Below, piece by piece: positions 1 through 64,000 of a stretch of DNA of 64,000 bases. The stretch is from contig CAZXPD010000004.1 in NCBI GenBank assembly GCA_964643065.1, forward strand, positions 5,098 through 69,097, in the 5' to 3' direction. How positions within the stretch are numbered: the first letter of the stretch is position 1; each line of letters begins with the position of its first letter. The position numbers and the translations under genes are program-made. The notes under the pieces are model-generated. The model did no database searches and was not told the DNA's origin. It was given only the letters and a program-made list of their open reading frames with translations. This DNA comes from an uncultured Gammaproteobacteria bacterium (GTDB lineage Bacteria; Cyanobacteriota; Vampirovibrionia; Gastranaerophilales; CAZEDP01).

Positions 1-155
1 TTTAAGAATTAGTAATATTAAAAACTTTTTCTGACAATTAAGAGCGTTAAATATTCACAAAAGCGAAATGCAGCATTGTGAAGAGCATATCGATTAATTA
101 ATAAAAGAAACCGATATCCAAATAGTTTAAAATTACAAGATTATCTAATTCTCAG

Positions 156-209
156 CCCCAATAGATAGCGTAAATAAACCCCAATAGCCGATTTAAATAA
201 CCCGCTTAC
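156..209. repeat. Shared 3' junction of toxin/immunity arrays (partner copy 10513..10566)
   Basis: Contains an exact 26-bp match, ccccaatagatagcgtaaataaaccc. Similarity continues through cccgcttac into the stop-codon region of the last immunity gene in both loci. Confidence 0.7.
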
Positions 210-511
210 TTCAAATTATACTTACTAGCCAATACATCAAGAACGCTTTTCGTTCTTTTTCTTAACTCATTTTCATCAATAAGACTTGGATGATCTCTTA
301 TTTCAGGATCAGGCTCATAATATGCAATACCCATTCTAACTTGATTCAAATACTCATATACATTGTGATTGTAACCAAAAATCTTGTCCACATAATCTTC
401 AAGATAATCCTCATAGTTGATTACAAACTCATCTATATCAATTTTATTATTCAAAAAATCATTAGCCATTTTTATCAAAAATTGAATATGGTTCATTGCT
501 TCACTTGTCAT
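206..511 (-). CDS. Small cytoplasmic immunity-type protein, copy 3 of a tandem triplet
   Basis: Track ORF 206..529 starts at GTG. I prefer ATG 511 because all four paralogs align from M-T-(S/N)-(E/D)-A and AGGA lies about 8 nt upstream. Conserved blocks are NDFL(N/G)N(K/R)IDI(D/N)EF and RK(R/E)TK(S/R)VLD(V/I)LA(N/S)KYNL(R/K). The FLxxxIxxxEF block recalls colicin-D-immunity-like proteins (from memory, not searched). Confidence 0.6.
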   Translation of the reverse strand: MTSEAMNHIQFLIKMANDFLNNKIDIDEFVINYEDYLEDYVDKIFGYNHNVYEYLNQVRMGIAYYEPDPEIRDHPSLIDENELRKRTKSVLDVLASKYNLK

Positions 512-525
512 ATTTGGTATCCTAG

Positions 526-831
526 TCACCTGAGATTATACTTATTAGCCAATACATCAAGAACCCTTTTCGTTTCCTTTCTCACTCCATCCTCATCAAG
601 CAAACATGGCAAATCTCGAGCTTCAGGAATTGATTCATAGTACTCAACACCCATATATATATGATCAAGATATTCATAAACTACCTTATTGTATTCTAAA
701 ATTTCTTTTGAGTGATTTTCAAAATAATCTTGATATTCAATATCAAATTCATTTATATCAATTCTATTATTCAAAAAATCATTAGCGATGTTTATTAAAA
801 ATTTTATATGATTCATTGCGTCACTTGTCAT
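526..831 (-). CDS. Small cytoplasmic immunity-type protein, copy 2 of a tandem triplet
   Basis: Paralog of 206..511 and 846..1151 with the same length and conserved blocks. Separated from each neighbour by 14 nt. Confidence 0.6.
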   Translation of the reverse strand: MTSDAMNHIKFLINIANDFLNNRIDINEFDIEYQDYFENHSKEILEYNKVVYEYLDHIYMGVEYYESIPEARDLPCLLDEDGVRKETKRVLDVLANKYNLR

Positions 832-845
832 ATTTGGTATCCTAG

Positions 846-1151
846 TCACCTGAGATTATATTTATTAGCCAATACATCAAGGACACTTTTAGTCCTCTTC
901 CTCACGCCGTCTTCATCAAGAAAGTACGGGCGATCCCTAGCCTCGGGAATAGATTCATAATTTGCAATTCCCATTCTTATCTGCGCAAGAAATTCATATA
1001 TTTCTTTACTATAATTGTGGATAACTTCTGTATAATCTACAAAATAATTCTCAAACTCAATACAAAATTCATCTATATCAATTTTATTACCCAGAAAATC
1101 ATTCGACATATTTATTAAATAATGTATGTGCTTTATTGCTTCATTTGTCAT
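846..1151 (-). CDS. Small cytoplasmic immunity-type protein, copy 1, directly downstream of orphan toxin module 1163..1846
   Basis: ATG 1151 lies 11 nt after the stop of 1163..1846, with GAGGA upstream. DNA 855..1151 matches 10572..10868 with 2 mismatches in 297 bp by manual alignment. Confidence 0.65.
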   Translation of the reverse strand: MTNEAIKHIHYLINMSNDFLGNKIDIDEFCIEFENYFVDYTEVIHNYSKEIYEFLAQIRMGIANYESIPEARDRPYFLDEDGVRKRTKSVLDVLANKYNLR

Positions 1152-1162
1152 ATTTATTTTCC

Positions 1163-1846
1163 TCATTTCTTCAAAATCCATTGCAATTTTATCTTTTTTG
1201 TGTTGATTGCATTAACAATCTCACCTGTATATCTATCAATAATTACAGCCACATTATCAGCATAACGGACATAATTATTTTCAATAGGATCATAATATAA
1301 ATCACCCTTTTTTAAAACTTCAAGAATTTTTTCTGTCGAACTGATTTTACCCTGATTAATACGTTGCACAATTCTTGACACTGCATGACGATTTACCAAA
1401 TAACCGTTATTTTTCAAAGTATAATATGTTCTATAAAGTTTTTCTTTGTAAAGAGACGGATTTGAAGGTTTACCTTTGTATACTTTGGGCATTTGAGCAA
1501 CTCTTTCTTCTATAAATTTTATTATTGCTTTTTCCGAGAGCCTCTCATATACGTTTCGGATTGATGGAGTTCTAGCCAAAGCCCCTTGTCCCATTTTGCC
1601 AATAACAGGTAGAGCTTTCGCAATAGCCTGTTCTTCAATACTTGGAACTCCGGCAAAACTTGCGGAATAAAGTCCGTAGTTTATTACATCGTTCACAGTT
1701 GCTTCTCGTGATTGCTGTGTTCCGGTTTTCCAATCATAAGAAAGCGGTCTAAATCCTTTTAATCCGGCATTATTTGAAGATTGAGCATTCCCGCCGCCAC
1801 CGCCATAATTATTAACGCCCTCCTCAAACTGTCCATTCTCAGCCAT
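1163..1846 (-). CDS. Orphan toxin C-terminal module (possible BECR/DUF4258-like RNase fold)
   Basis: The N-terminal MAENGQFEEGVNNYGGGGGNA matches the Gly hinge of 3382..5082. The DNA handle 1784..1849 equals 4129..4194 with 2 mismatches in 66 bp. The C-terminal pattern NRHAVSRIVQR...ILEVLKKG...VAVIIDRYTGEIVNAI resembles the HAxxRxxxR(8-12 aa)I..vL..G...vVv....g.IiT layout of DUF4258/RelE-like toxins (from memory). Confidence 0.55.
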   Translation of the reverse strand: MAENGQFEEGVNNYGGGGGNAQSSNNAGLKGFRPLSYDWKTGTQQSREATVNDVINYGLYSASFAGVPSIEEQAIAKALPVIGKMGQGALARTPSIRNVYERLSEKAIIKFIEERVAQMPKVYKGKPSNPSLYKEKLYRTYYTLKNNGYLVNRHAVSRIVQRINQGKISSTEKILEVLKKGDLYYDPIENNYVRYADNVAVIIDRYTGEIVNAINTKKIKLQWILKK

Positions 1847-1849
1847 ATT
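1784..1849. repeat. 66-bp recombination handle (partner 4129..4194) encoding the Gly hinge
   Basis: Manual alignment gives 64 of 66 identical bases. The flanks diverge completely on the C-terminal-coding side. Confidence 0.75.
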
Positions 1850-1895
1850 TTCAAATACGCTCTTTTTTAGTTGTAGAATTTCTTATTTAATTGCA

Positions 1896-2420
1896 TCAAA
1901 AAGCTATTTTAATCGACACAAGGAGCATAACGGTATAAAAAACAGGAATCAAAAATAATGTTATTAAGGATTTTTTGTATTGCATGACATACAATTGATA
2001 CAAGCCAACTAAAAGCATCAAACTTGTAAAATATAGAAACCAACTGAAAAAATAACTTGTAACAATCCAATCATCAGTAAACCCTCTTGCCGTGATATTT
2101 ATAACTCTTCTATATAAGAAATCAGAAAGCAATAACAAGAAAAGCACTATAGACGTTGAGATGGCAGGTATTTTCCAGCTATTAATTATTTGTCTAACTT
2201 TTTCTTTAAACTTTATATTTCCAGTGTATTTATACATTACAAAAATTAAAATATAAAAAAGACCAACTTCAGTAAACACATTATTGAAAAACTTGCTTAA
2301 AATGGTGTTGTTTTGAGTATCGCTAAGAAGGAAGAATACAAAGAATGATAAGTTGTAAAGCAAAATAAACAATATTTGCGGAAAACACAAATTATTCAAT
2401 TTATCACTCATTTTAATCAT
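1896..2420 (-). CDS. Multi-pass membrane protein, candidate immunity partner of module 2420..2779
   Basis: 174 aa with about 5 hydrophobic segments. Its start ATG shares one base with the TAA of the upstream ORF (TAATG coupling). Confidence 0.5.
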   Translation of the reverse strand: MIKMSDKLNNLCFPQILFILLYNLSFFVFFLLSDTQNNTILSKFFNNVFTEVGLFYILIFVMYKYTGNIKFKEKVRQIINSWKIPAISTSIVLFLLLLSDFLYRRVINITARGFTDDWIVTSYFFSWFLYFTSLMLLVGLYQLYVMQYKKSLITLFLIPVFYTVMLLVSIKIAF

Positions 2421-2779
2421 TACCTGTTCTTAGTTATCTTATTCAGCTCCGATTTATCTACTTTTATATCTATAAGGATGTAATAATTCTTTATTTCTTT
2501 GAGTAACTGTAGAAAAAATGCTAAATTGTTTGTTGTTGTAAATATGGGATCAGCTTTGTATCTCTGTATTTTTTCTAATTTAAAATCATACTTGTCATAA
2601 ATAATAGCAGAAAAATTGCCATTTTTGTCAATGTGCGGATATAGAACTGTAGCATCATGAATGCTTCCAAACCAATCCCTATCTTTGTTTTTATCAAATG
2701 TAATTGAATTTCCATAATAATTGCTTAGGAAATGATGTTTTTGAAGCCATTCAGGAACATCATTAGTAAAAGTGTACAT
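2420..2779 (-). CDS. Stand-alone or truncated copy of the DxYDF C-terminal domain (orphan fragment)
   Basis: NSITFDK...GSIHDATVLYPHIDKNGNFSAIIYDKYDF...KNYYILIDI aligns with the last ~115 aa of 14138..15796, 12512..13336 and 3382..5082. It lacks the upstream (S/P)DC segment that the other three have. Confidence 0.5.
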   Translation of the reverse strand: MYTFTNDVPEWLQKHHFLSNYYGNSITFDKNKDRDWFGSIHDATVLYPHIDKNGNFSAIIYDKYDFKLEKIQRYKADPIFTTTNNLAFFLQLLKEIKNYYILIDIKVDKSELNKITKNR

Positions 2780-2788
2780 CCAAAACTC

Positions 2789-3367
2789 TTAGCCATACAA
2801 GAGATCGAGTCCCAAATACATATCAAGACAAAACAATACTAAAGTTAAAAGTAAAAGTAAAATTGCTTTGCCGAATTTTTTTTTATATAGCTGATAGAAA
2901 CTGGCAAGTAGCATCAATTCAAAAAAATAGAATGTCCAAATACCACTAATGTTTAAAAGATCACTTTGCACTAAAAATATTTCATTTGGAGATTTATTTA
3001 ACATAAAGCGGGATTTTTCGTTATATGCTAAGTAAAAACATAGAACTTCATATAACACAAGCAAGGTAGTCGGTTGCCACCAAACGTTAAAAAATCTCAT
3101 TATTATATTTTTAACGTGTTCTTTATCTGTAAATTTATAAATCAGCCAAATAAAGAGCCCCGAAAGAACCAATCCGACTCCCAATAATTCAATATCCAAA
3201 TCCATTTTATTAAATCTGTTAAACCAAAGATTATCCACTAAAAGACTGTCAACTAAAACTAAAAATTCCGATGAGACATAAGGAATAACAAAAAATATGG
3301 CAAACAACTCAAGATTTAAATATTTTTTGAAGAATTTAAACATTCTCATTTTATAGCATCTAAGCAA
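2789..3367 (-). CDS. Multi-pass membrane protein, candidate immunity partner of 3382..5082
   Basis: 192 aa with 4-5 hydrophobic segments, starting 14 nt after the toxin stop. Paralog of 10910..11488, with near-identical ends and two divergent patches. Confidence 0.55.
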   Translation of the reverse strand: MLRCYKMRMFKFFKKYLNLELFAIFFVIPYVSSEFLVLVDSLLVDNLWFNRFNKMDLDIELLGVGLVLSGLFIWLIYKFTDKEHVKNIIMRFFNVWWQPTTLLVLYEVLCFYLAYNEKSRFMLNKSPNEIFLVQSDLLNISGIWTFYFFELMLLASFYQLYKKKFGKAILLLLLTLVLFCLDMYLGLDLLYG

Positions 3368-3381
3368 TCCTTTGCCAATAT

Positions 3382-5082
3382 TTACTCTAGAATTTCTATA
3401 ATAAATATATAATTTTCTAACAAAGCAAAATTCTGAAGATAATAGGCAATATTATTAATCGCATTAGTTCTAGTTTTGTAAAAATCTTTAAATAGATACT
3501 TTGACACGTCTAATTTATGAAAATCATAAATATCAGAAATCACAACAGAATAATGACCTTTGCTATTCAATTTCACGTTATTTACTGTTACTTTACCAAG
3601 ACTCAGATGTAAATCCTGAGTTTTGTCAAATGAAATTGAATTAGGTGCCGAACCCGTTTTGAGTTTAGCAAGGAATTCCCTAAACTCGACTGACTGTTTT
3701 ACAGCTCGTGAAATTCTACTGTTTGGAGAATATTGCAAAACCTTTAATCTTTTGATATTGCCATTTTTGTCCCAAGTATCTATTGTTTGATCAAGCAATT
3801 TGCAGTCAGGAGTGCTAGACAAATCCTCAAGTTTGTTGATTGAATGTTTCATAAATTCGTATGTCAATGGTCTATAATTATTTTCTATATTGAATTTATA
3901 ATTAACTGCATTAAGCTTAGCTTTGATCTGAGCGTTGGTATTTTCTGTTATATTGGAGTTTGAATTTATCTCCTCATTGTACGGTCGCACATTTGGTTTT
4001 ATATTATCAAAATATGTCTGTTTATAAGAGGGCATACTTGCTATATTTTGATAAGGATCGGCAATATAAGGTTTTTCAGTTGCATATCCCTGTAAAGGGT
4101 TGCTATTGTTTCGACTTTCAGCCTGATTAGCATTCCCGCCGCCACCGCCATAATTATTAACACCCTCCTCAAACTGTTCATTCTCAGCCATATTCTCATA
4201 ACTGTTTATTTTGGCCATATTTTGCTGATACGATTCTTTTTTAGCCGTATATTTAGACCAAAGTTTTTTATGAACAGATTGATTATTATTTGTGGCTATT
4301 TCATTTTCAAGCTTGTCAAGATTAGTCTTTTGTTTAGACAGCGATACTTTAGCTTTATCTATTGCATTTTTCAGATTTCCTTTTGAAGCATCTAAATGAT
4401 GCGAATAGTTTGACACAGCCCCGGATGATTGAACTCCGCCCTCGTACTGTCCATTTTGTCCACCTGATTTTTGAGAAGTAAGTTTTTTAATGGAACTCAT
4501 CAGTTGCATGATTTGCTCTATCTTTTTCAAATCATTATTAACTTCCTCATCGACAGGGTCAGGCGCCGGACTGGGTTCAGGTTCTGGAGTAGGCTCGGGT
4601 TCCGGTTTAGGCTGAGGTTCTCCCTGCCCATCCGGTGGCAGCTTTCCATTATCAGGCGATTTTGGAAACTCGACTATTATCACTTTGCCCTTTAAGACTT
4701 TACCCTCAGGATTATTAGGGTCGGGATTAGGAGGGTTTTGATTTTGGTCGGAGTTAGGATCATTGTCAGGATTAGGATTTCCGTCTTCATCCGGTGACAT
4801 CCCCTGATAATCCCCATTTGATTGTCTGATTGGAGCAGACCTGTAATGTTCTCTGACATCAGTCCCGTCATCTTTTGTATAGGCGCTTACGTGAACAACT
4901 CCACAGCTTTCTTTTAAATCGCTTTCAGATGGTATTCCGATTACACCCAGTTGATAATCAATAGCTTTCTCATTAGCCGCAAATTCAGCCCTCGGCATTT
5001 TCGCGATTTCCTCTCTTGTGAATATTTTATTTGAATTATTTAATTTCGGGTTTGCATACCCCGAATAATTTCTTTTATCCAT
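3382..5082 (-). CDS. Modular polymorphic-toxin-like protein A (conserved N-domain, PE-rich linker, helical region, Gly hinge, DxYDF-family C-terminal domain)
   Basis: Start moved to ATG 5082 (the track uses TTG 5088). The N-terminal ~85 aa are about 85-90 percent identical to 14138..15796, including VHVSAYTKDDGT(D/N)VREHYRSAP. The linker is PQPKPEPEPTPEPEPSPAPDP and the hinge is NNYGGGGGN. No signal peptide was seen. Confidence 0.7.
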   Translation of the reverse strand: MDKRNYSGYANPKLNNSNKIFTREEIAKMPRAEFAANEKAIDYQLGVIGIPSESDLKESCGVVHVSAYTKDDGTDVREHYRSAPIRQSNGDYQGMSPDEDGNPNPDNDPNSDQNQNPPNPDPNNPEGKVLKGKVIIVEFPKSPDNGKLPPDGQGEPQPKPEPEPTPEPEPSPAPDPVDEEVNNDLKKIEQIMQLMSSIKKLTSQKSGGQNGQYEGGVQSSGAVSNYSHHLDASKGNLKNAIDKAKVSLSKQKTNLDKLENEIATNNNQSVHKKLWSKYTAKKESYQQNMAKINSYENMAENEQFEEGVNNYGGGGGNANQAESRNNSNPLQGYATEKPYIADPYQNIASMPSYKQTYFDNIKPNVRPYNEEINSNSNITENTNAQIKAKLNAVNYKFNIENNYRPLTYEFMKHSINKLEDLSSTPDCKLLDQTIDTWDKNGNIKRLKVLQYSPNSRISRAVKQSVEFREFLAKLKTGSAPNSISFDKTQDLHLSLGKVTVNNVKLNSKGHYSVVISDIYDFHKLDVSKYLFKDFYKTRTNAINNIAYYLQNFALLENYIFIIEILE

Positions 5083-5109
5083 GATCAACTCAATTCCTAT
5101 TATTTCTTG

Positions 5110-5829
5110 TTAAACATCCGTTCTGAAAAATTCTTCTATCATTGCTGAATTACAATCATTTCCTTTCTCAAACACAATCCTTCCTTCGGCGTCTCCGCCA
5201 TAGCCGTCCTGTCTTTGCATTTCAAGCAGATATTCAAGGAATTTTTCTCTTGTATATTTATATTTTTCGTCAGGTTTATAATTTTGCCTGTAAAGAGACG
5301 CAGTTCCCCACTCAATTACTTTTATGAACTTCTCGGGAATAAGAGGGACATCCGTTTCATCTGCGAGGTTCTCTTTTTCTTCTGTTTTATCTGCATTGAA
5401 TGCACAGTTTTGTGTCAAAAATTTTATTTGAACGGAATAAGAACTCTCCGGTGTCGGATCAAGTATTAATTTCCCGCCGAAAATCGAATATCTTAAGGGT
5501 TTACCGCTTCCTTCGGAAAGTTTATCGAGATCGCTGTGTTTTACAAAATAAAGCGGCAGAAGAGCTTCTTCAATTCTGACTCCGTCTTTCAAGATACTGC
5601 TTAATTCTACACTTTGCGAAATATCATACTCTTTTTGTTCAGCTGTTGTTTGGAAAGTATATTTTCTTTCCCTGAAAGAAAAAGGAAATCTCAAACATAC
5701 TTCGCCCAGTGTGTCTTTAATGTACTGTTTAATTTCAGGATAGGGCGAATTATCATCGGCAAAATTAACCGGCGGCTCCTCATGAACCAGCACACAAACA
5801 TTTTTCAATATATCGTAAAAATTACTCAT
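5110..5829 (-). CDS. Phage virion structural protein (possible head-tail adaptor)
   Basis: 239 aa, co-oriented and downstream of the capsid module. The assignment rests on position and size only. Confidence 0.35.
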   Translation of the reverse strand: MSNFYDILKNVCVLVHEEPPVNFADDNSPYPEIKQYIKDTLGEVCLRFPFSFRERKYTFQTTAEQKEYDISQSVELSSILKDGVRIEEALLPLYFVKHSDLDKLSEGSGKPLRYSIFGGKLILDPTPESSYSVQIKFLTQNCAFNADKTEEKENLADETDVPLIPEKFIKVIEWGTASLYRQNYKPDEKYKYTREKFLEYLLEMQRQDGYGGDAEGRIVFEKGNDCNSAMIEEFFRTDV

Positions 5830-5962
5830 TATAATTTCCTTTCAACAGTTGTTATTCATATTTTGTGAATTATAGATTTGTTCTTTGTTATTTTGAATGT
5901 TTATTTACCTTAAATATTAATTTTGCTAAGATTAACGTAATTTCTAATCAAATTATTCTTAA

Positions 5963-6682
5963 ATGAAAAAAATATTTTTAACTTTATTTATAATTTTTAT
6001 TTACGGCAATTTTGCTTTGTCTCAAGAGCTAAATAATAGTTATTTACAAGCAGGCAATGATTTCTATAACAGCGGAAAGTACGATTCAGCCATAAAATCA
6101 TATAAAAAGGCTTTAAAAAAAGATAATAATAATTTCAAAATATTTTATGACTTAGGGTTGGCATATACTAAAAAAGGGATGATAAAACAAGCTGTTTTAA
6201 GTTACCAAAAAGCTATCGAAATGAACCCTTCTGATGATTTAACATACAATAATCTTGGTTCTTTGTATTTCAGAAAAAAGAATTTTAATAAAGCAATAGA
6301 TAGTTACAAAAAGGCTATTGAGATAAATCCTTCATTAAATATGGCGGTTGAAAATTTGGCTAATACATATTTTGAAATAAAGTCGATTGAATTAGCTTTC
6401 GATAATTTTAAAAAATTACCGGATTCTTATTCAATGGCTTCTTGGTCGCTCAATAAGCTTTCAGCTATTTACATTATCAAAGGTGATTACACATCTGCTA
6501 TCAGCATTTATAAAAAAATGATTGAACGTGAACCTAATTCCGAAATAAATTATTTCAATTTGGCTACTATTTTTGAAATAGTTGGCTTACAAGACTTAGC
6601 CGTTCAAAATTACCAAAAAGCTCTTGAAATCAATCCTCATTATATCCAGGCAAGTGAACAGCTAATAAAAATCAGAAATTGA
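5963..6682 (+). CDS. Secreted TPR-repeat protein
   Basis: N-terminal signal-like segment MKKIFLTLFIIFIYGNFALS, followed by repeated 34-aa units with A..Y.KA(L/I)(E/K).(N/D)P. Confidence 0.85.
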   Translation: MKKIFLTLFIIFIYGNFALSQELNNSYLQAGNDFYNSGKYDSAIKSYKKALKKDNNNFKIFYDLGLAYTKKGMIKQAVLSYQKAIEMNPSDDLTYNNLGSLYFRKKNFNKAIDSYKKAIEINPSLNMAVENLANTYFEIKSIELAFDNFKKLPDSYSMASWSLNKLSAIYIIKGDYTSAISIYKKMIEREPNSEINYFNLATIFEIVGLQDLAVQNYQKALEINPHYIQASEQLIKIRN

Positions 6683-6687
6683 TTAAT

Positions 6688-7074
6688 TTAAGCACGCGTG
6701 CTGCCACTATCGATCAGTGGGTATTTAGGATCATCAAGATATATATGTTTCCAGTTTCCATTTATATATATTTCAATATACGGACCGTATTCATCCTTAT
6801 CTATCCGCCAATCGCCGTCTTTTGGTTTATCATCTTTAGTTTCAGCATTAACTTCTTTCCCATTTTTTAAAGATAAAGATAATGACGATATATCATTTTG
6901 TATGCTATTTATTGAATTCCTTTGTTCCATATATTGTTGGTAAAATTTATTATAATTATTATTTTTATCAGCTTCTACAAGGTCATTTAATAAACTGTTA
7001 GCTTTGTCCTTTTCTGATTTAATAAGTGCCATCTTATTGTTTAAGAGATTCTGCAAATTATAAGTTTGAAACAT
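6688..7074 (-). CDS. Hypothetical phage-cluster protein
   Basis: The track ORF runs to 7191 but would overlap 7115..7426 by 77 nt. The internal ATG at 7074 has AAGGAG about 10 nt upstream. Confidence 0.5.
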   Translation of the reverse strand: MFQTYNLQNLLNNKMALIKSEKDKANSLLNDLVEADKNNNYNKFYQQYMEQRNSINSIQNDISSLSLSLKNGKEVNAETKDDKPKDGDWRIDKDEYGPYIEIYINGNWKHIYLDDPKYPLIDSGSTRA

Positions 7075-7114
7075 ATATGCTATTCTCCTTTTTAAATATT
7101 TTGCTTTTTGTTTG

Positions 7115-7426
7115 TCAAACCATCTCAACCCTGTGATCAAAGCGAATAATATAATCCTCTGTATATTTGACCATATTTTCTGCCTGCTCACCGTTTACAT
7201 ATGTTTCGGTTTTGTTTTTTCTGTTAAAGACCTTGTATATACTATTTTTATCGTATTTTTTATCAGGCGCTATTTTGTTGATATCGGTTATTTTCAGCGG
7301 AGAAAGTTTCTTTTCTTTCAATTCTCTTGCTTCTGCTATTTCGGCATCAAGACCGGAAACAATTTCCATTTCATAATCATCGGCATTATCCAATAATTGT
7401 TTTTCTATTTCATTATAATCATTCAT
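7115..7426 (-). CDS. Hypothetical phage-cluster protein
   Basis: 103-aa acidic ORF immediately downstream of the capsid terminator. Confidence 0.5.
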   Translation of the reverse strand: MNDYNEIEKQLLDNADDYEMEIVSGLDAEIAEARELKEKKLSPLKITDINKIAPDKKYDKNSIYKVFNRKNKTETYVNGEQAENMVKYTEDYIIRFDHRVEMV

Positions 7427-7444
7427 ATAATATCCTCGAATTAA

Positions 7445-7485
7445 TTTTTAAAGAAAGCCGGACGGCGGATTTCAACGCCGTCCGG
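7445..7485 (-). terminator. Rho-independent-type terminator or attenuator after the major capsid gene
   Basis: Perfect 10-bp GC stem (ccggacggcg 7458..7467 with cgccgtccgg 7476..7485) and an 8-nt loop. It is followed on the minus strand by the T-rich ctttctttaaaaatt. Confidence 0.6.
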
Positions 7486-7509
7486 ACAACAACCCCAACA
7501 GAAACGAAA

Positions 7510-8352
7510 CTATGATATAGTGCAAATTAATTTTGCCAGTGCATTGGGCACAACTGTTTTTGCTCCGTATACATAAAGCCCTCTTACGGCTGTGTCGAAA
7601 GAATCCTGAAGCCTGATTGATTCAACTTCAACAACCTGAGAGGCAAAGGTAACGGCATTGTTTGTTCCGGCAAGCACATAATATTTTCCTGCCGTAGCAT
7701 CGAAGTTAGTGCATACCAAAACGTCCAAACCGGCAATCTTTCCGATAGAACCTTCTCTCAAGGTATTATCGCCGGATTGAGTGGCGTGGATGAATTCCGG
7801 AGCCTGTATTAAAAGAGCTTCAATATCAGGATTAATGACAATCCAGGGTTTTTGACCTTTTGTGATAGCGTTAGCCTTTTTAAGAGCTTTTGCCATAGCT
7901 ACAAAATTCGAATAAATATTGTCTTTTGTCAGTTCAATCGGCGTTCCTTCTGAGCCTACGACATTTTCACTCGGAACATCGGCATGTTTTGCGAGTAAAA
8001 AACCGTCTTTAGCGAGGTCAATAGCAACACGGGCTCTTTCAAGATAACCGCTCATGATGTTGATATTTGACTGAGCTTTGGAAACATCGTCAACCTTGAA
8101 TGCAAAGTATTTTTTCTGGTCAATTAACAATGTTTGTAAGGGCGAAGTCAAATCATCATAAGTGATTGAACCGGCATATGTTTTAACGGTAACATTGCCG
8201 AAAGAACGGATGTATACCGTGTCGCCGGAATTTTTTATGTCCCCTTCAAAATCCCTGTTGATGCACTGCATCATAACGCCGGATTTGTCAAGAAGTGTGG
8301 TCAATTTTTTCGACCAAATTTCCGGGACAAAATTTGTTAAGTCATTAGCCAT
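7510..8352 (-). CDS. Major capsid protein (HK97 fold, P22-coat-like small type)
   Basis: 280 aa directly downstream of the scaffold-like ORF. The N-terminal FVPEIWSKK...NRDFEGDIK..GDTV pattern is typical of this capsid family (from memory). Confidence 0.7.
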   Translation of the reverse strand: MANDLTNFVPEIWSKKLTTLLDKSGVMMQCINRDFEGDIKNSGDTVYIRSFGNVTVKTYAGSITYDDLTSPLQTLLIDQKKYFAFKVDDVSKAQSNINIMSGYLERARVAIDLAKDGFLLAKHADVPSENVVGSEGTPIELTKDNIYSNFVAMAKALKKANAITKGQKPWIVINPDIEALLIQAPEFIHATQSGDNTLREGSIGKIAGLDVLVCTNFDATAGKYYVLAGTNNAVTFASQVVEVESIRLQDSFDTAVRGLYVYGAKTVVPNALAKLICTIS

Positions 8353-8497
8353 AGTTTTTTCCTTTCAAGCTAATCAGCTGGTATTTGTAGTAACGTGAAT
8401 GTATCAAGAACCTGAGATTAATTAGGAATTTGCATTAGACAGACAAAGTAAACCGGCCGGTAACATCCTGACCGGTTATGCAAAAAAATAATTTTTG

Positions 8498-9211
8498 CTA
8501 CTTTATCAATCCTTTTGCCATTTGATCAAAAATCACTTTTTCATATTTTGAAAAAGTTTCTGTATCCATCGCAGCTATTTCTGCTCTGGTAAATGCCCTT
8601 GCGGTATTTGATGAAGGTACACCGCAGTTAACGGAAGACTGAAGTCTTGATTTTGCGTTGTTATTTTCGGCTTTCATCTTCAATGCCGCATTATATCCTG
8701 CTTTATAAATCGATGAAATATACTCAACCGCATCTTCAAAGCCCTGTTCTTTCAGACTTTCATTTTGATTCATATCCATCTGTAAATATGCTTCAATTGC
8801 CTGCTTAACTTCGGGAACAGCATATAACTCCTGATATTTTGTCTGAACGTTTCTCAGGACGGACTGGTTTTCAGTCTGAACGGCAGATAAATTTTTCAGC
8901 TTGTTATCAAGCCATTGATTAGCGTATGCTTCTCCTTTATTTTTCAACAGATAATCGAAATGAGCCTGAAGATTCTGAGGATTCAGCTCTTTTTCGCTCA
9001 TTTCAAAAATCGCATCTTCATATTTTTGCCTTAATTTTCTTTCTTCTTCAAGCTGAGATAATGAATTCTCGGTTTCTTCGGCAATTTTAGGAATTGAACT
9101 TGATTCGCCGTTATTAAAGCTGTTTTGAACTATTGGCTGCGAATCTTCATTTTCATTCTGAACCGGGTTTAGACTTAGATTTTCTGATGAGGTGAAATTT
9201 TCGTTTTCCAT
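8498..9211 (-). CDS. Scaffolding-like protein
   Basis: 237 aa, acidic and helix-prone, immediately upstream of the capsid gene. Confidence 0.5.
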   Translation of the reverse strand: MENENFTSSENLSLNPVQNENEDSQPIVQNSFNNGESSSIPKIAEETENSLSQLEEERKLRQKYEDAIFEMSEKELNPQNLQAHFDYLLKNKGEAYANQWLDNKLKNLSAVQTENQSVLRNVQTKYQELYAVPEVKQAIEAYLQMDMNQNESLKEQGFEDAVEYISSIYKAGYNAALKMKAENNNAKSRLQSSVNCGVPSSNTARAFTRAEIAAMDTETFSKYEKVIFDQMAKGLIK

Positions 9212-9357
9212 ATAAACTCCTATTGTTTGTGAAATTGCGTTATAATATTGATTAAAATTTGATTAACATTTAAATTAATACTTGTTTTTAAATCCATATG
9301 TCCAATACGTTTTTATTTGCAAAGAAAATATTCTGTAAGAAAAGAAAATAGTTTTTC

Positions 9358-9696
9358 ATGATTGTTAAAATCGGATTAAATAACAGATTCAAAACTCCGC
9401 TGCAATTTTGCGGAAAACCTTTGAATTCATATAAAATTGCCGATTACCTAAAATTAAAAAACAGAATTGTAAAACTGACCGAAGAAGGCACGGCATTTTT
9501 TCAATTTTTTTTCCCCGGCGTTGAAGTTCCGGAAAGATTTATTATCAAATCCGTTATTGTTCATGGAATTGATGATGAAAGAAAAGTACCTGTCGTCGCT
9601 GTCAGAGCTTTAAAAATTAATAACGGACGAGAAGAAGAGTACGGCTGTTTAAGGACTGTTCTTTTCAAGGATAATTTTGAACCGATTGAGAAATAA
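9358..9696 (+). CDS. Hypothetical protein
   Basis: 112-aa ORF on the opposite strand inside the phage cluster. Confidence 0.4.
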   Translation: MIVKIGLNNRFKTPLQFCGKPLNSYKIADYLKLKNRIVKLTEEGTAFFQFFFPGVEVPERFIIKSVIVHGIDDERKVPVVAVRALKINNGREEEYGCLRTVLFKDNFEPIEK

Positions 9697-9802
9697 TTAT
9701 TTAGTTTTGTAAAATTTATCCCCTTTACTGTCAAAAAAATTTATTCACTGCTTTTATATTATTGTAAATTATTTATTTGTGTTCCAAAAGGAGAGTTGAA
9801 TT

Positions 9803-10045
9803 ATGCAAGTACAAAGCTTAGTCCCGTATGTTGAAAGGGTAATGGTCAGACCTGATCGAGCAAACTTCTTTACTGCTATAAATCTACTTAGTAAACCGGA
9901 TCGCATTTTCGAAGTTGTTAGCAGAAGAACGCAAACTTTTGCAGGTGGAAACAACTCAATAGATTTTATAACTCTTAAAGATACAGTTACGAACAGGTTG
10001 ATAAAAGACGTTTTTGCAGATGATGTTTTTAGTGTTTTAGCATAA
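9803..10045 (+). CDS. Hypothetical protein
   Basis: 80-aa ORF with aaaggagag upstream of the ATG. Confidence 0.45.
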   Translation: MQVQSLVPYVERVMVRPDRANFFTAINLLSKPDRIFEVVSRRTQTFAGGNNSIDFITLKDTVTNRLIKDVFADDVFSVLA

Positions 10046-10047
10046 AC

Positions 10048-10296
10048 TCACTCCCCAAAAACCTTATCAAGCTCCTCTCTGTAAAAAGAGACACGTTCTG
10101 CTTCGTTTTCAACGAATGAGAACACCTCTTTGATACCTGCAAGGTACGGGACAATATTTTCATTAGCGTTTAGAGAGATATTAGAGAGCATTTTATCTCT
10201 GAATATTTCTTTTAACATATTATAATTGCTGTCAATGTTCAGTTCTCTGAGCTTGACGGCAGTTTGATATTTAGCGTAAAGTTCCTGATAGTTCAT
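10048..10296 (-). CDS. Hypothetical protein
   Basis: 82-aa ORF convergent with 9803..10045. Confidence 0.4.
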   Translation of the reverse strand: MNYQELYAKYQTAVKLRELNIDSNYNMLKEIFRDKMLSNISLNANENIVPYLAGIKEVFSFVENEAERVSFYREELDKVFGE

Positions 10297-10348
10297 ATAT
10301 ATACCCCATAATTACTTTAAATCAGACAATATAAATGTATTGATAAGG

Positions 10349-10491
10349 TGCCGTCTCTTGAAACGGCATCGTAAGGTTTTAATCTAATTTCTATATTCTC
10401 GTGTCATTCTCAGCTCCATAGGGCGTGAGAATCTGCAAGCATTATGCGTATTCCCGTCACCACAAGGAGGGCTTTCAGCCCGACGTGGTGA
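10349..10491. repeat. Cluster of three short GC-rich hairpins (REP-like) just outside the locus B junction
   Basis: Hairpin 1 is tgccgt/acggca (10349..10368). Hairpin 2 is attctca/tgagaat (10406..10432). Hairpin 3 is tcaccac/gtggtga with an inner gggct/agccc stem (10457..10491). Confidence 0.45.
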
Positions 10492-10562
10492 TGCAAAAAA
10501 GTCAAATCCCAACCCCAATAGATAGCGTAAATAAACCCTAACAGCCAATTTATATAACCCGC

Positions 10563-10868
10563 TTACCTCAAATTATATTTATTAGCCAATATATCAAGGA
10601 CACTTTTAGTCCTCTTCCTCACCCCGTCTTCATCAAGAAAGTACGGGCGATCCCTAGCCTCGGGAATAGATTCATAATTTGCAATTCCCATTCTTATCTG
10701 CGCAAGAAATTCATATATTTCTTTACTATAATTGTGGATAACTTCTGTATAATCTACAAAATAATTCTCAAACTCAATACAAAATTCATCTATATCAATT
10801 TTATTACCCAGAAAATCATTCGACATATTTATTAAATAATGTATGTGCTTTATTGCTTCATTTGTCAT
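10563..10868 (-). CDS. Small cytoplasmic immunity-type protein, orphan copy with no adjacent toxin
   Basis: 101 aa, differing from 846..1151 at only two nucleotide positions. Homology stops exactly at the ATG. Confidence 0.65.
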   Translation of the reverse strand: MTNEAIKHIHYLINMSNDFLGNKIDIDEFCIEFENYFVDYTEVIHNYSKEIYEFLAQIRMGIANYESIPEARDRPYFLDEDGVRKRTKSVLDILANKYNLR

Positions 10869-10909
10869 TTAATGAAATTTCCTATTAAACTCGGCATGTG
10901 AAAAATACT

Positions 10910-11488
10910 TTACCCATATATAAGGTCAAATCCAAAATAAATATCAAGACAAAACAATACTAAAGTTAAAAATAAAAGTAAAATTGCTTTGCCGAATTGT
11001 TTTTTATATAGCTGATAGAAACTGGCAAGTAGGACCAATCCAAAAAAATAGAATGCCCAAAAAAAACCAAAGCCTAAAAGATTTCCTTGTTCTAGAAAAG
11101 CTTCATGCGAAGGTTTGCTTAGCATAAAACGGGATTTTTCGTTATATGCTAAGCAAAAATATAGGACTTCATACGATACAAGCAAGACAATTGGTTGCCA
11201 CCAAACGTTAAAAAATCTCCTTATTATATTTTTAACGTATTCTTTATCTGTAAATTTATAAATCAGCCAAATAAATAAACCGGAAAGAACTAATCCGACT
11301 CCCAGCAATTCAATATCCAAATCCATTCTATTAAATCTGTTAAACCATAGATTATCCTCTAAAAAAATGCCAAGCAAAGCTAAACATTCCAATAAGGCGT
11401 ATGGGATAACAAAAAATAGGGCAAACAACTCAAGATTTAAATATTTTTTGAAGAATTTAAACATTCTCATTTTATAGCATCTAAGCAA
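10910..11488 (-). CDS. Multi-pass membrane protein, orphan paralog of 2789..3367
   Basis: 192 aa. The upstream intergenic cctttgccaatatt is conserved with locus A, but no toxin C-terminus precedes it. Confidence 0.55.
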   Translation of the reverse strand: MLRCYKMRMFKFFKKYLNLELFALFFVIPYALLECLALLGIFLEDNLWFNRFNRMDLDIELLGVGLVLSGLFIWLIYKFTDKEYVKNIIRRFFNVWWQPIVLLVSYEVLYFCLAYNEKSRFMLSKPSHEAFLEQGNLLGFGFFWAFYFFGLVLLASFYQLYKKQFGKAILLLFLTLVLFCLDIYFGFDLIYG

Positions 11489-11622
11489 CCCTTTGCCAAT
11501 ATTATTTATTCCTGAATTATATACTGAATTATATTCAAATGCTTATAAAACCGAAAATGCATTAATAAAGTTGATAATTGTTTGCTATAAAATATGATTA
11601 GTTATTAGATTTTTAATAAATT

Positions 11623-12468
11623 ATGAATATTGGGAATTATAAAATTCAGTTGACTCGCTGGTTGATAAAACAACTCGCAAGCCCGTATTTGGCAATTTTT
11701 TTTATTATTACAATATCTGTCTTTTATCTGCAAATTAACGGTTGGGCAGTAAAAGATTATTATTTTGATCGAGAAAAGGCACAAATTGCGGTTGATAAAA
11801 GTTATGACGGGACATATAGCAATAATCTTATAAGAGAACTTGATTTGTTGACTAATAAGAAGTTCCTTCCCGTAAATCGGTCATATAATGCTTTAACGTT
11901 CTCTTTTATGTTATTATTACTGTTAATTATACTGAAAGTAAATTCTTACGAAGATTTTATAAAATTACCGGCTTTATCAAATAAAATAATTATATTTTCA
12001 TGGATTAATGTTTCTTATATCTTATTTTCTTATTTATTTATAGCTAAATTAATGAATGATATTGTTATTGAAGTTTTGCCCAGCACTGCTGACAGTTTAA
12101 GTATTCCTGAGTTATCAGCAGCCGTGTTTCTTTTTATTATAGCTATTCCCTATTATATTTTTACAAATCTATTTTTCTTTATTACATATAGAAAAACATA
12201 TAATATGAAAGTTGCTTTGAATAAATCTCTTCTTTTTTATAAACCGTTATTATCTTGGAAATATGGTTTTATAACTTTATTTCATATTTTTTCTATAATC
12301 TTATGTTTATTTTTGCTGATTGATTGGTTGCAGGGAAAATTTTATCTCTCTTTTTCCATCCAAATTATCCTGTCATTTATATGGATTTACCTTAATATAT
12401 CAGCTCTATCTGTACTTGCGAATAAATTTATTTCAAGTACAGAAAAACAAAACAACACCGTAATTTAA
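11623..12468 (+). CDS. Multi-pass membrane protein of unknown function
   Basis: 281 aa with about 7 hydrophobic segments. It is the only plus-strand gene inside locus B, convergent with 12512..13336. Confidence 0.5.
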   Translation: MNIGNYKIQLTRWLIKQLASPYLAIFFIITISVFYLQINGWAVKDYYFDREKAQIAVDKSYDGTYSNNLIRELDLLTNKKFLPVNRSYNALTFSFMLLLLLIILKVNSYEDFIKLPALSNKIIIFSWINVSYILFSYLFIAKLMNDIVIEVLPSTADSLSIPELSAAVFLFIIAIPYYIFTNLFFFITYRKTYNMKVALNKSLLFYKPLLSWKYGFITLFHIFSIILCLFLLIDWLQGKFYLSFSIQIILSFIWIYLNISALSVLANKFISSTEKQNNTVI

Positions 12469-12511
12469 GATAACTTTTAAAAACAGCGTTGTTTTGCCTT
12501 TATATCAGATT

Positions 12512-13336
12512 TTACTTGTTATTCAATATTCTTGCTACTTGATACTTATCCAATTTGATATAAATAACTATAAAATAATTTTTTAGCAGACCTTTTTCTT
12601 GCAGATTGTACGCAGTTTTAACTAAAATGTTTCCTTCATTTGCAAAATTATAAACATCAATAACAATGGCATTAAAATTTCCGGCTTTGTCCAAGTGAGC
12701 ATTTATAATATCGGCAGAATTAATACTGTTACGTAGATCTTGCTTGGATTTAAATGTTTTTGAGCCATTTATGAACTGTCCATTTATCAATTTGGTTTTA
12801 TTAGTTAGTATAAACTCTTTGATATCTTGAGAATGAGCTATCTTATCAGCAAGAGGGTGTTTTGAAAATAAAATAACACCGGGACAATCAGAATTACCAA
12901 GTTGTGCTTTTATCTTGGACTCCACCCAAGCACGTATTGAGGGATCGTGTATATTATTTATACTGCCATAATAGAGACTATTTAAGGCATTTCCAATAGG
13001 ATAATTTATATGTGTTGAATGCAAAAATAATTTCGAAGATTCGGGGACATTAAAAACATTTCCGTATTTTTCGCCAACGTGAGCGCCAAAATCCATATTA
13101 TTTTTTAGCATTTGGTCGAACCAATTTGGTGAATTGTTCTTACTAGAATTTTGGCTATGGATAGTCTGACTAATAACCTTACTTGAAGATTGAGCAGGTA
13201 GACCACCACCACTTCCCTGATTTCCGTACCCATCCGCAATCCCCTGATAATCCTCATTTTGGAAGAGACTTTCAATATGATTCAGAGCTTGAGAATGTTT
13301 ATTCAGAGCTTGTTTCTTGGCATGTATTTTTTGCAT
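12512..13336 (-). CDS. Orphan C-terminal module of the DxYDF family (displaced 3' part of a 14138-type gene)
   Basis: It starts MQKIHAKKQALNKHSQALNHIESLFQNEDYQGIADGYGNQGSGG, identical to residues ~269-312 of 14138..15796. It then diverges into its own C-terminus with SDCPG ... LDKAGNFNAIVIDVYNF ... KNYFIVIYI. Confidence 0.6.
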   Translation of the reverse strand: MQKIHAKKQALNKHSQALNHIESLFQNEDYQGIADGYGNQGSGGGLPAQSSSKVISQTIHSQNSSKNNSPNWFDQMLKNNMDFGAHVGEKYGNVFNVPESSKLFLHSTHINYPIGNALNSLYYGSINNIHDPSIRAWVESKIKAQLGNSDCPGVILFSKHPLADKIAHSQDIKEFILTNKTKLINGQFINGSKTFKSKQDLRNSINSADIINAHLDKAGNFNAIVIDVYNFANEGNILVKTAYNLQEKGLLKNYFIVIYIKLDKYQVARILNNK

Positions 13337-13518
13337 CAGTTGACCGTATTTAGACTGATTTGTCGTATTTACGGCTTCATCAACAATTTTCTTCAGTTCA
13401 TTCCCTTGTTTTTGCAGAGATGATTTAGATTTGTTAATTGCTCTCTTTAAATTCGTCTTGGATAATTCAATGCTATTAGAATACCTGCTGATTGCTCCTT
13501 AATATTTTGAACTGACAG
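13205..13518. repeat. 314-bp recombination handle (partner 14861..15174)
   Basis: Manual alignment gives 6 mismatches in 314 bp, and the first ~200 bp are identical. Homology extends 182 bp upstream of the orphan ATG, where TCA (Ser214 in the full-length gene, 15155..15157) is TAA (13499..13501). Confidence 0.85.
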
Positions 13519-13558
13519 ATTTATTTCCGTCTATTTCATTTTCAAGTTTATTAATCCA

Positions 13559-14131
13559 CTACATTTTCTTTAATAACATTAAATAGCTTTTGATTTTCCT
13601 AAAAAGAAATAAAAATATAAAAATTGCCAAATAGCTTCCTGTTAATCCTCCAAAAACTAACCTCCAAAATAGATCTGAATCTGAATAAAAGTAAGAGTGT
13701 TCTACAAAAGTTCGTGCAAAATATGAAGATATAATTGCAAAAATATCAACTATTATAGCAAACAATACTATCCTTAGTTGGAGGTTACTATTTTGAAAAA
13801 TAAGTCTAATCCATGTTATAATTTCCACGTTTTTACTCTGTCTTAGAATGATAAAGATTGTTAATGGTAGTAATAAATATTTTATAATTATTAAGAGAGG
13901 CATTAAATATACCGCCAACATCAATATAACAGAAATGCCCTCTATTTGTGCTTTATATAGCCAATCAATATATGAATACCCCATATATGCAAGATATGTT
14001 GCTATGAGTGGAAATATATTTGTTAAAATAATTAAATTTGCAAAAACAAATAAAATAGTCTCCCATTTTAATAGATTTTTAACTATAATTTGCCAGTTCA
14101 ATTTTTCTATAATTTTATCAATCATGAACAA
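13559..14131 (-). CDS. Multi-pass membrane protein, candidate immunity partner of 14138..15796
   Basis: 190 aa with about 5 hydrophobic segments, starting 6 nt after the toxin stop. Confidence 0.55.
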   Translation of the reverse strand: MFMIDKIIEKLNWQIIVKNLLKWETILFVFANLIILTNIFPLIATYLAYMGYSYIDWLYKAQIEGISVILMLAVYLMPLLIIIKYLLLPLTIFIILRQSKNVEIITWIRLIFQNSNLQLRIVLFAIIVDIFAIISSYFARTFVEHSYFYSDSDLFWRLVFGGLTGSYLAIFIFLFLFRKIKSYLMLLKKM

Positions 14132-14137
14132 TCAAGA

Positions 14138-15796
14138 TTATCTAGCTCTATTTATTTTAACAAAAACTATGACAAAATAATTTTCGATATTCTTATTTTC
14201 TTGCCAAGTTTCCATTTGGTTATTAATTTGAGCTTTAATGCTGTATTGATTTTTCATTTTACTAAAATCATATATATCAAAAATTAATGCATTTAAATTT
14301 CCGTTTTTATCAATCCATGCTTTATAAATTGTGGCATTATGCAAAGAATTTGCCAAATCTGTATCACGATAGAAGAAAACTGGTTTGAGAGTTATTGAAC
14401 CTTTTTTAAATAAATCATCTTTGTTTCTATATATTACATCTCTAAAGTCATTGGAATTTTGTATTTTTTTTGCGACATTCGATTCTGAGGTATAAATTAC
14501 TCCCTTACAATCTGATTTGTGTAATATATCACGGATTCGTTCTTGTAGATAAGTTCGTAATTGTTTGTCATTGATTTGTCGAATACTTTGAATCAACTGG
14601 GCATTTGGATTATTTAAAACTTCTCTAAGCCAAGTTAGCGAGTTATGGGCAAATTCTGTTGCAATGGGTACATAAGGTACATTTTTAAGTTTTCTAGCAA
14701 TATCAAATTTCATTCTATCCCAAAATTCTGAAGGTTCATGTAAGTCGGAACTTTTGAGAGTTTTATTTAAATCTGAATAAATATTTTGATTTCTGGCATT
14801 ATTATAATCTGATTTTTTATGAGTCTTACTGGCTGAGTTATTTTCTCCAACATTGGGTACACCACCACTTCCCTGATTTCCGTACCCATCCGCAATCCCC
14901 TGATAATCCTCATTTTGGAAGAGACTTTCAATATGATTCAGAGCTTGAGAATGTTTATTCAGAGCTTGTTTCTTGGCATGTATTTTTTGCATCAGTTGAC
15001 CGTATTTAGACTGATTTGTCGTATTTACGGCTTCATCAACAATTTTCTTCAGTTCATTTCCTTGTTTTTGCAGAGATGCTTTAGATTTGTTAATTGCTCT
15101 CTTTAAATTCGTCTTGGATAATTCAATGTTATTAGAATACCTGTTTATTGCTCCTGAATATTTTGAACTGACAGGCAATGACAGATTTTCTTTATTAGCT
15201 TTACTCGAAGCAATTTCTTTCAGACTGTTCATACTTTGTACTATTTGTTTTGCAAGGTCAGCTATTTCTTTAAGTTCGGAAATATTTTGTTCCTCATCTT
15301 CATTCGACGGTTGAGGATCAGGCTCTGGAGGTGGCTCAGGTTGCGGATCAGGTAAAGGCTCTTCCTGATCGTCCGGCGGTACAGGCAGCATTACCCCGTC
15401 GTTATTTTTATATACGTTTTTTTCAACACTTCCTTTATAAACACGCGGAATTTTTTCTTCACTGTTATTGTCCTGAGTATTATTATCATTATTTTCGTTC
15501 TCATCCCCCTCAACTCCCATCCCCCAACCATTTGACACTCTGTTGGGAGCAGAGCGGTAATGCTCTCTGACATTCGTTCCGTCATCTTTTGTATAAGCGC
15601 TTACGTGAACAACTCCACTGCTTTCCTGCAAATCGCTTTCAGAGGGTATTCCAATTACACCCAGTTGATAATCAATAGCTTTTTCATTAGCCGCAAATTC
15701 AGCCCTTGGCATTTTTGCGACTTCCTCTCTTGTGAATATTTTATTTGAATTATTCAATTTTGGATTTATAAATCCTGCAAAATTTTTTCTATCCAC
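14138..15796 (-). CDS. Modular polymorphic-toxin-like protein B (same architecture as 3382..5082)
   Basis: GTG start. The N-terminal 85 aa are shared with protein A. The linker is PDDQEEPLPDPQPEPPPEPDPQP and the hinge is DGYGNQGSGG. The C-terminus carries SDCKG ... IDKNGNLNALIFDIYDF ... ENYFVIVFV. It is the first minus-strand gene after the portal. Confidence 0.7.
   Translation of the reverse strand: MDRKNFAGFINPKLNNSNKIFTREEVAKMPRAEFAANEKAIDYQLGVIGIPSESDLQESSGVVHVSAYTKDDGTNVREHYRSAPNRVSNGWGMGVEGDENENNDNNTQDNNSEEKIPRVYKGSVEKNVYKNNDGVMLPVPPDDQEEPLPDPQPEPPPEPDPQPSNEDEEQNISELKEIADLAKQIVQSMNSLKEIASSKANKENLSLPVSSKYSGAINRYSNNIELSKTNLKRAINKSKASLQKQGNELKKIVDEAVNTTNQSKYGQLMQKIHAKKQALNKHSQALNHIESLFQNEDYQGIADGYGNQGSGGVPNVGENNSASKTHKKSDYNNARNQNIYSDLNKTLKSSDLHEPSEFWDRMKFDIARKLKNVPYVPIATEFAHNSLTWLREVLNNPNAQLIQSIRQINDKQLRTYLQERIRDILHKSDCKGVIYTSESNVAKKIQNSNDFRDVIYRNKDDLFKKGSITLKPVFFYRDTDLANSLHNATIYKAWIDKNGNLNALIFDIYDFSKMKNQYSIKAQINNQMETWQENKNIENYFVIVFVKINRAR
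14861..15174. repeat. 314-bp handle inside the full-length gene (partner 13205..13518)
   Basis: See 13205..13518. The offset between copies is 1656 bp. Confidence 0.85.
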
Positions 15797-15866
15797 AATT
15801 ATCAGTCCATTAGTTTTGTATATTTTTAGTACAATTAATCCATAGCAACTTATAAGGTAAATCCAA

Positions 15867-16247
15867 ATGACAAACTATTTAGCGGTATTCATAGGCGGTG
15901 GGATAGGCTCTTTATTGAGATATTTAATTTCCTTGTATTTTATAAAACATATAACTAATTCGTTTCCCTATGCCACATTTACTGTAAACTTAATAGGCTG
16001 TCTTTTTATAGGCTTTATAATTTCCCTTTCAATGAACAAACCAGGCTTGTGCGGAACCAGCCTCCTTTTATTCCTTACGGTTGGAATTGCAGGAGGCTTT
16101 ACAACGTTCAGCACATTCAGCTACGAGACTTTCGCTCTTTTAAAGAACGGAGCTTTATCTGTAGCTGTTGTTTATGTTTTTCTGAGTTCATTGTTAGGCT
16201 TATTTGCGGTTTATATGGGTTCATTACTCGGGAAAGCATTCAACTGA
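15867..16247 (+). CDS. crcB: Fluoride ion channel CrcB/Fluc
   Basis: 126 aa with 4 TM segments and the motifs GGGIGSLLRY and GGFTTFSTFSYE. Confidence 0.9.
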   Translation: MTNYLAVFIGGGIGSLLRYLISLYFIKHITNSFPYATFTVNLIGCLFIGFIISLSMNKPGLCGTSLLLFLTVGIAGGFTTFSTFSYETFALLKNGALSVAVVYVFLSSLLGLFAVYMGSLLGKAFN

Positions 16248-17884
16248 CTGGGTTCTTCCTTAATAAAAATATTCGGATCAACAGAACCTAACTGTTCAAA
16301 CGCCCATTTAAGAACTTCAATCCATTTTATTCTCGGGGCAATTTCAGGACTTTGAGCGAATTTATACAATATTTCAAGACTTTCAGCCATTCTTGACTTC
16401 CTTTCGAAAATAGCCGAGCCGTCCCCGATTGTATAATCATAGTTACCCTGTCTGACTGTTTCATCAATCAGGATAAAGTCAAGTTCACCGTTTTGTTTTC
16501 TGATTTTTATTTCTTTTATGTCATAGCTGAAGTTTGCAAGTAATTCAGCAATTTTTTCTATTATGGGAACCTTAACCTTAAAGTTCAAAACATCGACTTC
16601 CTTAGAAATTCTGACATTTTGTCCGAGCATTATACCGCTAGCTTCTGTTGCAGTTCTTTGTTTCGTTCCTGCCGGATTTCCGCTCATGTATTTAGATATA
16701 CCGGTGGCGGATTCTATTTTACTTTCAAAAAACTTCAAGAAATCCCAGCCTACGAGCGCATCTTTAAATTCCAGCGCAATCGGTTCTTTTGGCATCAAGA
16801 CGGGATCATATTCAATAATAGAACCCTCTTTTATTTTAATATTACCTGTCAGAGAGCCTTTAGGAGCAAGGTAAGGCTTATTTATAATCAGCTTCAAGGC
16901 ATCCAACTGGAGATTCATTATGGAAGATGACATTTTATTCAACGGCAACGCAACTAAGAGCGGGCTAATTCCTCTTTTTGTTTCGGGGTCTTCAAGAAAT
17001 GCCGCAAATACAAACGGGTTTAAGATAAACGGATTAGGCTCAAATCTAATTATTTTTTTTCTTCCGGCAAGAGTAACCACATAATTTTTTAACAAATTGC
17101 CGTTTTCGAGCTTAATATCACCCCAATATTCGAGAATTTCTATCTGGTCTCCTTTCGTTGCTTTATTTTCTTCGGAAATCTCTTTTTTCTCTTCCGTTAA
17201 TTCCTTCAATTCCTCATAGTTTTGATAAAGCTTATTTGATTTAATCTCATCAAACGTAGAAAACGAACGATAGATTTTTGGGCAGGTCTCAAAATTCTCT
17301 TTTTTATCAGGATCAAAAACAAAAGCTTCAGGAGATACAATTGTAAGAGAAGGGCCATCGTATACAATTTCATCCTTGAGAGCAAATTCTTTTTCAGCAG
17401 CGTTATTTTCATTTTGTTTAATCCTTCTTACTTTTTTAACTTTAGTTTCCCAATTTATGAAAGCAATAAATTCCCCTTTGTTAATCCAGTTATCCAACCC
17501 TTTTTCAAGTTTTGAAATAAAATTTATTTCTCGAAATACGTCAACCAGGGCGGCTTTTTGTCTTTCAGCTCTGAAGTGGTCTTCTCTTGCTTTTCCCTGA
17601 ACATCGAACATATTGTCGAGAGAAGAATACCAGCTTTTCCACAGATGAGCTTTGTATGTTTCTTTTATTTCATAAATTTCGGGCATTTTTATATCATTCT
17701 GAATGGATGTATTTTTAGAGGGATAAATAACCTTTTCTATAGCCTGATTTGCTTCCAGATTAGGTCTTCTCAGCTCATCCCACAAGTCACGGCTTTTTGC
17801 AATTTTTTCGACTAAAGAATTTTGATTTTCTTCGGAAAGTTGTACGGTTTTATTTTCGTACTCATACTCAAATTTATAAGGCAT
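16211..17884 (-). CDS. Portal-like protein
   Basis: 557 aa counted from ATG 17884, which has AAGGAG 6 nt upstream (the track start is 17917). Same orientation as the terminase and capsid genes. The call rests on size and position. Confidence 0.55.
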   Translation of the reverse strand: MPYKFEYEYENKTVQLSEENQNSLVEKIAKSRDLWDELRRPNLEANQAIEKVIYPSKNTSIQNDIKMPEIYEIKETYKAHLWKSWYSSLDNMFDVQGKAREDHFRAERQKAALVDVFREINFISKLEKGLDNWINKGEFIAFINWETKVKKVRRIKQNENNAAEKEFALKDEIVYDGPSLTIVSPEAFVFDPDKKENFETCPKIYRSFSTFDEIKSNKLYQNYEELKELTEEKKEISEENKATKGDQIEILEYWGDIKLENGNLLKNYVVTLAGRKKIIRFEPNPFILNPFVFAAFLEDPETKRGISPLLVALPLNKMSSSIMNLQLDALKLIINKPYLAPKGSLTGNIKIKEGSIIEYDPVLMPKEPIALEFKDALVGWDFLKFFESKIESATGISKYMSGNPAGTKQRTATEASGIMLGQNVRISKEVDVLNFKVKVPIIEKIAELLANFSYDIKEIKIRKQNGELDFILIDETVRQGNYDYTIGDGSAIFERKSRMAESLEILYKFAQSPEIAPRIKWIEVLKWAFEQLGSVDPNIFIKEEPSQLNAFPSNEPI

Positions 17885-17988
17885 TACAGTCTCCTTATGT
17901 AAACTTTTTATTAACAATTGAAATAAATTAGCAATTTTATATTTTTACGGATTTTAATTATTTAGAATTAAAAATTCGAGGAAAAATT

Positions 17989-18360
17989 ATGAACAGCATA
18001 ACATTTTCATTAATAGGAAAAAGCGCATATATAAACAAAAATCAAACTAATACAAAAACTTTGTCCTATTTATATTCAAAGCAAATTAATGACAAAATCT
18101 CCTTTGGCGATGATGTGGATGTTTATGATTTAGACACATCACTAGAAGGGCAACTACAACGTTTTCTTAAAATTAATCCTGATAAAGACAGTTTGCCGGT
18201 TGTAAAATTAAAGACATACAGAACTTTTAATTTACCAATGGGAGATTTAATCGAAGAATTATTAAGAGATAAAAAATCAGTTAAAGAAATAGAAGATTTT
18301 TTAAGGAAGCTGAATGAAATAGAAGAACAAATAGGCGGACCCGATTGTGATGATGACTAA
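17989..18360 (+). CDS. Hypothetical protein
   Basis: 123-aa ORF with GAGGAAAAA upstream. Confidence 0.45.
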   Translation: MNSITFSLIGKSAYINKNQTNTKTLSYLYSKQINDKISFGDDVDVYDLDTSLEGQLQRFLKINPDKDSLPVVKLKTYRTFNLPMGDLIEELLRDKKSVKEIEDFLRKLNEIEEQIGGPDCDDD

Positions 18361-18439
18361 CTTTTCTTTCAAATTATTTTAAAATTCCATAGAACCTAAT
18401 CTCTGCTATAATCATCCTAATCACAAACGGCTTTAAGTC

Positions 18440-18658
18440 ATGAAAACCCAAATCCTTATCCTCATAATTTTAGGCTTTATTTTTGCGGTAATTATCTCTT
18501 TTACCCATGTTCAACTGCATTTCGCCGTAAAAAAATCCATTTCAAACAAGCCCAAGCCAATTGATAAGAATTCCGAAATCGAAGATTTGAGACAAGAAAT
18601 ACAATCTCTTAAGTCACGCATTGAAAAACTTGAAAACGAGGGTACAGAAAAATTCTGA
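18440..18658 (+). CDS. Small membrane-anchored coiled-coil protein
   Basis: N-terminal TM segment ILILIILGFIFAVIISF followed by the helical EIEDLRQEIQSLKSRIEKLENE. Confidence 0.45.
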   Translation: MKTQILILIILGFIFAVIISFTHVQLHFAVKKSISNKPKPIDKNSEIEDLRQEIQSLKSRIEKLENEGTEKF

Positions 18659-18731
18659 TTTTTCTGCATCTTCAACACTAATCCTTAAAAAGCCAAGCAC
18701 AGCTTTCTATATAAATATTTTGCGGAATTTT

Positions 18732-19055
18732 TTAATTAACGACATCCAAAAGTATTTTATAAGCTCTTATCACGCTTTTGGTTTCTGCATTCTTTAATGT
18801 TTCACAGATTTCGTCAATGAGAGCATTTTTATTTTTTAAATGACCAAATGCAAAAAATTCCTTAATTTCAATTTTCAAAGCTCTTGCTGTTTTTTCCAGT
18901 GTATTAATGGACGGATAGCTTGAACCAACCTCTATTCTGCTCAGGTGCTTATAATCAATGCCGATCATTTCTGCCAACTGAGTTTGTGTTAATTTTCTGT
19001 TTTTTCTGAGTTCTTTAATTCTTAAGCCCAGATTTTTTTTGATACTATTTTCCAT
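18732..19055 (-). CDS. XRE-family HTH regulator
   Basis: LTQTQLAEMIGIDYKHLSRIEVG is a typical HTH_3 sequence. Paralog of 19259..19579. Confidence 0.85.
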   Translation of the reverse strand: MENSIKKNLGLRIKELRKNRKLTQTQLAEMIGIDYKHLSRIEVGSSYPSINTLEKTARALKIEIKEFFAFGHLKNKNALIDEICETLKNAETKSVIRAYKILLDVVN

Positions 19056-19258
19056 ACGCCCTATTTTTATAATTTTTCTCTATACACTATAATTAACCGA
19101 TAAATTTTTTTATAAAACCACAATAAATAAATATTTTTTTTAATAAAGTGATTTCTTATGATGACAACAAACACAGCTGCTTTTACATAGATATAAACCT
19201 TTTCAAAGTTTACTGAACTCAAATCCCTTATTTTACGCAGGTATTACAGGCAAAAGTT

Positions 19259-19579
19259 CTATTTAAGAACGTTTTGCAGTACATTATAAGCCTTAACTAC
19301 ATTTTTGTATTCGGCATTGTGCAATATCTCAGATATTTCCTGTATCAAATCATTTTTAGATCTGGAAAATCCGAAAGAAAACAATTCGCTGGCTTCAACA
19401 TCAAGATAATGAGCTATTTTTTGCAAGGTATTAATGGACGGATAGCTTGAGCCGACCTCTATTCTGCTCAAATGCTTATAATCTATTCCCACCTTCTCGG
19501 CTAAATTTGTTTGAGTTAATTTCTTGGCTTTTCTGAGTTCTTTGATTCTTTGTCCGAGTTTTTTTCCGATATTTTGCAT
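19259..19579 (-). CDS. XRE-family HTH regulator
   Basis: LTQTNLAEKVGIDYKHLSRIEVG. I prefer ATG 19579 over the track TTG start at 19591. Confidence 0.85.
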   Translation of the reverse strand: MQNIGKKLGQRIKELRKAKKLTQTNLAEKVGIDYKHLSRIEVGSSYPSINTLQKIAHYLDVEASELFSFGFSRSKNDLIQEISEILHNAEYKNVVKAYNVLQNVLK

Positions 19580-19799
19580 TTCGCTAATCAATAAATAATT
19601 ACTACATCATAATCATTAACTATTTATTCAAATTTCAGAACTTTATTAAATAAATAATATGACTTTTAAAAGTGACAAATTGTGTAGAAATTTATCCCGC
19701 CAAGCCCGGAATGAATTTTTGGAATTATACTCACTGTTTATGTTTTAAAAAAAAGAACAAACAATTTTTGATTCATAATTGTAAATAGTTTTTAATATT

Positions 19800-19817
19800 T
19801 TGACTAACAACTGTCAA
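19800..19817. promoter_or_regulatory. Palindrome TTGAC-N8-GTCAA in a divergent intergenic region (possible operator overlapping a -35 box)
   Basis: The sequence ttgactaacaactgtcaa lies between 19259..19579 (minus) and 19873..20229 (plus). A tataat-like box sits about 20 nt downstream. Confidence 0.25.
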
Positions 19818-19872
19818 TTTTTATTTTCACGGCTTTTATAATTATCATTAAATATATAAGGAATAAACTATA

Positions 19873-20229
19873 ATGAAAATCAACGCAACCTCAACTCCCA
19901 ATTTCAAGAGCATCTTCAGAGTTCCCGCTCAGGCGATCAAAGGTGTTAAACTCGATACATTAGGCTACAACAGACCTCAAGTTGTTGAGCCAGATTCTCA
20001 ACACGCTTACTTTGCCTGCAAAAATGAAGATGATGAGAAAGTCAGAGCGGAAGTTTTAGAAAAAACAGGTTTGTCAGAAGATCAAATCGAATCAAGAAAA
20101 CTCGACAGCAACTTAAATGCTCCCGATTGTCCCATAAGTCCGGAAATGCTGCATTGGAGCAATATGGCATATATTTGGATTTGTTCTGAAGGATCAGAAC
20201 AAATAACCATAGATCATTACAGAGGCTAA
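19873..20229 (+). CDS. Hypothetical protein
   Basis: 118-aa ORF with AAGGAATAA upstream. It ends 1 nt before the convergent terminase stop. Confidence 0.45.
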   Translation: MKINATSTPNFKSIFRVPAQAIKGVKLDTLGYNRPQVVEPDSQHAYFACKNEDDEKVRAEVLEKTGLSEDQIESRKLDSNLNAPDCPISPEMLHWSNMAYIWICSEGSEQITIDHYRG

Positions 20230-21510
20230 CTATTCCAACCGCACCGGCCAGTAAAAATCCACAAGATAGCTGGCTGCATCAAACGGATGCCCCATAAACT
20301 TCAACTGCCTGTCCTGTTTTATCTGATAATGCGAAGGCAACGCCAGCCTTGAAGTGCCTTCCTGATATTTAAGGTTTTGCAGATTATATATGAGATTTTT
20401 GCATTTAGGCGAAATATAAACATTAACTTCATTTTTGCTGTTCAATATCTTTGCGTTAAAAGCCGCAATTCTGTTTTTTATTGGCGGATTGAAAGATTTT
20501 ATTTTTATATCCGTATTTTTATAGCCGAGTTGTCCCAGCCTGTTTTTCATAACGGCATAATTTGTAAATTCCGAATTTGACGAACGGTTGTCGCCGGAAG
20601 CATCCCCGTTTATTATAATAGGACCTTTATGCCCTGCATATCTTGAGTGGAATTCATCAACCGCATCTCTTGTTGTTGCATTTTCCATTACGATTTCGTC
20701 GAAATAATATACTTTTTCCTCGGTTTTGTGAGCTAAAATCCAGCACATCGGATCCACGTTAAAATCGCATGTAATATGGAGCGGCAGCTCTTTAATATAG
20801 TTTATATGATTTATATTCTTATCGGAGAACCCTTTTACGGCAAGCCCTTTGGTATAATCGCCAAATTCTCCGAGTACATTAATACGGTAATACTCGCTGT
20901 CATAGGCTTTTTTGAGATTTTCCGCAAAATCTTCCGGGAGATAAATATTTTGAGTTGTAGGAGCTATTATAAGCCGATAATTAGGCTTCGGATTTTCGAC
21001 AAAAGTCCTGTATATCCAGCCCTTTGTGCTTTCGGGGTTAGTATGCCCGAATAACCTGTATTGTGGTATTCCTGACTGTCTTAACCTTCCGAGAAGCATT
21101 TTAAAAGTTGCTTCAGAAACATCAGACATTTCTTCGATTTCTACAAAACCGAGATTTAAAGATTTCAGTCGTGTTTCGTCGTCAAACGACCTGAAAAGTA
21201 TTGATGAACCGTTGCAAAATTCAATCTTGGCTTCACTTTTGATATAGTTATAGTCTACGCCTTCTTTCTTCCCGTCATTTTCGAGATGTTCCAGATACAT
21301 AACAAGAGTGGTATCTCTAACGAGAGGAAAGGTTTGAGCGCCGACAAGACCTCTTATGCCGGGATATTTACGGCACAGCTTTAGTCCCAAAAACGCTCCG
21401 GCAAAAGTTTTTCCCGAGCCGAAACCGCCCTGATAAACGGCAACATCGAGTTTATAGTTATGGGGAATATTTTTTAATTCTTCCTGAGAAGGAAGCAAAT
21501 TAGGTTTCAT
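20230..21510 (-). CDS. terL: Terminase large subunit
   Basis: Walker A QGGFGSGKTF and Walker B-like GFVEIEEMSD. The C-terminal nuclease-type acidic motifs are ITCDFNVDP and IINGDASGD. Confidence 0.85.
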   Translation of the reverse strand: MKPNLLPSQEELKNIPHNYKLDVAVYQGGFGSGKTFAGAFLGLKLCRKYPGIRGLVGAQTFPLVRDTTLVMYLEHLENDGKKEGVDYNYIKSEAKIEFCNGSSILFRSFDDETRLKSLNLGFVEIEEMSDVSEATFKMLLGRLRQSGIPQYRLFGHTNPESTKGWIYRTFVENPKPNYRLIIAPTTQNIYLPEDFAENLKKAYDSEYYRINVLGEFGDYTKGLAVKGFSDKNINHINYIKELPLHITCDFNVDPMCWILAHKTEEKVYYFDEIVMENATTRDAVDEFHSRYAGHKGPIIINGDASGDNRSSNSEFTNYAVMKNRLGQLGYKNTDIKIKSFNPPIKNRIAAFNAKILNSKNEVNVYISPKCKNLIYNLQNLKYQEGTSRLALPSHYQIKQDRQLKFMGHPFDAASYLVDFYWPVRLE

Positions 21511-21550
21511 AATTCATATTTGTTAAAGTTAATTATTAAAGTATTTTTTG

Positions 21551-21784
21551 TCAGATCCGGCTGTCATCGATTTCTTCGGCAAAAGTAAAACTTCTCCTGC
21601 GTGCAGGCATTTTTTTTGCGTACACAAATTTTGATTTTACTTCGCACGCCTTAATATAGAGCTCAGCCAATTTCAGATAAGATTTTGATTTATCTTTATC
21701 TTCAATAGCATTAATTTGGGCCATCAGCTCATTAAGAATTAAATCTATTTTATTTTTTCCTTTTGTATTTTTATCCATTTCCAT
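21551..21784 (-). CDS. Hypothetical small protein upstream of terL (a small-terminase role is not supported)
   Basis: 77-aa helical ORF; position only. Confidence 0.35.
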   Translation of the reverse strand: MEMDKNTKGKNKIDLILNELMAQINAIEDKDKSKSYLKLAELYIKACEVKSKFVYAKKMPARRRSFTFAEEIDDSRI

Positions 21785-21824
21785 AACCTCAGATGCAAGG
21801 TAAATTCAGTTATTTCTTCATAAT

Positions 21825-21881
21825 AAAAAAACGGGACCGTTTGGGGAGGGAAGGAGGAGTGGGCAAGCAAAACGGTCCCGT
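21825..21881 (-). terminator. Long hairpin with a purine-rich loop followed by a T-run (minus strand)
   Basis: 11-bp stem (acgggaccgtt 21831..21841 with aacggtcccgt 21871..21881) and a 29-nt G/A-rich loop. The minus strand then reads TTTTTTT. Confidence 0.5.
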
Positions 21882-21914
21882 ATAAGAGAAGGCAAGTTAG
21901 TGGTTTGTTTTGAT

Positions 21915-22316
21915 TTATATTTTTTGTCTTTTGGTTAAGTCATCAAATAAATCTGTTTCTATTTTTCCAAGTTTTACGCAGGACAAATTCTGATAACATT
22001 TTTTCTTTATTCCGTATTCGTTATATTCAAGATAAAAATCCGAATATACTTTATTTGAAAGGTTCAGCTTTTTAGGTTTCCAAATGACAGACATAGAATT
22101 TAGGAATTTTTCAATATTTTTTGTTTTTAGCCTAACGGGTTCGAGAATATTCCCCCAAATATCAATTCTGAGGATTTGAAGGACAGGATTATTACAGATT
22201 GCGCAATTATTCAGATAAAATACATACTCGTCTTTAATACCTGCTTTAGTTGGTACTATTTTATAAATTTCACTTTTTTGTAAAGCCCCGTGGCATAATA
22301 TTCTGACCATTCCCAA
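21915..22316 (-). CDS. Hypothetical Cys-containing protein
   Basis: 133-aa ORF with CHG...CAICNN, a possible zinc site. Confidence 0.4.
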   Translation of the reverse strand: MGMVRILCHGALQKSEIYKIVPTKAGIKDEYVFYLNNCAICNNPVLQILRIDIWGNILEPVRLKTKNIEKFLNSMSVIWKPKKLNLSNKVYSDFYLEYNEYGIKKKCYQNLSCVKLGKIETDLFDDLTKRQKI

Positions 22317-22360
22317 CTCCTGAAAAAGCTATGATTTAATATTGATAAATAATTTTAAAG

Positions 22361-22405
22361 TTATCCTGAGCCGTATACCGTCATCCTGAGCGAAGCGAAG
22401 GATCT
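22361..22405. repeat. Small hairpin repeat of the gtcatcctgagcgaagcgaaggatc type
   Basis: tatcctgagc and catcctgagc form a direct duplication, and atcct/aggat forms a stem. The antisense translation gives the LRFAQDD peptide, which I recall as a common artefact of this repeat family. Confidence 0.45.
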
Positions 22406-22705
22406 CAAAATCATTGACTTTGAAATGTTTCGTGGAATTTGCACTGAGTAAAGCAAATGTATTCAACATGACGAAAGTAATAATGCGTTTAATACAGTTT
22501 AATAATTGCAACTTTGCGGTTTCAAATACAATTCCCTTCAGTCTCTCTTAGGCGACCTTCCGATTGTTTAGGGGACGATAAGAGCTTTATATTTATATAA
22601 ACTATTATAGCACTGCTTTATGCGTCCGTCCGGCCACAAATTGTAGCCAAACGGCCCCAATTTATTTTAAATACAATTTCAAAGTGACAGAAAAATCGAA
22701 TGCCG

Positions 22706-23821
22706 TTATTGTTCATCTTGAATAAAAGATTTTGTAAGAATTTCCAGATCTCTTGAAGACGGTTTTTCAGGTGCAGTTTTAATTGATTGATTTTGATTAT
22801 TAATATCTCCCTTTCGTTCAATATCAAATCTTACTTCGTTATAGTCATACATTATATCAGCAGGGTTGGAACTGTGTTTCCAAATCCCGAGTGCATGCCC
22901 GATTTCATGAGCCAAAATATATTCAAGATGTTCGTTATTCAAATATCTGCCGGAATAAATAAACACTTTGGGGTTAGGATAATTAATTTTATCCTTATAA
23001 ACCGTCACAAAATATCTGTCCTTTAAATCAATAATAATATCACCGGTGCCATAATTTTCGGATAATTCAATGTTATAATACGGCTTCCAAAAATTAACTG
23101 CTTTTATTGCGCTTTCACTAAAATACAAGTCCTTTGAAGGAGTAATAAATATCCTAACGGGATTATTTTTCCATGCGAACTTTGATTGGGAAATATTTTG
23201 AACTGATTTTGATATTTGATTAATTGATTTTTGATTTGTAGTTTTAAAACCATTTTTTTTCGGAAGATAAATAGCATCAGAGCCGGACTTATCAGATAAA
23301 CTTATTCCTGTTGTGTTTAAAGGCACTTTTTGAAACAGATTGCTAAGACGCTCCTTAGTTTGCTCCGTTGAAGGCTTCCCATAAATTTGTGTTTCAAGTC
23401 TTGTTAATCTTTTTTCATTTGTCTCCGTCGGATAATCAGTATTAAAGTACTTTTTTTCAAGCAAAGAAAGCATTATTTCATTTTTGTCGTCGCATTTTTT
23501 CTCATTTTTTAAGTTTAGTGTTTTTTTAATTTCATCAAGTCTTGTTAGAACTGATTCGTTGGTTTTGCGTCCGTATATTGTTACTTCAAGCCTGTCAATC
23601 CTTGTTATAATATTATCAAGGCTATATTCTTTGCTGTAAACCTGTTTTTCAAGATATGAAACTGTTGTATAGATTGATTCCGCAACTTGTTCAGGCTGCT
23701 TATATAAATCTTTACCCTGACAGATGCCAATGTAAGCAGCTGCAATAATCAGAGAAAACACTAAATAATTCGTTTTAGAATATTTATTGACCGAATTTTT
23801 CAAAAGAAACAATTTCTTCAA
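22706..23821 (-). CDS. Secreted zinc metalloprotease (metzincin/matrixin-like)
   Basis: Signal-like N-terminus and a C-terminal HEIGHALGIWKH motif (HExxHxxG plus a downstream His). Two N-terminal repeats of the form RL(D/T)RLE..IYG(R/K). Confidence 0.7.
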   Translation of the reverse strand: MKKLFLLKNSVNKYSKTNYLVFSLIIAAAYIGICQGKDLYKQPEQVAESIYTTVSYLEKQVYSKEYSLDNIITRIDRLEVTIYGRKTNESVLTRLDEIKKTLNLKNEKKCDDKNEIMLSLLEKKYFNTDYPTETNEKRLTRLETQIYGKPSTEQTKERLSNLFQKVPLNTTGISLSDKSGSDAIYLPKKNGFKTTNQKSINQISKSVQNISQSKFAWKNNPVRIFITPSKDLYFSESAIKAVNFWKPYYNIELSENYGTGDIIIDLKDRYFVTVYKDKINYPNPKVFIYSGRYLNNEHLEYILAHEIGHALGIWKHSSNPADIMYDYNEVRFDIERKGDINNQNQSIKTAPEKPSSRDLEILTKSFIQDEQ

Positions 23822-24422
23822 AAGACTTCCTTGCCTTCGGCATTTTTTGCAAATTTTCTGACGGGTATCCGATAGTTAACAAACTGACTATAATATGATT
23901 TTCGGGAATATTCAGCTTACTGCGGACTTCTGCATATATATCGGGAAGAACGCCTGTCAATTCATTACCTATTGCCCCGATAACACAGCACCCCAAACCC
24001 TCGTCGTGAGCCGCCAATGTCATATATGAGGCTGCATAAGTCACTTCTTCAAGTGTTCTGGAAATAACTGCATTTTGACTGACAAGTTTAGGATTTCCCG
24101 CAATTAGAGCCCTTTCCTTTTCCGGCGGTAAATTTCTTGATTTTACAATATTAGTGTAATTCTCAACTTCCCATGCGCTAAGGTTTCCGAGACATACAAT
24201 AACAACCGGTGCCTGCAAAACATGCGGCTGTCCTTTTGCGAGTTTTGACAGAAGTTCCTTTGAATTTCGGTCTCTAATTAAGATAAAGTGCCATGGCTGA
24301 ACATTAACCCATGATGGAGCCAGTCTGCCTGCTTCGAGTACTCTGTTAATTTTTTCTTCAGACGGTACTTCGGATGAGAAGCTTCTGACACTGAATCTTT
24401 CTTTAATTAAATCCAGAATCAC
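23784..24422 (-). CDS. Nitroreductase-family oxidoreductase
   Basis: ERFSVRSF...LEAGRLAPSWVNVQPWHF is typical of the nitroreductase family. Confidence 0.75.
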   Translation of the reverse strand: MILDLIKERFSVRSFSSEVPSEEKINRVLEAGRLAPSWVNVQPWHFILIRDRNSKELLSKLAKGQPHVLQAPVVIVCLGNLSAWEVENYTNIVKSRNLPPEKERALIAGNPKLVSQNAVISRTLEEVTYAASYMTLAAHDEGLGCCVIGAIGNELTGVLPDIYAEVRSKLNIPENHIIVSLLTIGYPSENLQKMPKARKSFEEIVSFEKFGQ

Positions 24423-24424
24423 TT

Positions 24425-25192
24425 TTATTTAATCTCCTCTTGGTCAGGTTCCTTGAGTTGTGCCTTATAAGTAAAACCTATTTCTTGAAGTACTTGGTAA
24501 GATTCGAATCCTAATTTTGTTGTAGGTTGTGATCTTACAATATCAACCAATTTTTTAACGGCTTCTTTCGGTTTGTTATCTTCAATATAAAGGAGAGCCA
24601 ATTGATAACCCGCTTTATCTCTTAGGATTGCATATTTAAGAGCAAGATCTCTTTCTAAGTCTGCTTGTGTTTGAGCTGTATCAATGTCTTTTAGTACTTT
24701 GTACAGCCCTGTATGAAATTCCGTTGCATCATTCAGCCAGGTATAAGTCGGCTCTATCGTTGCTTTAGCATCATCCAGCTTGTTTTTCCTGATTAAATCA
24801 TATGTTTTATTTATCATAGCTTCAGAATAAACGAGGCTTAATTGATTTTTAGGATCCAGAATTGGCATAATCTTTTGTTTTGGAGGTTCTGTTTTAACTG
24901 TTTCAGTCTTTGCAGCATTTTGAACAGTTTGGGGTTTAACGGTTTCAGTTTTTACAACAGGCTGGACGGATTGCACCACAGGTTGTTTTACCGCCTCTGT
25001 TTTTGGGTTTTGAGTTGTTTTGGTAACAACCGCAGGGGGAGTTGTTTGTTTAGGTTCCTGCTTCACTTGTTTGAACGGAGAGCTTATTACTTTTGGTGCA
25101 GGTTGTTGAGCAGTCTGCTGAGCCTGTACACTGACTGCGCATGTTAAAAATAAAGAAAACGCGAGCATTGCGATAATTTGTTGTTTATTCAA
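24425..25192 (-). CDS. Secreted protein with a low-complexity Q/T/V/K/P repeat region and a helical C-terminal domain
   Basis: Signal peptide MNKQQIIAMLAFSLFLTCAVSVQA and VKTE(T/P)VKP-type repeats. Confidence 0.6.
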   Translation of the reverse strand: MNKQQIIAMLAFSLFLTCAVSVQAQQTAQQPAPKVISSPFKQVKQEPKQTTPPAVVTKTTQNPKTEAVKQPVVQSVQPVVKTETVKPQTVQNAAKTETVKTEPPKQKIMPILDPKNQLSLVYSEAMINKTYDLIRKNKLDDAKATIEPTYTWLNDATEFHTGLYKVLKDIDTAQTQADLERDLALKYAILRDKAGYQLALLYIEDNKPKEAVKKLVDIVRSQPTTKLGFESYQVLQEIGFTYKAQLKEPDQEEIK

Positions 25193-25299
25193 TGTTGGAA
25201 CTCCTTATAAACTGCCTTTAACTTTGATATAGATTATATCAAAAATAAACTTTTTAATTCACGCAAGAGTATTTGTTCGATACAAACATTGTTGCAGTA

Positions 25300-26028
25300 T
25301 CATTTGCTTTTAAAATAATAAGCATATTCTTGTAAAATATAATAATTACCGAATGGATTAACTCTCATTCCTGCCGTTTTTATTTGTTCATACGGTTCAA
25401 TTTTTAAAAAATCTAAGATTTGCTTATTCCAAACTTCAGCCGGAGCAGCAATGTTAGCCCATGCATCGACAACAACCGCAAATTTTCCCCAATATTGGGG
25501 TTCGTTCCATAAGTATTCTCTATCATTAAAACCCAAAACTGTAAATACGTGGTCTTTAACCGGACGCTTTGGATTGGAATTTGTAATGAAATAAACACAT
25601 TCAGCAGCAGAAACCTTTTTTTTATTTAGAAGATAATGAATTATTTGAGATTGTTCACCACAGTTGGATGAGTTGAATTTAGACATATTAGAACATAATG
25701 CCTCATAATTATAATCATAATTGAGAACCTCTCTCAATTTATCTATTTGATTGGTTGTATGTGGAATTGCTTTTTCTATGTTCTTTTCCAATAAAGAATA
25801 TCTTGCAGTATTCCCGGTGTATTTTAGTTGTCGTAAAAATGAACTTGAAACAGGATAGCCAAATTTACTCCTGAAATCATCCAGAACTTCTTGACCTATT
25901 CGTAAATTTTTTTGCATCAAACTTTCATATTTGAAAGCGCCTCTTGGTTTCCCGGCTCTTACTAATCTGACAGATCTTACTCCACAGTGCATTATTCCAC
26001 TTTCCAAATCATTTGTATTTTTATACAT
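25300..26028 (-). CDS. Hypothetical protein with a candidate Cys-His-Asp (papain/transglutaminase/NAT-like) arrangement
   Basis: The order NCGEQSQII ... KDHVFTVLG ... AVVVDAWAN is reminiscent of Cys-His-Asp triad enzymes. This is inference only. Confidence 0.35.
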   Translation of the reverse strand: MYKNTNDLESGIMHCGVRSVRLVRAGKPRGAFKYESLMQKNLRIGQEVLDDFRSKFGYPVSSSFLRQLKYTGNTARYSLLEKNIEKAIPHTTNQIDKLREVLNYDYNYEALCSNMSKFNSSNCGEQSQIIHYLLNKKKVSAAECVYFITNSNPKRPVKDHVFTVLGFNDREYLWNEPQYWGKFAVVVDAWANIAAPAEVWNKQILDFLKIEPYEQIKTAGMRVNPFGNYYILQEYAYYFKSK

Positions 26029-26178
26029 TTATATAAAAAATTTAAATGATAATAATTGCTTAAAAATGATTTATGATAAAGAAAACTTTACAATTTGGGT
26101 TAAGTCAATGGAATGGAGATGGAAAATTTTAAAGCTCATTTTTTCAGTTAGTTACTATTTCCATTTTATGCCTGGGAT

Positions 26179-27378
26179 TTAAAGCATACACTTTATAATC
26201 GAAAAAATATCATCCATTATTCCTGTTACTTCTTCATTTTCAGAGATATTATCTGCTATGATATCCGCGAAATCCGATTTTTTAAATTCCCCGAATCCTT
26301 TTTCCTTCCATATTTTTTCAAAAGTCTCGACTTTTGAAGAGTTTTCCCGTAATTCTTCCAGACTGACGGAATTCAGCAGGGAATAATACTTGTTAATTGC
26401 GTTCTTAATTAATTTTTCAGGAATTATATCCTCAAATTCCCCGTCAGGAATGAGAAAAATCCTGTCTTTTTCTTTTAGGATGCTTTCTATTTCTGTTTTA
26501 ACAGGTCGTGCGTCACTGTCCAAAATAATCAAAATTGGCAGATTGATTTTATCGCAGTATTTCCTGTAGATTCTTGCAACCTGATTCTTGCCGCCTGAAG
26601 GAATTATTTTAACTCCCGATTTGTCAAAATCTAGTCCGTTTACTTTTGCAAAGAGAGGCAGGAGCTTCTCTTCAGTAGTTCCTTCTACAAGTATAATAAT
26701 CTTTTCGGGGGAAAGCGATGCTGCTTTTTCTCTGTATATTATGCTTTGGTTGTATATGGTTTCAAAAAGTTCTTTAGATTCGGTTTTACAAGACAAATAT
26801 TTTTCTGATTTCAATAAATTATTAAGATAGATAAGACGTTTTAACGCATCGGAATAATTTTTGCCGTTATTATTTTCGGCAAAATCAAGAAAACGTATTA
26901 TCTTCAGCGGATAATTAAGCCTGACATTAAAATAAAGCTGTTCAAATTCATCAAAATCTGATGATACTTCTTTATCAAAATTATATCCGTTAACTTCAAG
27001 TACTGATTTTATTGATTCAATCGAATTTGAGCAATTATTTTCCAATGGATTTGTACTATTAATAATATTTTCACTTTTTGTAATATCACTTAGCATTTCT
27101 TTAGCGCAAAATACTTTTGTTTCTTCAAAAACCAAGTATTTATTTATAAGATAATCAGCTTCGTTTTGTTTTGCAATTTTATCGAGAGACTCGTTCCAAA
27201 TTTTTGCCGCCAAAAAATTAACCGAGCCGAGAGAGTATTTATAATAATTTTTAAGACTAATTTTTGGAGTTATGCTGAATTTTATGAGAATTTCGCGAAA
27301 AAATCTGTCATAATTTTGATTAGGATATTTAAATCTGATTAATCTCTCAAAAGATGTAAGCAGTTCTTCAAAAGACAT
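26179..27378 (-). CDS. OLD-family Toprim-domain protein lacking the usual ATPase domain
   Basis: C-terminal IILVEGTTEEKLLP...IIPSGGKNQV...LPILIILDSDA...DGEFEDII matches the Toprim (E, DxD) layout of OLD/DUF4435 nucleases. The N-terminal ~220 aa show no Walker motifs. Confidence 0.65.
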   Translation of the reverse strand: MSFEELLTSFERLIRFKYPNQNYDRFFREILIKFSITPKISLKNYYKYSLGSVNFLAAKIWNESLDKIAKQNEADYLINKYLVFEETKVFCAKEMLSDITKSENIINSTNPLENNCSNSIESIKSVLEVNGYNFDKEVSSDFDEFEQLYFNVRLNYPLKIIRFLDFAENNNGKNYSDALKRLIYLNNLLKSEKYLSCKTESKELFETIYNQSIIYREKAASLSPEKIIILVEGTTEEKLLPLFAKVNGLDFDKSGVKIIPSGGKNQVARIYRKYCDKINLPILIILDSDARPVKTEIESILKEKDRIFLIPDGEFEDIIPEKLIKNAINKYYSLLNSVSLEELRENSSKVETFEKIWKEKGFGEFKKSDFADIIADNISENEEVTGIMDDIFSIIKCML

Positions 27379-27560
27379 CAGTTTTATTTTTATTTTGTCG
27401 GGGTAGCAGCCGTTATAATCGTTAAAAAATTCAAAGGTATTGCTAATTGTATTATCCTCGTAAAATTCTTTTTAACATTACTTAGAATTTAACTAAAAAA
27501 TAGCACATTTTGAATACTTTTTGTTTTATAAAAAATAGTAGCGTATAAAATCGGAAAGTT

Positions 27561-29090
27561 ATGCCAAATAATATTTCCAGCATACAATTCAGCAAAGTCA
27601 ATTACGAAGGCACTATCAAGCCTTCTAAAAACGATTCCGGAAATAATCAAAATCAGAATACCCAAACAACAAATAAAGAAACAAATTTACATTTTGGCAA
27701 TATTTTACCTGAAAGTTTAGTTACGAAAACCTCTGATATGAAGATGTATTATCAGATATATTTGTCATTAGACGGTAAAGACAGAAAAAACCTTGAAAAA
27801 ATAAAAAGCGAGGGCAAATTAAACTCAAGACTGTCCAATGACGGTTCTTCGACACTTGAAAACCTTTATAAAATCTATAAAGAACCTCGTGCAGACGGGC
27901 TTGAGAATAAAAAAATATTAAGTGAAGTTCTGCAGAATCTGGCGAATCCCTATGTCATACACCAAAAATTCGGTAAAGTTCCCGATTTTATGGTGGGAAA
28001 ACTTGTGTTTAACGAAAAAATGAACAGCCTTACAAAAGGTTTATGGCTTGATCCTTCTGTCGCCCCTTATTACAAACAAGCAAAATACACAGGTCCTATT
28101 AGTGCCCTGAAACCGGAAGATTTGAATGTGGAAACAAGCGCAACTTGTGTTGCAACAAGTATAGAATTTAACTTGGCAATGAGAAAGCCTGCGGAATATG
28201 TCAGATATGCGGCAGGCTTAACGAGTCCCAAAATGGAAGTCAAATCCAAAATAAAATTGAGCGATATTTCACCGAATATTATGGATGCATTGTATATTCT
28301 GAATTATTTCCAAACCGAATACAGACCTGTTGACTGGGAGACAGTTGAAGTTACCGTTAAGCCTGACAGCAATGCATTAACAAGAGCTCAAATACAAAGT
28401 AAACACAGACAAACGGATTATACAAAAAGCAGGTTTGACGATTTAGGAGAAACGCCGCCCGAAAATTATAAAATACCCCCTTCTCGTTCATCAGTGGATT
28501 CTCTTATGCAGTCAGCATTTATGCAGTTGGGAAGCCAGAACACGTACAACTCTCTTAATGATATGAGAGCAGGAGAAAACTGTTCCGATCCTAAAGGGCT
28601 TATCGAGTTTGAAAAAACTTATGTCGAAACCATTGTTGAGGATGATGAAGGCGGAATAACTTCAATAACTTATCAAAATGTAGATGACAATAAAAAGCTC
28701 CAGTCTTATTTCTTTGATTATGAGACTACAAAAAAGCATTTGCTTGATACATTAGCTCTCGGCAGAAATGTCATAGTAGGTGTTACTTATGTTGATAACA
28801 ATAAAAATATTCTCGGCGGACACGAAATGACTGTCATCGGAAGCCGAACGGATGCTAACGGAGAACTTTATTTTATTACTAACGATACAGACGATGATTT
28901 TGTAGGTACATCAGAATACAGAGCAAAAGATTTTATCCCCACAATACACCATGCAGGCATCCCGAATAAAGTTCTTAACCAGCCGCCTGAGCCGGAAGCG
29001 GGTTATGTTCTGCTGAATGAATTGGCAGAGCTGAAAAAACAAAACCAGCTTGAAGCTCAAAAGAAACTCCAAGCCGGTAAATCTGTTTAA
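27561..29090 (+). CDS. Large hypothetical protein with a papain-like cysteine-peptidase-type C-terminal half
   Basis: Candidate nucleophile ETSATCVATSIEF and distal GGHEMTVIGSRTDANGELYFITNDTDDD (His, then Asn/Asp). Confidence 0.4.
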   Translation: MPNNISSIQFSKVNYEGTIKPSKNDSGNNQNQNTQTTNKETNLHFGNILPESLVTKTSDMKMYYQIYLSLDGKDRKNLEKIKSEGKLNSRLSNDGSSTLENLYKIYKEPRADGLENKKILSEVLQNLANPYVIHQKFGKVPDFMVGKLVFNEKMNSLTKGLWLDPSVAPYYKQAKYTGPISALKPEDLNVETSATCVATSIEFNLAMRKPAEYVRYAAGLTSPKMEVKSKIKLSDISPNIMDALYILNYFQTEYRPVDWETVEVTVKPDSNALTRAQIQSKHRQTDYTKSRFDDLGETPPENYKIPPSRSSVDSLMQSAFMQLGSQNTYNSLNDMRAGENCSDPKGLIEFEKTYVETIVEDDEGGITSITYQNVDDNKKLQSYFFDYETTKKHLLDTLALGRNVIVGVTYVDNNKNILGGHEMTVIGSRTDANGELYFITNDTDDDFVGTSEYRAKDFIPTIHHAGIPNKVLNQPPEPEAGYVLLNELAELKKQNQLEAQKKLQAGKSV

Positions 29091-29095
29091 CTATT

Positions 29096-30937
29096 TTAGT
29101 TTTGAGACTTTCCTACTGCTTTGTTTTCCAATTCTTTTGCTTTCGCAAAGTTTTCATTGGCTAAATCAGTGAGTCCTTTTTTAGTATAAAGATTCCCGAG
29201 ATTTTTATATGCTTCTACGTAGTCAGGCTTGAACTCAATAGCTTTCTGATAGTTGGAAACGGCTAAATCAGTCATATCCTTTTTCTCAAAGAGATTAGCC
29301 AGTTTAAAGTATGCATATGCATCTTTCGGTTCAATTTCTATATTTTTCTGATAATTTTGTACTGCCAAATCCAACAATCCCTGCTCTGTATAAACATCTC
29401 CCAGAGCGTGATAAGCGGCGGCATTGTTCGGGTAGAGTTTTATTGCTTTTTGAAAACTTTCTGCAGCCTTATCATAGAGTTTTTGTTTTAAGTAGCACTG
29501 TCCAAGTGATGTATACGCCAGGTCATAGTCGGGTTCAATTTCTATTACCTTTTGGTAATACTGCGCAGCAATGTCGTATTGTTTTTTATAGTAATAATAA
29601 ACAATACCCAAATTATAATAGGCATTACTATAATCAGGTTTGACTTCAGCAGCTTTCTTGTAATTTTCGATTGCGAGGTCATACTCTTTATTGTTTTCGT
29701 AAGCCAAGCCCAAATAGTTATATGCTTTTTCGAAATTCGGATAAATTGCGATAGATTTTTTATAATTTTCAATTGCCTTAGCATATTGTTTTTTCTCGTC
29801 ATAAATCAATCCGAGATTATAATATGCTTTATAATAGTTTGGATTAACGTTTATAGCTTTTTCATAATATGGGATTGCTTCGTCAAGCATGCTTTTATGA
29901 TAATAAGCCAGCCCAAGATTGTTATAAGCATCTGCGTCATTTGGATTAAGAGCAGTTGCCTTTTTATTATATTCGATAGCCTTGTCGTATTGTCCTTTTT
30001 TGTCATAGATTCTTCCGAGATTGTAGTATGCCATAGCATAATTCGGGTTGAGACTTATGGCTTTCTCATAATTAGGAATTGCCAGGTCATTTTGTCCTTG
30101 TGTAACATAAACATTTGCAAGATTGTTATAAGCATCGGTAAAAGCCGTGTCGAGATCTATTGCTTTCAGATAATTTGAAATTGCCGGTTCATATTGACTT
30201 TTTTTGTCATAAATAATCCCCAGATTATAATAACCTCTTGCATAGTTTGGATCGAGGCTGACAGCTTTTTCGTAATTTGCAAGTGCAAGGTCATTTTGTC
30301 CCGTTGCTTCATATGCATTTCCCAGATTATTATATGCATCGGTATAATTAGGGTTTGTAGCTATTGCATTTTTGTAGGTCTGGATGGACAGGTCATATTT
30401 GCCCTGTTTGTCGTAAATACTGCCTAAATTATAATAAGCTCTTGAATAGTTCGGATTTATGCTTAAGGCTTTTTTATAGCTTTCAACAGCTTCATTGTAG
30501 AGTCCTTTGTCGTCGTATAAAATTCCCAGGTTATTATGCGCATCAGACATATTGGGATTTACCGCAATAGCTTTTTTATAGTTTGAAATAGCCAAATCAT
30601 TTTGCTGAGTTTTCGAATATACAAGCGCAAGATTATAGTAAGCATCACCATAATTAGGATTAATGCTCAGCGCTTTTTTGAAGTTTGCTATGGCTAAATC
30701 ATATTGGTTTTTTTGATAGTATGCCAACCCCAGATCGTAATAGGCAAGATGCACTTCATAATTAGAAGGATCTGCTTTTATGGCTTTTTGGAAATTTGCA
30801 ATGGCAAGATCGTATTGACCGCTGTCATAGTAGTTGATACCGATATCAAAATAATCTCCAAATGCAGCGCTTTGAGAATAAACCGGCAAACATGCCGCAA
30901 CAAACAGTGTTAAAAAGAAAAGTTTAAGTCTGTTCAT
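29096..30937 (-). CDS. Secreted TPR-repeat protein (about 17 repeats)
   Basis: ATG 30937 has GGGAG upstream and yields the signal peptide MNRLKLFFLTLFVAACLPVYS. The body is a continuous run of AYYNLG..Y...G.YD.AI..Y.KA(I/L)..(N/D)PN units. Confidence 0.9.
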   Translation of the reverse strand: MNRLKLFFLTLFVAACLPVYSQSAAFGDYFDIGINYYDSGQYDLAIANFQKAIKADPSNYEVHLAYYDLGLAYYQKNQYDLAIANFKKALSINPNYGDAYYNLALVYSKTQQNDLAISNYKKAIAVNPNMSDAHNNLGILYDDKGLYNEAVESYKKALSINPNYSRAYYNLGSIYDKQGKYDLSIQTYKNAIATNPNYTDAYNNLGNAYEATGQNDLALANYEKAVSLDPNYARGYYNLGIIYDKKSQYEPAISNYLKAIDLDTAFTDAYNNLANVYVTQGQNDLAIPNYEKAISLNPNYAMAYYNLGRIYDKKGQYDKAIEYNKKATALNPNDADAYNNLGLAYYHKSMLDEAIPYYEKAINVNPNYYKAYYNLGLIYDEKKQYAKAIENYKKSIAIYPNFEKAYNYLGLAYENNKEYDLAIENYKKAAEVKPDYSNAYYNLGIVYYYYKKQYDIAAQYYQKVIEIEPDYDLAYTSLGQCYLKQKLYDKAAESFQKAIKLYPNNAAAYHALGDVYTEQGLLDLAVQNYQKNIEIEPKDAYAYFKLANLFEKKDMTDLAVSNYQKAIEFKPDYVEAYKNLGNLYTKKGLTDLANENFAKAKELENKAVGKSQN

Positions 30938-31196
30938 ATTCAGCTCCCTATTTTGGTAAACTCCAATTAAGTAAAACAATTTGACTATAAAAACCCGCTA
31001 ATGTAAATATGAGTAAATAACTGCTTTATGATTGACTTTTGCTTTAAATAAGCATCACTGAATCTGATTTTGATAAATTACCCAAATTTATATTATCGAG
31101 GTTTTTTCCGTGTGTTTTTGGAGCGGGGAATTTGTAAAGTGTCATACAGAAACTTTTAGGAATTCCGTTAAGTTCATATGAAATATCGATACGTGA

Positions 31197-31249
31197 TGCG
31201 AAAATGAGTGCTTGAAAATAATCTTGTCCACATGGGTTGAAACCCACCC
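31197..31249. repeat. 53-bp direct repeat, copy 1
   Basis: tgcgaaaatgagtgcttgaaaataatcttgtccacatgggttgaaacccaccc is identical to 31482..31534. It contains the mini-hairpin gggt-tgaa-accc. Confidence 0.85.
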
Positions 31250-31481
31250 AGACTATCCGCGGTGTTTTTTGTGCGTTTTTGAGGCAAATAATTGGGTATA
31301 ATTAGATATTTGAAGCAAAGTTTTCATTGCGGGTTGAAACCTTAACCCGAGTGTGCATTCCTGAAGCATAAGGCTGTGCTAACAAAGATTATCGGGGATG
31401 TTCAAAATCTATCCGGTTATCGACACCTGCATAGGCTAAACTGTTTGTTAGGAAAAGCCCTGTGGGTATTATCGTGGGCGG

Positions 31482-31534
31482 TGCGAAAATGAGTGCTTGA
31501 AAATAATCTTGTCCACATGGGTTGAAACCCACCC
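31482..31534. repeat. 53-bp direct repeat, copy 2
   Basis: Identical to 31197..31249. It lies about 140 nt upstream of the ATPase gene start. Confidence 0.85.
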
Positions 31535-31672
31535 GCTTGTTGGAGAGATGGAAATATAGTTTTTTGATGATTTAAGTATAGTATAATTTTAATTATGCTT
31601 TTATTATCGAAATATATAATGAATATAAAAATGTTTTTTTAGTGATGACTGTAATATTAGGTGAATAATTAT

Positions 31673-33811
31673 ATGTTAACTGAAGATTTATTGAAAAATG
31701 ACGATAAAGATAATTTTAATGAATTGGCTCAATCCTTGAAATTATGTAGAAGAGCGGATTTAACAGATTTTTATAATGACGAGAATATAATTGAGGAACT
31801 ATATGTTGATCCTTATGAAAATAATTTTGTATTAAATTCTATGCTCCTTCCAAATACTACATTGTTAATAGGCAGGAAAGGTACAGGAAAATCAACAATT
31901 ATATCTCGAGTTCAACACGAAATAAGAAAAAGACCCAATTCATTGTCGTTATATTTAGATGTAAAAACCATATATGAACAATGTTTGTTAACAAATCAAG
32001 ATTCCGAAACTTATCAAGGTATTTTATCGCTCGAGAACATAAAAAAATATTTACTCTATAAAGCATTTATTAAAGAAATCTTACTACAAGTTAAGAACGA
32101 GATTAAAATAAAAACGAAAGCAAAAAATTCTCTTTGGGCAAAAATTATAACTTTTTTTAAAAATGAAAAAAAATTTATTGATGAAGTAGATAACCTTATA
32201 AATTACTCAACAGAGAATGAATATCAAGATATTACATTACTAAGAAATGTAACTATTAAACATAGGTCGTCAGTCTCGGAAACATCAACTTTTCGTGATA
32301 ATGGAGAATTATCCTCAAAAGCAACAGTTAATAATTTGGGTGTTTCTGCAAAATTAGCAAGTAATTCCGAAAGTGCTGAAGCAAACAGCGATTCACTAGA
32401 AGAGCAATTTAGTAAGGTATTGTCAATTTACTACAGTCCCATTGAATTTGTAAATAAAATTAAAAATCTTTTATCTGAATTTGGGATTAGACAAATTATT
32501 ATCTGTTTAGATGATTTTTCGGAAATAGATGAAGGAGCAATCAAAGTATTTGTTGATACTTTGATTGCTCCTCTCAATAATTGGACAGACGAATTTATTA
32601 AATTTAAAATTTGTGCATATCCAGATCGCTACTATTTAGGTAGCATCGATCCTACCAAAATTGATATATTGAATTTAGATTTTTATAATCTATATTCTCA
32701 AAGAACTATAAAAGATATACAAAACGAAGCATTATCTTATACTAAGAGATTATTAGACAAAAGGCTTTCATATTTTTGTAAAAAAAGTTTTGATACTTTT
32801 TTTGATACCACCAAAGATGGAAAAGCTGTATTTTATGAAACTATATTTTATATTACTGCTAATGTTCCTCGTAATATTGGGCGAATTTTATGGTATGCTT
32901 CGCAATCCGCTATTTCAAGAGGGAAAAAAATAACATTAACTGACTTAAGATTGGCATCTGAAAAATATTATAAAGATAGTATTGAGGTGTATTTTAATAA
33001 AGACAGCCATATATTGCAAACCTATAATGATCAATTATCTAGACATCATTTAAAATTAATTTTGAATGCATTAGTATCTCAAGCTAAAATAAATAAAAAA
33101 GAAATAGGTTTATCAGTTGCATCAATATTTAAAGATTATGCAGTAAATACAGCTCCGACAAGCTTCTTTTATATTTTATCTATTAGGGAATATGAAAAAT
33201 TATTATCTTCATTAGAATTGAACTTCTTTATTACCAAGTATAATGAACAAAAAAACAAAGATGGAAGGAGTATCAGTTTATATTGGCTAAATTATGGTTT
33301 ATGTATGAAAGAAGATATTATATTTGGAAAAGGTAATGACCGAAAATATTTAATTGAGAGAAAATTTAATTACACAGAGTTGCTTAAAGATTATATCGAA
33401 AGGGTACAAGTTATAAAATGCAAGCAATGTGAAGCTGAGTTCCAAATTGAAGAATTAGAAAGCCTAAAAAAATATGATATGCAATGCTATATTTGTAAAA
33501 AAGGAATTTGTGGCATAGAGCATTTAAACGTATCCTTACCTAAAGAAACTATTGATAACACAATAAAGTTGCCTGAAATAGACTTTGACATCCTGAATTC
33601 CATTAGAATAAATAATTTTCCCATGTTCGCTAGTCAGCTAGCTGGTGAATTAGATTGTTCTTATCAAAAAGTGGGAAAAAGAGCACAAATATTATCTGCT
33701 AAAGGCTATATTGAAAAAAAAGAAGAAACTCACAATAAAAAACATGGACAAAGGAGCTATTATTATATAACTCAAAAAGCTATTGATGATTTTTTTAATA
33801 AGTCAATGTGA
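31673..33811 (+). CDS. P-loop NTPase with C-terminal zinc ribbon and winged-helix domain
   Basis: Walker A LIGRKGTGKST and Walker B IIICLDDFSEID. The ribbon is CKQCEAEF...CYICKKGIC, followed by a MarR-like tail QKVGKRAQILSAKGYIEKKE. I prefer ATG 31673 (AGGTGA 8 nt upstream) to GTG 31661. Confidence 0.65.
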   Translation: MLTEDLLKNDDKDNFNELAQSLKLCRRADLTDFYNDENIIEELYVDPYENNFVLNSMLLPNTTLLIGRKGTGKSTIISRVQHEIRKRPNSLSLYLDVKTIYEQCLLTNQDSETYQGILSLENIKKYLLYKAFIKEILLQVKNEIKIKTKAKNSLWAKIITFFKNEKKFIDEVDNLINYSTENEYQDITLLRNVTIKHRSSVSETSTFRDNGELSSKATVNNLGVSAKLASNSESAEANSDSLEEQFSKVLSIYYSPIEFVNKIKNLLSEFGIRQIIICLDDFSEIDEGAIKVFVDTLIAPLNNWTDEFIKFKICAYPDRYYLGSIDPTKIDILNLDFYNLYSQRTIKDIQNEALSYTKRLLDKRLSYFCKKSFDTFFDTTKDGKAVFYETIFYITANVPRNIGRILWYASQSAISRGKKITLTDLRLASEKYYKDSIEVYFNKDSHILQTYNDQLSRHHLKLILNALVSQAKINKKEIGLSVASIFKDYAVNTAPTSFFYILSIREYEKLLSSLELNFFITKYNEQKNKDGRSISLYWLNYGLCMKEDIIFGKGNDRKYLIERKFNYTELLKDYIERVQVIKCKQCEAEFQIEELESLKKYDMQCYICKKGICGIEHLNVSLPKETIDNTIKLPEIDFDILNSIRINNFPMFASQLAGELDCSYQKVGKRAQILSAKGYIEKKEETHNKKHGQRSYYYITQKAIDDFFNKSM

Positions 33812-33919
33812 AATCTCCCTCAGTGTCCCAAGTAGCGAGTTGCTGTAATGTGTCGCTCTGTGTCTTTTATAATAGTTCTGTCCGAAGCCGAAGGCAAGTT
33901 AGCGAAAGGAACCTAACCA

Positions 33920-34714
33920 ATGACCGACAGCACAAAAATATTAAACACCGCGAAAGAAGCCGCTTTGGAGGCGGGCAAAATTCATATGCAGTTTTTTGGC
34001 AAAAAACTCGAAATATCCCATAAATTCAATGAATACGACCTAGTCACGAACGTTGACAAACTTTCGGAAGAAAAAATCGTTTCTGTTATAAAAAAGAGCT
34101 TCCCTGACCACGACATTTTGGGAGAGGAAGGCACGCAAGCCGCCACGCACGCGTCGGATTTCACCTGGGTAATTGACCCGATAGACGGAACGACCAACTA
34201 TGCGCATGCCTTTCCGCAGTTTTCGGCTTCGATAGGGATTTTATACAAAGGCGAATTGTTCATGGGCGTTGTCTATGATGCTTTTAAAAAAGAAATGTTC
34301 AGCGCAGTCAAAAGTCAAGGGGCGTTTTTGAACGACAGCCCGATTGCAGTCAGCACGGTAGATACAATCGAGAAATCGCTCCTCTCAACAGGCTTCCCTT
34401 ATGACAGGGAAGAAGTTATGAAAGAGAACCTCAAATACTTTGAAAGTTTTGTTTATAAAGCTCAGGCTCTCAGGCGTCAGGGCTCTGCCAGTCTGGATTT
34501 GTGCTATACGGCATGCGGAAGGCTGGACGGCTTCTGGGAATTAAATCTCGCGCCTTGGGATACAGCCGCAGGGGCGTTGATAGTTTTGGAGGCAGGCGGC
34601 AAAGTTACAAATATGCACAGTGATGCGTTTGATATTTACGAAAAAAGCATAATAGCTTCGAACGGTTTGATTCATTCCCAAATGAAGGATATTATAAACT
34701 ACGCCAAAGTTTAA
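33920..34714 (+). CDS. suhB: Inositol monophosphatase family protein
   Basis: Contains the motifs LGEEG and WVIDPIDGTTNY, and WDTAAG near the C-terminus. Confidence 0.9.
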   Translation: MTDSTKILNTAKEAALEAGKIHMQFFGKKLEISHKFNEYDLVTNVDKLSEEKIVSVIKKSFPDHDILGEEGTQAATHASDFTWVIDPIDGTTNYAHAFPQFSASIGILYKGELFMGVVYDAFKKEMFSAVKSQGAFLNDSPIAVSTVDTIEKSLLSTGFPYDREEVMKENLKYFESFVYKAQALRRQGSASLDLCYTACGRLDGFWELNLAPWDTAAGALIVLEAGGKVTNMHSDAFDIYEKSIIASNGLIHSQMKDIINYAKV

Positions 34715-34801
34715 ACTTAGTTTTGCTATTTAAGAACAATTCTGATTTTTTGGAAAATATTATTTATCTGCGTCATAAATCTTCTGGTAAAATAACCTAT
34801 T

Positions 34802-36565
34802 ATGACTAACAGCAAAAAACGGAATTTTTTAATATTTTTAATAATGGCTCTGTTTGCATTTTTTACAGCCGATGCATCAATTGCGGATACGGGAAAAACT
34901 CAAGAAACAAAGTCTTCTGTGCGAAACATTGATGCCATAGATCCATCACCCGTTAAGAATCCTTGGGGTGCTTATTATCCCGGCTTCAGAGGGGCAAATC
35001 AGCTTATAATTTATACTCCCGAATACGGCGAAAGAACAGGGACCAATGAATTTGGTTTAGAAGCAATCGTCAAAGAGTTAATTGTACAGGATATGAACGG
35101 TTCGGATTCTTTGATTCCGAAAGACGGCTTTGTAATAAGCGGACATGGCAAAGCAAAAACGTGGATAGAGAAGAACATTATACCCGGAGCTTATATAAAA
35201 TACGACAATGCAGCGATGGAGCTTACAAGCGGAATTGAGCCCGAGAGCTATATTTTTTGGGCTGAAAGAAATTTAAAAAAGGTTTGGGAAGTTATAAATT
35301 ATTATAAAGAGACTGATCAGTTTTATGATTACACAGAATCCTCACGTTTAATTGCTGATGCTCAGGAGGATATAGACAACGCAAAAATTTATATCAAACA
35401 GCACGAGATTGAAAAATCTTTACACCTGGCAAAGTCAGCATTAGATTTGACGAATAAAGCTCTGAATTTTGCGCTGCCTGCGAAAGAAGGAGAATTTCAC
35501 GGAATTTGGATAAGACCGACGGAAAAGAAATCTGATGATATTGAAAAAACAGTTCAAAAAATTAAATCTGCGGGTATCGAGAATATTTTTCTGGAAACTT
35601 ATTATCATGGATATACAATTTTCCCGTCTTCAACATTGGAAAATTATAAAGTTCAAAGCCAAAGACAAGAATTTCAGGGATTTGATGCTCTTGCGTCTTG
35701 GATAGAACAGGCACACAAAGAAGGTTTAAAAGTCCATGTTTGGTTTCAGACTTTTTATGTAGGCAATGATGACCTTTCTAAAAATCCGAAACATGTTCTT
35801 TCTGTTTATCCCAAATGGGGCAACAAACAGCGAAGAAGTTACAACGTTGATGCACCATCGCAATCAGCCTCTGAGCATAACGGATATTTTCTGGATCCTG
35901 CTAATGAAGAGGTTCAAACATATCTGAAAAATATCATTGCTGAAATAGTTGCAAAGTATGATATTGACGGAATTAATATTGATTACATCAGATACCCTGC
36001 AAGCATACGTCCTGATTTTCCGGGATTTTTACAGTCCACTTGGGGATATACCGACTATGCAAGGAATGAATTTCAGTCACTTTACGGTGCCGACCCGGCG
36101 GAAATTACTCCTTCAATGTTTGATTTATGGAATAAATGGGTTCAATACCGGCAGAATAAAGTTACTGAATTTGTCAAAAATCTCAAAAATATTGTCAAAG
36201 ACAAACCTATAATTTTATCTGTGGTCATTTTCCCCAACCTGACCGAAGGCAATACAGTTAAGCTTCAGAATTGGCAGGACTGGGGATATAACAAGTATGT
36301 CGATGCCTTTACTCCGTTAATAATAGGAACTGACAGGGAAATAGCGGATACTTATGTTAAGGGAATAATCAATAATTCCGATGAAAGTGTTAAAGTCTAT
36401 GCGGGCTTATTTGAGCCTTTTGTTTCAGCTCCGTCGTCGGATATGCTTTATCAAATTATATCCGCAAGAAATGCAAAAGCTGACGGCATAGTGCTTTTTG
36501 ATTATGCGCATTTATCTGACGAATATATTAAATCTTTAAACAGCAGGATTTTTATTAAACCCTAA
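34802..36565 (+). CDS. Secreted glycoside-hydrolase-like family 10 (GHL10/YngK-like) protein
   Basis: Signal-like N-terminus and a central HGIWIRPT...IENIFLETYYHGYTIFPS...VHVWFQTF pattern. Confidence 0.55.
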   Translation: MTNSKKRNFLIFLIMALFAFFTADASIADTGKTQETKSSVRNIDAIDPSPVKNPWGAYYPGFRGANQLIIYTPEYGERTGTNEFGLEAIVKELIVQDMNGSDSLIPKDGFVISGHGKAKTWIEKNIIPGAYIKYDNAAMELTSGIEPESYIFWAERNLKKVWEVINYYKETDQFYDYTESSRLIADAQEDIDNAKIYIKQHEIEKSLHLAKSALDLTNKALNFALPAKEGEFHGIWIRPTEKKSDDIEKTVQKIKSAGIENIFLETYYHGYTIFPSSTLENYKVQSQRQEFQGFDALASWIEQAHKEGLKVHVWFQTFYVGNDDLSKNPKHVLSVYPKWGNKQRRSYNVDAPSQSASEHNGYFLDPANEEVQTYLKNIIAEIVAKYDIDGINIDYIRYPASIRPDFPGFLQSTWGYTDYARNEFQSLYGADPAEITPSMFDLWNKWVQYRQNKVTEFVKNLKNIVKDKPIILSVVIFPNLTEGNTVKLQNWQDWGYNKYVDAFTPLIIGTDREIADTYVKGIINNSDESVKVYAGLFEPFVSAPSSDMLYQIISARNAKADGIVLFDYAHLSDEYIKSLNSRIFIKP

Positions 36566-36630
36566 ATTTGAGCATAAAAATACGGGTGAATTTATCCCCG
36601 CATTTTTAAGTATGTCATATTGAAATGTGT

Positions 36631-37344
36631 TTAGTTTCCTTTGCCGTTTATGATAATTGATGCTTCGGTCGGTGCTGCAGGCGGAATAGGCATTGGAGGA
36701 GTCTCGGGATTTGCTTCGTTAATATCAGAACAGAAGCCTTTTCCTTTTACCTTCCTTAAAACATCGCAAGCCGTCCTGTAATAATTATCTCCCGCATCAT
36801 TACAAGGGGTGGGGCAATCCAAGTTAATTTCATTTACGATATTCTTAGTGCCGTTTTTATAGTAATTCATGACTTGTTTTCCGATATATTCTCTGCCTTT
36901 ATATTTTTGACTTGTAAGAAGAGTTAAAAAGTATCTTACATCACCGTTTGTCATTGAAGCATCACATTTTTCTTTATCCTCAATACAGTTTTGGATGAGA
37001 AAGTCGCACGCTTTGTTGCCGCCGCCGCTGCAGGCTTCTTTTAATGCATTGAGAGCTAAGTGCATTTTAGCGGGAGTTGATTTTTTTGTATATGAAATTA
37101 AGGCATTGCAGCTTGCTTCCTGATTGTACCTGCATCCCAAAATTGCCGCATTACAGGCAACCGATGCAAGATTTCCGCCTTCTTTAAAAAGACAGTCCTG
37201 AGCATTTTTATCCACATTCACGTCTTCTTTTTTTCTTGTTGACATTACAAGCATGGTTGAACTTATGATTATGCTTACAACAAGCAGTCCTATTAGAATT
37301 TCGACCAAAGAAAACCCTTTTAACCTATAATCTTTTAAATTCAT
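36631..37344 (-). CDS. Prepilin-type N-terminal cleavage/methylation protein with a Cys-rich C-terminal domain
   Basis: KGFSLVEILIGLLVVSIIISS is a class III signal (G|FSLVE). The C-terminal part has about 14 Cys in KAC/EAC..G pairs resembling Sel1/Hcp-like repeats. Confidence 0.75.
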   Translation of the reverse strand: MNLKDYRLKGFSLVEILIGLLVVSIIISSTMLVMSTRKKEDVNVDKNAQDCLFKEGGNLASVACNAAILGCRYNQEASCNALISYTKKSTPAKMHLALNALKEACSGGGNKACDFLIQNCIEDKEKCDASMTNGDVRYFLTLLTSQKYKGREYIGKQVMNYYKNGTKNIVNEINLDCPTPCNDAGDNYYRTACDVLRKVKGKGFCSDINEANPETPPMPIPPAAPTEASIIINGKGN

Positions 37345-37525
37345 ATTATTACCACCTCATAAAATTAAATACATTGTAAATTATTATATAGCATTACCGT
37401 ACAAATATTCTCCGGTTAATTTTACGTCCTTATTTTTTTAAGTATACATTTTTTTTAATATTCAAGGCAAATTATTTATTATAAAAGGGATTTGGATTAG
37501 AATTAAGGAAAGTTAAAACTTACAT

Positions 37526-38164
37526 ATGAAAAATTACTTAAAAAACATTAAAGAAGAAGATTTCTTTTCAAAAGTCAATCTGCATATACACAGCAGTTAC
37601 TCTGACGGCAGATTAGAACCTGCCGAAATTGTTGCTGAGGCAAAGAAACAGGGGCTAAAGTTGATATCGATTACCGACCACAATACTGTTGAAGCCTATC
37701 ATGAAATTGACGTTAACGGGGAAGATGATTTAAAAATCATATCGGGCATTGAATTTGACTGCTGGCATTGTTTAAATATGATTCATATTTTGGGGTACGC
37801 AATAGATATTAACAATGACAAAATCAATAAGCTTTGTTCAAATGACAAACTTGGCAAGAGCTTTGATTTTGTGAGGTTTTTTAACAGGAGAAAAGCCGCT
37901 GATGTTATAAAAGCCATAAAAGATTCCGGCGGAATTGCAATCTTAGCTCACCCTGCGAGTTATTTATGCTTTAACCTTCGCAAACTCATTTTAGAGCTTA
38001 AAGATTTAGGATTAGAAGGAATTGAAGTTTATTATCCTTATTCAGGACATAAAAAACTGACAAAAATCTACTCTAAAGAATATCTTCTTAAGCTTGCCAA
38101 AGAAATGGATTTAACAGTCACCGGCGGGACAGACTGCCACGGAAAAAAACTCGAAACGAGATAA
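37526..38164 (+). CDS. PHP-domain metal-dependent phosphoesterase
   Basis: Contains NLHIHSSYSDG, ISITDHNTV, LAHP and GGTDCHG. Confidence 0.8.
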   Translation: MKNYLKNIKEEDFFSKVNLHIHSSYSDGRLEPAEIVAEAKKQGLKLISITDHNTVEAYHEIDVNGEDDLKIISGIEFDCWHCLNMIHILGYAIDINNDKINKLCSNDKLGKSFDFVRFFNRRKAADVIKAIKDSGGIAILAHPASYLCFNLRKLILELKDLGLEGIEVYYPYSGHKKLTKIYSKEYLLKLAKEMDLTVTGGTDCHGKKLETR

Positions 38165-38168
38165 AGAT

Positions 38169-40658
38169 TTACTCCAAACGAATTGTTTTTAACTCAAAAG
38201 CTTTGATATCAATAGGAATATCGATAGATTTTCTTTTAGACAGTTCTTTTTCAAGCGAATTCACTTCAATATACTTTGAAAAATTCAAGTCAGAATTTAA
38301 AATTATGGTTTGGTTTTTTTCGCTCAGATTTAAAAGCCTAACAACTGCTCCCTTTTGTTTTTTATTTTCAGGCGATTTAACCGCACAAACATAAATATTC
38401 GGATTATCAAAACTGAAAAATTGAGTATTTTTTAATGAAGATTCTTCGGAGCTGATTCCTTCCTTTGCCAAAACACTGCCCATAAAAAAGTCTGCTTCCC
38501 TGAATAATTCTTGCGGATTCTCTGTCAAATACAGCGCATATCTGAAAGTTTGCATTCCATGGCACTGCGCTTCGCGGACTTCAAGAGGGGGACCTGCCGG
38601 AAAAGCCCTTGTTTCCAGATACGCTTTAGAGAGCATGCCGACCGATCTTAGAACAGTGACTGATAATTCATTCTGATTAACTTCATACTCCTGCAAACCT
38701 TCTGTTATAATTCCCAATCCCTGTGACCATACAAACCTCTGCATTGGGAAAGAGTTTGTTTTGAGCTCTTTGTTTTTTTCCGCAGGCATATAATCTTTGA
38801 TGTCATAATCAGGATTAATATTTCTTTTTATCAGTCCTAAATTATTTTCGCTGAGCGTTTCGGTAATTTTGTCTTTGAGCGGGAATTTTAACTTTATTAG
38901 CCTGTCATTAATGCTGTTTTTGAAAGAAACTTCAAATTCTGCTCTTGCGCTTGCAGCCGCGAGGCATATATCAACAATAATGTAGTTATCAAGGGGCTCA
39001 AGCTGATATTTTAATCTCAAAATACTTCTTAATGAGCCCTTTTCATGAATTTCGGAAGAGATAAATTTTGCCTTTTGAGGCTTATCATTTTTAACGGGAC
39101 AGTAATTATACGTATCTCCGACATCTGCAATGCTTTCAATTATATTTATGTTATTGAACGTTAAACCGTCATTCAATATGGCAACATTGATACTGCCGTC
39201 CGAGTTTACATAAATCTGAATTAAAGAATTTGAAAGACGATTTTCGCTTATGCTGACTTCAGCAAATTTGCCGAATTTTGTATTTGGCGTAACTATTTTT
39301 AATGAATGAGGCTTTATATTTTCAACCCAAATGAGATTTTCCGTAAAATCAGCCATATCTTCCATCATCGGTGCCCTGCTGAGGTCATAAAGTACCTCAT
39401 CGGGAAAAACTCTTTTTTTGCTAACTTCTTGCGCGGTCAGATTTTTCGGAAGTTCATTTTTTGTTTTGACTTTAACAACTCCTGAAAATTCGTAATCCGA
39501 AGCATTATAGAGCGCAAAATCTTCCTTATTTATTCCTTTTGCAATTTCATTCAGGCATTTTGAGCTTATCCAATCTGATATCTGAATGACTTTTTCAAAT
39601 CTCAAGACGTTTTCTCTGTGAACTTCATCGATACTGCAACCGCAAATGCTGTCATGAGCGTGGTTTTGCAAAAGAAGTTTCCATGCGTATTCTATTTCGT
39701 TTCTTTTATCGGGACAAATCCCCGCGAATGATGTCAAAGCCTGCAGAGGTTCGGCAATTTTACAGAGTTTATGCGCTGCAATGGCATTTAATTTTTTCAA
39801 ATAAGCTCTTGTGCTGAACGTCCCCGGTAAAATTGCGCTTCGGCTGTTGTCTCTCAATTCGCCTTTAAATGTTTCGATTTCATCAGGGTTATATTTTACC
39901 TCTTTTAAGTATTTGAAGATTGAGCCCGATTCCAGGCTGAAATCATCATTGATTTTGCTTATTTCTTTTAACTGCCGGTCAAAATCCCCAACAATTCCTA
40001 TGTGGTCACCGCCCGCAGGGACAAGAATTTTATCGGTAACTGCAAATTTCTTAAGATTTTCAATTAAATTTTTTATATGAACTGTTTTCTCTTTTGACGG
40101 AATATCTTTTGAAAAAATATCCTGAAAATATCCTTCGGTCAGATTTAAAGCTAATACTGAAGCTCCGTCTTCAGATGTCCATCGGAACAGATTTTTTAAT
40201 TCACCTGCTCCTCTCCATAAAACAGCATTTTTTAATCCGAATGAATTTAATATTGAAGGCATATTAGAGTTATGCCCGAACGAATCCGGCATGTATCCGA
40301 TGAAATCTTTGCATCTTAGTTTCTTGGCGGAATTTATTCCAATCAGGAGATTTCTGATAAGGCTTTCGCCCGAAACAAGAAACTCATCGGGAAGAGAGTA
40401 CCACGGACCAACAAAAAGCCTCTTTTTTTTGATTAATTTCTTTATTTTTTCAAGTTTATCAGGATAAATTTCAAGGTAATCATCAATAACAACAGTCTGT
40501 CCGTCGAGATAAAAAGATTTGATTTTGTTTTGCTCGAGCTGACTGATAATCTCGTCAACAGCTTCGATAAGCCTAAGACGAAATTCCTCAAAAGTCCTGT
40601 ACCACTCCCTGTCCCAGTGCGTGTGGGCAAATATCAAAATTTTGTCTTTTTTAGTCAT
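38169..40658 (-). CDS. Glycoside hydrolase family 38 (alpha-mannosidase / mannosylglycerate hydrolase-like)
   Basis: N-terminal FAHTHWDREWY, and a size of 829 aa typical of GH38. Confidence 0.8.
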   Translation of the reverse strand: MTKKDKILIFAHTHWDREWYRTFEEFRLRLIEAVDEIISQLEQNKIKSFYLDGQTVVIDDYLEIYPDKLEKIKKLIKKKRLFVGPWYSLPDEFLVSGESLIRNLLIGINSAKKLRCKDFIGYMPDSFGHNSNMPSILNSFGLKNAVLWRGAGELKNLFRWTSEDGASVLALNLTEGYFQDIFSKDIPSKEKTVHIKNLIENLKKFAVTDKILVPAGGDHIGIVGDFDRQLKEISKINDDFSLESGSIFKYLKEVKYNPDEIETFKGELRDNSRSAILPGTFSTRAYLKKLNAIAAHKLCKIAEPLQALTSFAGICPDKRNEIEYAWKLLLQNHAHDSICGCSIDEVHRENVLRFEKVIQISDWISSKCLNEIAKGINKEDFALYNASDYEFSGVVKVKTKNELPKNLTAQEVSKKRVFPDEVLYDLSRAPMMEDMADFTENLIWVENIKPHSLKIVTPNTKFGKFAEVSISENRLSNSLIQIYVNSDGSINVAILNDGLTFNNINIIESIADVGDTYNYCPVKNDKPQKAKFISSEIHEKGSLRSILRLKYQLEPLDNYIIVDICLAAASARAEFEVSFKNSINDRLIKLKFPLKDKITETLSENNLGLIKRNINPDYDIKDYMPAEKNKELKTNSFPMQRFVWSQGLGIITEGLQEYEVNQNELSVTVLRSVGMLSKAYLETRAFPAGPPLEVREAQCHGMQTFRYALYLTENPQELFREADFFMGSVLAKEGISSEESSLKNTQFFSFDNPNIYVCAVKSPENKKQKGAVVRLLNLSEKNQTIILNSDLNFSKYIEVNSLEKELSKRKSIDIPIDIKAFELKTIRLE

Positions 40659-40736
40659 GATTTATAGGTTATTAATTAAATAATCCCCATTATACAAATT
40701 TTTGTACTAATAAACTATTGATAAAAATGGATTAAC

Positions 40737-40988
40737 TTATCCCTTCTTTTTATTTCTCCAAAAAAACGGTAGAAACAGCCCGCCGAATAATATCGGCAGA
40801 CCAAAGCCGCTTATAATTGCCGTTATAATAAATGTAATCCCCAGCGATATTACTATGCCCTTTATAAGAGCAGACTTATCGAGTTCAAATTTCGTTTCTC
40901 GATTATTTTCAAATATGACCGGATTGCCGCAGTAATCGCAAAACCTGCTGTCATCTTTTAATTCTCTCCGGCAATATTTGCAGTTCAT
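40737..40988 (-). CDS. Zinc-ribbon membrane protein
   Basis: CKYCRREL...CDYCGNP followed by two hydrophobic segments. Confidence 0.6.
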   Translation of the reverse strand: MNCKYCRRELKDDSRFCDYCGNPVIFENNRETKFELDKSALIKGIVISLGITFIITAIISGFGLPILFGGLFLPFFWRNKKKG

Positions 40989-41215
40989 AATTTAACCCTT
41001 TCAATATAAATATACTGCCCTTTTATGATAAAGAAAATATCCTGACAGTTTAATATAACATTAGTTGCAGAGGGAACAATACCAATCTGTTTTCCTGAAT
41101 ATGGAATCCGAAATTGGGATTATAAAGGGCGGAGCCCTTTATCTGCTTGAGGGAGGAAGGTGGGTATAGAAACAAAATTACGTTATTAACTGTAAGTTGC
41201 CATAAGGAGCTATAA

Positions 41216-42193
41216 ATGTTCGAAAACCAAGACACAATTAAAATTCTATCCATAGACGGCGGTGGAATGAGAGGCATTATACCCGCTATGATACTGGCAG
41301 AAATCGAAAAGAAAAAGCAGAAAAGCATATACGAGCTTTTTGATTTTTTTGCCGGCACTTCAACGGGCGGGATAATTTCGCTGCTGTTAAATAAACCAAA
41401 TCCCCTGCCTGCTAAAGATATTATTGCCCTCTACAATAATGACGGAGTAAATACTATTTTTAAAAAGAATCTGCTTACTTCACTAAAGTTTTATCTGGCA
41501 GGGAAAAAATACAATAAAAAGGGAATAGAAACTGTTCTGAGCGAAAAATTCGAAACCTGCTGCCTTAAAGATTCGTTAAAGCCTGTCTTGATTCCGTCAT
41601 ACGAAACCCAAACGAGAGATGCGGTTTTCTTTAACAGCTACGAAGAAATGTACGCTGATATATGCATGAAGGACGTAGCAAGGGCTACTTCGTCAGCCCC
41701 GACTTACTTTGAACCCGTTCACTTGCAGGGCATAGGAACGCTTATTGACGGAGGAATTGCGGCAAATAACCCTGCAATGTGCGCTTATATAGAAGTAATT
41801 AAACTCATGAACCGTGCTTCAATTGACTGGACAAAGAAAAAAATAGTTATGGTTTCATTGGGAACGGGGACTCAAACTGTCTCAATCAAATACGATGAAA
41901 TTAAAAAATGGAACCTTTTAGACTGGATTAAAGGACCTCTAATTTCTTCATTCTTTGACGGCAGCAATGATACCGTTCAGCATCAGCTTAAAATACTTTT
42001 GCCACAAGACTGCTATTATCGTTTTCAGCTCGAACTTCCTAATGAAAAGGGCGCTGATGAACTCGATAATACAGATGTTAAGTATTTAGCGGAATTAACC
42101 GAACTTACACAGCAGTATATTCAAAAAGACACAATACACCAATCGCCGGTCGGCTGGAAGTCTATGCTTGAAAGGCTGTTAAATAACCTCTAA
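41216..42193 (+). CDS. Patatin-like phospholipase
   Basis: Contains the motifs GGGMRG, GTSTGG and DGGIAANNP. Confidence 0.9.
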   Translation: MFENQDTIKILSIDGGGMRGIIPAMILAEIEKKKQKSIYELFDFFAGTSTGGIISLLLNKPNPLPAKDIIALYNNDGVNTIFKKNLLTSLKFYLAGKKYNKKGIETVLSEKFETCCLKDSLKPVLIPSYETQTRDAVFFNSYEEMYADICMKDVARATSSAPTYFEPVHLQGIGTLIDGGIAANNPAMCAYIEVIKLMNRASIDWTKKKIVMVSLGTGTQTVSIKYDEIKKWNLLDWIKGPLISSFFDGSNDTVQHQLKILLPQDCYYRFQLELPNEKGADELDNTDVKYLAELTELTQQYIQKDTIHQSPVGWKSMLERLLNNL

Positions 42194-42976
42194 TTTAGAT
42201 TGAATTTTGTTCTTTGCCGTCTTAACTATAAATTCATTTAGCATTTCGAAATCAATTACTTGACCGACTGTATTGGCAGGTAGGGAATTATTGTCGCCTA
42301 CCAAAATACCGGAGCCGTTGTGATTTATTGTTTCTTTAATTGCGGAAATGTCGGTAATATCATCCCCGAAATATACGGGGAAACAGTCAGGGAAAAAACT
42401 AATCAAATGATTGACAGCTTTATCCTTGCTAAAGCCGGCAGGTAAAATTTCAAGGACTTTTTTTCCTGGCTGCAAAATAAATTCATTATGCGAATTGTAA
42501 AAATTAAAAATATCTTTAACAATCCTAAGTATATCTTCTACGGCATTATTTTCAGCCAGCCTGTAATGCACTGCAACCGAAAGCCCTTTGTTTTCAAGAA
42601 TAATCCCTTTGTAAACAGTTAATTCTTTTTCAAGCGTTTTAGAGATTTCACAAATTTTGTTCTTTTGTGTCTCGGATGAATAATCGTGAATTTCACCCTC
42701 AACCTGTGTTTGCCCTCCGTGTAAACCGAAAAGGATAATATGCATTGACGTTATTCCCGATAATTGTTTTAGAGTTTCTATATCTCTGCCTGATATGATT
42801 GCAATTTTTATCAAATCATTTTCGGCAATAGCTTCAAGAGCTTTTTTTGTTTTATCATCCATTATTGCCAGTTCCGGTTTTTCGACAATCGGAGTTAAAG
42901 TTCCGTCATAGTCAAACATCAGCAAAACTTTTTCACGGTTGTTAATTTTTTTAGAGATTTCTTCAGTTATGTTCAT
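42179..42976 (-). CDS. otsB: Trehalose-phosphate phosphatase (HAD family)
   Basis: MFDYDGTLTPIV and GDDITD, in an operon with otsA. Confidence 0.75.
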   Translation of the reverse strand: MNITEEISKKINNREKVLLMFDYDGTLTPIVEKPELAIMDDKTKKALEAIAENDLIKIAIISGRDIETLKQLSGITSMHIILFGLHGGQTQVEGEIHDYSSETQKNKICEISKTLEKELTVYKGIILENKGLSVAVHYRLAENNAVEDILRIVKDIFNFYNSHNEFILQPGKKVLEILPAGFSKDKAVNHLISFFPDCFPVYFGDDITDISAIKETINHNGSGILVGDNNSLPANTVGQVIDFEMLNEFIVKTAKNKIQSKLEVI

Positions 42977-44241
42977 TGCTCTAATTTCCTGAACAGGTTG
43001 ATAAAATCTTCCAGTTCTCTTATGACAATAAATTTTTCTTTTACGATTTGTTTTCCCGCTTCTCCCATTTTTTTGCCGAGTTCGGGATGTTGCAGCAGGT
43101 ATAATGTTCGCTCGGTTGCTTCCTGAATATTTGATACGAGATAGCCGTTAACGCCGTCTTGAATTTGAAGTTTAATTCCGCCGACATTTCCGCCTACAAC
43201 AGGTTTGCCTTTCCATAACGCTTCCGATACGGTTAAGCCAAAGCCCTCTTTCAGAGATTTTTGCAAAACAACGTCAGAAGCATACTGGAATGCTTTAACT
43301 GCAACGTCGCCAACGTTATGGAAGTTTGTATATACGTTTAAATCAAAATCTTCACCGGCTTTTCTCATGACTCTGTCGTAAATCAGCCAGCCTTCAGGGT
43401 CATCATTAGCCATACTGCCGACAAGAATCAGCTGCAAACCTTTAATTCCTTTTTGAACCTGTCCCTGTTTAATGTTTCTGTAAACATCAATAACCCCGAG
43501 AGGGTCTTTCCACGGGTCAAACCTGGATATTTGCGAGATAATAGGTCTATCGGGGTCAATATTGTAGCTTATCATAAGATTTCTGACTTCTTCTTCTGAC
43601 ATTTCGCTGTTTTTCGGGCTTAACGGGTCAATAGAGGGGGGAATAAAAGTAAGATTTTTAAAATCGGCATTTTCGTTTACAAATTCATCCAAAGTGAAGA
43701 TAACGGCTTCAAAATTTTGCATAAACGGATACAAAAATTCCCATGTTTCTTTATTGGGTTCGGATGTGTCAATATGGCATCTCCAAATGCTCTTTGAAAT
43801 AGGCGCATTGATATATTGTCTCATCCCGATAGTTTGAGGGTCATGAAAAATCACAAAATCATAACTTTCTGCAATCATTTTGGCATTTTCCCGGACGGTA
43901 TCAATGTATATTTCTTTCATTTCTTCGGTAATTAAAACATTGCTGCCCTGAAGGGTGTTATGAAGAATTTTGGTCACATCAAAAAATTCAGGTTTTGCTC
44001 TCATTACGTGCCATTCTGTTGATATTCCCAAATCCTGCATAAGAGCAACCTGAGTTTTTAAAAGTTCCGAAACCCCACCGCCGAATGCTGTCGCATTTAG
44101 GTTAAGCACCTTTTTGTTTTGCAGGGGCTTGGCAAGTTCCCTCAAATGTTTTATTCTTTCTTCTCCGACAATCGGAATATAATCATCAAGACTTCTTGGG
44201 GTGACCCTTACTTCCTGTAATCCTTTTGCTAATTCTGTCAT
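42973..44241 (-). CDS. GT4 glycosyltransferase, TreT-like trehalose synthase
   Basis: LNATAFGGGVSELL near the N-terminus and a C-terminal EGFGLTVSEALWKGKPVV (E-x7-E region). It overlaps the start of otsB by 4 nt. Confidence 0.55.
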   Translation of the reverse strand: MTELAKGLQEVRVTPRSLDDYIPIVGEERIKHLRELAKPLQNKKVLNLNATAFGGGVSELLKTQVALMQDLGISTEWHVMRAKPEFFDVTKILHNTLQGSNVLITEEMKEIYIDTVRENAKMIAESYDFVIFHDPQTIGMRQYINAPISKSIWRCHIDTSEPNKETWEFLYPFMQNFEAVIFTLDEFVNENADFKNLTFIPPSIDPLSPKNSEMSEEEVRNLMISYNIDPDRPIISQISRFDPWKDPLGVIDVYRNIKQGQVQKGIKGLQLILVGSMANDDPEGWLIYDRVMRKAGEDFDLNVYTNFHNVGDVAVKAFQYASDVVLQKSLKEGFGLTVSEALWKGKPVVGGNVGGIKLQIQDGVNGYLVSNIQEATERTLYLLQHPELGKKMGEAGKQIVKEKFIVIRELEDFINLFRKLEQ

Positions 44242-44259
44242 TAGAAACTCCTTTTTATA

Positions 44260-45624
44260 TTAACCAAGTTTTTCAAGAAAACTGTCGAGCCATTTAAAAA
44301 TGTCATTTTCCTCAACATAGCTTCTTAATTTTTCCATTACGATAAACTTTTCCTCATCGCTGGTTTTAATAACCTGCGATATAGAATTTGATATGGATGT
44401 AACATCGTAGGGATTTATCAGGTATTTATAAGGCATTTCTTCAGCAACGCCGGTAAATTCGCTCAATATCAACTGTCCTTTATTATTAATTTTTGAAGCA
44501 ACATACTCTTTTGCCACAAGGTTTAAACCGTCTCTGAGAGCGGAAACTATAATGAAATCGGCTAATCTGTAATATGCAACCAGTTTATCGAATTTTAAGT
44601 TTGAGTAAATGTAATGTATCGGGCTCCATCCTTCTCTTGAAAACTTTCCGTTTATCCTTCCGACAATTTCATCCGTTCTTTTTTTAATTTTTATATAGTC
44701 CTGAACATTTGTCCTTGACGGAACGGCAATTTGAATAAAAGAAATTTTCTTTATGTATTCGGGGTTCTTATCAAGAAAATATTCCAGTCCCAGAAATTTT
44801 TCTATTAAACCTTTTGTATAATCCAGTCTGTCAACGCCGAGTCCGATAATCTGTCCTGCAAAAATTTCCTGCAGTTCTGCCAGAGATTGCTCTGTTGTTT
44901 CACTCTGCGCAATTTTTTGAATTTCCTTAAAATCAATGCTTATAGGCATAGCTTCAACCTTTGAAACACGCTCGTTATAAAATATTTTATTTCCTTTGAC
45001 TTTTGCCTGACTGTTTAAAATAGATTCTACACATTCTAAGAAATGTTTTTTGTAACTTTCTGTATGAAATCCTATTAAATCACAGTTTATAAGGCTTTCA
45101 AGAATTTCCGACCTCTTAGGAAAAATTCGATAAATCTCAAAATCAGGAAAAGGTATGTGCAGGAAAAATCCTATTTTATTTTCAACGCCTTTTTCTCTGA
45201 GCATTTTGGGCAAAAGCATCAATTGATAATCATGAATCCAAATTCTGTCGTTAGGTTCAAGTATATCTGCAATCTGGTTGGCAAATTTTTGATTTACCTG
45301 CTTGTAAAAGGGCCAGTCTTTGGTATCGAGCTTATATCTTGTCGGAAAGTAATGAAACAATGGCCATATTTGAGTATTGCAAAACCCTTCATAATAATGT
45401 TTGTTTTCATTTTTGGTTAATTTTACCTGTCTGACGGGATAAGGGAGCTCAATGCCGTAATCCTCCAAAGCTTTTTCTCCCCCGCAAACCCATATTCCTT
45501 GATTATTTTTCATTATCGGGTCAAGTGCGGCAACGAGTCCGCCGGGAGACTTCTCTATAATTACTTCATCTTTAGGCTTTTTTATATCGTATGGAGCCCT
45601 ATTTGTTGCTATTATTAGCCGCAT
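44260..45624 (-). CDS. otsA: Trehalose-6-phosphate synthase (GT20)
   Basis: LIIATNRAPY...SPGGLVAAL...IWIHDYQLMLLP...LRDGLNLVAKEY. ATG 45624 has GGAAGGA upstream (the track starts at TTG 45642). Confidence 0.85.
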   Translation of the reverse strand: MRLIIATNRAPYDIKKPKDEVIIEKSPGGLVAALDPIMKNNQGIWVCGGEKALEDYGIELPYPVRQVKLTKNENKHYYEGFCNTQIWPLFHYFPTRYKLDTKDWPFYKQVNQKFANQIADILEPNDRIWIHDYQLMLLPKMLREKGVENKIGFFLHIPFPDFEIYRIFPKRSEILESLINCDLIGFHTESYKKHFLECVESILNSQAKVKGNKIFYNERVSKVEAMPISIDFKEIQKIAQSETTEQSLAELQEIFAGQIIGLGVDRLDYTKGLIEKFLGLEYFLDKNPEYIKKISFIQIAVPSRTNVQDYIKIKKRTDEIVGRINGKFSREGWSPIHYIYSNLKFDKLVAYYRLADFIIVSALRDGLNLVAKEYVASKINNKGQLILSEFTGVAEEMPYKYLINPYDVTSISNSISQVIKTSDEEKFIVMEKLRSYVEENDIFKWLDSFLEKLG

Positions 45625-45850
45625 AAAAATTTTCCTTCCCAAATAAGTACGGAAATGCTTTAAACAAACATTTTCTCAATAAATTCAGATAACGGGTTAT
45701 TTAATTAAGCGGACAAACATTAATATCTCTAACTACTTCATATTATAAATCAAAATCTGACAACTTTATTATATACCATAAGTTGCTAGTTGGCAATATG
45801 TGCTGAATGACTGACTTTCAGGGGCATGATAACAATATATAAAACAAATT

Positions 45851-46474
45851 TTACATAGTATCTAAAAATTTGCTTACTTTTAATTTTGCGTCATGTATTC
45901 CTACGAAAAGGATAATGTCGTCTTTTTCAAACTCAAAATAAGGTCCCGGCGATATTAGCATATTGTCGGCTCTCTGAATTCCGATAATAGTTGCGCCGGT
46001 ATTTTGCCAGAACTGAAGTTCAGACAAAGTATTTCCTATTACATGGCTGGTTTCCGGAATTTTATATTCATAATAGGTTATTTTGTTAACCAGATCCTGA
46101 TGATTTATTTGTTCCAAGAGCAAGTTGAAATTATAAAAAATTTCTTCGTTGTTTTTATCTCTTTGAATCATTAAATCCTGAATTTTGTTTTTGAGATTTG
46201 AAATAGTTTGTTTTGAAGAAAATTTTTCAATAAAATCAAATGCTTTATTTTTTGATTTAATTTCTATCCCGCTTTTGTCAATAACTTTGACAACCCCGGT
46301 ATCAGCAAGCAGAGCAATCGATCTTCTGATTGTTTCCGGCGAAACATTGTATTCTCCGGCTAAAATTGAGCGCCCTTTAATTTTTTGATTCTCATAAAAT
46401 TTATCCTGAGTTATTTTATGGGCAATATCAACAGCTATCCTGACGTATCGGGGAAATTGTTCTTGATTTGGCAA
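45851..46474 (-). CDS. GntR-type HTH regulator with a TrkA-C-like C-terminal domain
   Basis: ILAGEYNVSPETIRRSIALLADTGVVKV is the HTH. The C-terminal LSELQFWQNTGATIIGIQR...GPYFEFEKDDIILFVG resembles TrkA-C. Confidence 0.6.
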   Translation of the reverse strand: MPNQEQFPRYVRIAVDIAHKITQDKFYENQKIKGRSILAGEYNVSPETIRRSIALLADTGVVKVIDKSGIEIKSKNKAFDFIEKFSSKQTISNLKNKIQDLMIQRDKNNEEIFYNFNLLLEQINHQDLVNKITYYEYKIPETSHVIGNTLSELQFWQNTGATIIGIQRADNMLISPGPYFEFEKDDIILFVGIHDAKLKVSKFLDTM

Positions 46475-46676
46475 TCTGAAATAATCCTTTCAAATTTATA
46501 AAATGCTTCTTCCAAATGCAATTATACAACGAATTTTAATGAATTAACGGTAAATCGAATTTCTGAACTTAATAAGATGTATAATATTTGACGAATAAAC
46601 AGTAAGATTAAATTTTCTGAAGTTTGATATTTCCCGTATAATAAATATTGAATAAAAAAATCAATCAGGAAATATA

Positions 46677-47600
46677 ATGTATAAATTCGGTGTCAGACTT
46701 CTCAAAAACAGGCTTCACCCTCTGTCCATACCGGATACAGCACATGTTGAACACGGACAATTGGTTATAGTGAGGACTGAAAAAGGGGAGGAAGTTGTTA
46801 AGGCATTGAGAATTGCCGATGCTGTTTGGGAAAAATGGGGAAAAGATTTGCCTGAACCGGTTCATCTGATAAGAGTTTTATCATCAAAAGAATTCAAAGT
46901 CCTTGAGGAAATTAAGCAAAGAGAGAATGAAGCTTATCAAAAATGCTGTGAACTCATAGAGAAAAACAACCTGCCTATGAGGCTTGTAGATGCCAATTAT
47001 ACCTTTGACAGAAGAAAGCTGACTTTTTATTTTACCGCTCCGCACAGGGTGGACTTCAGGGAACTGCTGAAAGATTTAACCCAAACGTTCAGGAAAGTGC
47101 GTATTGATTTGCGTCATATCGGAGTGAGAGACGAAACCTCGATAATGTCGGGCTTAGGCATGTGCGGAAATGAATTTTGCTGCTGTTCATGGCTTAAACA
47201 ATTTGCTTCAATCAATATCAAGCTTGCCAAAGATCAGGGAATGCCGATAAATCCCGCCAAGGTTTCGGGCGTATGCGGAAGGCTTCTTTGTTGTCTTAAT
47301 TACGAATACTCAACTTATCTGGAAGCGGCAGCCGGTATGCCTCCTGTTGGAAGCGGTGTTATGACGGACGATGGAATCGGCAGAGTTAGTGCTCTTCATT
47401 TTCTTAGCGGAAAAGTTGCGGTCAAGCTTCAAGACGGCAGAATTAAGGATTTTTCCAAAGATGAAATTGAAATGATTGAAGAAGAAGATGTCAGCGGTAT
47501 TGAGATTGATAATCCGCTTAATTATACCGAAGAGGAAGTCAGCTACAGTGAAATTAAACAACTGGAAGATGATGAGCAGAGTTCCACCGGAGATGTCTAA
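46677..47600 (+). CDS. ricT: PSP1/RicT (YaaT) domain protein
   Basis: ANYTFDRRKLTFYFTAPHRVDFRELLKDL...RIDLRHIGVRDE plus a Cys cluster CGNEFCCCSW...CGRLLCCL. Confidence 0.8.
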   Translation: MYKFGVRLLKNRLHPLSIPDTAHVEHGQLVIVRTEKGEEVVKALRIADAVWEKWGKDLPEPVHLIRVLSSKEFKVLEEIKQRENEAYQKCCELIEKNNLPMRLVDANYTFDRRKLTFYFTAPHRVDFRELLKDLTQTFRKVRIDLRHIGVRDETSIMSGLGMCGNEFCCCSWLKQFASINIKLAKDQGMPINPAKVSGVCGRLLCCLNYEYSTYLEAAAGMPPVGSGVMTDDGIGRVSALHFLSGKVAVKLQDGRIKDFSKDEIEMIEEEDVSGIEIDNPLNYTEEEVSYSEIKQLEDDEQSSTGDV

Positions 47601-47633
47601 GGTCTAATTTCAACAAAAAATAAGAAATGAAAA

Positions 47634-48275
47634 ATGTTTACTGGAATAATTGAAGAAATAGGAACGGTTAGAAAGGTTTCGTACGAAAATAACGGAGCCG
47701 TTGTATCTGTTGCATGTTCCGAAATAACAAAGGATATGAAAATCGGCGACAGTATTTGCGTTGAGGGAGTCTGTACAACCGTTGAGACATTTGATTCCGG
47801 AAGTTTCAGTTTTACAGTGTCAGGTGAAACATTGAATTTGACCACGTTCAAAACTCTTAATACAGGCAAAAAGGTTAATCTTGAAAGAGCTTTGAGACCT
47901 ATGGACAGATTGGGCGGGCATATCGTTTCGGGACATGTTGATTCAACTGGAGAATTTATTAATAAAGTTAATCAAGGGAGCTCATGGCTTTATTATTTCA
48001 GAGCGACGAAGGAATTAACAAAATATATCGTTTACAAAGGCTCGATTGCCGTTAACGGAATAAGTCTTACGGTTGCAAGTATTGAAGATGATGTTTTTTC
48101 AGTTGCGCTTATTCCTCACACGCTTGCTTCAACAAGTCTGGGGACGATGATTGAGGGAGATAAAGTCAATCTTGAGTGCGATATTCTTGCGAAATACATT
48201 GAAAAGTTATTCAGCAGAAAATCCTATTTAAACCAGGGCTTAACAGAAGCTTTTCTGGCTGAAAACGGGTTTTAA
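47634..48275 (+). CDS. ribE: Riboflavin synthase alpha chain
   Basis: MFTGIIEEIGTV...SICVEGVCTTV...VNLERAL...RLGGHIVSGHVD and a duplicated barrel segment SIAVNGISLTV. Confidence 0.9.
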   Translation: MFTGIIEEIGTVRKVSYENNGAVVSVACSEITKDMKIGDSICVEGVCTTVETFDSGSFSFTVSGETLNLTTFKTLNTGKKVNLERALRPMDRLGGHIVSGHVDSTGEFINKVNQGSSWLYYFRATKELTKYIVYKGSIAVNGISLTVASIEDDVFSVALIPHTLASTSLGTMIEGDKVNLECDILAKYIEKLFSRKSYLNQGLTEAFLAENGF

Positions 48276-48426
48276 TTTTAAAATTTCAATTTATAAAACC
48301 TGAAATTCTTTGACAACTGCTATATGGCTGTAATGTTTAATTATTGAGCATTTTGGTGTATAATATAGTAGATATCGTCATCAATTGCCTATTTTAGCTG
48401 ACATAGGGCTTAACAGAGAATAAAAA

Positions 48427-48435
48427 TGCTATAAT
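48427..48435 (+). promoter_or_regulatory. Extended -10 element TGcTATAAT upstream of ablA
   Basis: tgctataat lies 21 nt before ATG 48457, with AAGGGGGA as the RBS in between. Confidence 0.3.
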
Positions 48436-48456
48436 GCAGAAATGCAAGGGGGAGTT

Positions 48457-49794
48457 ATGAGTAAACATGATGTAAATCACTATATAAATATCGATAAGCT
48501 AAGCGAAATCTTTAAAACCATAAAAAGGAAGGTTGCTTCAAGCAATTGGAAAGACTGGAAGTGGCAAGTTAAGCATGTCATAAGGGATATTGATACATTC
48601 GAAGCCTTAACGGGCATAAGATTCAGTGATGAAGAAAAACAGGAACTGTTAAAAACGATTGAAAAATTCCCTGTATCAATTACTCCGTATTACTTGTCAT
48701 TAATTGAAACTGAAAATTATCAAAATGATCCTATATTTAAACAGGCTTTTCCTAATCCCAAAGAATTAATAATCAGCAAATCAGATATGCTTGATCCTTT
48801 GGCGGAAGACAAAGACAGTCCGGTAAAAGGAATTACTCACAGATATCCCGACAGAGTACTTTTTCATATAAGCAACAAGTGCGCTATGTATTGCAGGCAT
48901 TGCACAAGAAAAAGAAAAGTCGGAGATATTGACTTCATCCCTAAAAAGGAAGATATCTCAGAAGGGATTAATTATATAAAAGAAAATCCTGTCGTAAGAG
49001 ATGTTCTTTTATCGGGCGGTGATCCTTTTATGCTTTCGGATGAATATATTGAATGGATATTAAATAAACTGAAAGAAATAAAACATCTTGAAATTATCAG
49101 AATAGGGACAAGAACACCTGTTGTGCTGCCTTATCGTATTACTGACAAACTGGTTTCAATTTTAAAAAAATACCATCCGATATGGATAAACACTCACTTC
49201 AACCATCCCAGAGAAATCACAAGGGACTCAATTGAGGCTCTCAGGAAACTGGCTGACGCAGGAATTCCGCTCGGCAACCAATCCGTATTGCTTGCAGGAG
49301 TTAATGACTGCACACATATTATGAAAAAACTAGTCAGAAAATTGTTGCAAAATCGGGTCAGACCTTATTATTTATACCAATGTGATTTGACCGTAGGATT
49401 GTCTCATTTCAGAACCCCAATCGGTAAAGGAATTGAAATTATGGAAGGACTTAGGGGGCATACCAGCGGTTTGGCAATACCGACGTATGTTATTGACGCG
49501 CCGGGGGGAGGAGGCAAAATTCCGGTCATGCCTAATTATCTTGTTTCCTGGTCTGCAAATAAAGTAATTTTACGGAATTTTGAAGGAGTTATTACTACTT
49601 ATGACGAACCGGCTGAGTATGAACATAATTACTGTGACTTAGCCTGTGACAACTGCAATCTTTATTTAAAAATGGAAGACCCTGAAAAAGTTAATCCTGT
49701 CGGAATTAAAAAACTGCTTTCTCATGCGGATGATGCAATTTCATTGATTCCTAATGATGTTGAAAGAATAGAAAGAAGAAAAATTGAGCGATAA
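48457..49794 (+). CDS. ablA: Lysine 2,3-aminomutase (radical SAM, KamA family)
   Basis: [12 protein letters not shown] (CxxxCxxC), LSGGDP and [13 protein letters not shown] prefer the second ATG (48457) because of the RBS. Confidence 0.85.
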
Positions 49795-50617
49795 GGTTAT
49801 TAAAATTGGAGAATCAATAATTCAGCACGGTAAGGAAAACGACCGAGTTTATCTGATGAAACTGCATGAAAAAGACCTTAACGATGTTTTATTGATTATA
49901 GACACTCTTGTGAAGGATAACGGATACGCAAAAATTTTCGCAAAAGTGCCTTCGGATTTCAAACAAAAATTTAAGGATTGCGGTTATCTTATTGAAGCTG
50001 TTGTACCGGAGTTTTATAACGGCAAAAAGGATGCTTTATTTCTCGCAAAATATTTTTCGCAAGAGAGAAAAACTATTAATGATGAAAAAAAAATAAATGA
50101 TGTTTTACAAACGGCATTACAAAAATCCGCAAAGGATTTAAACATAAAATTTAAAGAAGAATTCGTCTTCAAAAAATGCCGTTCCGAAGATTCTGAACAA
50201 ATGGCGCAAATTTACTCGAAAGTATTTGAAAGTTATCCGTTTCCTATTGATAACCCGGATTATTTGGCAGATATGATGTCTAATAATGTTGATTATTATG
50301 CCGTTTGCCATGAAGGCAGCATAATATCCATCGCTTCCTCTGAAATGGACTTAGAGGGCAAAAACACGGAAATGACTGACTTCGCAACATTGCCTGAATA
50401 CAGAGGCAGCAATATGTCAGCTTACATCCTTTCAAAAATGGAAACCGACGCCGCAAAGAATGGGATTAAAACTGCTTATACAATAGCAAGGTCTCTTTCG
50501 TACGGTATTAATATATGTTTTGCAAAAATGGGGTACACCTTCAGCGGAACGTTAAAAAATAATACCTGCATTTGCGGAAGCATAGAGAGCATGAATGTCT
50601 GGTACAAAGCAATCTGA
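49784..50617 (+). CDS. ablB: GNAT acetyltransferase, beta-lysine N6-acetyltransferase-like
   Basis: TTG start overlapping the ablA stop. N-terminal [15 protein letters not shown] and a C-terminal GNAT core [16 protein letters not shown]. The pairing with ablA supports the call. Confidence 0.6.
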
Positions 50618-50855
50618 ATAAATTCCCGTACCATAATGTAAATTTTTATAAACATGATTAATATTAAGTATCAAATTTCAATTTGTTCAGGTTTTAAACA
50701 AATAACAGGACTTACGCAGCCAAGTCAAAATCATTTTGAATATTGATTTTACCAAGTCGATACAATCTTAAAAATTCTCTATGAGCCATTTCTATCCCCA
50801 ACTTAGGAAATTTGAAATAACTAAAATAAATTTAATAAATTAGAAAGGACTAAAA

Positions 50856-51710
50856 ATGAATATTGGAGCAATTTATTTCAATCAGCTGGTATCACAGAAG
50901 TTTATTGGCAGTAAAAAAAATTCATCACCTCAAACCTGTATTAATTCACAGAATGATATTTTCCAAAGAAATAATATATATTTTACAGGAAGTTTGCTTT
51001 CTTCTGAAACTTTGAGCTTATTCCCAGAAGTAATCAGTAAATGTAAACCATTATGTAGTAGTCTCTTTGAGGATAGAATTTATATAAAAGAGCTTGAAGC
51101 TACAACGCCGGGAATATCAATGGATGCTGAATTCATTGAAAATATGCAAGCAAGAAAGAAACTTGCACTCGAAGTTATGTCACCCGCTTTAGATCAATTA
51201 AAAAAATTAATAAATCTTGATGTATTCACGAATTACACAAATAAATTTTTACTTTCTGAAATTGATAAAAAATTAGTAAATGAAGCAAGAAAAGCAGGAA
51301 AACTTACAGAATTGGATAGAGAATCTAAAGCATTGGTTGTTGATGAACAATCATGCGCTATATGGAATGCCATGACTCGTTTATATGAACCAAGCGTAGA
51401 AGGCAATATATTTGTTGAGATTATGGATAAAAAAGCCAAAGACTTAGCTAAAAAACTATTTGGTGATACATATAAAGAAATCAAAGTTATAAATGAATTG
51501 TCAGAATTAAGAGATAAAGGGGATTCTGAAAAAACGCTGAGAAATTTTTTACATCAGGGATTAAGAGTATTCGGTAAAAAACCTGATAGTGAAGAATTTG
51601 TTCCTTTGTTCCGTCTTTTACGAAATAAAAAATTCGAAATATTAAACCTCGGATATCTTAAGGATCTGACAGAACCGGATAGAGAAGTCTTACAGATTTT
51701 AGGTATTTAA
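50856..51710 (+). CDS. Hypothetical protein
   Basis: 284-aa ORF with AAAGGA upstream. Confidence 0.5.
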   Translation: MNIGAIYFNQLVSQKFIGSKKNSSPQTCINSQNDIFQRNNIYFTGSLLSSETLSLFPEVISKCKPLCSSLFEDRIYIKELEATTPGISMDAEFIENMQARKKLALEVMSPALDQLKKLINLDVFTNYTNKFLLSEIDKKLVNEARKAGKLTELDRESKALVVDEQSCAIWNAMTRLYEPSVEGNIFVEIMDKKAKDLAKKLFGDTYKEIKVINELSELRDKGDSEKTLRNFLHQGLRVFGKKPDSEEFVPLFRLLRNKKFEILNLGYLKDLTEPDREVLQILGI

Positions 51711-51778
51711 TTCTTGAAAACTTGCTTTGTCAATCTGATAATGATTAAATCAAATCAAAAAAATGAAGTGATTATAAA

Positions 51779-53002
51779 ATGACAGAGCAAAAAATAGCTT
51801 TTAATACCGTTGAAGAAGCAATTGAAGATATAAAGCAAGGCAAAATGATTATTATTGCCGATGACGAGAGCCGTGAAAACGAAGGCGACCTTACCTGCGC
51901 GGCGGACAAAATAACCCCCGAAATCATTAATTTTATGGCAACGGAGGGAAGAGGTTTAATCTGCCTGGCATTAACAGCGGAAAAAGCAAAAGAACTCGAA
52001 CTTAATCAAATGGTGAATAATAACACGGAGTCTCTGCGTACGGCTTTTACGGTCAGTATAGACGCTGAAGAAAAATTCGGCGTCACAACCGGAATATCTG
52101 CGAGCGACAGAGCCGTTACAATCCAAACAGCGGTAAATCCAAATGCTGTACCTTCTGATTTAAGGCGCCCGGGGCATATTTTTCCGCTGGAGGCTAAAGC
52201 AGGCGGCGTGCTTGAGAGAGTCGGACAAACAGAAGCTTCTGTTGATATTACAAAACTTGCAGGCTTAACTCCTGCGGGCGTTATTTGCGAGATTTTGAAT
52301 CCCGACGGAACTATGGCAAGAAGGAACGATTTGTTCAAGTTTGCTAAAAAGCACAATCTCAAATTTATTACCGTTTCTCAAATTATTGCATACAGGCTCA
52401 AGACAGAGAGATTTGTCAAAAGAGTTATCAAGGCTAAACTTCCGACGGAGTTCGGGGACTTCGACATTTACGGATACCTTAACGAACTTGATAAAATCGA
52501 ACATGTCGCACTTGTAAAAGGCAATCCGCAAGACTTTGCCAAAACCAACCCAATGGTCAGAATGCACAGCGAATGCCTTACGGGAGATATTTTTCACAGC
52601 CTCAGGTGTGACTGCGGAAACCAGCTTGCATCTGCACTGGAGCTTATAGAAAAAGAAGGTGCGGGAGCCCTTGTATATATAAGATCTCACGAAGGCAGAG
52701 GCATAGGGCTGTTAAATAAATTAAAAGCGTATTCGCTTCAGGAAAAAGGTCAGGACACGGTTGAAGCCAATATTTCTCTGGGATTTAAGCCGGATTTAAG
52801 GGATTACGGTGTCGGAGCTCAGATTTTGCTTGATTTGGGACTGAAAAAATTCAGATTGATAACAAACAACCCTCGAAAAATTATCGGGCTTGAAGGCTAC
52901 GGTTTAGAGATAACCGACAGGGTTTCACTGCCTGTTTACTGCAACAAATACAACGAAAAATATCTCAAAACCAAACGAGATAAAATGGAACATTTGCTGT
53001 AA
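51779..53002 (+). CDS. ribBA: Bifunctional DHBP synthase / GTP cyclohydrolase II
   Basis: [27 protein letters not shown] and CDCG. Confidence 0.9.
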
Positions 53003-53213
53003 GCCAATTTAAATTTTCAGCGTCAGTGTATCATTTCAGCTAAGACATATTAAAAAAACTTAACATTTGAAAAATCCAGTGATAATTGAATTTCCAGATG
53101 AATATATTTGCGTAAAAAAATTATTCATTATCTCAAAGTCAATTACTTTCCTCTTTTTGTTTTTTTATATATATAACTGAAAGGTTAGATTTTTTACCAA
53201 AGGAGGAGAGAAC

Positions 53214-53489
53214 GTGGTATTTAGAATTAATCAAAGCAATACAGCATTTCAATTTAACAAACCGGGTACTGCAAGCGGCAGTATCTATCAGCAAAACTTC
53301 TTTAATCAGGGATCAATTTTTACACAAGGCGGATTTGGGGATTTCTTTTCACGCGGATGCAGAAATGAAAGACATGGAGGAGGAGTTGGTAGAACTCCTA
53401 AACCGGTAAAACCTCCTGTTCCGCCGCCGTCCGGTGACCCCTCGACACCGCCGCCCCCGCCACCCCCGCCGCCCCCGCCGTCAGCATAA
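53214..53489 (+). CDS. Small Gly/Pro-rich protein ending in a polyproline run
   Basis: GTG start 5 nt after AAAGGAGGAGAGAAC, with a terminator 24 nt after the stop. The C-terminus is PKPVKPPVPPPSGDPSTPPPPPPPPPPPSA, encoded by a GC-rich tract in an AT-rich genome. Confidence 0.45.
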   Translation: MVFRINQSNTAFQFNKPGTASGSIYQQNFFNQGSIFTQGGFGDFFSRGCRNERHGGGVGRTPKPVKPPVPPPSGDPSTPPPPPPPPPPPSA

Positions 53490-53512
53490 TATTTTAAAGG
53501 TTTTATAATAAG

Positions 53513-53545
53513 CAGACAGCTAAGCAAACACAGCTGTCTGTTTTT
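53513..53545 (+). terminator. Rho-independent terminator
   Basis: 9-bp stem (cagacagct with agctgtctg), a 10-nt loop and then TTTTT. Confidence 0.7.
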
Positions 53546-53645
53546 AAATGAAAATATTCAGACCATTCTTTAAGTTTATTATGATTTGTTGTAAAGTAAT
53601 AGCGGTTAGTTAGTTTAACCTGCACGATAATTGAGTTTGCAGAAT

Positions 53646-54737
53646 ATGAAAACCGTTTCGCAAAAACTTAATTTAAACACAATAATCCACGGCGATTGCA
53701 TAGAAGAAATGCAAAAGCTCCCCGAAGGCTTTGCCAAGGTTATTTTTGCTGACCCTCCTTATAATATGCAGTTAAACGGAGAGCTTTACCGCCCGAATCA
53801 GACACGAGTCGACGGAGTTGACGATGATTGGGACAAATTCGGTTCTTTCAGTGATTATGACGATTTTACAAGACAATGGCTTGCACAGTGCAAGAGATTA
53901 TTAAGCGATGACGGAACTATCTGGGTTATCGGCTCTTATCATAACATTTTCCGCGTAGGGAAAATTATGCAGGACTTAGGTTTTTGGATATTAAACGATA
54001 TTATTTGGGTTAAAACAAACCCCATGCCGAACTTTAACGGCGTGAGATTTACAAACGCTCACGAGACTTTGATATGGGCTAAAAAATCTGAGAAACAGAA
54101 GAAATATACATTTAATTATCAAACAATGAAAAACCTCAATGACGAAAAACAAATGCGAAGCGACTGGGAAATTCCCATCTGTTCCGGTAATGAACGATGC
54201 AGAGAAAACGGAAGCAAAGCGCATTCAACTCAAAAGCCGGAAGGGCTTCTCAGACGGGTAATATTATCTTCTTCAAATCCGGGTGATATTGTTTTTGATC
54301 CGTTCTTTGGTTCCGGTACAACCGGAGCAGTTGCAAAGAAACTCAAACGAAACTGGCTGGGCATTGAAAAAGAGCAAAAATACACAGATATTGCCGCTGA
54401 AAGGATATATTCAGTTTCAGAATGTCAATTATCCGAAGAAGAACTTACAACTCCTACCAGAAGAGAGCTTCCTCGAGTCAGCGTGGCAAAGCTGATAGAA
54501 GTTGGTTTGCTTCAAGAAGGAGAGATATTTTGTTCCGAAGATAAAAAATATTCAGCGGTATTATGTGCTGACAGCTTTTTAAAATCCGACAAATTAAGAG
54601 GCTCAATTCACAAGCTGGGCGCGCAGCTGCAAAACAAACCGTCCTGCAACGGCTGGGATTTTTGGTTTATTAAACAAAACAATGCTCTTGTATCTATCAA
54701 TCTATTGAGAGATAAATATAGAGAAGAATATTTATAG
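53646..54737 (+). CDS. ccrM: CcrM-like beta-class N6-adenine DNA methyltransferase (orphan; GANTC specificity expected by homology)
   Basis: TIIHGDCIEEM, IFADPPYN, IWVIGSYHNIFRVG, LGFWILNDIIW.K.NPMPNF, HETLIWA, QMRSDW.IP.C, KAHSTQKPE.LL.RVIL, DPFFGSGTTGA. This is near-colinear with Caulobacter CcrM as I remember it. No restriction partner was seen. Confidence 0.85.
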   Translation: MKTVSQKLNLNTIIHGDCIEEMQKLPEGFAKVIFADPPYNMQLNGELYRPNQTRVDGVDDDWDKFGSFSDYDDFTRQWLAQCKRLLSDDGTIWVIGSYHNIFRVGKIMQDLGFWILNDIIWVKTNPMPNFNGVRFTNAHETLIWAKKSEKQKKYTFNYQTMKNLNDEKQMRSDWEIPICSGNERCRENGSKAHSTQKPEGLLRRVILSSSNPGDIVFDPFFGSGTTGAVAKKLKRNWLGIEKEQKYTDIAAERIYSVSECQLSEEELTTPTRRELPRVSVAKLIEVGLLQEGEIFCSEDKKYSAVLCADSFLKSDKLRGSIHKLGAQLQNKPSCNGWDFWFIKQNNALVSINLLRDKYREEYL

Positions 54738-54758
54738 AATAATAATCGGAGAAAAGAT

Positions 54759-55256
54759 ATGGTTAACGTTTACGAAGGCAAGATGACGGCGGGAAAAGAA
54801 AAGTATGCCGTTATAGTGGGAAGATTCAATGAATTTATCGGCTCAAAGCTTCTAAGCGGCTGTGTTGATGCTCTTTATCGGCATGGCGTTGCAGAAGAAG
54901 CAATAGATGTGGCATGGGTTCCGGGCGCATTTGAAATCCCCGTTACCGCAAAGAAACTTGTTGAAACAAACAAATATGCCGCTGTTATATGTCTTGGCGC
55001 GGTTATCAGAGGAAGCACTCCGCATTTTCAATATATTGCCGCAGAGCTTTCAAAAGGCATAGCTCAAATAAGTTTAAACTCTAATATCCCTGTTATATTC
55101 GGCGTTTTGACAACCGAAACAATCGAACAAGCGATAGAACGCGCAGGAACAAAAGCAGGCAATAAAGGCGCAGAAGCTGCTAAAAGCGCAATTGAAATGG
55201 TTAATCTTTTTAATACAATTAAAACAGGCGAAACAAGAAAGGCTTCTTTGTTATAA
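54759..55256 (+). CDS. ribH: 6,7-dimethyl-8-ribityllumazine synthase
   Basis: [11 protein letters not shown]...VPGAFEIP...[14 protein letters not shown]...[15 protein letters not shown]. Confidence 0.9.
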
Positions 55257-55284
55257 ACATTAATAACGACAAGGAGAAGTTTGT

Positions 55285-56193
55285 ATGGGTTTAGAAATTA
55301 AAAGAGCTGTTAAGTTTATTTTTGAGGACAAAAACTGGCTCCAAAAAATCCTTTTAGGCGGAGTATTTTACTTTGTGGCATCTTTTTTGCATATGTTCGA
55401 CGGATTTTCATTAGGATTCCTGACGCCGGTATGCACAAGATTACATTTACCGATTTTTACATTTCCTGTGGTTCTAAACGGAATGTTTAGCCTGTTAGCT
55501 TTTAGCCTGTTTATGTTGGTAGTTTTTATTCTTCTTTATTCAATTCCGAAAGGTTATATTATTCAATCCATGCATAATGAGATAAACTCAAAAGAACCGC
55601 TTTTGCCGGAATGGGACTCTTTACTGGGACGGTATTTTAATTTAGGTATAAACTTTTTTATAATTGATTTAATTTATTTGGCTATCATTGCGGTAATTTC
55701 AGCAATACCGTTTATTGCGGGATATACTGTCTATACTCTATATCCCGAAAATCCGATGGTCGGGAGTTTGGGAATATTTTCGGCAATATTTTTCTGTCTT
55801 CCTTTCTTTTTCATTTATGCATTAATTTTGCCGTTCATAGTATGCTCTTACGCCGAAGGATTAAATATAAAGGATGCTTTTAAACTCGACAGGATATTCG
55901 CTCTTGTTTTCAACGTGCTCCCCGAATACCTTTTAACATTGGTTTTAACATTTTGTCTTGTTATTGTCTGGTTTTTACTTTCGACGGCAATGGTTTGCAC
56001 TTGTTTAGGAATTGTCCTCTTACCGTTTTTAATTCTTCCGATGGCTTTAATTGCAATGAATTTATTTGCGCAAACTTACAAATTAGCATTGCAAAACAAA
56101 CCTGAAGTTTCAGAAGAGGAATCGCAACAGGAGCAAGCCGAGCCTCGACGAACCGAACCGGAAACTTCCGAAGAAAAAACAGAAGAAAACTAA
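55285..56193 (+). CDS. Multi-pass membrane protein (DUF4013-like N-terminus)
   Basis: FIFEDKNWLQKILLGGV followed by about 7 TM segments and an acidic tail. Confidence 0.45.
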   Translation: MGLEIKRAVKFIFEDKNWLQKILLGGVFYFVASFLHMFDGFSLGFLTPVCTRLHLPIFTFPVVLNGMFSLLAFSLFMLVVFILLYSIPKGYIIQSMHNEINSKEPLLPEWDSLLGRYFNLGINFFIIDLIYLAIIAVISAIPFIAGYTVYTLYPENPMVGSLGIFSAIFFCLPFFFIYALILPFIVCSYAEGLNIKDAFKLDRIFALVFNVLPEYLLTLVLTFCLVIVWFLLSTAMVCTCLGIVLLPFLILPMALIAMNLFAQTYKLALQNKPEVSEEESQQEQAEPRRTEPETSEEKTEEN

Positions 56194-57047
56194 GCTTTTG
56201 GAACATTTATATCAACGAAAACTGAAACAAAGAAGAGAATTTTTTCTTTAATTGTTTCCAGCCTTTCTTGGGTTTTATTTTTTAAATTTTCTTTCGGGGA
56301 AAGTATTCTTTTGCTTTGAAATTCGAGAATTGAGCTTTTAAAAGCCAAATCTTCATATTCTTTTGAATAGCTGTCTTTTTCACCATAGGGACTGGATTTT
56401 TGCTCAAGAACGGTAGTTGTTTTGAGCTGAACAGCCTTGAATTTTTCAATCAAAGATGATACATAGGCTTTTTGTTTAATTTCGGGTATAAATCCTGCCA
56501 GTATCTGCACGAGGGTATTTTGCACAAATGCGTCTTTCAAATTCACGACATTTTCTTTTGCTGATTGATATGTTTCGGAGAAGAAATCGCTAATTTTGTA
56601 TAAGAATCCAAGATCTCTGTATTGTTCTTTGTAGCCCTTGATTTGGTTTTCAAGCAGTTCTTTTTTTACAGTCAGTTCCTGCATCTTTTGGTTATCATTA
56701 TCAAGATTCAGAACTTTCTGGGCATTGATTTCTCTTTGTGTTTTTTCAAGTTCCGCTTCGGCATTTTCAAGCAGAAGTTCGAGCCTGAGAGAGTCTGTCG
56801 GAAGATAATTCAGCAAATTTTTATTCATTATCTTGGAATCAATGTCATTAATTCTTTTCTGCGGTTGGGGACTTTTTACAAAAACATCATCAGAGAGGGG
56901 TTCGGCAAAGATATTTCTCGGCATGTAATTTTTGCCGTTCCTGTTTTTATCTTTGTCTTTTAACTGAGAAACGGGTGTGTATGTTTTATTTCCGCTGATT
57001 TTAAAGAAGTCGGAGTATCCCAAGGGACAAATCCCCCATTTAATCAC
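56190..57047 (-). CDS. Hypothetical coiled-coil protein
   Basis: 285-aa ORF with a GTG start. The start is uncertain; an alternative is ATG 56924. Confidence 0.45.
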   Translation of the reverse strand: MIKWGICPLGYSDFFKISGNKTYTPVSQLKDKDKNRNGKNYMPRNIFAEPLSDDVFVKSPQPQKRINDIDSKIMNKNLLNYLPTDSLRLELLLENAEAELEKTQREINAQKVLNLDNDNQKMQELTVKKELLENQIKGYKEQYRDLGFLYKISDFFSETYQSAKENVVNLKDAFVQNTLVQILAGFIPEIKQKAYVSSLIEKFKAVQLKTTTVLEQKSSPYGEKDSYSKEYEDLAFKSSILEFQSKRILSPKENLKNKTQERLETIKEKILFFVSVFVDINVPKA

Positions 57048-57161
57048 AGGATTAAATTATGCTGATTTTTTGCGGACAGTTCATCATTTTTTAGAATGAT
57101 ATTCTATGAACGGTTCTAATTTTCTTTCTGTTCGGATAAAATTAAATTTGAGGATATAAAT

Positions 57162-57473
57162 ATGACAGATAAAACATTAGATAAAATTATCGAAAAAATA
57201 TTGGAAATAATTAATCCTGATAAAATAATTCTCTTTGGCTCAAGAGCGAAGAATACAGAGAACGAAAACAGTGATTATGATTTGTTGATTATTAAATCAG
57301 GCATTGAGAATAAGAGAGAAACAGTAAAACAATTATACAGAAGCATGCTTGGTACCGGTGCAAGCGTTGATATACTCCTTGAAAAACCTGAAATTGTCGA
57401 AAAATACAAAGATTCTGTCGGATATATTTATAAATTTGCATTAAATGAAGGCAGGGTTGTTTATGCAAAATAA
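57162..57473 (+). CDS. mntA: Minimal nucleotidyltransferase (MNT antitoxin type)
   Basis: ILFGSRAKN...SDYDLLI (GS...DxD). Confidence 0.8.
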   Translation: MTDKTLDKIIEKILEIINPDKIILFGSRAKNTENENSDYDLLIIKSGIENKRETVKQLYRSMLGTGASVDILLEKPEIVEKYKDSVGYIYKFALNEGRVVYAK

Positions 57474-57863
57474 TGCAAGAGATTGGTTATTGCGAGCAAA
57501 GAGTAATCTTGAACATGCTCGCAGAGTTAATAAAGAAGACCTTTCCGCTTATGGAGGTTATATTTTCTATGAGGAATTGTGTTTTGGTCTTCAACAGTGT
57601 GTCGAAAAATCATTAAAGGCAATACTTATTCATTTAAATATAGAATTCCCAAAAACTCATGCAATTTCAAAACTGATAGAATTATTAAAAGAAAATGCTC
57701 AGGAATATCCCGACAGCTTATTAGATGCCGTTGATTTAACTGTATATGCTGTAGATGCAAGATATCCGAGTATCAAGATGTTGTATCCGAAAAGGAATAT
57801 TTTATGTCTATAGAAATAGCTCAAGATGTTTATGATTGGGCTTCAGAACAAATAATAAGGTAA
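57463..57863 (+). pseudogene. hepT: HEPN-domain protein (HepT-like), apparently frameshifted near 57768
   Basis: The frame-1 ORF ends DARYPSIKMLYPKRNILCL* at 57813. Frame 3 from 57768 reads EYQDVVSEKEYFMSIEIAQDVYDWASEQIIR* (stop at 57861..57863), which looks like a normal HEPN C-terminal helix. ccgag is probably derived from ccggag. Confidence 0.55.
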
Positions 57864-57868
57864 GAATT

Positions 57869-58246
57869 ATGAAGTTTCTTCACACAATGATTAGGATAAC
57901 CGATATCGAAAAATCTCTTAAATTCTATACTGAAATACTTGATATGAAACTTTCGCATGTTATTGACATTGCGGATGCCAAGCTGCATTTTTTACGCGAT
58001 TCAAGCGGATGTTGTGAAATCGAGCTGACATATAATAAGGAACAGCCGGAAAACGGCTATGAGATGGGCAATCAGTTCGGGCATTTGGCGTTTGCAACAG
58101 AGAGTATGGTTTCATTTACCGAAAAGATAAAGCAGCATGAAATAGATTATTATATCAAACCCTTTGACGTAACGCCCAAAGGTCCTACCATTGCATTTGT
58201 CAAAGATCCTGACGGATATTTGATTGAATTAATTGAGAGACTCTAG
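57869..58246 (+). CDS. gloA: Lactoylglutathione lyase (glyoxalase I)
   Basis: MKFLHTMIRITDIEKSLKFYTEILDMKL...GHLAF...FVKDPDGYLIELIE. Confidence 0.8.
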   Translation: MKFLHTMIRITDIEKSLKFYTEILDMKLSHVIDIADAKLHFLRDSSGCCEIELTYNKEQPENGYEMGNQFGHLAFATESMVSFTEKIKQHEIDYYIKPFDVTPKGPTIAFVKDPDGYLIELIERL

Positions 58247-58247
58247 T

Positions 58248-59369
58248 CTAATCAATAAAGTCAGCCAGAATCGAATTGCTCAGAAGCACACCGTCAATCG
58301 TGAGCTTCAAGTATCCGTTATCTAAAGTCATAAAACCGTAATCAATATACTTTTCTATCGTTTTTTTGTGATTTTCTAATAAATCAAAATCATAAAGTTT
58401 TTTAAATTTCTCTAAATCAATTCCCTGTCTTAATCTTAGTCCCAAAAATATTGCTTCCTCAATTATTTTTTGAGATGAAAGTTGTTCATGGAAGTCAATT
58501 TTATATTCGTTATTTAAATAATTCTCAATATCAGCTGTATTTGAGTATCGAACTTCGCCAATATAGCCGTGCGCACCCAGCCCAAAACCGAAATATTCCT
58601 GATTGTTCCAATATGTCAGATTATGCTTTGATTCAAACCCTTTTTTCGCAAAATTGCTGATTTCGTAATGTTCAAAACCGCTTTCCGTAATGATATCAAC
58701 TGCGGTTCGATACATTTTTGCGCAGCGCTCATCATCGGGAAGATTTTCAGGGGTTTCTGTATAAAACGCTGTACCTTCTTCAATTTTCAGTCCGTAAAGA
58801 GAAATATGGTTAATATTTAATGAAAGAGCTTTCATTAATGTCTCTTTCCATTGCTCTAAAGTCTGATTAGAAAGTCCGTAAATTAAATCGATGCTAATGT
58901 TTTTAAAGCCTGATGTAAGAGCATTTTCAACAGTATTCAAGGCATCTTCCGAATTATGCGCCCTGCCGAGAATTTTCAAAGATTTATCGTCAAAACTCTG
59001 AACTCCGATGCTCAGCCTGTTAAATCCGATTTTTCTCAGCCCTTTGAGATATTCAAAATCAACCGTTGCGGGATTAATTTCTATCGTTATCTCGCAGTTA
59101 TTATTTAACTCAAAATCGCTTTTAACAGCGTTAAAAATCTCCTGCAAATATTTAATGTTAAGGACGGACGGCGTTCCCCCGCCAAAATATACGGTTTTTA
59201 TATTTAAATTCCCATATTTCCTGCCGTAAGCGGTAATTTCTTCTTTAAGAGCTTCAATATAGTTTTTAATACAGTCGTTTTTGTCATCAAAAGACACAAA
59301 AGAACAGTAATTGCATTTTTTGATGCAAAAGGGCATATGTATATAGATGCTTTTGGGCTGTTTTTTCAT
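58248..59369 (-). CDS. hemW: Radical SAM heme chaperone HemW (HemN-like)
   Basis: IYIHMPFCIKKCNYCSF, YFGGGTPS and a C-terminal HemN_C-like region. Confidence 0.85.
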   Translation of the reverse strand: MKKQPKSIYIHMPFCIKKCNYCSFVSFDDKNDCIKNYIEALKEEITAYGRKYGNLNIKTVYFGGGTPSVLNIKYLQEIFNAVKSDFELNNNCEITIEINPATVDFEYLKGLRKIGFNRLSIGVQSFDDKSLKILGRAHNSEDALNTVENALTSGFKNISIDLIYGLSNQTLEQWKETLMKALSLNINHISLYGLKIEEGTAFYTETPENLPDDERCAKMYRTAVDIITESGFEHYEISNFAKKGFESKHNLTYWNNQEYFGFGLGAHGYIGEVRYSNTADIENYLNNEYKIDFHEQLSSQKIIEEAIFLGLRLRQGIDLEKFKKLYDFDLLENHKKTIEKYIDYGFMTLDNGYLKLTIDGVLLSNSILADFID

Positions 59370-59427
59370 TCAAATTAAAACCTGTCCTAGTTATATTGTA
59401 GGACAGGTTTATTGGTTTAGGGTAATA

Positions 59428-60723
59428 TTAAGCCAAAAATTCTTCCAATTCTTTAACGGCAGAGGTAATGAAATTTTGTCTTTCTTGCTGATATTCTTTG
59501 TTGTTTTGTATCGCGTCTTTAGTCGCAGTTTCAGTTTGTCCTAAGTCTATGCTGTTTTTAGAAACGAATTGTTTCATTTCCTCATCAATTTGCATATTGC
59601 TGTCGAGAACTTTTTGATAATATCTTGTAATGGTATCATTCCAGCTTTTGAAGCCTTTAGATGTTTCTATTTTGGATTTTAAGAAGCCAACCAGATCCTC
59701 ATGGAATAATGATTTCAAATCATAAGCGGTTGCTAATCCTTCAGGATAGGCAGCCGGTTCAATACCTCTTAATAAATCCATTCTTATCTTGTCAGCAGGA
59801 TCTGCAAATTTTATTGTTTTGGTCAATTCTATTATATTTGACAATATTTCCTGTTCTTCTAAGTCTTTTGTGATGTTGTTTTGCTTAAAAAATTCCTGAA
59901 GTTTCTTTTCATAAAAAGAATAACGGTGTTTTGTTTCGCTTCCTACGTTGAACAAACTTGATAAATAATTTAAGTTTAATTCTTTAAATGTATAAATGTT
60001 TTCCAGTATTAATCCTTTAGAATGGTCTTTCAAAAGCCACAAATTTTTGATATTCAAAAGGTTATCAAGACCATCACCAAACTTGGGATTTGTTGCAGAT
60101 TTATCAAATAATCTTAAAACTTCGTAAGATGTTCTGGATGCAAATCTGTTTGCAAACCTGATTAATGTATCAGGTAAGAAATGAGCCATATTAACAGCTG
60201 TTTGTTTGGCATCGCCTGCTAATTGGAACGATTGTGAAGAAGGTATGCTGGCATCAGTAATATGTTTATTGTTATAAATCATTGAGCTTTGCGGTTTATC
60301 TGTTCTAATAAGATTTATTGGTAATTGATTATTATCAATTATTTCTTTTTGAACAAGTTCAATTAATTTGTCAACATTAGTCAGGTCTTTATCAGTTTCG
60401 CTTAACAGCTTTTTTAGGTCAGATAAATATTTGTTTATTTTCAAAAAGCTTATCATCGGAGGCTTCAATAAGTTTTCTGATTGGTTTTTACACAAATTTT
60501 CAGCAATAATTTTAGCTGTTGCAAGAACTTTTTCGTCAGTGATTTCTTTTTTACCGGCATTCATAATACTGTCCAAGAAACCTTTGAAGTTTATATTTTT
60601 AGTAGCTCTTCCGGAACTGACAAACTCATCAGCGCTTAATTGGTTTGAAATATTTTTTTGATGATTAGTATTACTTTGAATTTGTGTAATAGATTTAACA
60701 TTTTGAACCTGATTTACTAACAT
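59428..60723 (-). CDS. Hypothetical protein
   Basis: 431 aa counted from ATG 60723, which has GGGAG 7 nt upstream (the track start is 60777). Confidence 0.5.
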   Translation of the reverse strand: MLVNQVQNVKSITQIQSNTNHQKNISNQLSADEFVSSGRATKNINFKGFLDSIMNAGKKEITDEKVLATAKIIAENLCKNQSENLLKPPMISFLKINKYLSDLKKLLSETDKDLTNVDKLIELVQKEIIDNNQLPINLIRTDKPQSSMIYNNKHITDASIPSSQSFQLAGDAKQTAVNMAHFLPDTLIRFANRFASRTSYEVLRLFDKSATNPKFGDGLDNLLNIKNLWLLKDHSKGLILENIYTFKELNLNYLSSLFNVGSETKHRYSFYEKKLQEFFKQNNITKDLEEQEILSNIIELTKTIKFADPADKIRMDLLRGIEPAAYPEGLATAYDLKSLFHEDLVGFLKSKIETSKGFKSWNDTITRYYQKVLDSNMQIDEEMKQFVSKNSIDLGQTETATKDAIQNNKEYQQERQNFITSAVKELEEFLA

Positions 60724-60826
60724 TATTATCTCCCTGATTATTAATTTAACTGTAAATATAAAACCCCTGAACTTCAAAAATTGCCAATTTTATTTTAAAT
60801 ATTTCAAAGTATTTACATAGGATAAT

Positions 60827-60854
60827 AAAAAACCCGCCTTCTCGGGCGGGTTTT
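60827..60854 (-). terminator. Rho-independent terminator (A-run and T-run on both sides)
   Basis: acccgcc-ttctcg-ggcgggt stem-loop flanked by aaaaaa and tttt, 14 nt downstream of the glgA-like stop. Confidence 0.75.
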
Positions 60855-60867
60855 AGAGTGGAAATAA

Positions 60868-63402
60868 TCACACCGCTATATTCAACGCATCCATATATTC
60901 CCAGAATGAACCTTTTCTATCGGCAGGATTTTTATCGATAATCCAGCTGAAATCATTATTCATTGCATTTTTAACCATTTGATAATATTTACCGCTGTCG
61001 TTTACGAACAAATCATAGGATTGTTTTAGTGCTTCAGCAAAGGATGCGGCATTTTTTTGAAGATTCGCGTCTGTCATCTCGGGCAATATTTCCTTGCTCA
61101 GGAAACCGTCGACGCCGTGTTTTATTGTATCAACAAGTCCGCCTGTTCTGGATGCCACAGGAATTGTGCCTTTTGCCATAGCTTCCATTTGAACAAGCCC
61201 GCAGGGTTCAAACCAGCTCGGTATATCAAAATATTGACCTCCGACCTGAAGAATTTCTTTCAATTCATCTGTTACAAAACCCGGCATAATTACTATTCTG
61301 TTTCCCATTTCCTTCATTTCAGCTTTTTTGGGTTTCAGGATATCTTCGAGCATGTCTTTATCTCCTTTATTTACCGGAGGAGAGGGCTTGCCGGCCATAA
61401 TAAATACGGGTTTTTCCTTGTTATCCTTTGTTAATTGTTCGTAGAGCTTCTTTATTGCTTTCATGTTTATATCAAAGCCCTTTTGCGGATCCATCCGTCC
61501 AATCATTACATAAATCGGCGTTTTATCTGTTATATCCGAGATATCCGTATATTCCGGGCTAATCAGCGGAGGGTCTTTACTGTTGACAGACTTTGCTTTG
61601 AGATCCGCAACGTATTTTTTAAGATATCTGTTTAAAACCTTGCTGTTTTCAGGCTTAATTTGATCTGCATCCTCTGCTGTGTAGGGTTTGAGCTCTATGC
61701 CCGTTATTTCTTTAAGCTTCAATGTGTTATTAAGTTTTGATATGAGGGGCTCTGTCGGTATCAAATTTGCTTTATCATTACCGTTAACCGTTCCTATCAT
61801 TGTTCCCTGATTCTTTCTAAGTCTTAACAGCTCGGGCAAATCTCTGGAAAATTCGCCGCTTGTGGCAACCTGTTCGGCATAATTTTTAGAAACGGGTTTA
61901 ACCATATCAGCAAGAGTACATCCCATTTGAGCAAAATTAACGCTTTCCCCGGTATACAAAGTATTATTAAGCTTATGGTTATCGAACTGCGGATGTGATA
62001 TCGTGACTGTTCTAAGAGATTTCATGTATTTTTCGAACAGCAAAGACAGGATTTTATCCTGCGCGTATTTGTCATTAACCCATCCCTGATATGCCATATT
62101 ATGCCCGACATAAACTATAGGAATATTGCTGAGCTTTTCGGCGGCTTCTTCGCTGATAACATTCATTTTGGCTTTTATTTGTGTCATATACCTGAAGAGA
62201 GCTACACACGGCCCTGCCTGCCAATCGTTTGCTATCATTGCATCAGGCGGCTTTATTGCGTCAATTTTTCCGTCAAATTCGCTGCGGCTGACTAATGATC
62301 CGTCAGTCAGCATTAATTTTCCGTTTTCTTCATTCTTCTTTAGATGCAGAGCAAATTCATGAACCGCTTTTGAGAAGAATGCAAATCTTTCCTGTTCGTT
62401 GCTATTCCCGTTACTTGTGTAAGGGCTTATTTTTGCGGCGTCCTTACCGTCGGTAATATCCATTCTTTTATTGGAGAATAAAATGTATCGTGTATTATTT
62501 ACTTTGGTTGTATAAATTTTAGTTTTCTCAAAAGTCAGTATGCCGTTTTCGTGAACAGGAATTTCCAGTTCGCATAATTTTTGCAATAATAGACCGTCTT
62601 TATTATTGCCGACTTTGTAAAATGCTTTTCCGTTTCCGAGTTCGGTAATGAAAGCCTTCATTCCGCTTAATGTTTTGGCTCCGTTGTGAACATACAAACC
62701 TGATAAAACAATTCCTTCTCCTTTAACACCGCCGTTAAGTACTTTATTATTAAGAGTATCTGCAATTTGTACGGGAACTTCAGCTAAACCGCCTTCTTTG
62801 ACTGTATTGACGGTTTCCGATGTCGGTATCCAGACAGTGGGGTTTTCCAGCCGGGGAATATCGTGTCTTTCAATTCTCTTTCGGGCTTCCATTCTGATTT
62901 TGTTAAGGATTGGCTTGTCAAGCTCTTCTTCCGAGTATGTTATTTTGCCGGTTAATGTATCGGAAATCACTTTAACTTTCTGCGGCAGCTTTTCCTGAAT
63001 GTCCGTTTTTTGAGATAATTCGCTTAATTTTGACATAATTACATTAAGGACTTGGTTGTCATTTTTTTGTTTTTCAATCAATTTTAGAATTTCGGGGCTG
63101 ACTTTCCCTTTGTTAAGCAAAGTCATAATTACCGCCGCACCTGCCATGGCAGTGCCCGCAAGTGAAATAAACTGAAAACTGTTGCTTGGGAATCTTCCTA
63201 AATAGCTCCCTCCAAAACTCGCTTCCTGTCCGGGATAAGGTCTGTTGTATGAGTTATAAGGATTCAAACTTGTCATTCCGGCACAGCCGTTTTGCAAGTT
63301 TTGAGCATATTGTTTGTTTTTGGAAACATCTATACCAGTTCCGTTTTTATAATACGGAAATCTCTCCAGCACAGAGCCGGAAAAACCTAAAGGCTTCACC
63401 AT
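60868..63402 (-). CDS. Glycogen/starch-synthase-like GT5 glycosyltransferase with a long N-terminal extension and predicted TM helix
   Basis: VKEGGLAEVP (K-x-GGL) and EPCGLVQMEAMAKGTIPVASRTGGLVDTI. The N-terminal ~190 aa include FISLAGTAMAGAAVIMTLL. ATG 63402 has AAGGGGGA upstream. Confidence 0.7.
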   Translation of the reverse strand: MVKPLGFSGSVLERFPYYKNGTGIDVSKNKQYAQNLQNGCAGMTSLNPYNSYNRPYPGQEASFGGSYLGRFPSNSFQFISLAGTAMAGAAVIMTLLNKGKVSPEILKLIEKQKNDNQVLNVIMSKLSELSQKTDIQEKLPQKVKVISDTLTGKITYSEEELDKPILNKIRMEARKRIERHDIPRLENPTVWIPTSETVNTVKEGGLAEVPVQIADTLNNKVLNGGVKGEGIVLSGLYVHNGAKTLSGMKAFITELGNGKAFYKVGNNKDGLLLQKLCELEIPVHENGILTFEKTKIYTTKVNNTRYILFSNKRMDITDGKDAAKISPYTSNGNSNEQERFAFFSKAVHEFALHLKKNEENGKLMLTDGSLVSRSEFDGKIDAIKPPDAMIANDWQAGPCVALFRYMTQIKAKMNVISEEAAEKLSNIPIVYVGHNMAYQGWVNDKYAQDKILSLLFEKYMKSLRTVTISHPQFDNHKLNNTLYTGESVNFAQMGCTLADMVKPVSKNYAEQVATSGEFSRDLPELLRLRKNQGTMIGTVNGNDKANLIPTEPLISKLNNTLKLKEITGIELKPYTAEDADQIKPENSKVLNRYLKKYVADLKAKSVNSKDPPLISPEYTDISDITDKTPIYVMIGRMDPQKGFDINMKAIKKLYEQLTKDNKEKPVFIMAGKPSPPVNKGDKDMLEDILKPKKAEMKEMGNRIVIMPGFVTDELKEILQVGGQYFDIPSWFEPCGLVQMEAMAKGTIPVASRTGGLVDTIKHGVDGFLSKEILPEMTDANLQKNAASFAEALKQSYDLFVNDSGKYYQMVKNAMNNDFSWIIDKNPADRKGSFWEYMDALNIAV

Positions 63403-64000
63403 AATATCCCCCTTGCTCTGCAAATAAAATATTACCTAAGTTTTAAATCGATTCGGTCAACTTCAAGCATTAACTGCCGGTAGAAAGCTAACCAAATTGC
63501 GAATACATACCACATATTAGGGATATTAAAACGCATAATTCATTACCCCTTATAAATGAAGATACACATTTCCCTAACACTAGCTTTGTAACGAAAGAGC
63601 TTTTAAAAAGCAAAATTCATTGTTTTACTTTTTTAATACTCCCGCTTCGCCATACCGCTTTACAGATTTTGCCGGTCTTTTATTATTAATTGCAAAGTGG
63701 TATTAAAAGCTAATACAATTGTCCAACTCCGGCAGAAGTCTTTTTCATCACCTCCCCGCCGACAAATATTATTTAAGATTCAAAAGATAATTAATTTTAG
63801 CGAATTACCGTTAAAAATAGCAGTAATATATGCTGAAATTCATAACTACACGCAAACCAAGGCTAAACATAAAATAACCTTTCTTTACAAAAAATCACAC
63901 AAAGTAAGTAAAACTACTAAGAAGGAAAACTAACCTTAATCCCTATGCTCAACTATATTTCCATTTGCATGCATTATACATTAAAAATACAAAAACTTCA

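Follow-up and report, generated by a model that had tools for sequence, protein, structure and literature searches.

The locus and its prophage setting

The window (the whole stretch of DNA analysed, 64,000 nucleotides) carries two genes for full-length candidate toxin-bearing proteins, ToxA and ToxB, inside the structural (head) module of an SU10-like, podovirus-type prophage, with terminase, portal, capsid, and SU10 adaptor genes around them. The features considered here are listed below; CT-X and CT-Y denote two types of C-terminal tip.

206-1181, minus strand: tandem array of three paralogues (107-111 aa), putative soluble immunity proteins for CT-Y
1163-1846, minus strand: orph227, orphan cassette with another, unannotated tip (CT-Y)
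1896-2420, minus strand: TM174, 174 aa, ~5 hydrophobic segments, 1-nt overlap with the trunc119 stop
2420-2779, minus strand: trunc119, 119 aa, 5'-truncated CT-X remnant (profile positions 83-198, P0010)
2789-3367, minus strand: TM192a, 192 aa, 4-5 hydrophobic segments, putative immunity partner of ToxB
3382-5088, minus strand: ToxB, 568 aa, second full-length candidate toxin-bearing protein (ORF)
5110-5829, minus strand: SU10-type head-tail adaptor gene (phrog_6013), directly upstream of ToxB
7510-8352, minus strand: major capsid protein gene (phrog_267, E=1e-52)
10563-10868, minus strand: imm101, lone copy, 99% identical to imm111
10910-11488, minus strand: TM192b, lone membrane protein of the ToxB type (79% aa identity with TM192a)
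11623-12468, plus strand: TM281, 281 aa, convergent, ~6-7 hydrophobic segments, putative immunity partner of orph274
12512-13336, minus strand: orph274, 274 aa, displaced cassette whose CT-X tip belongs to another subtype (family match P0004)
13204-13518, minus strand: junction repeat, 315 nt, 98% identical (309/315) to ToxA 14860-15174
13559-14131, minus strand: TM190, 190 aa, ~5 hydrophobic segments, putative immunity partner of ToxA
14138-15796, minus strand: ToxA, 552 aa, full-length candidate toxin-bearing protein (ORF)
16211-17917, minus strand: portal/head-tail connector gene (phrog_332, E=2e-29; phrog_1216, E=2e-18)

The ToxA gene follows the portal gene with crcB alone between them, and the order portal, crcB, toxin, membrane protein is found again in the related locus L003. 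The ToxB gene lies directly after the SU10_adaptor gene, a slot that is the same in L065, where the order adaptor, toxin, membrane protein, virion protein recurs; in L063, an identical adaptor gene matches PF24175 (SU10_adaptor). Judged by gene position, ToxA and ToxB may associate with the virion. The structural-module setting was not part of an earlier note on this DNA.

In ToxA, residues 1-~90 (including VHVSAYTKDDGTNVREHYRSAP) form a conserved N-terminal module. Then come an acidic/Pro-rich linker and a coiled-coil-like helical region, and the protein ends in the CT-X tip (aa ~352-552, nt ~14141-14743). The CT-X tip of ToxB is located at about nt 3385-3969 (family match P0006, profile positions 1-194). 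The two proteins show 35% identity overall, the 5' 268 nt of their genes are 87% identical, and the ~90-aa module of both contains the motif HVxxYxKxDGTxVxxHYR. Neither protein matched a MuF domain (PF04233 or PF06152) in Pfam or PHROG, and no signal peptide was found in the toxins of the window. Nor do these toxins contain a hydrophobic segment, their 19-residue Kyte-Doolittle hydropathy reaching at most <=1.0.

The CT-X domain family

Four copies of CT-X, a single C-terminal domain, occur in the window (in ToxA, ToxB, orph274, and trunc119). All of the corresponding ORFs are present at the coordinates at which the earlier note had placed them, and pairwise BLASTP of the C-termini gives E = 9e-7 to 1e-40, a similarity beyond chance. 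At about 200 aa, the domain is shorter than the ~230 aa formerly assumed. It had been described as uncharacterised, in agreement with the lack of CT-X from every curated library searched: it matches no Pfam, NCBIfam, PHROG, or PADLOC model. The family is nevertheless large and comprises at least 665 clusters defined at 50% identity; an exhaustive HMM search returned 665 cluster representatives at E<=1e-3, 306 of which also pass the stricter cut-off of E<=1e-10. Among the 151 best-scoring representatives, CT-X forms the extreme C-terminus in 148, and the N-termini of the carriers vary, with the HVxxYxKxDGTxVxxHYR motif found in 61 and the PHPNCKC end-piece of MuF in 22. Pfam Phage_Mu_F (PF04233) is matched by 10 of 110 family members. 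The hosts are uncultured low-GC gut, rumen, and environmental bacteria. The DTYDFN subfamily of gut and rumen metagenomes is mostly devoid of adjoining phage structural genes, and the pair of CT-X tip and membrane protein is also encoded in chromosomal loci without such genes.

Conservation was assessed in an alignment of 152 sequences. The family signature is D.YDF (D 100%, Y 95%, D 84% with N in 14%, F 97%). Among the shared blocks described before, this one stood, together with the NY-strand (Y 83%, F another 16%) and the glycine of DKxGN (86%); the cysteine of the 'DC' block did not, being restricted to the relatives of the window, as other members read D[SA][KR]G. The histidine of SLHNAT is frequent, yet not invariant, in line with what the earlier note had suspected. 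With neither His nor Cys conserved across the family, the earlier caution that no catalytic triad can be claimed was justified. Positions S88, Q181, F124, and S97 (ToxA-tip numbering) are near-invariant, a pattern absent from the earlier note.

Membrane partners and displaced cassettes

Polytopic ORFs, with about 4-7 hydrophobic segments each (Kyte-Doolittle), abut all four CT-X copies of the window, three of them co-directional downstream and one convergent. ORFs and hydropathy thereby agree with the arrangement noticed before, namely a hydrophobic protein of 174-192 aa after three copies and a convergent membrane gene facing the fourth. TM190 starts 6 nt past the ToxA stop; in L001, L002, and L003, a homologue with 33-37% identity comes after a ToxA-type tip, and the same C-terminal motif is present in L065. 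TM192a starts 14 nt past the ToxB stop and is weakly related to TM174 (29% identity, E=2e-4). When a partner was defined as an ORF with >=3 hydrophobic segments at <=350 nt from the tip stop, a polytopic membrane gene abutted the 3' end of the tip in 38 of 41 related loci (28 co-directional, 10 convergent), compared with a background of 19/157 ORFs elsewhere in the same loci. The linkage proposed from the window, including its convergent form, thus extends across the family and fits the envelope- or membrane-directed activity suggested earlier. The types of membrane partner co-vary with the tip subtype.

The window also contains displaced tips. The junction repeat at 13204-13518 codes for the helical segment that precedes the tip and is broken by an in-frame stop ahead of the orph274 start; the orph274 protein is 37% identical to ToxA aa 269-550 (BLASTP, E=1e-40). 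In orph227, a different tip is joined to a 70-nt copy (1784-1853), 96% identical to the ToxB pre-tip junction at 4129-4198 (…AENxQFEEGVNNYGGGGGNA…). This tip, CT-Y, gave no family match and no PDB match. CT-X and CT-Y share one junction, and each is followed by its own candidate immunity genes; the junction sequences in the window are …YGGGGGNA… and …YQGIADGYGNQGSGG…. A small soluble immunity-like protein (candidate), imm111, comes after orph227. The tandem paralogues at 206-1181 are 61-64% identical to one another and match PF09204 (Colicin_immun) weakly (E=0.018, below the family cut-off), a match that is weak in L063 too. TM192b, with no toxin gene attached, is a candidate orphan immunity gene. 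Two paralogues with a common N-terminus, displaced tips, and lone candidate immunity genes constitute a polymorphic-toxin architecture. This orphan-cassette organisation, with its junction repeats, second tip type, and lone immunity genes, is a further addition to what had been noted.

Structure prediction and similarity to colicin M

The AlphaFold model of the ToxA CT-X (pLDDT 93.5) has no significant match among 350,542 PDB chains searched with Foldseek. The best match is colicin M (ColM; E=0.1, TM-score 0.19, rmsd 9 Å), pectocin M2 is also listed, and the second match, the C-terminal domain of a T6SS effector (9jdi), has a higher TM-score of 0.31. The resemblance to ColM is confined to the last ~60-70 residues of CT-X. 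Within this part, the family-invariant DxYDF(N) block equals the catalytic motif of ColM, as D156, Y158, D159, and F160 of CT-X correspond to D226, Y228, D229, and F230 of ColM, whose sequence was verified against the PDB. The identity of D.YDF with this motif had not been recognised in the earlier note.

Profile comparison gives a similar picture. The hhalign alignment of CT-X with ColM is colinear over 59-61 columns and pairs LHNATI with LGNITL, then the hairpin, DxYDFN, a helix, and the ENY-strand with the KEY-strand, up to the C-terminus. Deepening the alignment from 36 to 152 sequences lifts the score from 23.2 (P=0.007) to 27.1 (P=0.0015); the hhalign probability is only 6-17%. In 200 column shuffles, the 36-sequence score was never attained (mean 11.3, sd 2.1, max 19.8). 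However, the Pfam ColM model (PF14859) matched neither the window proteins nor 36 diverse CT-X members at E<=10, and a locally built ColM HMM gave <=8.8 bits on single CT-X sequences. In ColM-type toxins, which are polymorphic, the motif DXYDX5HR is required but somewhat degenerate, as noted for one burkhocin (PMC5821083); the His-Arg of this motif is absent in all aligned CT-X members, leaving the essential His235-Arg236 of ColM without a counterpart. Ser88 and Gln181 are near-invariant in CT-X and peculiar to it, so its chemistry or substrate may differ from that of ColM. The suggested relationship of CT-X with ColM is weak and lies at the limit of detection.

Proposed mechanism and alternative explanations

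It is proposed that the window encodes a polymorphic toxin/immunity system in a prophage structural module, in which CT-X is an envelope-directed, ColM-like enzyme; this reading as a whole is considered probable. The shared N-terminal module, linker, and helical stalk of ToxA and ToxB would target the proteins to the virion or the ejection machinery, and CT-X would serve as the exchangeable ~200-aa toxic tip of both. Since the displaced cassettes keep near-identical pre-tip junctions, homologous recombination can swap tips. A role of CT-X as a toxin tip countered by polytopic membrane immunity is likely: every tip would have a fast-evolving polytopic partner of its own in the inner membrane, which would guard the lysogen, and lone copies of immunity genes could provide cross-protection. 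CT-X itself would most likely be an envelope-directed enzyme, distantly related to the ColM catalytic domain, whose invariant Asp in D-x-Y-D-F(-N) would cut the pyrophosphate link of lipid II or of another undecaprenyl-pyrophosphate-linked precursor, and cell-wall synthesis would stop. Lipid II itself is a plausible rather than a probable substrate. The immunity would act in the membrane, as may be compared with the 4-TM PmiA and 3-TM BmiA of ColM-type bacteriocins. In the boldest and decidedly tentative form of this proposal, CT-X might found a widespread, unrecognised branch of the colicin M superfamily, in which the catalytic Asp-x-Tyr-Asp hairpin is retained and a Ser/Gln-containing helical subdomain replaces His-Arg. 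Borne by podovirus particles at the end of a virion or ejection protein, it would act as a lipid II cleaver delivered to the periplasm, with lysogens shielded by the fast-evolving membrane proteins.

One debatable issue is whether ColM is the right relative. CT-X might instead be a toxin tip with membrane immunity but with a new fold and another membrane-associated target (another lipid carrier, a membrane protein, or membrane integrity), its DxYDF being convergent or due to chance. This alternative deserves appreciable, though minor, weight: a significant fold match was found nowhere in the PDB search, the Pfam ColM model is silent, the His-Arg pair is missing, S88, Q181, F124, and S97 have no ColM equivalents, and 9jdi exceeds ColM in TM-score. 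It does not easily account for a three-block colinear alignment that reaches the C-terminus in both families, for an hhalign score that grows with alignment depth and tops all 200 shuffles, or for the first rank of ColM among all PDB chains searched with a second family member listed, and the toxin is free of hydrophobic helices, contrary to pore formation.

The location of the toxin genes between adaptor and virion structural genes, weak matches of homologues to coiled-coil families, and the variability of the tips would also agree with ToxA and ToxB being structural virion proteins (tail-needle, plug, or ejection), in which CT-X is a non-toxic tip that sets host range or penetrates the envelope, comparable to the variable knobs on P22-like tail needles, and the membrane genes are of the superinfection-exclusion or holin type. 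This is improbable, since truncated and orphan tips each retain their own membrane gene, lone membrane genes are kept, the tip/membrane pair also occurs in chromosomes away from phage structural genes, and an orphan on the same junction has another tip followed by soluble colicin-immunity-like proteins. The earlier note had named a known non-toxic structural or receptor-binding fold, or partners that are unrelated holin or Sie proteins, as findings that would contradict a toxin; CT-X matches no structural, receptor-binding, or needle-knob fold, and the co-variation with tip subtype speaks against unrelated partners. The phage structural setting and the probable envelope target could likewise be explained by a virion enzyme degrading the cell wall to aid genome delivery, in the manner of the T7 gp16 transglycosylase domain. 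Cognate, fast-diversifying membrane partners, orphan cassettes, and lone immunity genes are not expected of entry enzymes, however, and no peptidoglycan-hydrolase family or fold was matched, which makes this explanation highly improbable.

Significance

For a large unannotated family, the ColM-like reading offers a mechanism that can be tested with a D156 point mutant and lipid II as substrate. If it is true, ColM-type lipid II-degrading toxins reach past the bacteriocins of Proteobacteria into prophage polymorphic toxins of uncultured bacteria. The family offers many natural candidate pairs of toxin and polytopic immunity protein, the latter diverging faster than the former, and such matched pairs could help to show how integral-membrane immunity proteins block ColM-type enzymes. 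Two slots in a podovirus structural module, together with orphan cassettes, suggest that phage particles might deliver envelope-active toxins. Phage adsorption would then bring a lipid II-cleaving enzyme straight into the periplasm of non-immune neighbours and, if this holds, CT-X would be the first cell-wall-precursor toxin delivered by a phage particle.

Comparison with known systems

Pore-forming colicins have small, polytopic immunity proteins with 3-4 TM segments in the inner membrane, often encoded convergent to the toxin gene. The partners in the window are likewise small, polytopic, and sometimes convergent. Unlike these colicins, CT-X lacks a hydrophobic helical hairpin (the 19-residue hydropathy of the ToxA tip peaks at 0.41), and a colicin-type pore is therefore unlikely. 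In CDI (CdiA-CT/CdiI) and Rhs systems, displaced tip/immunity cassettes downstream of the full-length gene keep pre-tip sequence, and this stretch in orphan modules allows recombinational tip switching. The window resembles them in its downstream cassettes with pre-tip homology, 5'-truncated remnants, and lone candidate immunity genes, whereas the proposed delivery is by a phage structural-module protein instead of T5SS or T6SS, and the demarcation motifs VENN or PxxxxDPxGL are absent from the junctions of the window.

The MuF polymorphic toxins (Jamet et al. 2017, PMC5576092) are similar in being encoded in the head/packaging module beside the portal gene, in combining a conserved N-terminus with a variable C-terminal toxin and a putative downstream immunity gene, and in that part of the CT-X family carries Phage_Mu_F or PHPNCKC. 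The differences are the HVxxYxKxDGTxVxxHYR module of ToxA and ToxB in place of a detectable MuF domain and the placing of the second copy, ToxB, after the adaptor gene. The terms 'colicin M', 'lipid II', 'transmembrane', and 'orphan' are absent from the main text of that paper (PMC5576092).

The ColM family (PF14859) comprises lipid II-degrading bacteriocins with Cmi, PmiA, BmiA, or PmiC as immunity proteins and, like CT-X, it is C-terminal on modular polymorphic proteins. In both families, an L-[GH]-N-x-T-[LI] block precedes a β-hairpin ending in D-x-Y-D-F-N, after which come a helix and, as the last element, a hydrophobic (E/K)x-Y strand. ColM-type immunity proteins have four (PmiA) or three (BmiA) TM segments and essentially no sequence conservation, and their genes lie downstream of the toxin in either orientation (PMC5821083), as do the small, little-conserved polytopic candidates next to CT-X. 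On the other hand, nothing in ColM corresponds to the helical N-terminal ~130 residues of CT-X, and the carrier is a prophage structural-module protein rather than a TonB-dependent bacteriocin with receptor-binding and translocation domains. ColM is found in Enterobacteria, Pseudomonas, and Burkholderia, and CT-X in uncultured low-GC bacteria of gut, rumen, and environment.

Extent and conservation of the CT-X family

The open reading frames listed in the earlier note are present where it placed them, and ToxA (14138-15796, minus strand; 552 aa), ToxB (3382-5088, minus strand; 568 aa), the orphan cassette orph274 and the truncated copy trunc119 share a C-terminal tip domain of ~200 aa, here named CT-X (BLASTP E = 9e-7 to 1e-40 among the window copies). 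The author of the note did not recognise this domain, and Pfam, NCBIfam, PHROG and PADLOC have no model for it; when every toxin and membrane protein was scanned against these collections, only noise below threshold resulted. Sequence searches of the PDB with the CT-X profile, ToxA, orph227 and imm111 yielded no meaningful match, and the N-terminus of ToxA, used in a word-index search for homologues, retrieved none. An HMM search, which the note had proposed, was run exhaustively against 1.84 billion representatives and extended the family well beyond the window (665 at E<=1e-3, 306 at E<=1e-10); a word-index search found two relatives only. Among the best 151 representatives, the domain ends a few residues from the C-terminus in 148. 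In cultured phages and plasmids, neither ToxA nor a typical member of the family gave a tblastn match; scanning IMG/VR yielded no locus, and scanning genome contigs a single one. In metagenomes of the human gut, the rumen and elsewhere, the DTYDFN subfamily occurs mostly in chromosomal contexts that have no phage structural genes; therefore, the tip/immunity pair is regarded as the mobile unit, with phage carriage as one of several contexts.

Conserved CT-X positions in 152 aligned sequences (ToxA-tip numbering)
D156: 100%
Q181: 99%
S88: 97%
F160: 97%
Y158: 95%
F124: 88%
S97: 87%
G148: 86%
D159: 84% (N 14%)
Y189: 83% (F 16%)

The sole invariant block, D-x-Y-D-F(-N), closes the second strand of the hairpin. 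The caution of the note about a catalytic triad was justified, as neither the "DC" cysteine nor the SLHNAT histidine is family-wide. A NlpC/P60-type Cys-His peptidase, prompted by "SDCKG", was dropped for the same lack of conservation of Cys and His.

Location within a prophage structural module

Over its first 22 kb, the window carries a prophage structural module on the minus strand, which includes:

20230-21510, minus strand: PBSX-type large terminase
16211-17917, minus strand: portal/connector (phrog_332 and phrog_1216)
7510-8352, minus strand: major capsid protein (phrog_267, E=1e-52)
5110-5829, minus strand: head-tail adaptor (PF24175, SU10_adaptor, matches its identical counterpart on contig L063)

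The remainder encodes ordinary chromosomal functions, e.g., OtsA, trehalose synthase, RibBA and a glycogen-synthase-like protein. Two toxin-like loci lie within the module: locus A (ToxA) after the portal gene and a convergent crcB, and locus B (ToxB) after the adaptor gene. On L063, a virion structural protein (phrog_3287) is encoded after locus B. The same order of adaptor, toxin, membrane protein and virion protein was found on L065, an independent related phage contig, and that of portal, crcB, toxin and membrane protein on the related contig L003. The conserved N-terminal module and helical stalk would fit a virion-associated or ejected protein, which, judging from gene order and architecture, could bring the tip into a target cell's envelope.

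Several neighbouring genes deserve mention. The fluoride channel-like crcB (15867-16247, plus strand) separates the portal gene from ToxA in the head module. It runs convergently to the portal gene, with a 37-nt overlap at the 3' end of the latter, and is kept on L003 (6298-6678); an Rfam scan of the whole window revealed no fluoride riboswitch and no RNA family of any other kind. Between the adaptor and capsid genes, on the strand opposite to the module, lies a gene for a 239-aa TPR-repeat protein (5963-6682, plus strand) with a hydrophobic segment at its N-terminus, whose TPR units appear as a 40-nt direct-repeat family. The SU10-like contig L065 carries, between capsid and adaptor genes, an apparent moron for an 821-aa H+-translocating pyrophosphatase (3452-5917, minus strand; PF03030). 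An OLD-like TOPRIM-domain protein (26179-27378, minus strand), encoded just outside the prophage region, and an N6/N4 DNA methylase with a RAMA domain (53631-54737, plus strand), farther from it, may be products of defence genes.

Membrane partners

In the window, the co-directional partner genes (TM190 of ToxA, TM192a of ToxB and TM174 of trunc119) have their start 6-14 nt past the stop of the toxin gene or share 1 nt with it; their products, and that of the convergent TM281 of orph274, have about 4-7 hydrophobic segments each. Pairing of tip and membrane protein, noted at first for these copies, proved to be a family property: of 41 related loci whose downstream sequence reaches 400 nt or more, 38 contain, no farther than 350 nt from the tip stop, an ORF with three or more hydrophobic segments; the background, from ORFs of 100 aa or more in other parts of these loci, is 19 of 157. 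The partners are co-directional in 28 cases and convergent in 10, often as tandem pairs; therefore, the convergence of TM281 with orph274 is a recurrent arrangement and no exception. In many loci from metagenomes (L009, L012, L015, L016 and L018), the convergent genes are tandem pairs encoding 4-TM proteins of ~100-125 aa, which suggests duplicated or stacked candidate immunity genes.

Partner families track the tip subtype. Those of ToxA-type tips (in the window, L001, L002, L003 and L065) are homologous, with 33-51% identity and a common FGGLTGSY motif at the C-terminus; between TM192a and TM174 the relationship is weak (E=2e-4), and sequence comparison of the remaining pairs showed no significant similarity. 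The partners diverge faster than the toxins: the tips of ToxA and its L003 counterpart are 82% identical, whereas their partners (TM190, 13559-14131; L003, 8617-9186) share only 37%.

Modular architecture and orphan cassettes

ToxA and ToxB have their first ~90 codons in common (268 nt, 87% identity) and are divergent thereafter. A 315-nt segment upstream of and into orph274 (13204-13518) matches ToxA 14860-15174 at 309 of 315 positions; it corresponds to the helical stretch just before the ToxA tip and contains an in-frame stop ahead of the orph274 ATG. Similarly, the ToxB junction (…AENxQFEEGVNNYGGGGGNA…) is repeated over 70 nt, at 96% identity, at the start of orph227, followed by an unrelated, unannotated tip of about 190 aa, CT-Y (1163-1846, minus strand), for which PDB and family-model searches gave no match. 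Downstream of it (206-1181, minus strand) are three tandem soluble paralogues of 107-111 aa with a weak colicin-immunity signal (PF09204). Locus A contains lone copies of two partner-type genes: imm101 (10563-10868), 99% identical to imm111, the small soluble protein after orph227, and TM192b, 79% identical to TM192a. The 5'-truncated tip trunc119 still has its own membrane gene.

The N-termini of the family are diverse. A motif, [IV]HVxxYxKxDGTxVxxHYR(S.P), matched by no family model, occurs in 61 of 151 representatives at residue 4-14 or near residue 60, the latter type being that of ToxA (15550-15620, aa ~62-84) and ToxB (4840-4910); it may serve as a tag for packaging or export. Of MuF, 22 of the 151 have only the Zn-ribbon-like end-piece W.SE..AC..C…PHPNCKC, and Pfam Phage_Mu_F matches 10 of 110 family members.

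Predicted structure and comparison with colicin M

The AlphaFold2 model of CT-X is confident (pLDDT 93.5, pTM 0.88; 36-sequence alignment); its N-terminal half is helical, and a β-hairpin/helix/strand unit forms the C-terminal part. A known non-toxic structural fold, which the note had named as contrary to its reading, did not emerge: Foldseek searches of the PDB (two models) and BFVD gave nothing at E<=0.001. The best PDB match was colicin M (2xtr_A, E=0.1), the second the BtpeA C-terminal domain (9jdi), and pectocin M2 was also among the matches. Since colicin M ranked first, its motifs were compared with those of CT-X. In the colicin M sequence (…VVRSYDDKYDFNASTHR…, verified against the PDB), D226, Y228, D229, H235 and R236 constitute the required DXYDX5HR motif (PMC5821083), and its D-x-Y-D is paralleled by D-x-Y-D-F(-N) of CT-X. 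Aligning the CT-X profile with one of seven colicin M sequences (hhalign) gave a single colinear alignment of 59-61 columns, in the order L[HG]N.T[IL], hairpin, DxYDFN, helix, (E/K).Y-hydrophobic strand and C-terminus. The score was 23.2 (P=0.007) with 36 CT-X sequences and 27.1 (P=0.0015) with 152; 200 column shuffles of the colicin M alignment against the 36-sequence profile gave a mean of 11.3 (sd 2.1, maximum 19.8), and the reversed alignment 18.1. However, CT-X has no equivalent of the His-Arg pair, the colicin M family model PF14859 never matches its members, the colicin M HMM gives single members at most 8.8 bits, and the global TM-score is 0.19. For these reasons, colicin M-like chemistry is regarded as the leading mechanism, though at somewhat less than even odds, and CT-X is not placed as a member of the colicin M family.

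Alternative explanations

With a signal of homology this marginal, the alternative that CT-X is a new toxin of the envelope, without relation to colicin M, keeps some, though a limited, probability. Pore formation was dropped: the toxins have no hydrophobic segment and no signal peptide, which argues against it and against Sec export. It is quite improbable that CT-X is a non-toxic tip of a tail needle or ejection protein, with Sie or holin genes as partners, as this poorly accounts for the retention of a partner by every orphan and truncated cassette, for lone partner genes and non-phage loci, and for an alternative tip with soluble immunity-like genes. Least probable is a pure entry enzyme, which would hardly explain cognate, diversifying partners.

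Comparison with known systems

The analysis as a whole supports the reading of the note, an uncharacterised C-terminal domain family whose membrane partners would fit an envelope- or membrane-directed activity. On sequence grounds, the system is best described as a polymorphic toxin/immunity system, whose widespread, unannotated tip family is probably envelope-directed and possibly a remote relative of colicin M, and appears paired with polytopic membrane candidate immunity proteins, here at two sites of an SU10-like prophage structural module. Orphan cassettes are arranged in the window as they are in CDI and Rhs systems. The post-portal slot of ToxA is typical of MuF toxins (PMC5576092); ToxB instead follows the adaptor gene. 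The polytopic partners fit the pattern of colicin M-type bacteriocins of Pseudomonas and Burkholderia, which are neutralised by 4-TM PmiA and 3-TM BmiA proteins with essentially no sequence conservation, encoded downstream in either orientation (PMC5821083).

Follow-up and report, generated by a model that had tools for sequence, protein, structure and literature searches.

A probable orphan C-terminal toxin module carrying a near-identical handle within a phage-derived head gene cluster

Why should a toxin gene be followed, beyond its immunity-like partner, by a nearly perfect copy of part of its own interior, joined in frame to a different C-terminal coding region? The question is raised by a 64,000-nucleotide stretch of bacterial DNA (the window), and the sequence-only reading of it proposed a stored cassette able to replace the resident C-terminus and its immunity gene. 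As judged from its sequence organization, the region constitutes a minus-strand polymorphic toxin locus comprising toxin A, a four-TM immunity-like gene (immA) and an orphan C-terminal (CT) module. We consider it probable that the last of these, at 12512..13518, is an orphan CT toxin module of such a locus, lodged in an SU10-like, phage-derived head-morphogenesis module of a bacterial chromosome. Coordinates are collected in Table 1; the window also contains a truncated CT fragment of 119 aa.

Table 1. Features of the toxin loci and their surroundings, in positions of the window
Feature	Position	Strand	Remarks
Second orphan, 227 aa	1163..1853	-	handle of ~75-80 bp (1779..1853 = 4125..4198) ending at GGGGG hinge
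Toxin B, 566-568 aa	3382..5088	-	paralogue with toxin A's N-terminal domain; past SU10_adaptor gene (5110..5829)
ImmD-like (Colicin_immun) soluble putative immunity gene	10563..10868	-	no toxin adjoining; 98.7% identical to 848..1151
Orphan immunity gene, 192 aa, 3-4 TM	10910..11503	-	with last 15 nt of a toxin-B-type CT; 87% identical to 2789..3382
6-TM protein, 281 aa	11623..12468	+	convergent with orphan; promoter-like site 11571..11598
Orphan ORF, 274 aa	12512..13336	-	44 handle residues, hinge, 230-aa CT
Handle, orphan copy	13204..13518	-	13204..13402 identical to resident copy; 6 differences in 13403..13518
TAA replacing Ser214 TCA	13499..13501	-	derived state in orphan copy
immA, putative immunity membrane protein, 188-190 aa, 4 predicted TM	13559..14131	-	6 nt past toxin A
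Toxin A, 552 aa, GTG start	14138..15796	-	from ORF listing; exact protein present in JGI data
Handle, resident copy	14860..15174	-	toxin A codons 209-312
GSGG hinge, codons 309-312	14861..14872	-	conserved/variable boundary
Phage portal protein (SU10_portal)	16211..17917	-	immediately upstream of toxin A

Toxin A consists of an N-terminal domain of about 85 aa, a Pro/Asp/Glu-rich linker, a coiled-coil region that forms the handle, the GSGG hinge and a CT of the DxY[DN]F type. The N-terminal domain recurs in toxin B and in 76 genome loci, nearly all of them in Gastranaerophilales/Melainabacteria MAGs, and had no match among GenBank phages. Toxins A and B are alike at the N-terminus (87% nucleotide identity over 268 bp) and different elsewhere, and among the homologues this single N-terminal domain is joined to differing CTs; in A, B and the homologues a conserved N-terminal part meets a variable CT at a fixed boundary, the Gly hinge, as is characteristic of polymorphic toxins. 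The gene downstream co-varies with the CT type, also in keeping with that class: an ORF with 3-5 TM segments lies within 67 nt of 27 of the 29 genes with a DxY[DN]F-type CT, as against none of the 14 whose CT is of another type, and Colicin_immun genes (PF09204) follow an alternative CT type. That the pairing with membrane proteins is so strict points to the cell envelope as the putative site of the CT's target. The DxY[DN]F domain family comprises 789 clusters and is C-terminal in every case. Neither toxins nor orphan nor TM proteins had a match in Pfam or PHROG, and no relative of the CT domain was found in Pfam, PHROG or PDB searches.

One lead to the activity of the domain was pursued and largely set aside. 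The DxYDF motif stands at the position of D226/Y228/D229 in colicin M (ColM), whose immunity proteins are likewise membrane-associated; hhalign gave a weak collinear match of the CT to colicin M (69 columns including DxYDF, E 0.013), and the best Foldseek matches of a first AF2 model (pLDDT 70) were to ColM and a T6SS effector CTD (E 0.014-0.03). Of the DxYDx5HR signature, however, the HR is not conserved, DxY[DN]F alone being kept, and neither a Pfam Colicin_M match, nor any hit in a PDB profile search with the CT, nor a ColM match in the PDB for a better model (pLDDT 89) was obtained. Since its support came from the poor first model and the weak hhalign match, with none from Pfam or PDB, colicin M-like (lipid II phosphatase) activity was reduced to a minor lead.

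The repeat itself is sharply delimited. Ungapped self-alignment at an offset of 1656 pairs the two handle copies with 6 mismatches in 315 bp (BLAST E 2e-154), located at 13403, 13423, 13473, 13488, 13490 and 13500, in agreement with the roughly six in 314 bp first estimated; because the offset is a multiple of 3, both copies share one reading frame. The 199 bp on the hinge side are without a single difference, where some 200 identical bp had been claimed, and identity is lost abruptly past both ends. At the hinge side the match ends directly past the GSGG codons (13205..13216 in the orphan), precisely where divergence had been said to begin, and at the distal side it ends at toxin A codon 209. 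The predicted exchange of Ser214, TCA in the 552-aa gene (15155..15157), for TAA was borne out by codon comparison, as was the continuation of homology for 182 bp upstream of the orphan's ATG at 13336, which corresponds to Met269 inside toxin A. The self-comparison of the window that had been proposed as a check thus returned high identity bounded at the Gly hinge; it detected no second homology block downstream of the orphan. A scan of metagenome and viral contigs with the handle gave no matches. Nor were handles or orphans found in the Gastranaerophilales loci, which argues that this feature is restricted to the long-linker lineage.

Repeats of this kind invite suspicion in short-read metagenome assemblies, where they may be mis-threaded, a concern that applies especially to an 88-bp tract in the ImmD-like gene considered below. 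A second assembly, however, independent of that of the window (JGI L001, sample 3300022663), agrees with it in arrangement and in all six handle mismatches, which excludes a single-assembly artefact for the repeat, and each copy has unique flanks and is in frame. We therefore attach next to no weight to the notion that assembly created the repeat or the flawless match over its 199 bp.

The orphan retains the 315 bp before the hinge in frame and is without the first 208 codons of toxin A; like the orphan modules of other polymorphic toxins, it has neither start nor N-terminus yet keeps pre-CT homology. Between the TAA and the stop codon that ends the immunity gene (13559..13561), no ATG, GTG or TTG occurs in frame; nor was an SD-like motif or a promoter-like site found upstream of the orphan. 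Its silencing had been ascribed to the single change of TCA to TAA, which overstates the case: homology starts just five codons before that TAA, and with no start codon in frame above it and 208 N-terminal codons missing, the orphan would be silent even without it. The TAA belongs to the 5-6 substitutions by which the non-coding distal part of the handle has drifted.

Could the 274-aa ORF instead be translated alone from the ATG at 13336, its product acting inside the cell and purifying selection accounting for the handle identity within the ORF? The ORF, with its ATG start, is intact, all six differences fall upstream of that codon (P ~0.04 under uniformity), and MafB-CT cassettes with start codons have been deemed potentially translated (PMC4287609). 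Against this, the resident gene has the ATG as its internal codon for Met269; the sequence before it is identical in both copies and contains no SD-like motif, such motifs being found instead before the portal, scaffold, capsid and adaptor genes; moreover, the identity extends 66 bp above the ATG, and the product would be without the N-terminal domain. Independent translation appears very unlikely on this balance.

Whatever its expression, the orphan encodes a recognizable member of the DxY[DN]F superfamily, with the motif version DVYNF. A reading of the D-to-N replacement as a mark of inactivation was rejected, since N occurs there in full-length members of the family as well. No immunity-like gene follows on the orphan's own strand, the next gene being that for the 281-aa 6-TM protein on the opposite strand. 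This protein is an unproven candidate for the cognate immunity of the orphan CT; it shows marginal similarity at most to other immunity-like proteins, and in L066 a toxin gene has a weak homologue of it downstream.

The distribution of the six differences bears on how the handle has been maintained. When polarized with the closest related genome as outgroup, five of the six are derived in the orphan, and all lie within the distal 116 bp; over the proximal 199 bp the copies show no difference, while the relative's orthologue differs at 28 sites. The handle of the orphan is a mosaic, with a drifted distal part of 116 bp and a proximal part of 199 bp identical to the resident gene. That the proximal part is identical despite the 28 sites suggests gene conversion from the resident gene, by which we infer it to have been kept so. 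At position 13302, the orphan of L001 has the base of the relative and the orphan of the window that of the resident copy. In an ImmD-like gene, an 88-bp conversion-like tract at 963..1050 matches the paralogue at 30 of 30 differences and varies between metagenome samples, although these between-sample differences could be produced by an assembler mis-threading through repeats. Of the earlier suggestion that conversion is ongoing, a recent homogenization of the handle is the part we favor; the contrast is drawn from only six substitutions, and with so few the mosaic could stem partly from purifying selection on a translated ORF, or from a distal part of foreign origin.

The same data can be set against a simpler history, in which the orphan is a passive relic, a former resident CT pushed downstream by an inserted CT-immunity pair and now decaying, its identity to the resident gene signifying recency. 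Every polarizable handle change, the nonsense codon included, is indeed in the orphan copy, and the missing start codon, SD-like motif, promoter-like site and same-strand immunity gene are all in line with decay, which the truncated CT and the orphan immunity genes of the window show to happen here. Yet the 230-codon CT frame is intact, in the window and in L001, although in DNA of 29% GC some 229 codons would stay open by chance with P ~8e-9; at a uniform neutral rate of ~5%, the 199 bp nearest the hinge should have taken up ~9 changes and show none; had a donor fragment simply displaced the orphan, the sequence beside the hinge should be the diverged part, whereas it is the identical one; and the CT of the sister orphan is actively used in a relative. 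We regard the relic as unlikely, if still worth keeping in view.

That sister orphan belongs to the toxin B locus, whose layout is that of the toxin A locus. Its CT (1163..1846) is the resident CT of a full-length toxin B' in the closest relative (P0007/L002; 87% aa identity), a protein whose gene is homologous upstream to toxin B and downstream to orphan 1163..1846, with the switch at the Gly hinge; at the equivalent site past toxin A'-imm, the relative has another orphan CT. As read from these alignments, CT modules are shown to have been exchanged at the Gly hinge between related genomes. The 274-aa orphan, whose CT had no other copy, resident or otherwise, in the data searched, differs from its sister in this regard: protein searches with it alone and with a CT alignment recovered only the orphan itself, no fused (recombinant) form was found, and both assemblies span the locus in the unswapped state.

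An orphan CT module of this kind, presumably silent at present, would be open to activation by a simple event. Were the direct repeats to cross over at any point of 13204..13498, the 1,656 bp with CT-A and immA would be lost and a 542-aa in-frame toxin bearing the orphan CT would remain, a payload switch that would parallel the activation of Rhs and CdiA orphans. The TAA would be no bar to this, since it sits at the distal edge of the handle. The stored cassette originally envisaged is hence upheld in its orphan CT, its handle at the hinge and the CT exchange documented by the second orphan; reversible replacement of C-terminus plus immunity gene is unsupported, as no second homology block lies downstream and the 1,656-bp deletion is the sole simple route.

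The setting among phage genes raises the further matter of delivery. Terminase, portal, scaffold-like, capsid and adaptor genes make up the cluster, and toxin A lies directly downstream of the portal gene, with crcB between them on the opposite strand; scanning the window for Rfam families and tRNAs yielded no matches, and no fluoride riboswitch precedes crcB. In the position of its gene past the portal, its variable CT and the small ORF downstream, toxin A resembles the polymorphic MuF toxins that temperate phages carry (Jamet 2017, PMC5576092), from which the system differs in having a second copy, toxin B, past the adaptor gene, and multi-TM putative immunity proteins. A Pfam search detected no MuF domain (PF04233/PF06152) in toxins A and B, and the survey of MuF toxins does not mention orphan cassettes (PMC5576092). 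The C-terminus of the scaffold-like protein shares 39% identity over 31 aa with the toxin N-terminus (E 3e-4), a motif that probably targets the toxin into the capsid, by analogy with what has been proposed for MuF toxins.

Such placement also fits virion-packaged effectors that would be injected into a new host, with the membrane partners serving superinfection exclusion or self-protection and the orphan as a spare effector module. The genes are in the head module, past portal and past adaptor; the N-terminal motif is held in common with the scaffold-like protein; the CT is elsewhere fused to (sub-threshold) Phage_Mu_F domains; and phage-injected effectors are an established theme (PMC5512222). 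It is nevertheless the pairing of the alternative CT type with colicin-type immunity genes, together with arrays of orphan CT and immunity modules and surplus immunity genes, which typify competition toxins (PMC4287609), that speaks against this view, as does the finding that, within 10 kb of most Gastranaerophilales homologues, phage structural genes could not be detected. We hold it to be rather improbable. Between two genomes with ~85% nucleotide identity, conservation of the head-cluster proteins reaches 96-97%, and cellular genes (crcB, a TPR protein and, in a third genome, an H+-PPase) interrupt the cluster. One might speculate, at a comparably low level of confidence, that the SU10-like cluster is a long-resident domesticated particle, with toxins whose N-terminus mimics the coat-binding motif of the scaffold and so brings them into the capsid for delivery to competitors, and with orphan cassettes and gene-converted handles switching the payload.

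Orphan toxin cassettes with recombination handles are textbook features of CDI, Rhs and MafB systems, and the orphan rhs-CT/rhsI and cdiA-CT/cdiI modules were reportedly treated by Poole in 2011. These modules are fragments downstream of the main gene, recombination with which would activate them (Koskiniemi 2014, PMC3967940). The present orphan is similar in lying downstream of the main toxin without signals for translation initiation or delivery, in keeping pre-CT sequence, and in that fusion to the main gene would cost the resident CT and immunity gene. The hallmarks of CDI and Rhs toxins, VENN or PxxxxDPxGL with FHA or YD repeats, are in contrast lacking: regular-expression searches found no Rhs/YD repeats, PxxxxDPxGL or VENN, and Pfam showed no repeats. 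Here, instead, a Gly-rich hinge forms the boundary, the toxin is a short one of 552 aa, the setting for delivery is a phage head module in place of a T5SS or T6SS, and recombination is predicted. The MafB-CT cassettes of Neisseria maf genomic islands are silent, without start codon and with the 5' conserved region retained, and the cassette of one strain is the resident CT of another (PMC4287609). Short globular toxins and silent CT cassettes are common to both systems, and the toxin B locus offers the same type of evidence as MafB; the N-terminal domain is unrelated to that of MafB, however, a MafA partner is absent, and lineage and genomic context are others.

The overall architecture is already familiar from CDI, Rhs and MafB; what is new is the toxin family and its phage-head setting. 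To our knowledge, orphan cassettes have so far been undescribed for toxins encoded in phage head modules. The locus provides a compact natural case of gene conversion between toxin/immunity paralogues that is apparently polymorphic between samples of one population, and the CT domain, with its 789 clusters and no solved homologue, represents a family of a new toxin. The logic of cassette switching would thereby be extended to a new, unannotated toxin family in an uncultured lineage, in the form of a payload that is likely delivered by a capsid.

Self-comparison of the window reveals a gapless direct repeat of 315 bp on the minus strand, in which 13204..13518 matches 14860..15174 with six mismatches (13403, 13423, 13473, 13488, 13490 and 13500; BLAST E 2e-154). 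The two copies of this repeat, or handle, are read in the same frame because their offset of 1656 equals 3 x 552. The resident copy supplies codons 209-312 of the 552-aa ORF of toxin A, ending directly after the GSGG codons (309-312). The second copy belongs to an orphan C-terminal toxin module (CT), whose 274-aa ORF begins at an ATG equivalent to Met269 of the full-length gene and is preceded by 182 bp of homology. Identity is lost abruptly at either end, and 199 bp (13204..13402) are without mismatch. Codon 214 is TCA in toxin A and TAA (13499..13501) in the orphan copy. The sequence-only reading had described these features accurately: about 6 mismatches in 314 bp, the first ~200 bp identical, divergence just past GSGG, homology reaching 182 bp upstream of the orphan ATG (13336), and the Ser214 change. 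An independent JGI assembly of this locus (L001, sample 3300022663; 99.86% identity over 16.2 kb) shares the arrangement and all six mismatches.

The proposal that the single TCA to TAA change silences the module does not hold. Homology starts at codon 209, just five codons ahead of the TAA, and the 208 N-terminal codons are missing from the orphan; no ATG, GTG or TTG occurs in frame upstream of the TAA as far as the TAG of immA, the immunity-like gene following toxin A (13559..13561), nor is there an SD-like or promoter-like site ahead of the orphan. The TAA therefore represents drift in a non-coding stretch, not a silencing switch. Its position is the handle's distal end, and it would be left out by a crossover at any point in 13204..13498, which makes up 94% of the handle. 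Such an exchange would create a 542-aa in-frame fusion, with loss of the resident CT (CT-A) and immA (1,656 bp). Self-comparison of the window detected no second homology block downstream of the orphan, so the swap would amount to a deletion and not to a replacement that can be reversed; the earlier view of a cassette substituting for the resident C-terminus and immunity gene was largely right, but "replacement" was imprecise. The orphan CT frame is intact over 230 codons in DNA of 29% GC (chance P ~8e-9), which argues against long neglect.

Comparison with the closest genome, the syntenic MAG GCA_964511035.1 (~85% nucleotide identity), gives evidence of CT exchange at the hinge. Its toxin B' (P0007) has homology to toxin B upstream and, from the Gly hinge on, to the second orphan of the window (1163..1846; 87% aa), and is followed by two Colicin_immun genes. 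In the window, this orphan and toxin B have in common a handle of ~75-80 bp with 3 differences; the relative's locus-B handle, which has an 18-nt insertion, has diverged much further. Locus A of the relative contains another orphan CT straight after toxin A' and its immunity gene, followed at some distance by the 3' remains of a module resembling CT-A, together with an immA-like gene. In both genomes, therefore, each of the two loci carries an array of orphan modules with rapid turnover. The short Gastranaerophilales genes showed no handles of this sort.

The handle itself is a mosaic. When toxin A' of the relative serves as outgroup, five of the six differences prove to be derived changes of the orphan copy; at the sixth, all three sequences differ. 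The changes (1 nonsense, 3 non-synonymous, 2 synonymous) are as expected for unconstrained sequence. All fall in the distal 116 bp (~5% divergence) and none in the proximal 199 bp, where relative and window differ at 28/199 sites and a uniform ~5% rate would predict ~9 differences; the probability of this clustering, (116/315)^6, is ~0.0025, or ~0.02 once the choice of boundary is taken into account. Purifying selection could apply to the 133 bp within the orphan ORF, but it fails to account for the 66 identical bp 5' of the ATG and for the absence of synonymous change. The pattern is therefore best read as recent homogenisation by gene conversion, or as a recombination breakpoint close to 13403. 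This reading agrees with two observations at the population level. At 13302 the L001 orphan has G, the state of the relative, where the window orphan and both resident copies have A (coincidence probability roughly 0.05). At locus B, the window differs from two other assemblies (L085, L086) at 30 sites over 11.5 kb, every one of them inside an 88-bp stretch (963..1050) of an ImmD-like gene (846..1181), and at 30/30 the window matches its own paralogue 10565..10868, at a distance of 9.7 kb. The stretch is either a clean conversion tract or an artefact, and both observations could reflect mis-threading of the assembler through repeats; with that qualification, the earlier suggestion of ongoing gene conversion was largely right. 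Separately, 22/27 differences between the window and L001 cluster in 18944..19082, the 5' part of an XRE-type regulator (18732..19055); at 13/22 of these L001 matches the paralogous copy 19259..19591, and the cluster may be a second conversion or a mosaic polymorphism.

Genes of the head cluster and its toxin loci
Feature	Position	Strand	Remark
Terminase large subunit	20230..21510	-	
Two XRE-type regulators		-	between terminase and portal
SU10-type portal	16211..17917	-	
crcB	15867..16247	+	between portal and toxin A; 3' end overlaps portal 3' end by 37 bp
Toxin A	14138..15796	-	
immA	13559..14131	-	4-TM protein
Orphan	12512..13336	-	after immA
6-TM protein	11623..12468	+	opposite to orphan
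3-4-TM protein	10910..11488	-	
Colicin_immun-like protein	10563..10868	-	
Scaffold-like protein	8498..9211	-	
Major capsid protein	7510..8352	-	
SU10 adaptor	5110..5829	-	
Toxin B	3382..5088	-	
3-4-TM protein	2789..3367	-	by toxin B; immunity-like
CT fragment	2420..2779	-	119 aa, without handle
5-TM protein	1896..2420	-	
Second orphan	1163..1846	-	75-bp handle 1779..1853 = 4125..4198
Three tandem Colicin_immun-like genes	206..1181		after second orphan

These genes form a phage-like cluster within a bacterial chromosome, as the right half of the window is occupied by genes for cellular enzymes. Locus B, from 1163 to 5088, is a second toxin locus. Cellular-type genes also lie on the opposite strand within the cluster (crcB and a TPR protein, 5963..6682, +), a third genome has an H+-pyrophosphatase at a comparable place (L088 4162..6627), and the structural proteins share 96-97% identity with their counterparts in the relative, against ~85% at the nucleotide level; there are hints of a long-resident or domesticated element. 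Elsewhere, a perfect 53-bp direct repeat (31197..31249 and 31482..31534, 285 bp apart) lies just 5' of a 716-aa ORF (31661..33811).

The CTs of toxin A, its orphan, toxin B and the 119-aa fragment all have a conserved DxY[DN]F motif and belong to a single superfamily. Searching 1.84 billion representatives with a profile returned 789 clusters, with the domain C-terminal in every case and joined to four groups of N-termini: the domain of toxins A and B, a short VHVxAYxKxDGTxVxxHxR motif, a GHWVTINGNH motif, and sub-threshold Phage_Mu_F domains (E 2e-5 to 7e-5). Among family loci, an ORF of 145-240 aa with 3-5 TM segments lies 0-67 nt downstream of 27/29 DxY[DN]F-CT genes and of 0/14 genes with other CTs; the genes after the other CT type (orphan 1163..1846, P0007) are of the soluble Colicin_immun (PF09204) kind. 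Such co-variation is the signature of putative toxin-immunity modules. For the locus-A orphan, the convergent 6-TM gene, with a promoter-like site of its own, is the sole adjacent candidate for a cognate immunity gene, and an uncertain one. Two immunity genes at 10563..11503, a 192-aa TM gene and an ImmD-like gene, lack toxins; the former (10910..11503) retains 15 nt from the 3' end of a toxin-B-type CT and is 87% identical to 2789..3382, and both appear to have been left by CT deletion. A colicin-M-like activity, suggested by a weak Foldseek match to a poor model, the DxYDF motif and hhalign (E 0.013), was unconfirmed by Pfam, a PDB profile search or a pLDDT-89 model, which had no significant PDB neighbour.

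Toxins A and B are alike only in their first ~268 bp (87% nt). The encoded domain of ~85 aa has no Pfam, PHROG or GenBank-phage match; in the species-representative genome set it occurs in 76 loci, nearly all in Candidatus Gastranaerophilales/Melainabacteria MAGs, heading proteins of 230-350 aa with varied C-termini. Residues 16-46 of toxin A align to the last 31 residues (202-232) of the scaffold-like protein (39% identity, pairwise E 3e-4; common motif FTRxEIAxM...F...EKxI), and some viral-contig matches to the domain land on scaffold C-termini; from these we infer that it could be a capsid-targeting signal. One 656-aa family member (P0008; L087, Logan SRR21360449, 1334..6655) occupies another type of mobile element, since its neighbours are an HTH_17 excisionase-like gene and a Prim-Pol/DUF3987 primase, and the visible stretch contains no head genes. 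Toxin A' of the relative seems to have an interrupted 5' end (L004 9763..10010): homology to the N-terminal codons is lost at 9849 and picks up again at 10007, and the ORF as called begins at an internal Met (MPRAEF...).

The architecture resembles that of orphan rhs/cdiA-CT modules, which experiments have shown to recombine with the main gene (PMC3967940), and of MafB-CT cassettes, for which the comparative evidence is of the same kind as ours (PMC4287609). A link to MuF phage toxins (PMC5576092) is provided by the post-portal position and by the CT common to MuF-like proteins; unlike these, toxins A and B have no MuF domain, and orphans are not described in that paper. Neither toxin carries VENN, DPxGL or LXG markers. 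The arrangement is of a known kind; the family and its setting are new.

Follow-up and report, generated by a model that had tools for sequence, protein, structure and literature searches.

A gene in the window, as we call the whole 64,000-nucleotide stretch of DNA that was analysed, encodes a 712-aa ATPase which we regard, with the chances about evenly balanced, as a stand-alone immune or conflict ATPase of the ORC/Cdc6 clade that is predicted to assemble on foreign DNA. The gene is a credible candidate for a new immune gene, its immune role being presumptive. Its family is uncharacterised, and the combination of the ATPase with a zinc-ribbon and winged-helix-turn-helix (wHTH) tail matches no named system found. 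The 712-aa protein stays below threshold for every Pfam, NCBIfam, PADLOC and PHROGs model, which agrees with the failure of the earlier sequence-only reading to assign a named system, and no paper found by a full-text literature search describes the architecture. The features of the gene and its upstream region are:

30980–31672, no strand: non-coding spacer of 693 bp upstream of the ATPase gene
31659–31664, + strand: Shine-Dalgarno sequence AGGTGA, 8 nt 5' of ATG 31673 (sequence reading)
31673–33811, + strand: ATPase gene, complete, stop codon included, 712 aa (ORF list, homologs, alignment A1, AlphaFold2 model); domain order ORC/Cdc6-clade AAA+ ATPase, lid, winged helix, Cys4 zinc ribbon, MarR-type wHTH
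31697–31843, + strand: N-terminal helical region, residues 9–57 (A1, A5, model)
31871–31897, + strand: Walker A or P-loop, GRKGTGKST, residues 67–75 (alignments A1, A5)
31961–32476, + strand: helical insertion after strand 2, residues 97–268 (model secondary structure, pLDDT)
32489–32524, + strand: Walker B strand and motif IIICLDDFSEID, residues 273–284 (alignments; strand 274–280 in model)
32717–33112, + strand: AAA+ lid or C-terminal helical bundle, residues 349–480 (alignments, model)
33164–33289, + strand: first winged helix, residues 498–539, with strand, helix and beta-hairpin (models, A1)
33407–33523, + strand: Cys4 zinc ribbon, residues 579–617, C583-x2-C586 ... C605-x2-C608 plus C613 (alignments, model)
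33575–33796, + strand: C-terminal MarR/Lrs14-type wHTH, residues 635–708 (profiles, Foldseek, relatives)

The open reading frame extends from 31661 or 31673 to 33811 on the + strand. Judged from the sequence, ATG 31673 is the true start codon, because the Shine-Dalgarno sequence lies 8 nt upstream and because it is also the start in the JGI gene call and in every homolog alignment. The coordinates bear out the placement described by the sequence-only reading, between a TPR gene (29096–30979, − strand) and suhB (33920–34714, + strand) and behind a repeat-containing non-coding region. The spacer contains a perfect 53-nt direct repeat (copies at 31197–31249 and 31482–31534) and probably the promoter of the ATPase gene; it shows no Rfam match, no tRNA and no significant fold. 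The upstream gaps at the first three loci are 500–740 bp. An upstream non-coding RNA or small ORF as a feature of the family was nevertheless rejected, as the median gap over 78 homolog loci is only 174 nt, and a tie between the repeat-bearing spacer and the function of the ATPase gene is not supported.

The conserved residues were read from alignment A1, which holds 32 homologs with 37–51% identity, and from A5, in which TIR-bearing relatives are added. The two structure models of the ATPase are confident predictions (AlphaFold2 model: pLDDT 78, pTM 0.77). In the P-loop, G67, R68, G70, T71, G72, K73, S74 and T75 are invariant and position 69 is K or R. Walker B reads I273-IICLDDFSE-I-D, where D280, D281 and E284 are invariant in A1 and A5, and S283 never varies in A1 and has a conservation of 90% or more in A5. 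With both Walker motifs and a five-strand core in the model, the protein has the core of an ASCE P-loop ATPase. R27-A28 of the N-terminal helical region is invariant in A1 and stays at 90% or more when the TIR relatives are included, Y44 and D46 are also conserved, and the region may provide the adenine-side or N-linker contacts of the AAA+ fold. R319, in a YPxR motif conserved at 90% or more, lies between strands 309–316 and 330–334, a position suggestive of an arginine finger.

Walker A and Walker B are split by an insertion of ~170 residues that both models predict to be all-helical and to follow strand 90–96 directly; inside it is a disordered, hypervariable loop (residues ~205–236) that is poorly conserved in A1. 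This insertion, which is absent from the sequence-only reading, occupies the site of the ORC/Cdc6 initiator-specific or HEH insert, yet is much larger. A helical insert after strand 2 is a hallmark of the ORC/Cdc6 clade (PMC12839542). What had been described as a long helical middle resolves into the AAA+ lid bundle and the first winged helix. The lid contains an invariant P399-R400 (VPRNxG) at the start of helix 399–412, with R400 a candidate sensor-2 arginine by its position, and alignment and models agree on the succession typical of the clade, namely a lid bundle with a sensor-2-like arginine and then a winged helix. E508, L514, E515 and F519 of this winged helix are invariant in A1, and its position is that of the winged-helix domain in Orc1/Cdc6 and BrxC.

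The tail ends in two further domains. C583, C586, C605, C608 and C613, together with C544, are invariant over the 32 homologs of A1; when the TIR relatives are added, C544 is still invariant and four ribbon-region cysteine columns stay at 90% or more. On these alignments the conservation of the zinc-ribbon cysteines is far above chance, and the model places strands at residues 579–583 and 612–617. The C-terminal wHTH (residues ~635–708) matches the PDB-sequence profiles of AdcR, ZitR and MarR (E ~1e-3) and is the sole part of the protein detectable in the PDB sequence search. It superposes on MarR folds in Foldseek with an rmsd of 2–3 Å over ~78 aligned residues, and NCBIfam Lrs14 and Sta1 match it below threshold; relatives P0120 and P0162 pass the Pfam MarR cut-off, and the query is below every cut-off. 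The Walker A and Walker B motifs, the four-cysteine ribbon and the MarR-like wHTH that had been recognised by the sequence-only reading are thus all confirmed, with motifs invariant over 32 homologs.

The assignment to a clade comes from sub-threshold profiles and from the predicted fold, whose nearest counterparts are BrxC of BREX and the archaeal Orc1/Cdc6 proteins. AAA_16, AAA_22 and orc1/cdc6 profiles match the query below threshold, with AAA_16 at 22 bits against a cut-off of 32.6 and TIGR02928 orc1/cdc6 at 14.7 bits against 181.3, a score that does not place the protein among the Orc1/Cdc6 initiators. Nor does it belong to the STAND NTPases by these searches, as nSTAND5 scores 15.6 against 34, relatives likewise score below the cut-offs and the model contains no repeat domain. 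The PF24389 ORC-CDC6-like profile does not list the query at E <= 1 and gives 19.6–26 bits for relatives against a cut-off of 27, which is passed by relatives P0218 (34.8 bits) and P0200 (29.3 bits). In PADLOC-DB v2.0.0 the best matches, at E 0.007–0.025, cover the P-loop or the wHTH alone. Foldseek with the ATPase-lid-WH part returned BrxC (9zll_B, E 7.3e-5) as the top structural match, followed by Orc1/Cdc6 (2qby_A/B, E 2.5–3.4e-4), and also 1fnn, ORC4/5, TnsC, RdrA and MuB; the clade fold matches have a probability of ~1.0 but modest E-values and low TM-scores of 0.27–0.51. These matches and profiles support the proposal in the sequence-only reading of an ORC/Cdc6- or AAA_16-like ATPase.

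BrxC (PglY; 9zll, 9zdx) has an N-terminal AAA+ domain with a helical bundle, then winged-helix DNA-binding domains (PMC12839542), and this order is common to BrxC and the window protein. ATP controls its association with itself and with DNA (PMC13326643), which, by analogy, is the behaviour that we propose for the window protein. Both BrxC and the window protein family are part of, or adjoin, methylation-based nuclease-free defence. However, BrxC has 1200–1300 aa with an alpha+beta domain and a coiled coil, and always occurs with PglX, PglZ, BrxB and BrxA, whereas the window protein has 712 aa against the ~1200 expected, has no PADLOC or Pfam BrxC/DUF499 match, and carries a zinc ribbon, a MarR-type wHTH and the ~170-residue insert that splits the two Walker motifs. 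There are no BREX genes among the 25 most frequent neighbour families in each set of homolog loci. Archaeal Orc1/Cdc6 (2qby, 1fnn; E 2.5e-4 to 1.7e-3, probability 1.0) has the same order of AAA+ base, lid and winged helix, the helical insert after strand 2 and the sensor-2-like arginine in the lid. In contrast to it, the window protein adds the zinc ribbon and a second wHTH and has an insert of far greater size, and its family is patchy, horizontally moved and mostly bacterial, with no sign of origin association.

ORC/Cdc6 ATPases followed by wHTH domains are anchors of conflict systems (PMC12839542, PMC10853773), and Orc/Cdc6 copies fused to TIR have been noted (PMC10853773). The conflict ORC/Cdc6-like ATPases (BrxD, DUF499, SspC, HerA/FtsK-coupled and TIR- or NACHT-fused forms; PF24389) share a clade with the window family, two members of which pass PF24389 as described above, and resemble it in their mobile, defence-linked genomic behaviour. 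They differ in being multi-gene systems with HerA/FtsK, REase, KAP or PglZ partners, whereas members of the window family mostly stand alone and end in a Zn-ribbon-wHTH tail. RdrA of RADAR (8hra, 8hr7) shows a weak fold similarity (E 1.4e-3 to 1.8e-2); it is a ring-forming defence ATPase that, like the window protein, has no effector domain of its own, but the window protein has no PADLOC RdrA match, no RdrB deaminase partner, and another size and other C-terminal domains. The last ~80 residues share fold and sequence signature with the MarR/Lrs14 regulators (AdcR, ZitR, ST1710), although the alignment covers ~78 residues of chains of 140–150 residues, the remainder of which has no counterpart in the window protein, and the wHTH is here an appendage of a 712-aa ATPase.

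The family is horizontally mobile and accessory. A word-indexed search found 811 full-length homologs, and clustering at 50% identity gave 419 clusters; the ~800 known family sequences are 90%-identity clusters. Members occur in at least 289 of 185,579 species (~0.16%), spread over more than 12 bacterial phyla and two archaeal orders (Methanosarcina, Methanobrevibacter); none was found in E. coli, and the closest relatives of the window gene are in other phyla. Integrase, ImmA, RteC, TraG and IME contexts surround homologs, and in Blautia an integrative mobilizable element carries a truncated copy beside an AAA_25 replication protein and Mob/Pre. Only 1 of 72,556 plasmid records carries a family member, complete phage genomes carry none, and IMG/VR holds 5 full-length copies among 2.9 million viral contigs. 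A phage origin was rejected on the lack of a full-length phage homolog and the rarity in IMG/VR. The single carrier, the Enterobacter plasmid pRHBSTW-00012_3, is a 6-kb mobilizable plasmid with the family gene as its main cargo, and the gene overlaps rep by 4 nt. A role as plasmid replication initiator was rejected, since this plasmid has its own Rep. In the window, the ATPase gene has a GC of 27.3% and, at 19.1%, the lowest GC3 of the 29 long ORFs, and is a horizontally acquired accessory insertion of foreign composition. It is part of a short island bounded by a prophage, ~8 kb from it, and by suhB, and a GajA/Old-type TOPRIM gene is three genes away.

DNA methyltransferases are sharply enriched directly beside the family gene. 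MTase-motif ORFs make up 10 of 192 ORFs within 1.5 kb, 0 of 252 at 1.5–4 kb and 1 of 450 at 4–10 kb (10/192 vs 1/702). Four loci, confirmed by Pfam and PADLOC, have the order MTase, family gene, TdeIII REase in overlapping or very close ORFs, and in a fifth (L026) the same MTase-motif ORF lies upstream of the family gene. P0022 begins 9 nt beyond the end of a C5 MTase, with an Eco47II REase in the vicinity, and the TIR-bearing P0267 begins 7 nt beyond another; methyltransferases were also verified in L049 and L052, while the motif-flagged methyltransferase of L025 was unconfirmed and dropped. Roughly a tenth of members share an operon with a methyltransferase, in some cases also with an REase, and ~85–90% of loci, including that of the window, have no methyltransferase or endonuclease near. 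The description of the gene as stand-alone therefore applies here and at most loci, and fails for that tenth.

All-vs-all clustering of the ±4 neighbours at 78 loci revealed no conserved partner gene across the family, with the exception of the MTase and TdeIII REase in the four-locus subclade. Individual homologs adjoin defence genes: HEC-04 at −1 in Vibrio lentus, a ThsA-like SIR2 at −1 in B. subtilis, downstream of rlmH at a position reused in Shouchella, a retron I-C RT-Toprim near the homolog beside smpB in Arsenophonus, and three kinds of type II restriction-modification (RM) system. Many other loci have only housekeeping genes close by, as with TPR and suhB here. The proteins of a sister branch (P0218 and P0267, 42% identical to each other) have TIR as their C-terminal domain, with P0267 found on up to 10 contigs. 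Two other apparent fusions were rejected. The AlwI-REase 'fusion' appears as many differing junctions between the full-length, abundant P0303 and a neighbouring REase, and the junction products of this region include Mob/Pre and D12-MTase chimeras; the AbiEii 'fusion' is a singleton with a truncated toxin domain. Both are probably rearrangement or assembly products and hints of adjacency at most. The defence genes and methyltransferases adjoining homologs and the TIR sister branch favour the earlier suggestion of a defence candidate; the protein itself offers no effector domain, and its defence role is one that we infer.

We propose the following mechanism. The tail of winged helix, zinc ribbon and wHTH would recognise foreign or unmodified DNA, probably with help from the enlarged helical insert, and ATP binding would drive self-assembly of the ATPase on that DNA, as for BrxC, Orc1/Cdc6, TnsC and MuB. 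In the TIR sister branch, assembly would turn on NAD+ destruction. In the effector-less branch, to which the window gene belongs, the assembled ATPase would on its own keep the invader from being replicated or transcribed, excluding it in a BREX-like, nuclease-free manner, or else it would pass the DNA to a partner, as for the copies within RM operons. DNA binding, ATP-driven oligomerisation, an immune phenotype and a self/non-self cue are predicted properties of the ATPase. The adjoining methyltransferases suggest methylation as the self mark for the copies beside them, and copies with none adjacent, the window gene included, would need another self/non-self cue. The window gene and most of the family have no nuclease, NADase or other effector domain, so that there is no evident means by which the ATPase could kill or restrict by itself. 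A more specific proposal, possible though doubtful, is that the family is a new single-protein, effector-less class of immune ATPase, a 'mini-BrxC', whose predicted ATP-driven, origin-recognition-like assembly excludes phages and plasmids, with self marked by methylation from an adjacent MTase in some lineages and a TIR domain added in others. The lack of an adjacent methyltransferase at the window gene counts against an immune reading, as does the 4-nt rep overlap on the Enterobacter plasmid, which fits a replication-linked role equally well.

The ATPase could instead maintain mobile elements, as an Orc1/Cdc6-, TnsC- or MuB-like helper of replication, partition or target choice, with chromosomal copies being only element cargo or remnants. 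The matches to initiators and transposition ATPases, the rep overlap, the truncated Blautia copy with its AAA_25 and Mob/Pre neighbours, and the integrase, RteC and TraG genes around homologs, with a prophage near the window gene, all point in this direction. We nevertheless think it unlikely given how few plasmid records, phage genomes and viral contigs carry the gene, the separate Rep of the plasmid carrier and the low TIGR02928 score. No transposase or recombinase is a conserved partner at the 78 loci, many copies are lone genes amid housekeeping genes, and the TIR-fused branch and tight methyltransferase linkage would be unexpected. That the gene is a conserved housekeeping gene of its lineage, for replication initiation, chromosome partition or a similar task, has next to no probability. 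The initiator-like fold is its sole support, and it is refuted by absence, rarity, composition and relatives: the gene is missing from 80 of 80 suhB-relative loci, at least 10 of which keep the suhB-GHL10 synteny (infC-rpmI-rplT lies upstream of suhB in the two suhB-GHL10 loci read), and the small share of species, the foreign composition and the nearest relatives in other phyla agree. The checks on housekeeping status and on membership in a replication or partition family, either of which would have spoken against the sequence-only reading, were both negative.

The layout also resembles that of an ATP-dependent transcription regulator, either a MalT/LAL-like NTPase-HTH protein or an oversized controller of an adjacent RM system, working as a ligand-responsive switch. 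AAA_16-type P-loop matches with a C-terminal MarR-type wHTH correspond to the STAND/LAL layout, homologs are annotated at source as 'MarR family transcriptional regulator', and the gene occupies the controller-protein slot in M-X-R operons. This is distinctly unlikely, however, for a family with no conserved neighbour or regulon over 78 loci, a patchy, horizontally acquired distribution that is not lineage-stable, no sensor-repeat or ligand-binding domain and AAA_16 and STAND scores all below cut-off; the TIR fusion is moreover an effector feature. Decidedly improbable, too, is an accessory RM subunit, an ATP-driven DNA scanner or loader that needs a methyltransferase and an endonuclease and whose lone copies are orphaned remnants. 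In favour of such a subunit, methyltransferases of three classes and the TdeIII and Eco47II endonucleases are closely linked to the family gene and run in its direction, and AlwI REase and D12 MTase genes evidently adjoin the abundant gut lineage. Against it stand the ~85–90% of loci with neither gene nearby, and the lone copies, which retain every catalytic and zinc-binding residue and are therefore under selection. The TdeIII-, Eco47II- and AlwI-type enzymes are type II restriction endonucleases in Pfam, and to our knowledge type II restriction enzymes need no ATPase.

The ORC/Cdc6-like ATPases that anchor BREX and several other defence systems belong to large, multi-component assemblies, and the family bears on the question of how such ATPases arrest phage DNA without a nuclease. 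It holds the same kind of motor and a predicted DNA-reading tail within one 700-aa protein, in natural variants that are lone, paired with a methyltransferase, part of a three-gene RM operon or fused to TIR. If the ATPase is protective, these variants would form a simple stepwise series for DNA sensing, self/non-self marking and effector coupling, and defence catalogues would gain an unannotated family of about 800 sequences (90%-identity clusters). If it is indeed a mini-BrxC, it would be a minimal, tractable model of BREX-type nuclease-free exclusion. If it is not protective, the family would still be a widespread accessory ATPase, predicted to bind DNA, to which no function has been assigned.

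ORF calling confirms a genuine, intact open reading frame at window 31673-33811 (+). It starts with an ATG at 31673, preceded 8 nt upstream by AGGTGA (31659-31664), and coincides with a JGI gene call on source contig Ga0248168_1000313 (JGI metagenome 3300022666, 96.9 kb). In an alignment of the 712-aa query with 31 homologs of 37-51% identity, the P-loop residues G67, R68 and G70-T75 are invariant, with K or R at position 69. Also invariant are D280, D281, S283 and E284 of Walker B, N302 and N303, P399 and R400, six cysteines (C544, C583, C586, C605, C608 and C613) and D661 of the final winged helix-turn-helix (wHTH). When more distant TIR-bearing relatives are added in a second alignment, the P-loop, D280, D281, E284, P399, R400 and C544 remain invariant, and S283, N302, N303 and four ribbon-region cysteine columns are conserved at 90% or more. 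All elements listed by the sequence-only reading (P-loop NTPase, zinc ribbon and wHTH) are present in the target, and their conservation among the query and 31 homologs is far beyond chance.

AlphaFold2 models built on the homolog alignment are usable for the full-length target (pLDDT 78, pTM 0.77), and residues 1-545 modeled separately give pLDDT 76 and pTM 0.76.

Domains of the target in the AlphaFold2 model
Residues 9-57, N-terminal helices
Strands 62-66, 90-96, 274-280, 309-316 and 330-334, five-strand ASCE core
Residues 97-268, all-helical insertion of about 170 residues after strand 2
Residues 349-480, helical lid
Residues 498-539, first winged helix
Residues 579-617, zinc ribbon
Residues 635-708, MarR-type wHTH

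The central loop of the insertion (approximately 205-236) is hypervariable and disordered. Profile and fold searches detect no nuclease, NADase, protease or other effector-like domain in the target.

No model in Pfam, NCBIfam, PADLOC or PHROGs matches the target above its cut-off; the sequence-only reading had likewise found no named system, and the PADLOC run agrees. The sub-threshold P-loop matches are all generic (AAA_22, AAA_16 and orc1/cdc6 TIGR02928, 14.7 bits versus a cut-off of 181), and those of the wHTH are Lrs14, Sta1 and PadR. Sequence searches of the PDB detect the wHTH alone. In fold searches, the full model matches Orc1/Cdc6 (2qby_B, E 3.6e-4), RdrA, ORC subunits, RuvB, TnsC, MuB and Avs3, and its tail matches MarR-family structures. 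With the tail removed, the best match is the BREX ATPase BrxC (9zll_B, E 7.3e-5), followed by Orc1/Cdc6 (2qby_A/B, 1fnn), ORC4/5, TnsC, a second BrxC entry, RdrA and MuB. These matches, together with the sub-threshold AAA_16 hit, bear out the earlier proposal of an ORC/Cdc6- or AAA_16-like ATPase. The large insert and domain flexibility keep the TM-scores low (0.27-0.51), so the assignment goes as far as the clade but not to any one family. Hallmarks of the ORC/Cdc6 clade are a helical insert after strand 2, an arginine finger near strand 5, and a C-terminal helical bundle followed by a wHTH (PMC12839542). The target model contains the insert and the bundle followed by the wHTH, and R319 is a plausible candidate for the arginine finger. 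Two relatives of the target pass the Pfam ORC-CDC6-like cut-off. The motor is conserved and presumably active as an AAA+ ATPase of the ORC/Cdc6 clade, and the protein carries three putative DNA-binding modules.

ORC/Cdc6-like ATPases with wHTH domains are a known kind in conflict systems, both from BREX, Ssp and DUF499 and from comparative-genomic surveys (PMC12839542, PMC10853773). Neither Pfam (2025), NCBIfam (2026), PADLOC (2023) nor PHROGs has a profile for the compact, mostly stand-alone ATPase-WH-Zn-ribbon-wHTH family described here, and a full-text literature search found no description of it. A word-indexed search recovers 811 homologs, nearly all full length at about 700 aa and named only 'hypothetical', 'MarR family' or 'AAA+ ATPase' by their sources, and the hits of an exhaustive search fall into 419 clusters at 50% identity. 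When a single genome per species was scanned, at least 289 of 185,579 species had a relative, spread over Bacteroidota, Bacillota, Pseudomonadota, Cyanobacteriota, Planctomycetota, Acidobacteriota, Actinomycetota, Nitrospirota, Spirochaetota, Fusobacteriota, Campylobacterota and others, and the archaea Methanosarcina and Methanobrevibacter. The closest named relative of the target is from a Gastranaerophilales MAG (51% identity). At the DNA level, no complete E. coli genome carries the family; viral contigs hold 5 full-length copies in 2.9 million, and phage genomes only a fragment of a member. This fragment, in the filamentous cholera phage KSF1 of Vibrio (L091, NC_006294, 6535-6873), is 40% identical to query residues 15-128 and covers the N-terminus and P-loop. 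Divided between ORF XII and ORF XIII, it resembles a degenerate remnant of a family member.

In the window, a minus-strand gene block upstream of the target (approximately 3400-23500) is a prophage or phage-like region.

Genes of the phage-like block and between it and the target
20230-21510 (-), terminase large subunit, matching terminases in 1,250 phage records
7510-8352 (-), major head protein, best match Microcystis phage MaAM05 (46% identity)
26179-27378 (-), 399-aa TOPRIM protein (PADLOC GajA/Old, E 1.5e-12; Pfam OLD-like_TOPRIM)
27561-29090 (+), 509-aa protein between the TOPRIM and TPR genes, with no Pfam or PADLOC match

From the prophage to suhB, the order is TOPRIM protein, 509-aa protein, TPR protein, a 693-bp spacer and the target, in agreement with the earlier placement of the target between a TPR gene and suhB behind a repeat-bearing non-coding region. 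The TOPRIM gene, next to the prophage and three genes from the target, matches the TOPRIM nuclease part of GajA/Old alone, lacks an ATPase domain, and may encode a TOPRIM-only defence nuclease or be a remnant. The unusually long spacer (30980-31672) contains a perfect 53-nt direct repeat (31197-31249 and 31482-31534, 285 nt apart), with only these two copies in the 64-kb window. We found no Rfam family, tRNA, tmRNA or significant RNA fold on either strand of the spacer, and other family loci do not share the repeat as a feature; its possible origins include an att-like scar, duplication of a local segment and a regulatory element. An ORF 20 kb from the target (53646-54737, +) carries a DPPY motif, and its N-terminus is of the kind usual in N6/N4 DNA methyltransferases.

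At 19.1%, the GC3 of the target gene (27.3% GC) is the lowest among 29 long ORFs of the window (mean 33 +/- 7%); the adjoining suhB (33920-34714, +) has 44.5% GC and 51% GC3, and the window 34.5% GC. None of 80 metagenomic loci encoding suhB relatives contains the ATPase gene. The suhB-GHL10 pair is kept in at least 10 of these 80, and in both such loci inspected (L105/L106, from related lineages) the infC-rpmI-rplT operon lies upstream of suhB. This operon is missing from the window, and the region upstream of suhB is therefore rearranged here. Because of its lowest GC3, its absence from the suhB-relative loci and its position in a short variable stretch by a prophage, the target is a horizontally acquired accessory gene. 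Conservation as a housekeeping gene of the lineage, named by the sequence-only reading as a point that would count against defence, is removed by this accessory status, and the housekeeping explanation is effectively refuted.

We compared the neighbourhoods of homologs at 78 loci by ORF calling and all-versus-all clustering of the four genes on either side. No partner gene is conserved across these loci except in one subclade, where an N4/N6 methyltransferase flanks the family gene on one side and a TdeIII-type endonuclease on the other, with ORFs that overlap or nearly touch.

Settings of individual homologs
B. subtilis, beside a ThsA-like SIR2 protein, downstream of rlmH
Shouchella, same position downstream of rlmH, with recombinase remnants
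Vibrio lentus, beside HEC-04 and a prophage
Arsenophonus, beside smpB and retron I-C RT-Toprim
Fluviicola, near RteC
Carboxylicivirga, inside an integrase/ImmA element
P0022 (homolog from a MAG), 9 nt downstream of a C5 methyltransferase paired with Eco47II endonuclease
Acinetobacter and B. altitudinis, between ordinary genes
Enterobacter hormaechei plasmid NZ_CP058193 (L090), 1901-4986, main cargo of a 6-kb MOBP mobilizable plasmid

Pfam counts of the two and three nearest neighbours on each side show scattered restriction-modification (RM) subunits, integrases, AAA_21, OLD-TOPRIM, Schlafen/AlbA_2 and HipA, with many housekeeping genes around them.

A crude motif screen of ORFs, with more distant ORFs of the same loci as the control, found methyltransferase-like ORFs in 10/192 within 1.5 kb, 0/252 at 1.5-4 kb and 1/450 at 4-10 kb. 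Four were confirmed by Pfam and PADLOC, one by Pfam, and two by PDB homology (HhaI-type C5 and CcrM/RsrI-type N6/N4); one is weak and one failed confirmation. Counting a TIR-branch locus, a methyltransferase lies directly beside the family gene at no fewer than nine loci, in at least five arrangements and from three methyltransferase classes. This adjacency is more specific than general defence-island residence and points to a functional tie of part of the family to DNA modification.

A sister branch keeps the whole target architecture and adds a C-terminal TIR domain. For its member P0218, the alignment spans query residues 13-701 (E 2e-45), and the TIR_2 match has E 3.7e-14; P0267, 42% identical to P0218 and found on up to 10 contigs, is named TIR domain-containing protein by NCBI. 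A gap of 7 nt separates P0267 from the end of an upstream C5 methyltransferase, and no endonuclease is in view. TIR fusions of conflict-system Orc/Cdc6 proteins have been noted (PMC10853773).

Two other apparent fusions were rejected as designed proteins. The AbiEii fusion was seen once, and its toxin domain is truncated. The AlwI fusion is one of many different junctions between P0303, a family member abundant in the gut (one cluster of 1,632 sequences), and its neighbouring genes on an integrative mobilizable element (IME). In gut metagenomes, the P0303 lineage shows varied in-frame junctions with AlwI endonuclease, D12 methylase and Mob/Pre relaxase, as well as internal deletions. A Mob/Pre-C-terminal-half chimera lies in an IME next to tuf in Blautia obeum (L098, 10001-11530). 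Either recombination concentrated at a hot spot or repeated assembly artefacts would account for these junctions.

ATP regulates the self-association and DNA binding of BrxC (PMC13326643). By analogy with BrxC, Orc1/Cdc6, TnsC and MuB, the target would bind DNA through its tail and insert and would self-assemble on it in an ATP-dependent manner. Assembly on DNA would trigger NAD+ cleavage in the TIR branch; in the branch that lacks an effector, assembly itself would obstruct replication or transcription of the invader, or cooperate with adjacent RM enzymes. Methylation could plausibly mark self where a methyltransferase is adjacent, and lone copies, including the target, would use some other cue. 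This specific 'mini-BrxC exclusion' mechanism is tentative and rather unlikely, and the general reading of the family as immune or conflict proteins has about an even chance of being right.

On plasmid NZ_CP058193, the replication initiator gene rep and the homolog share 4 nt at the stop of the former and the start of the latter, an overlap that suggests that the translation of rep and of the ATPase is coupled; family members occur in 1 of 72,556 plasmid records, and we consider it unlikely that the target is a mobile-element maintenance factor. Its MarR-type tail could also belong to an ATP-dependent regulator, to which we give a small probability. The probability of an obligate RM accessory is slightly smaller still.

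The family is accessory and mobile, resides beside defence genes and methyltransferases, and has a TIR-bearing sister branch. It is a well-supported candidate for defence, with a predicted function.
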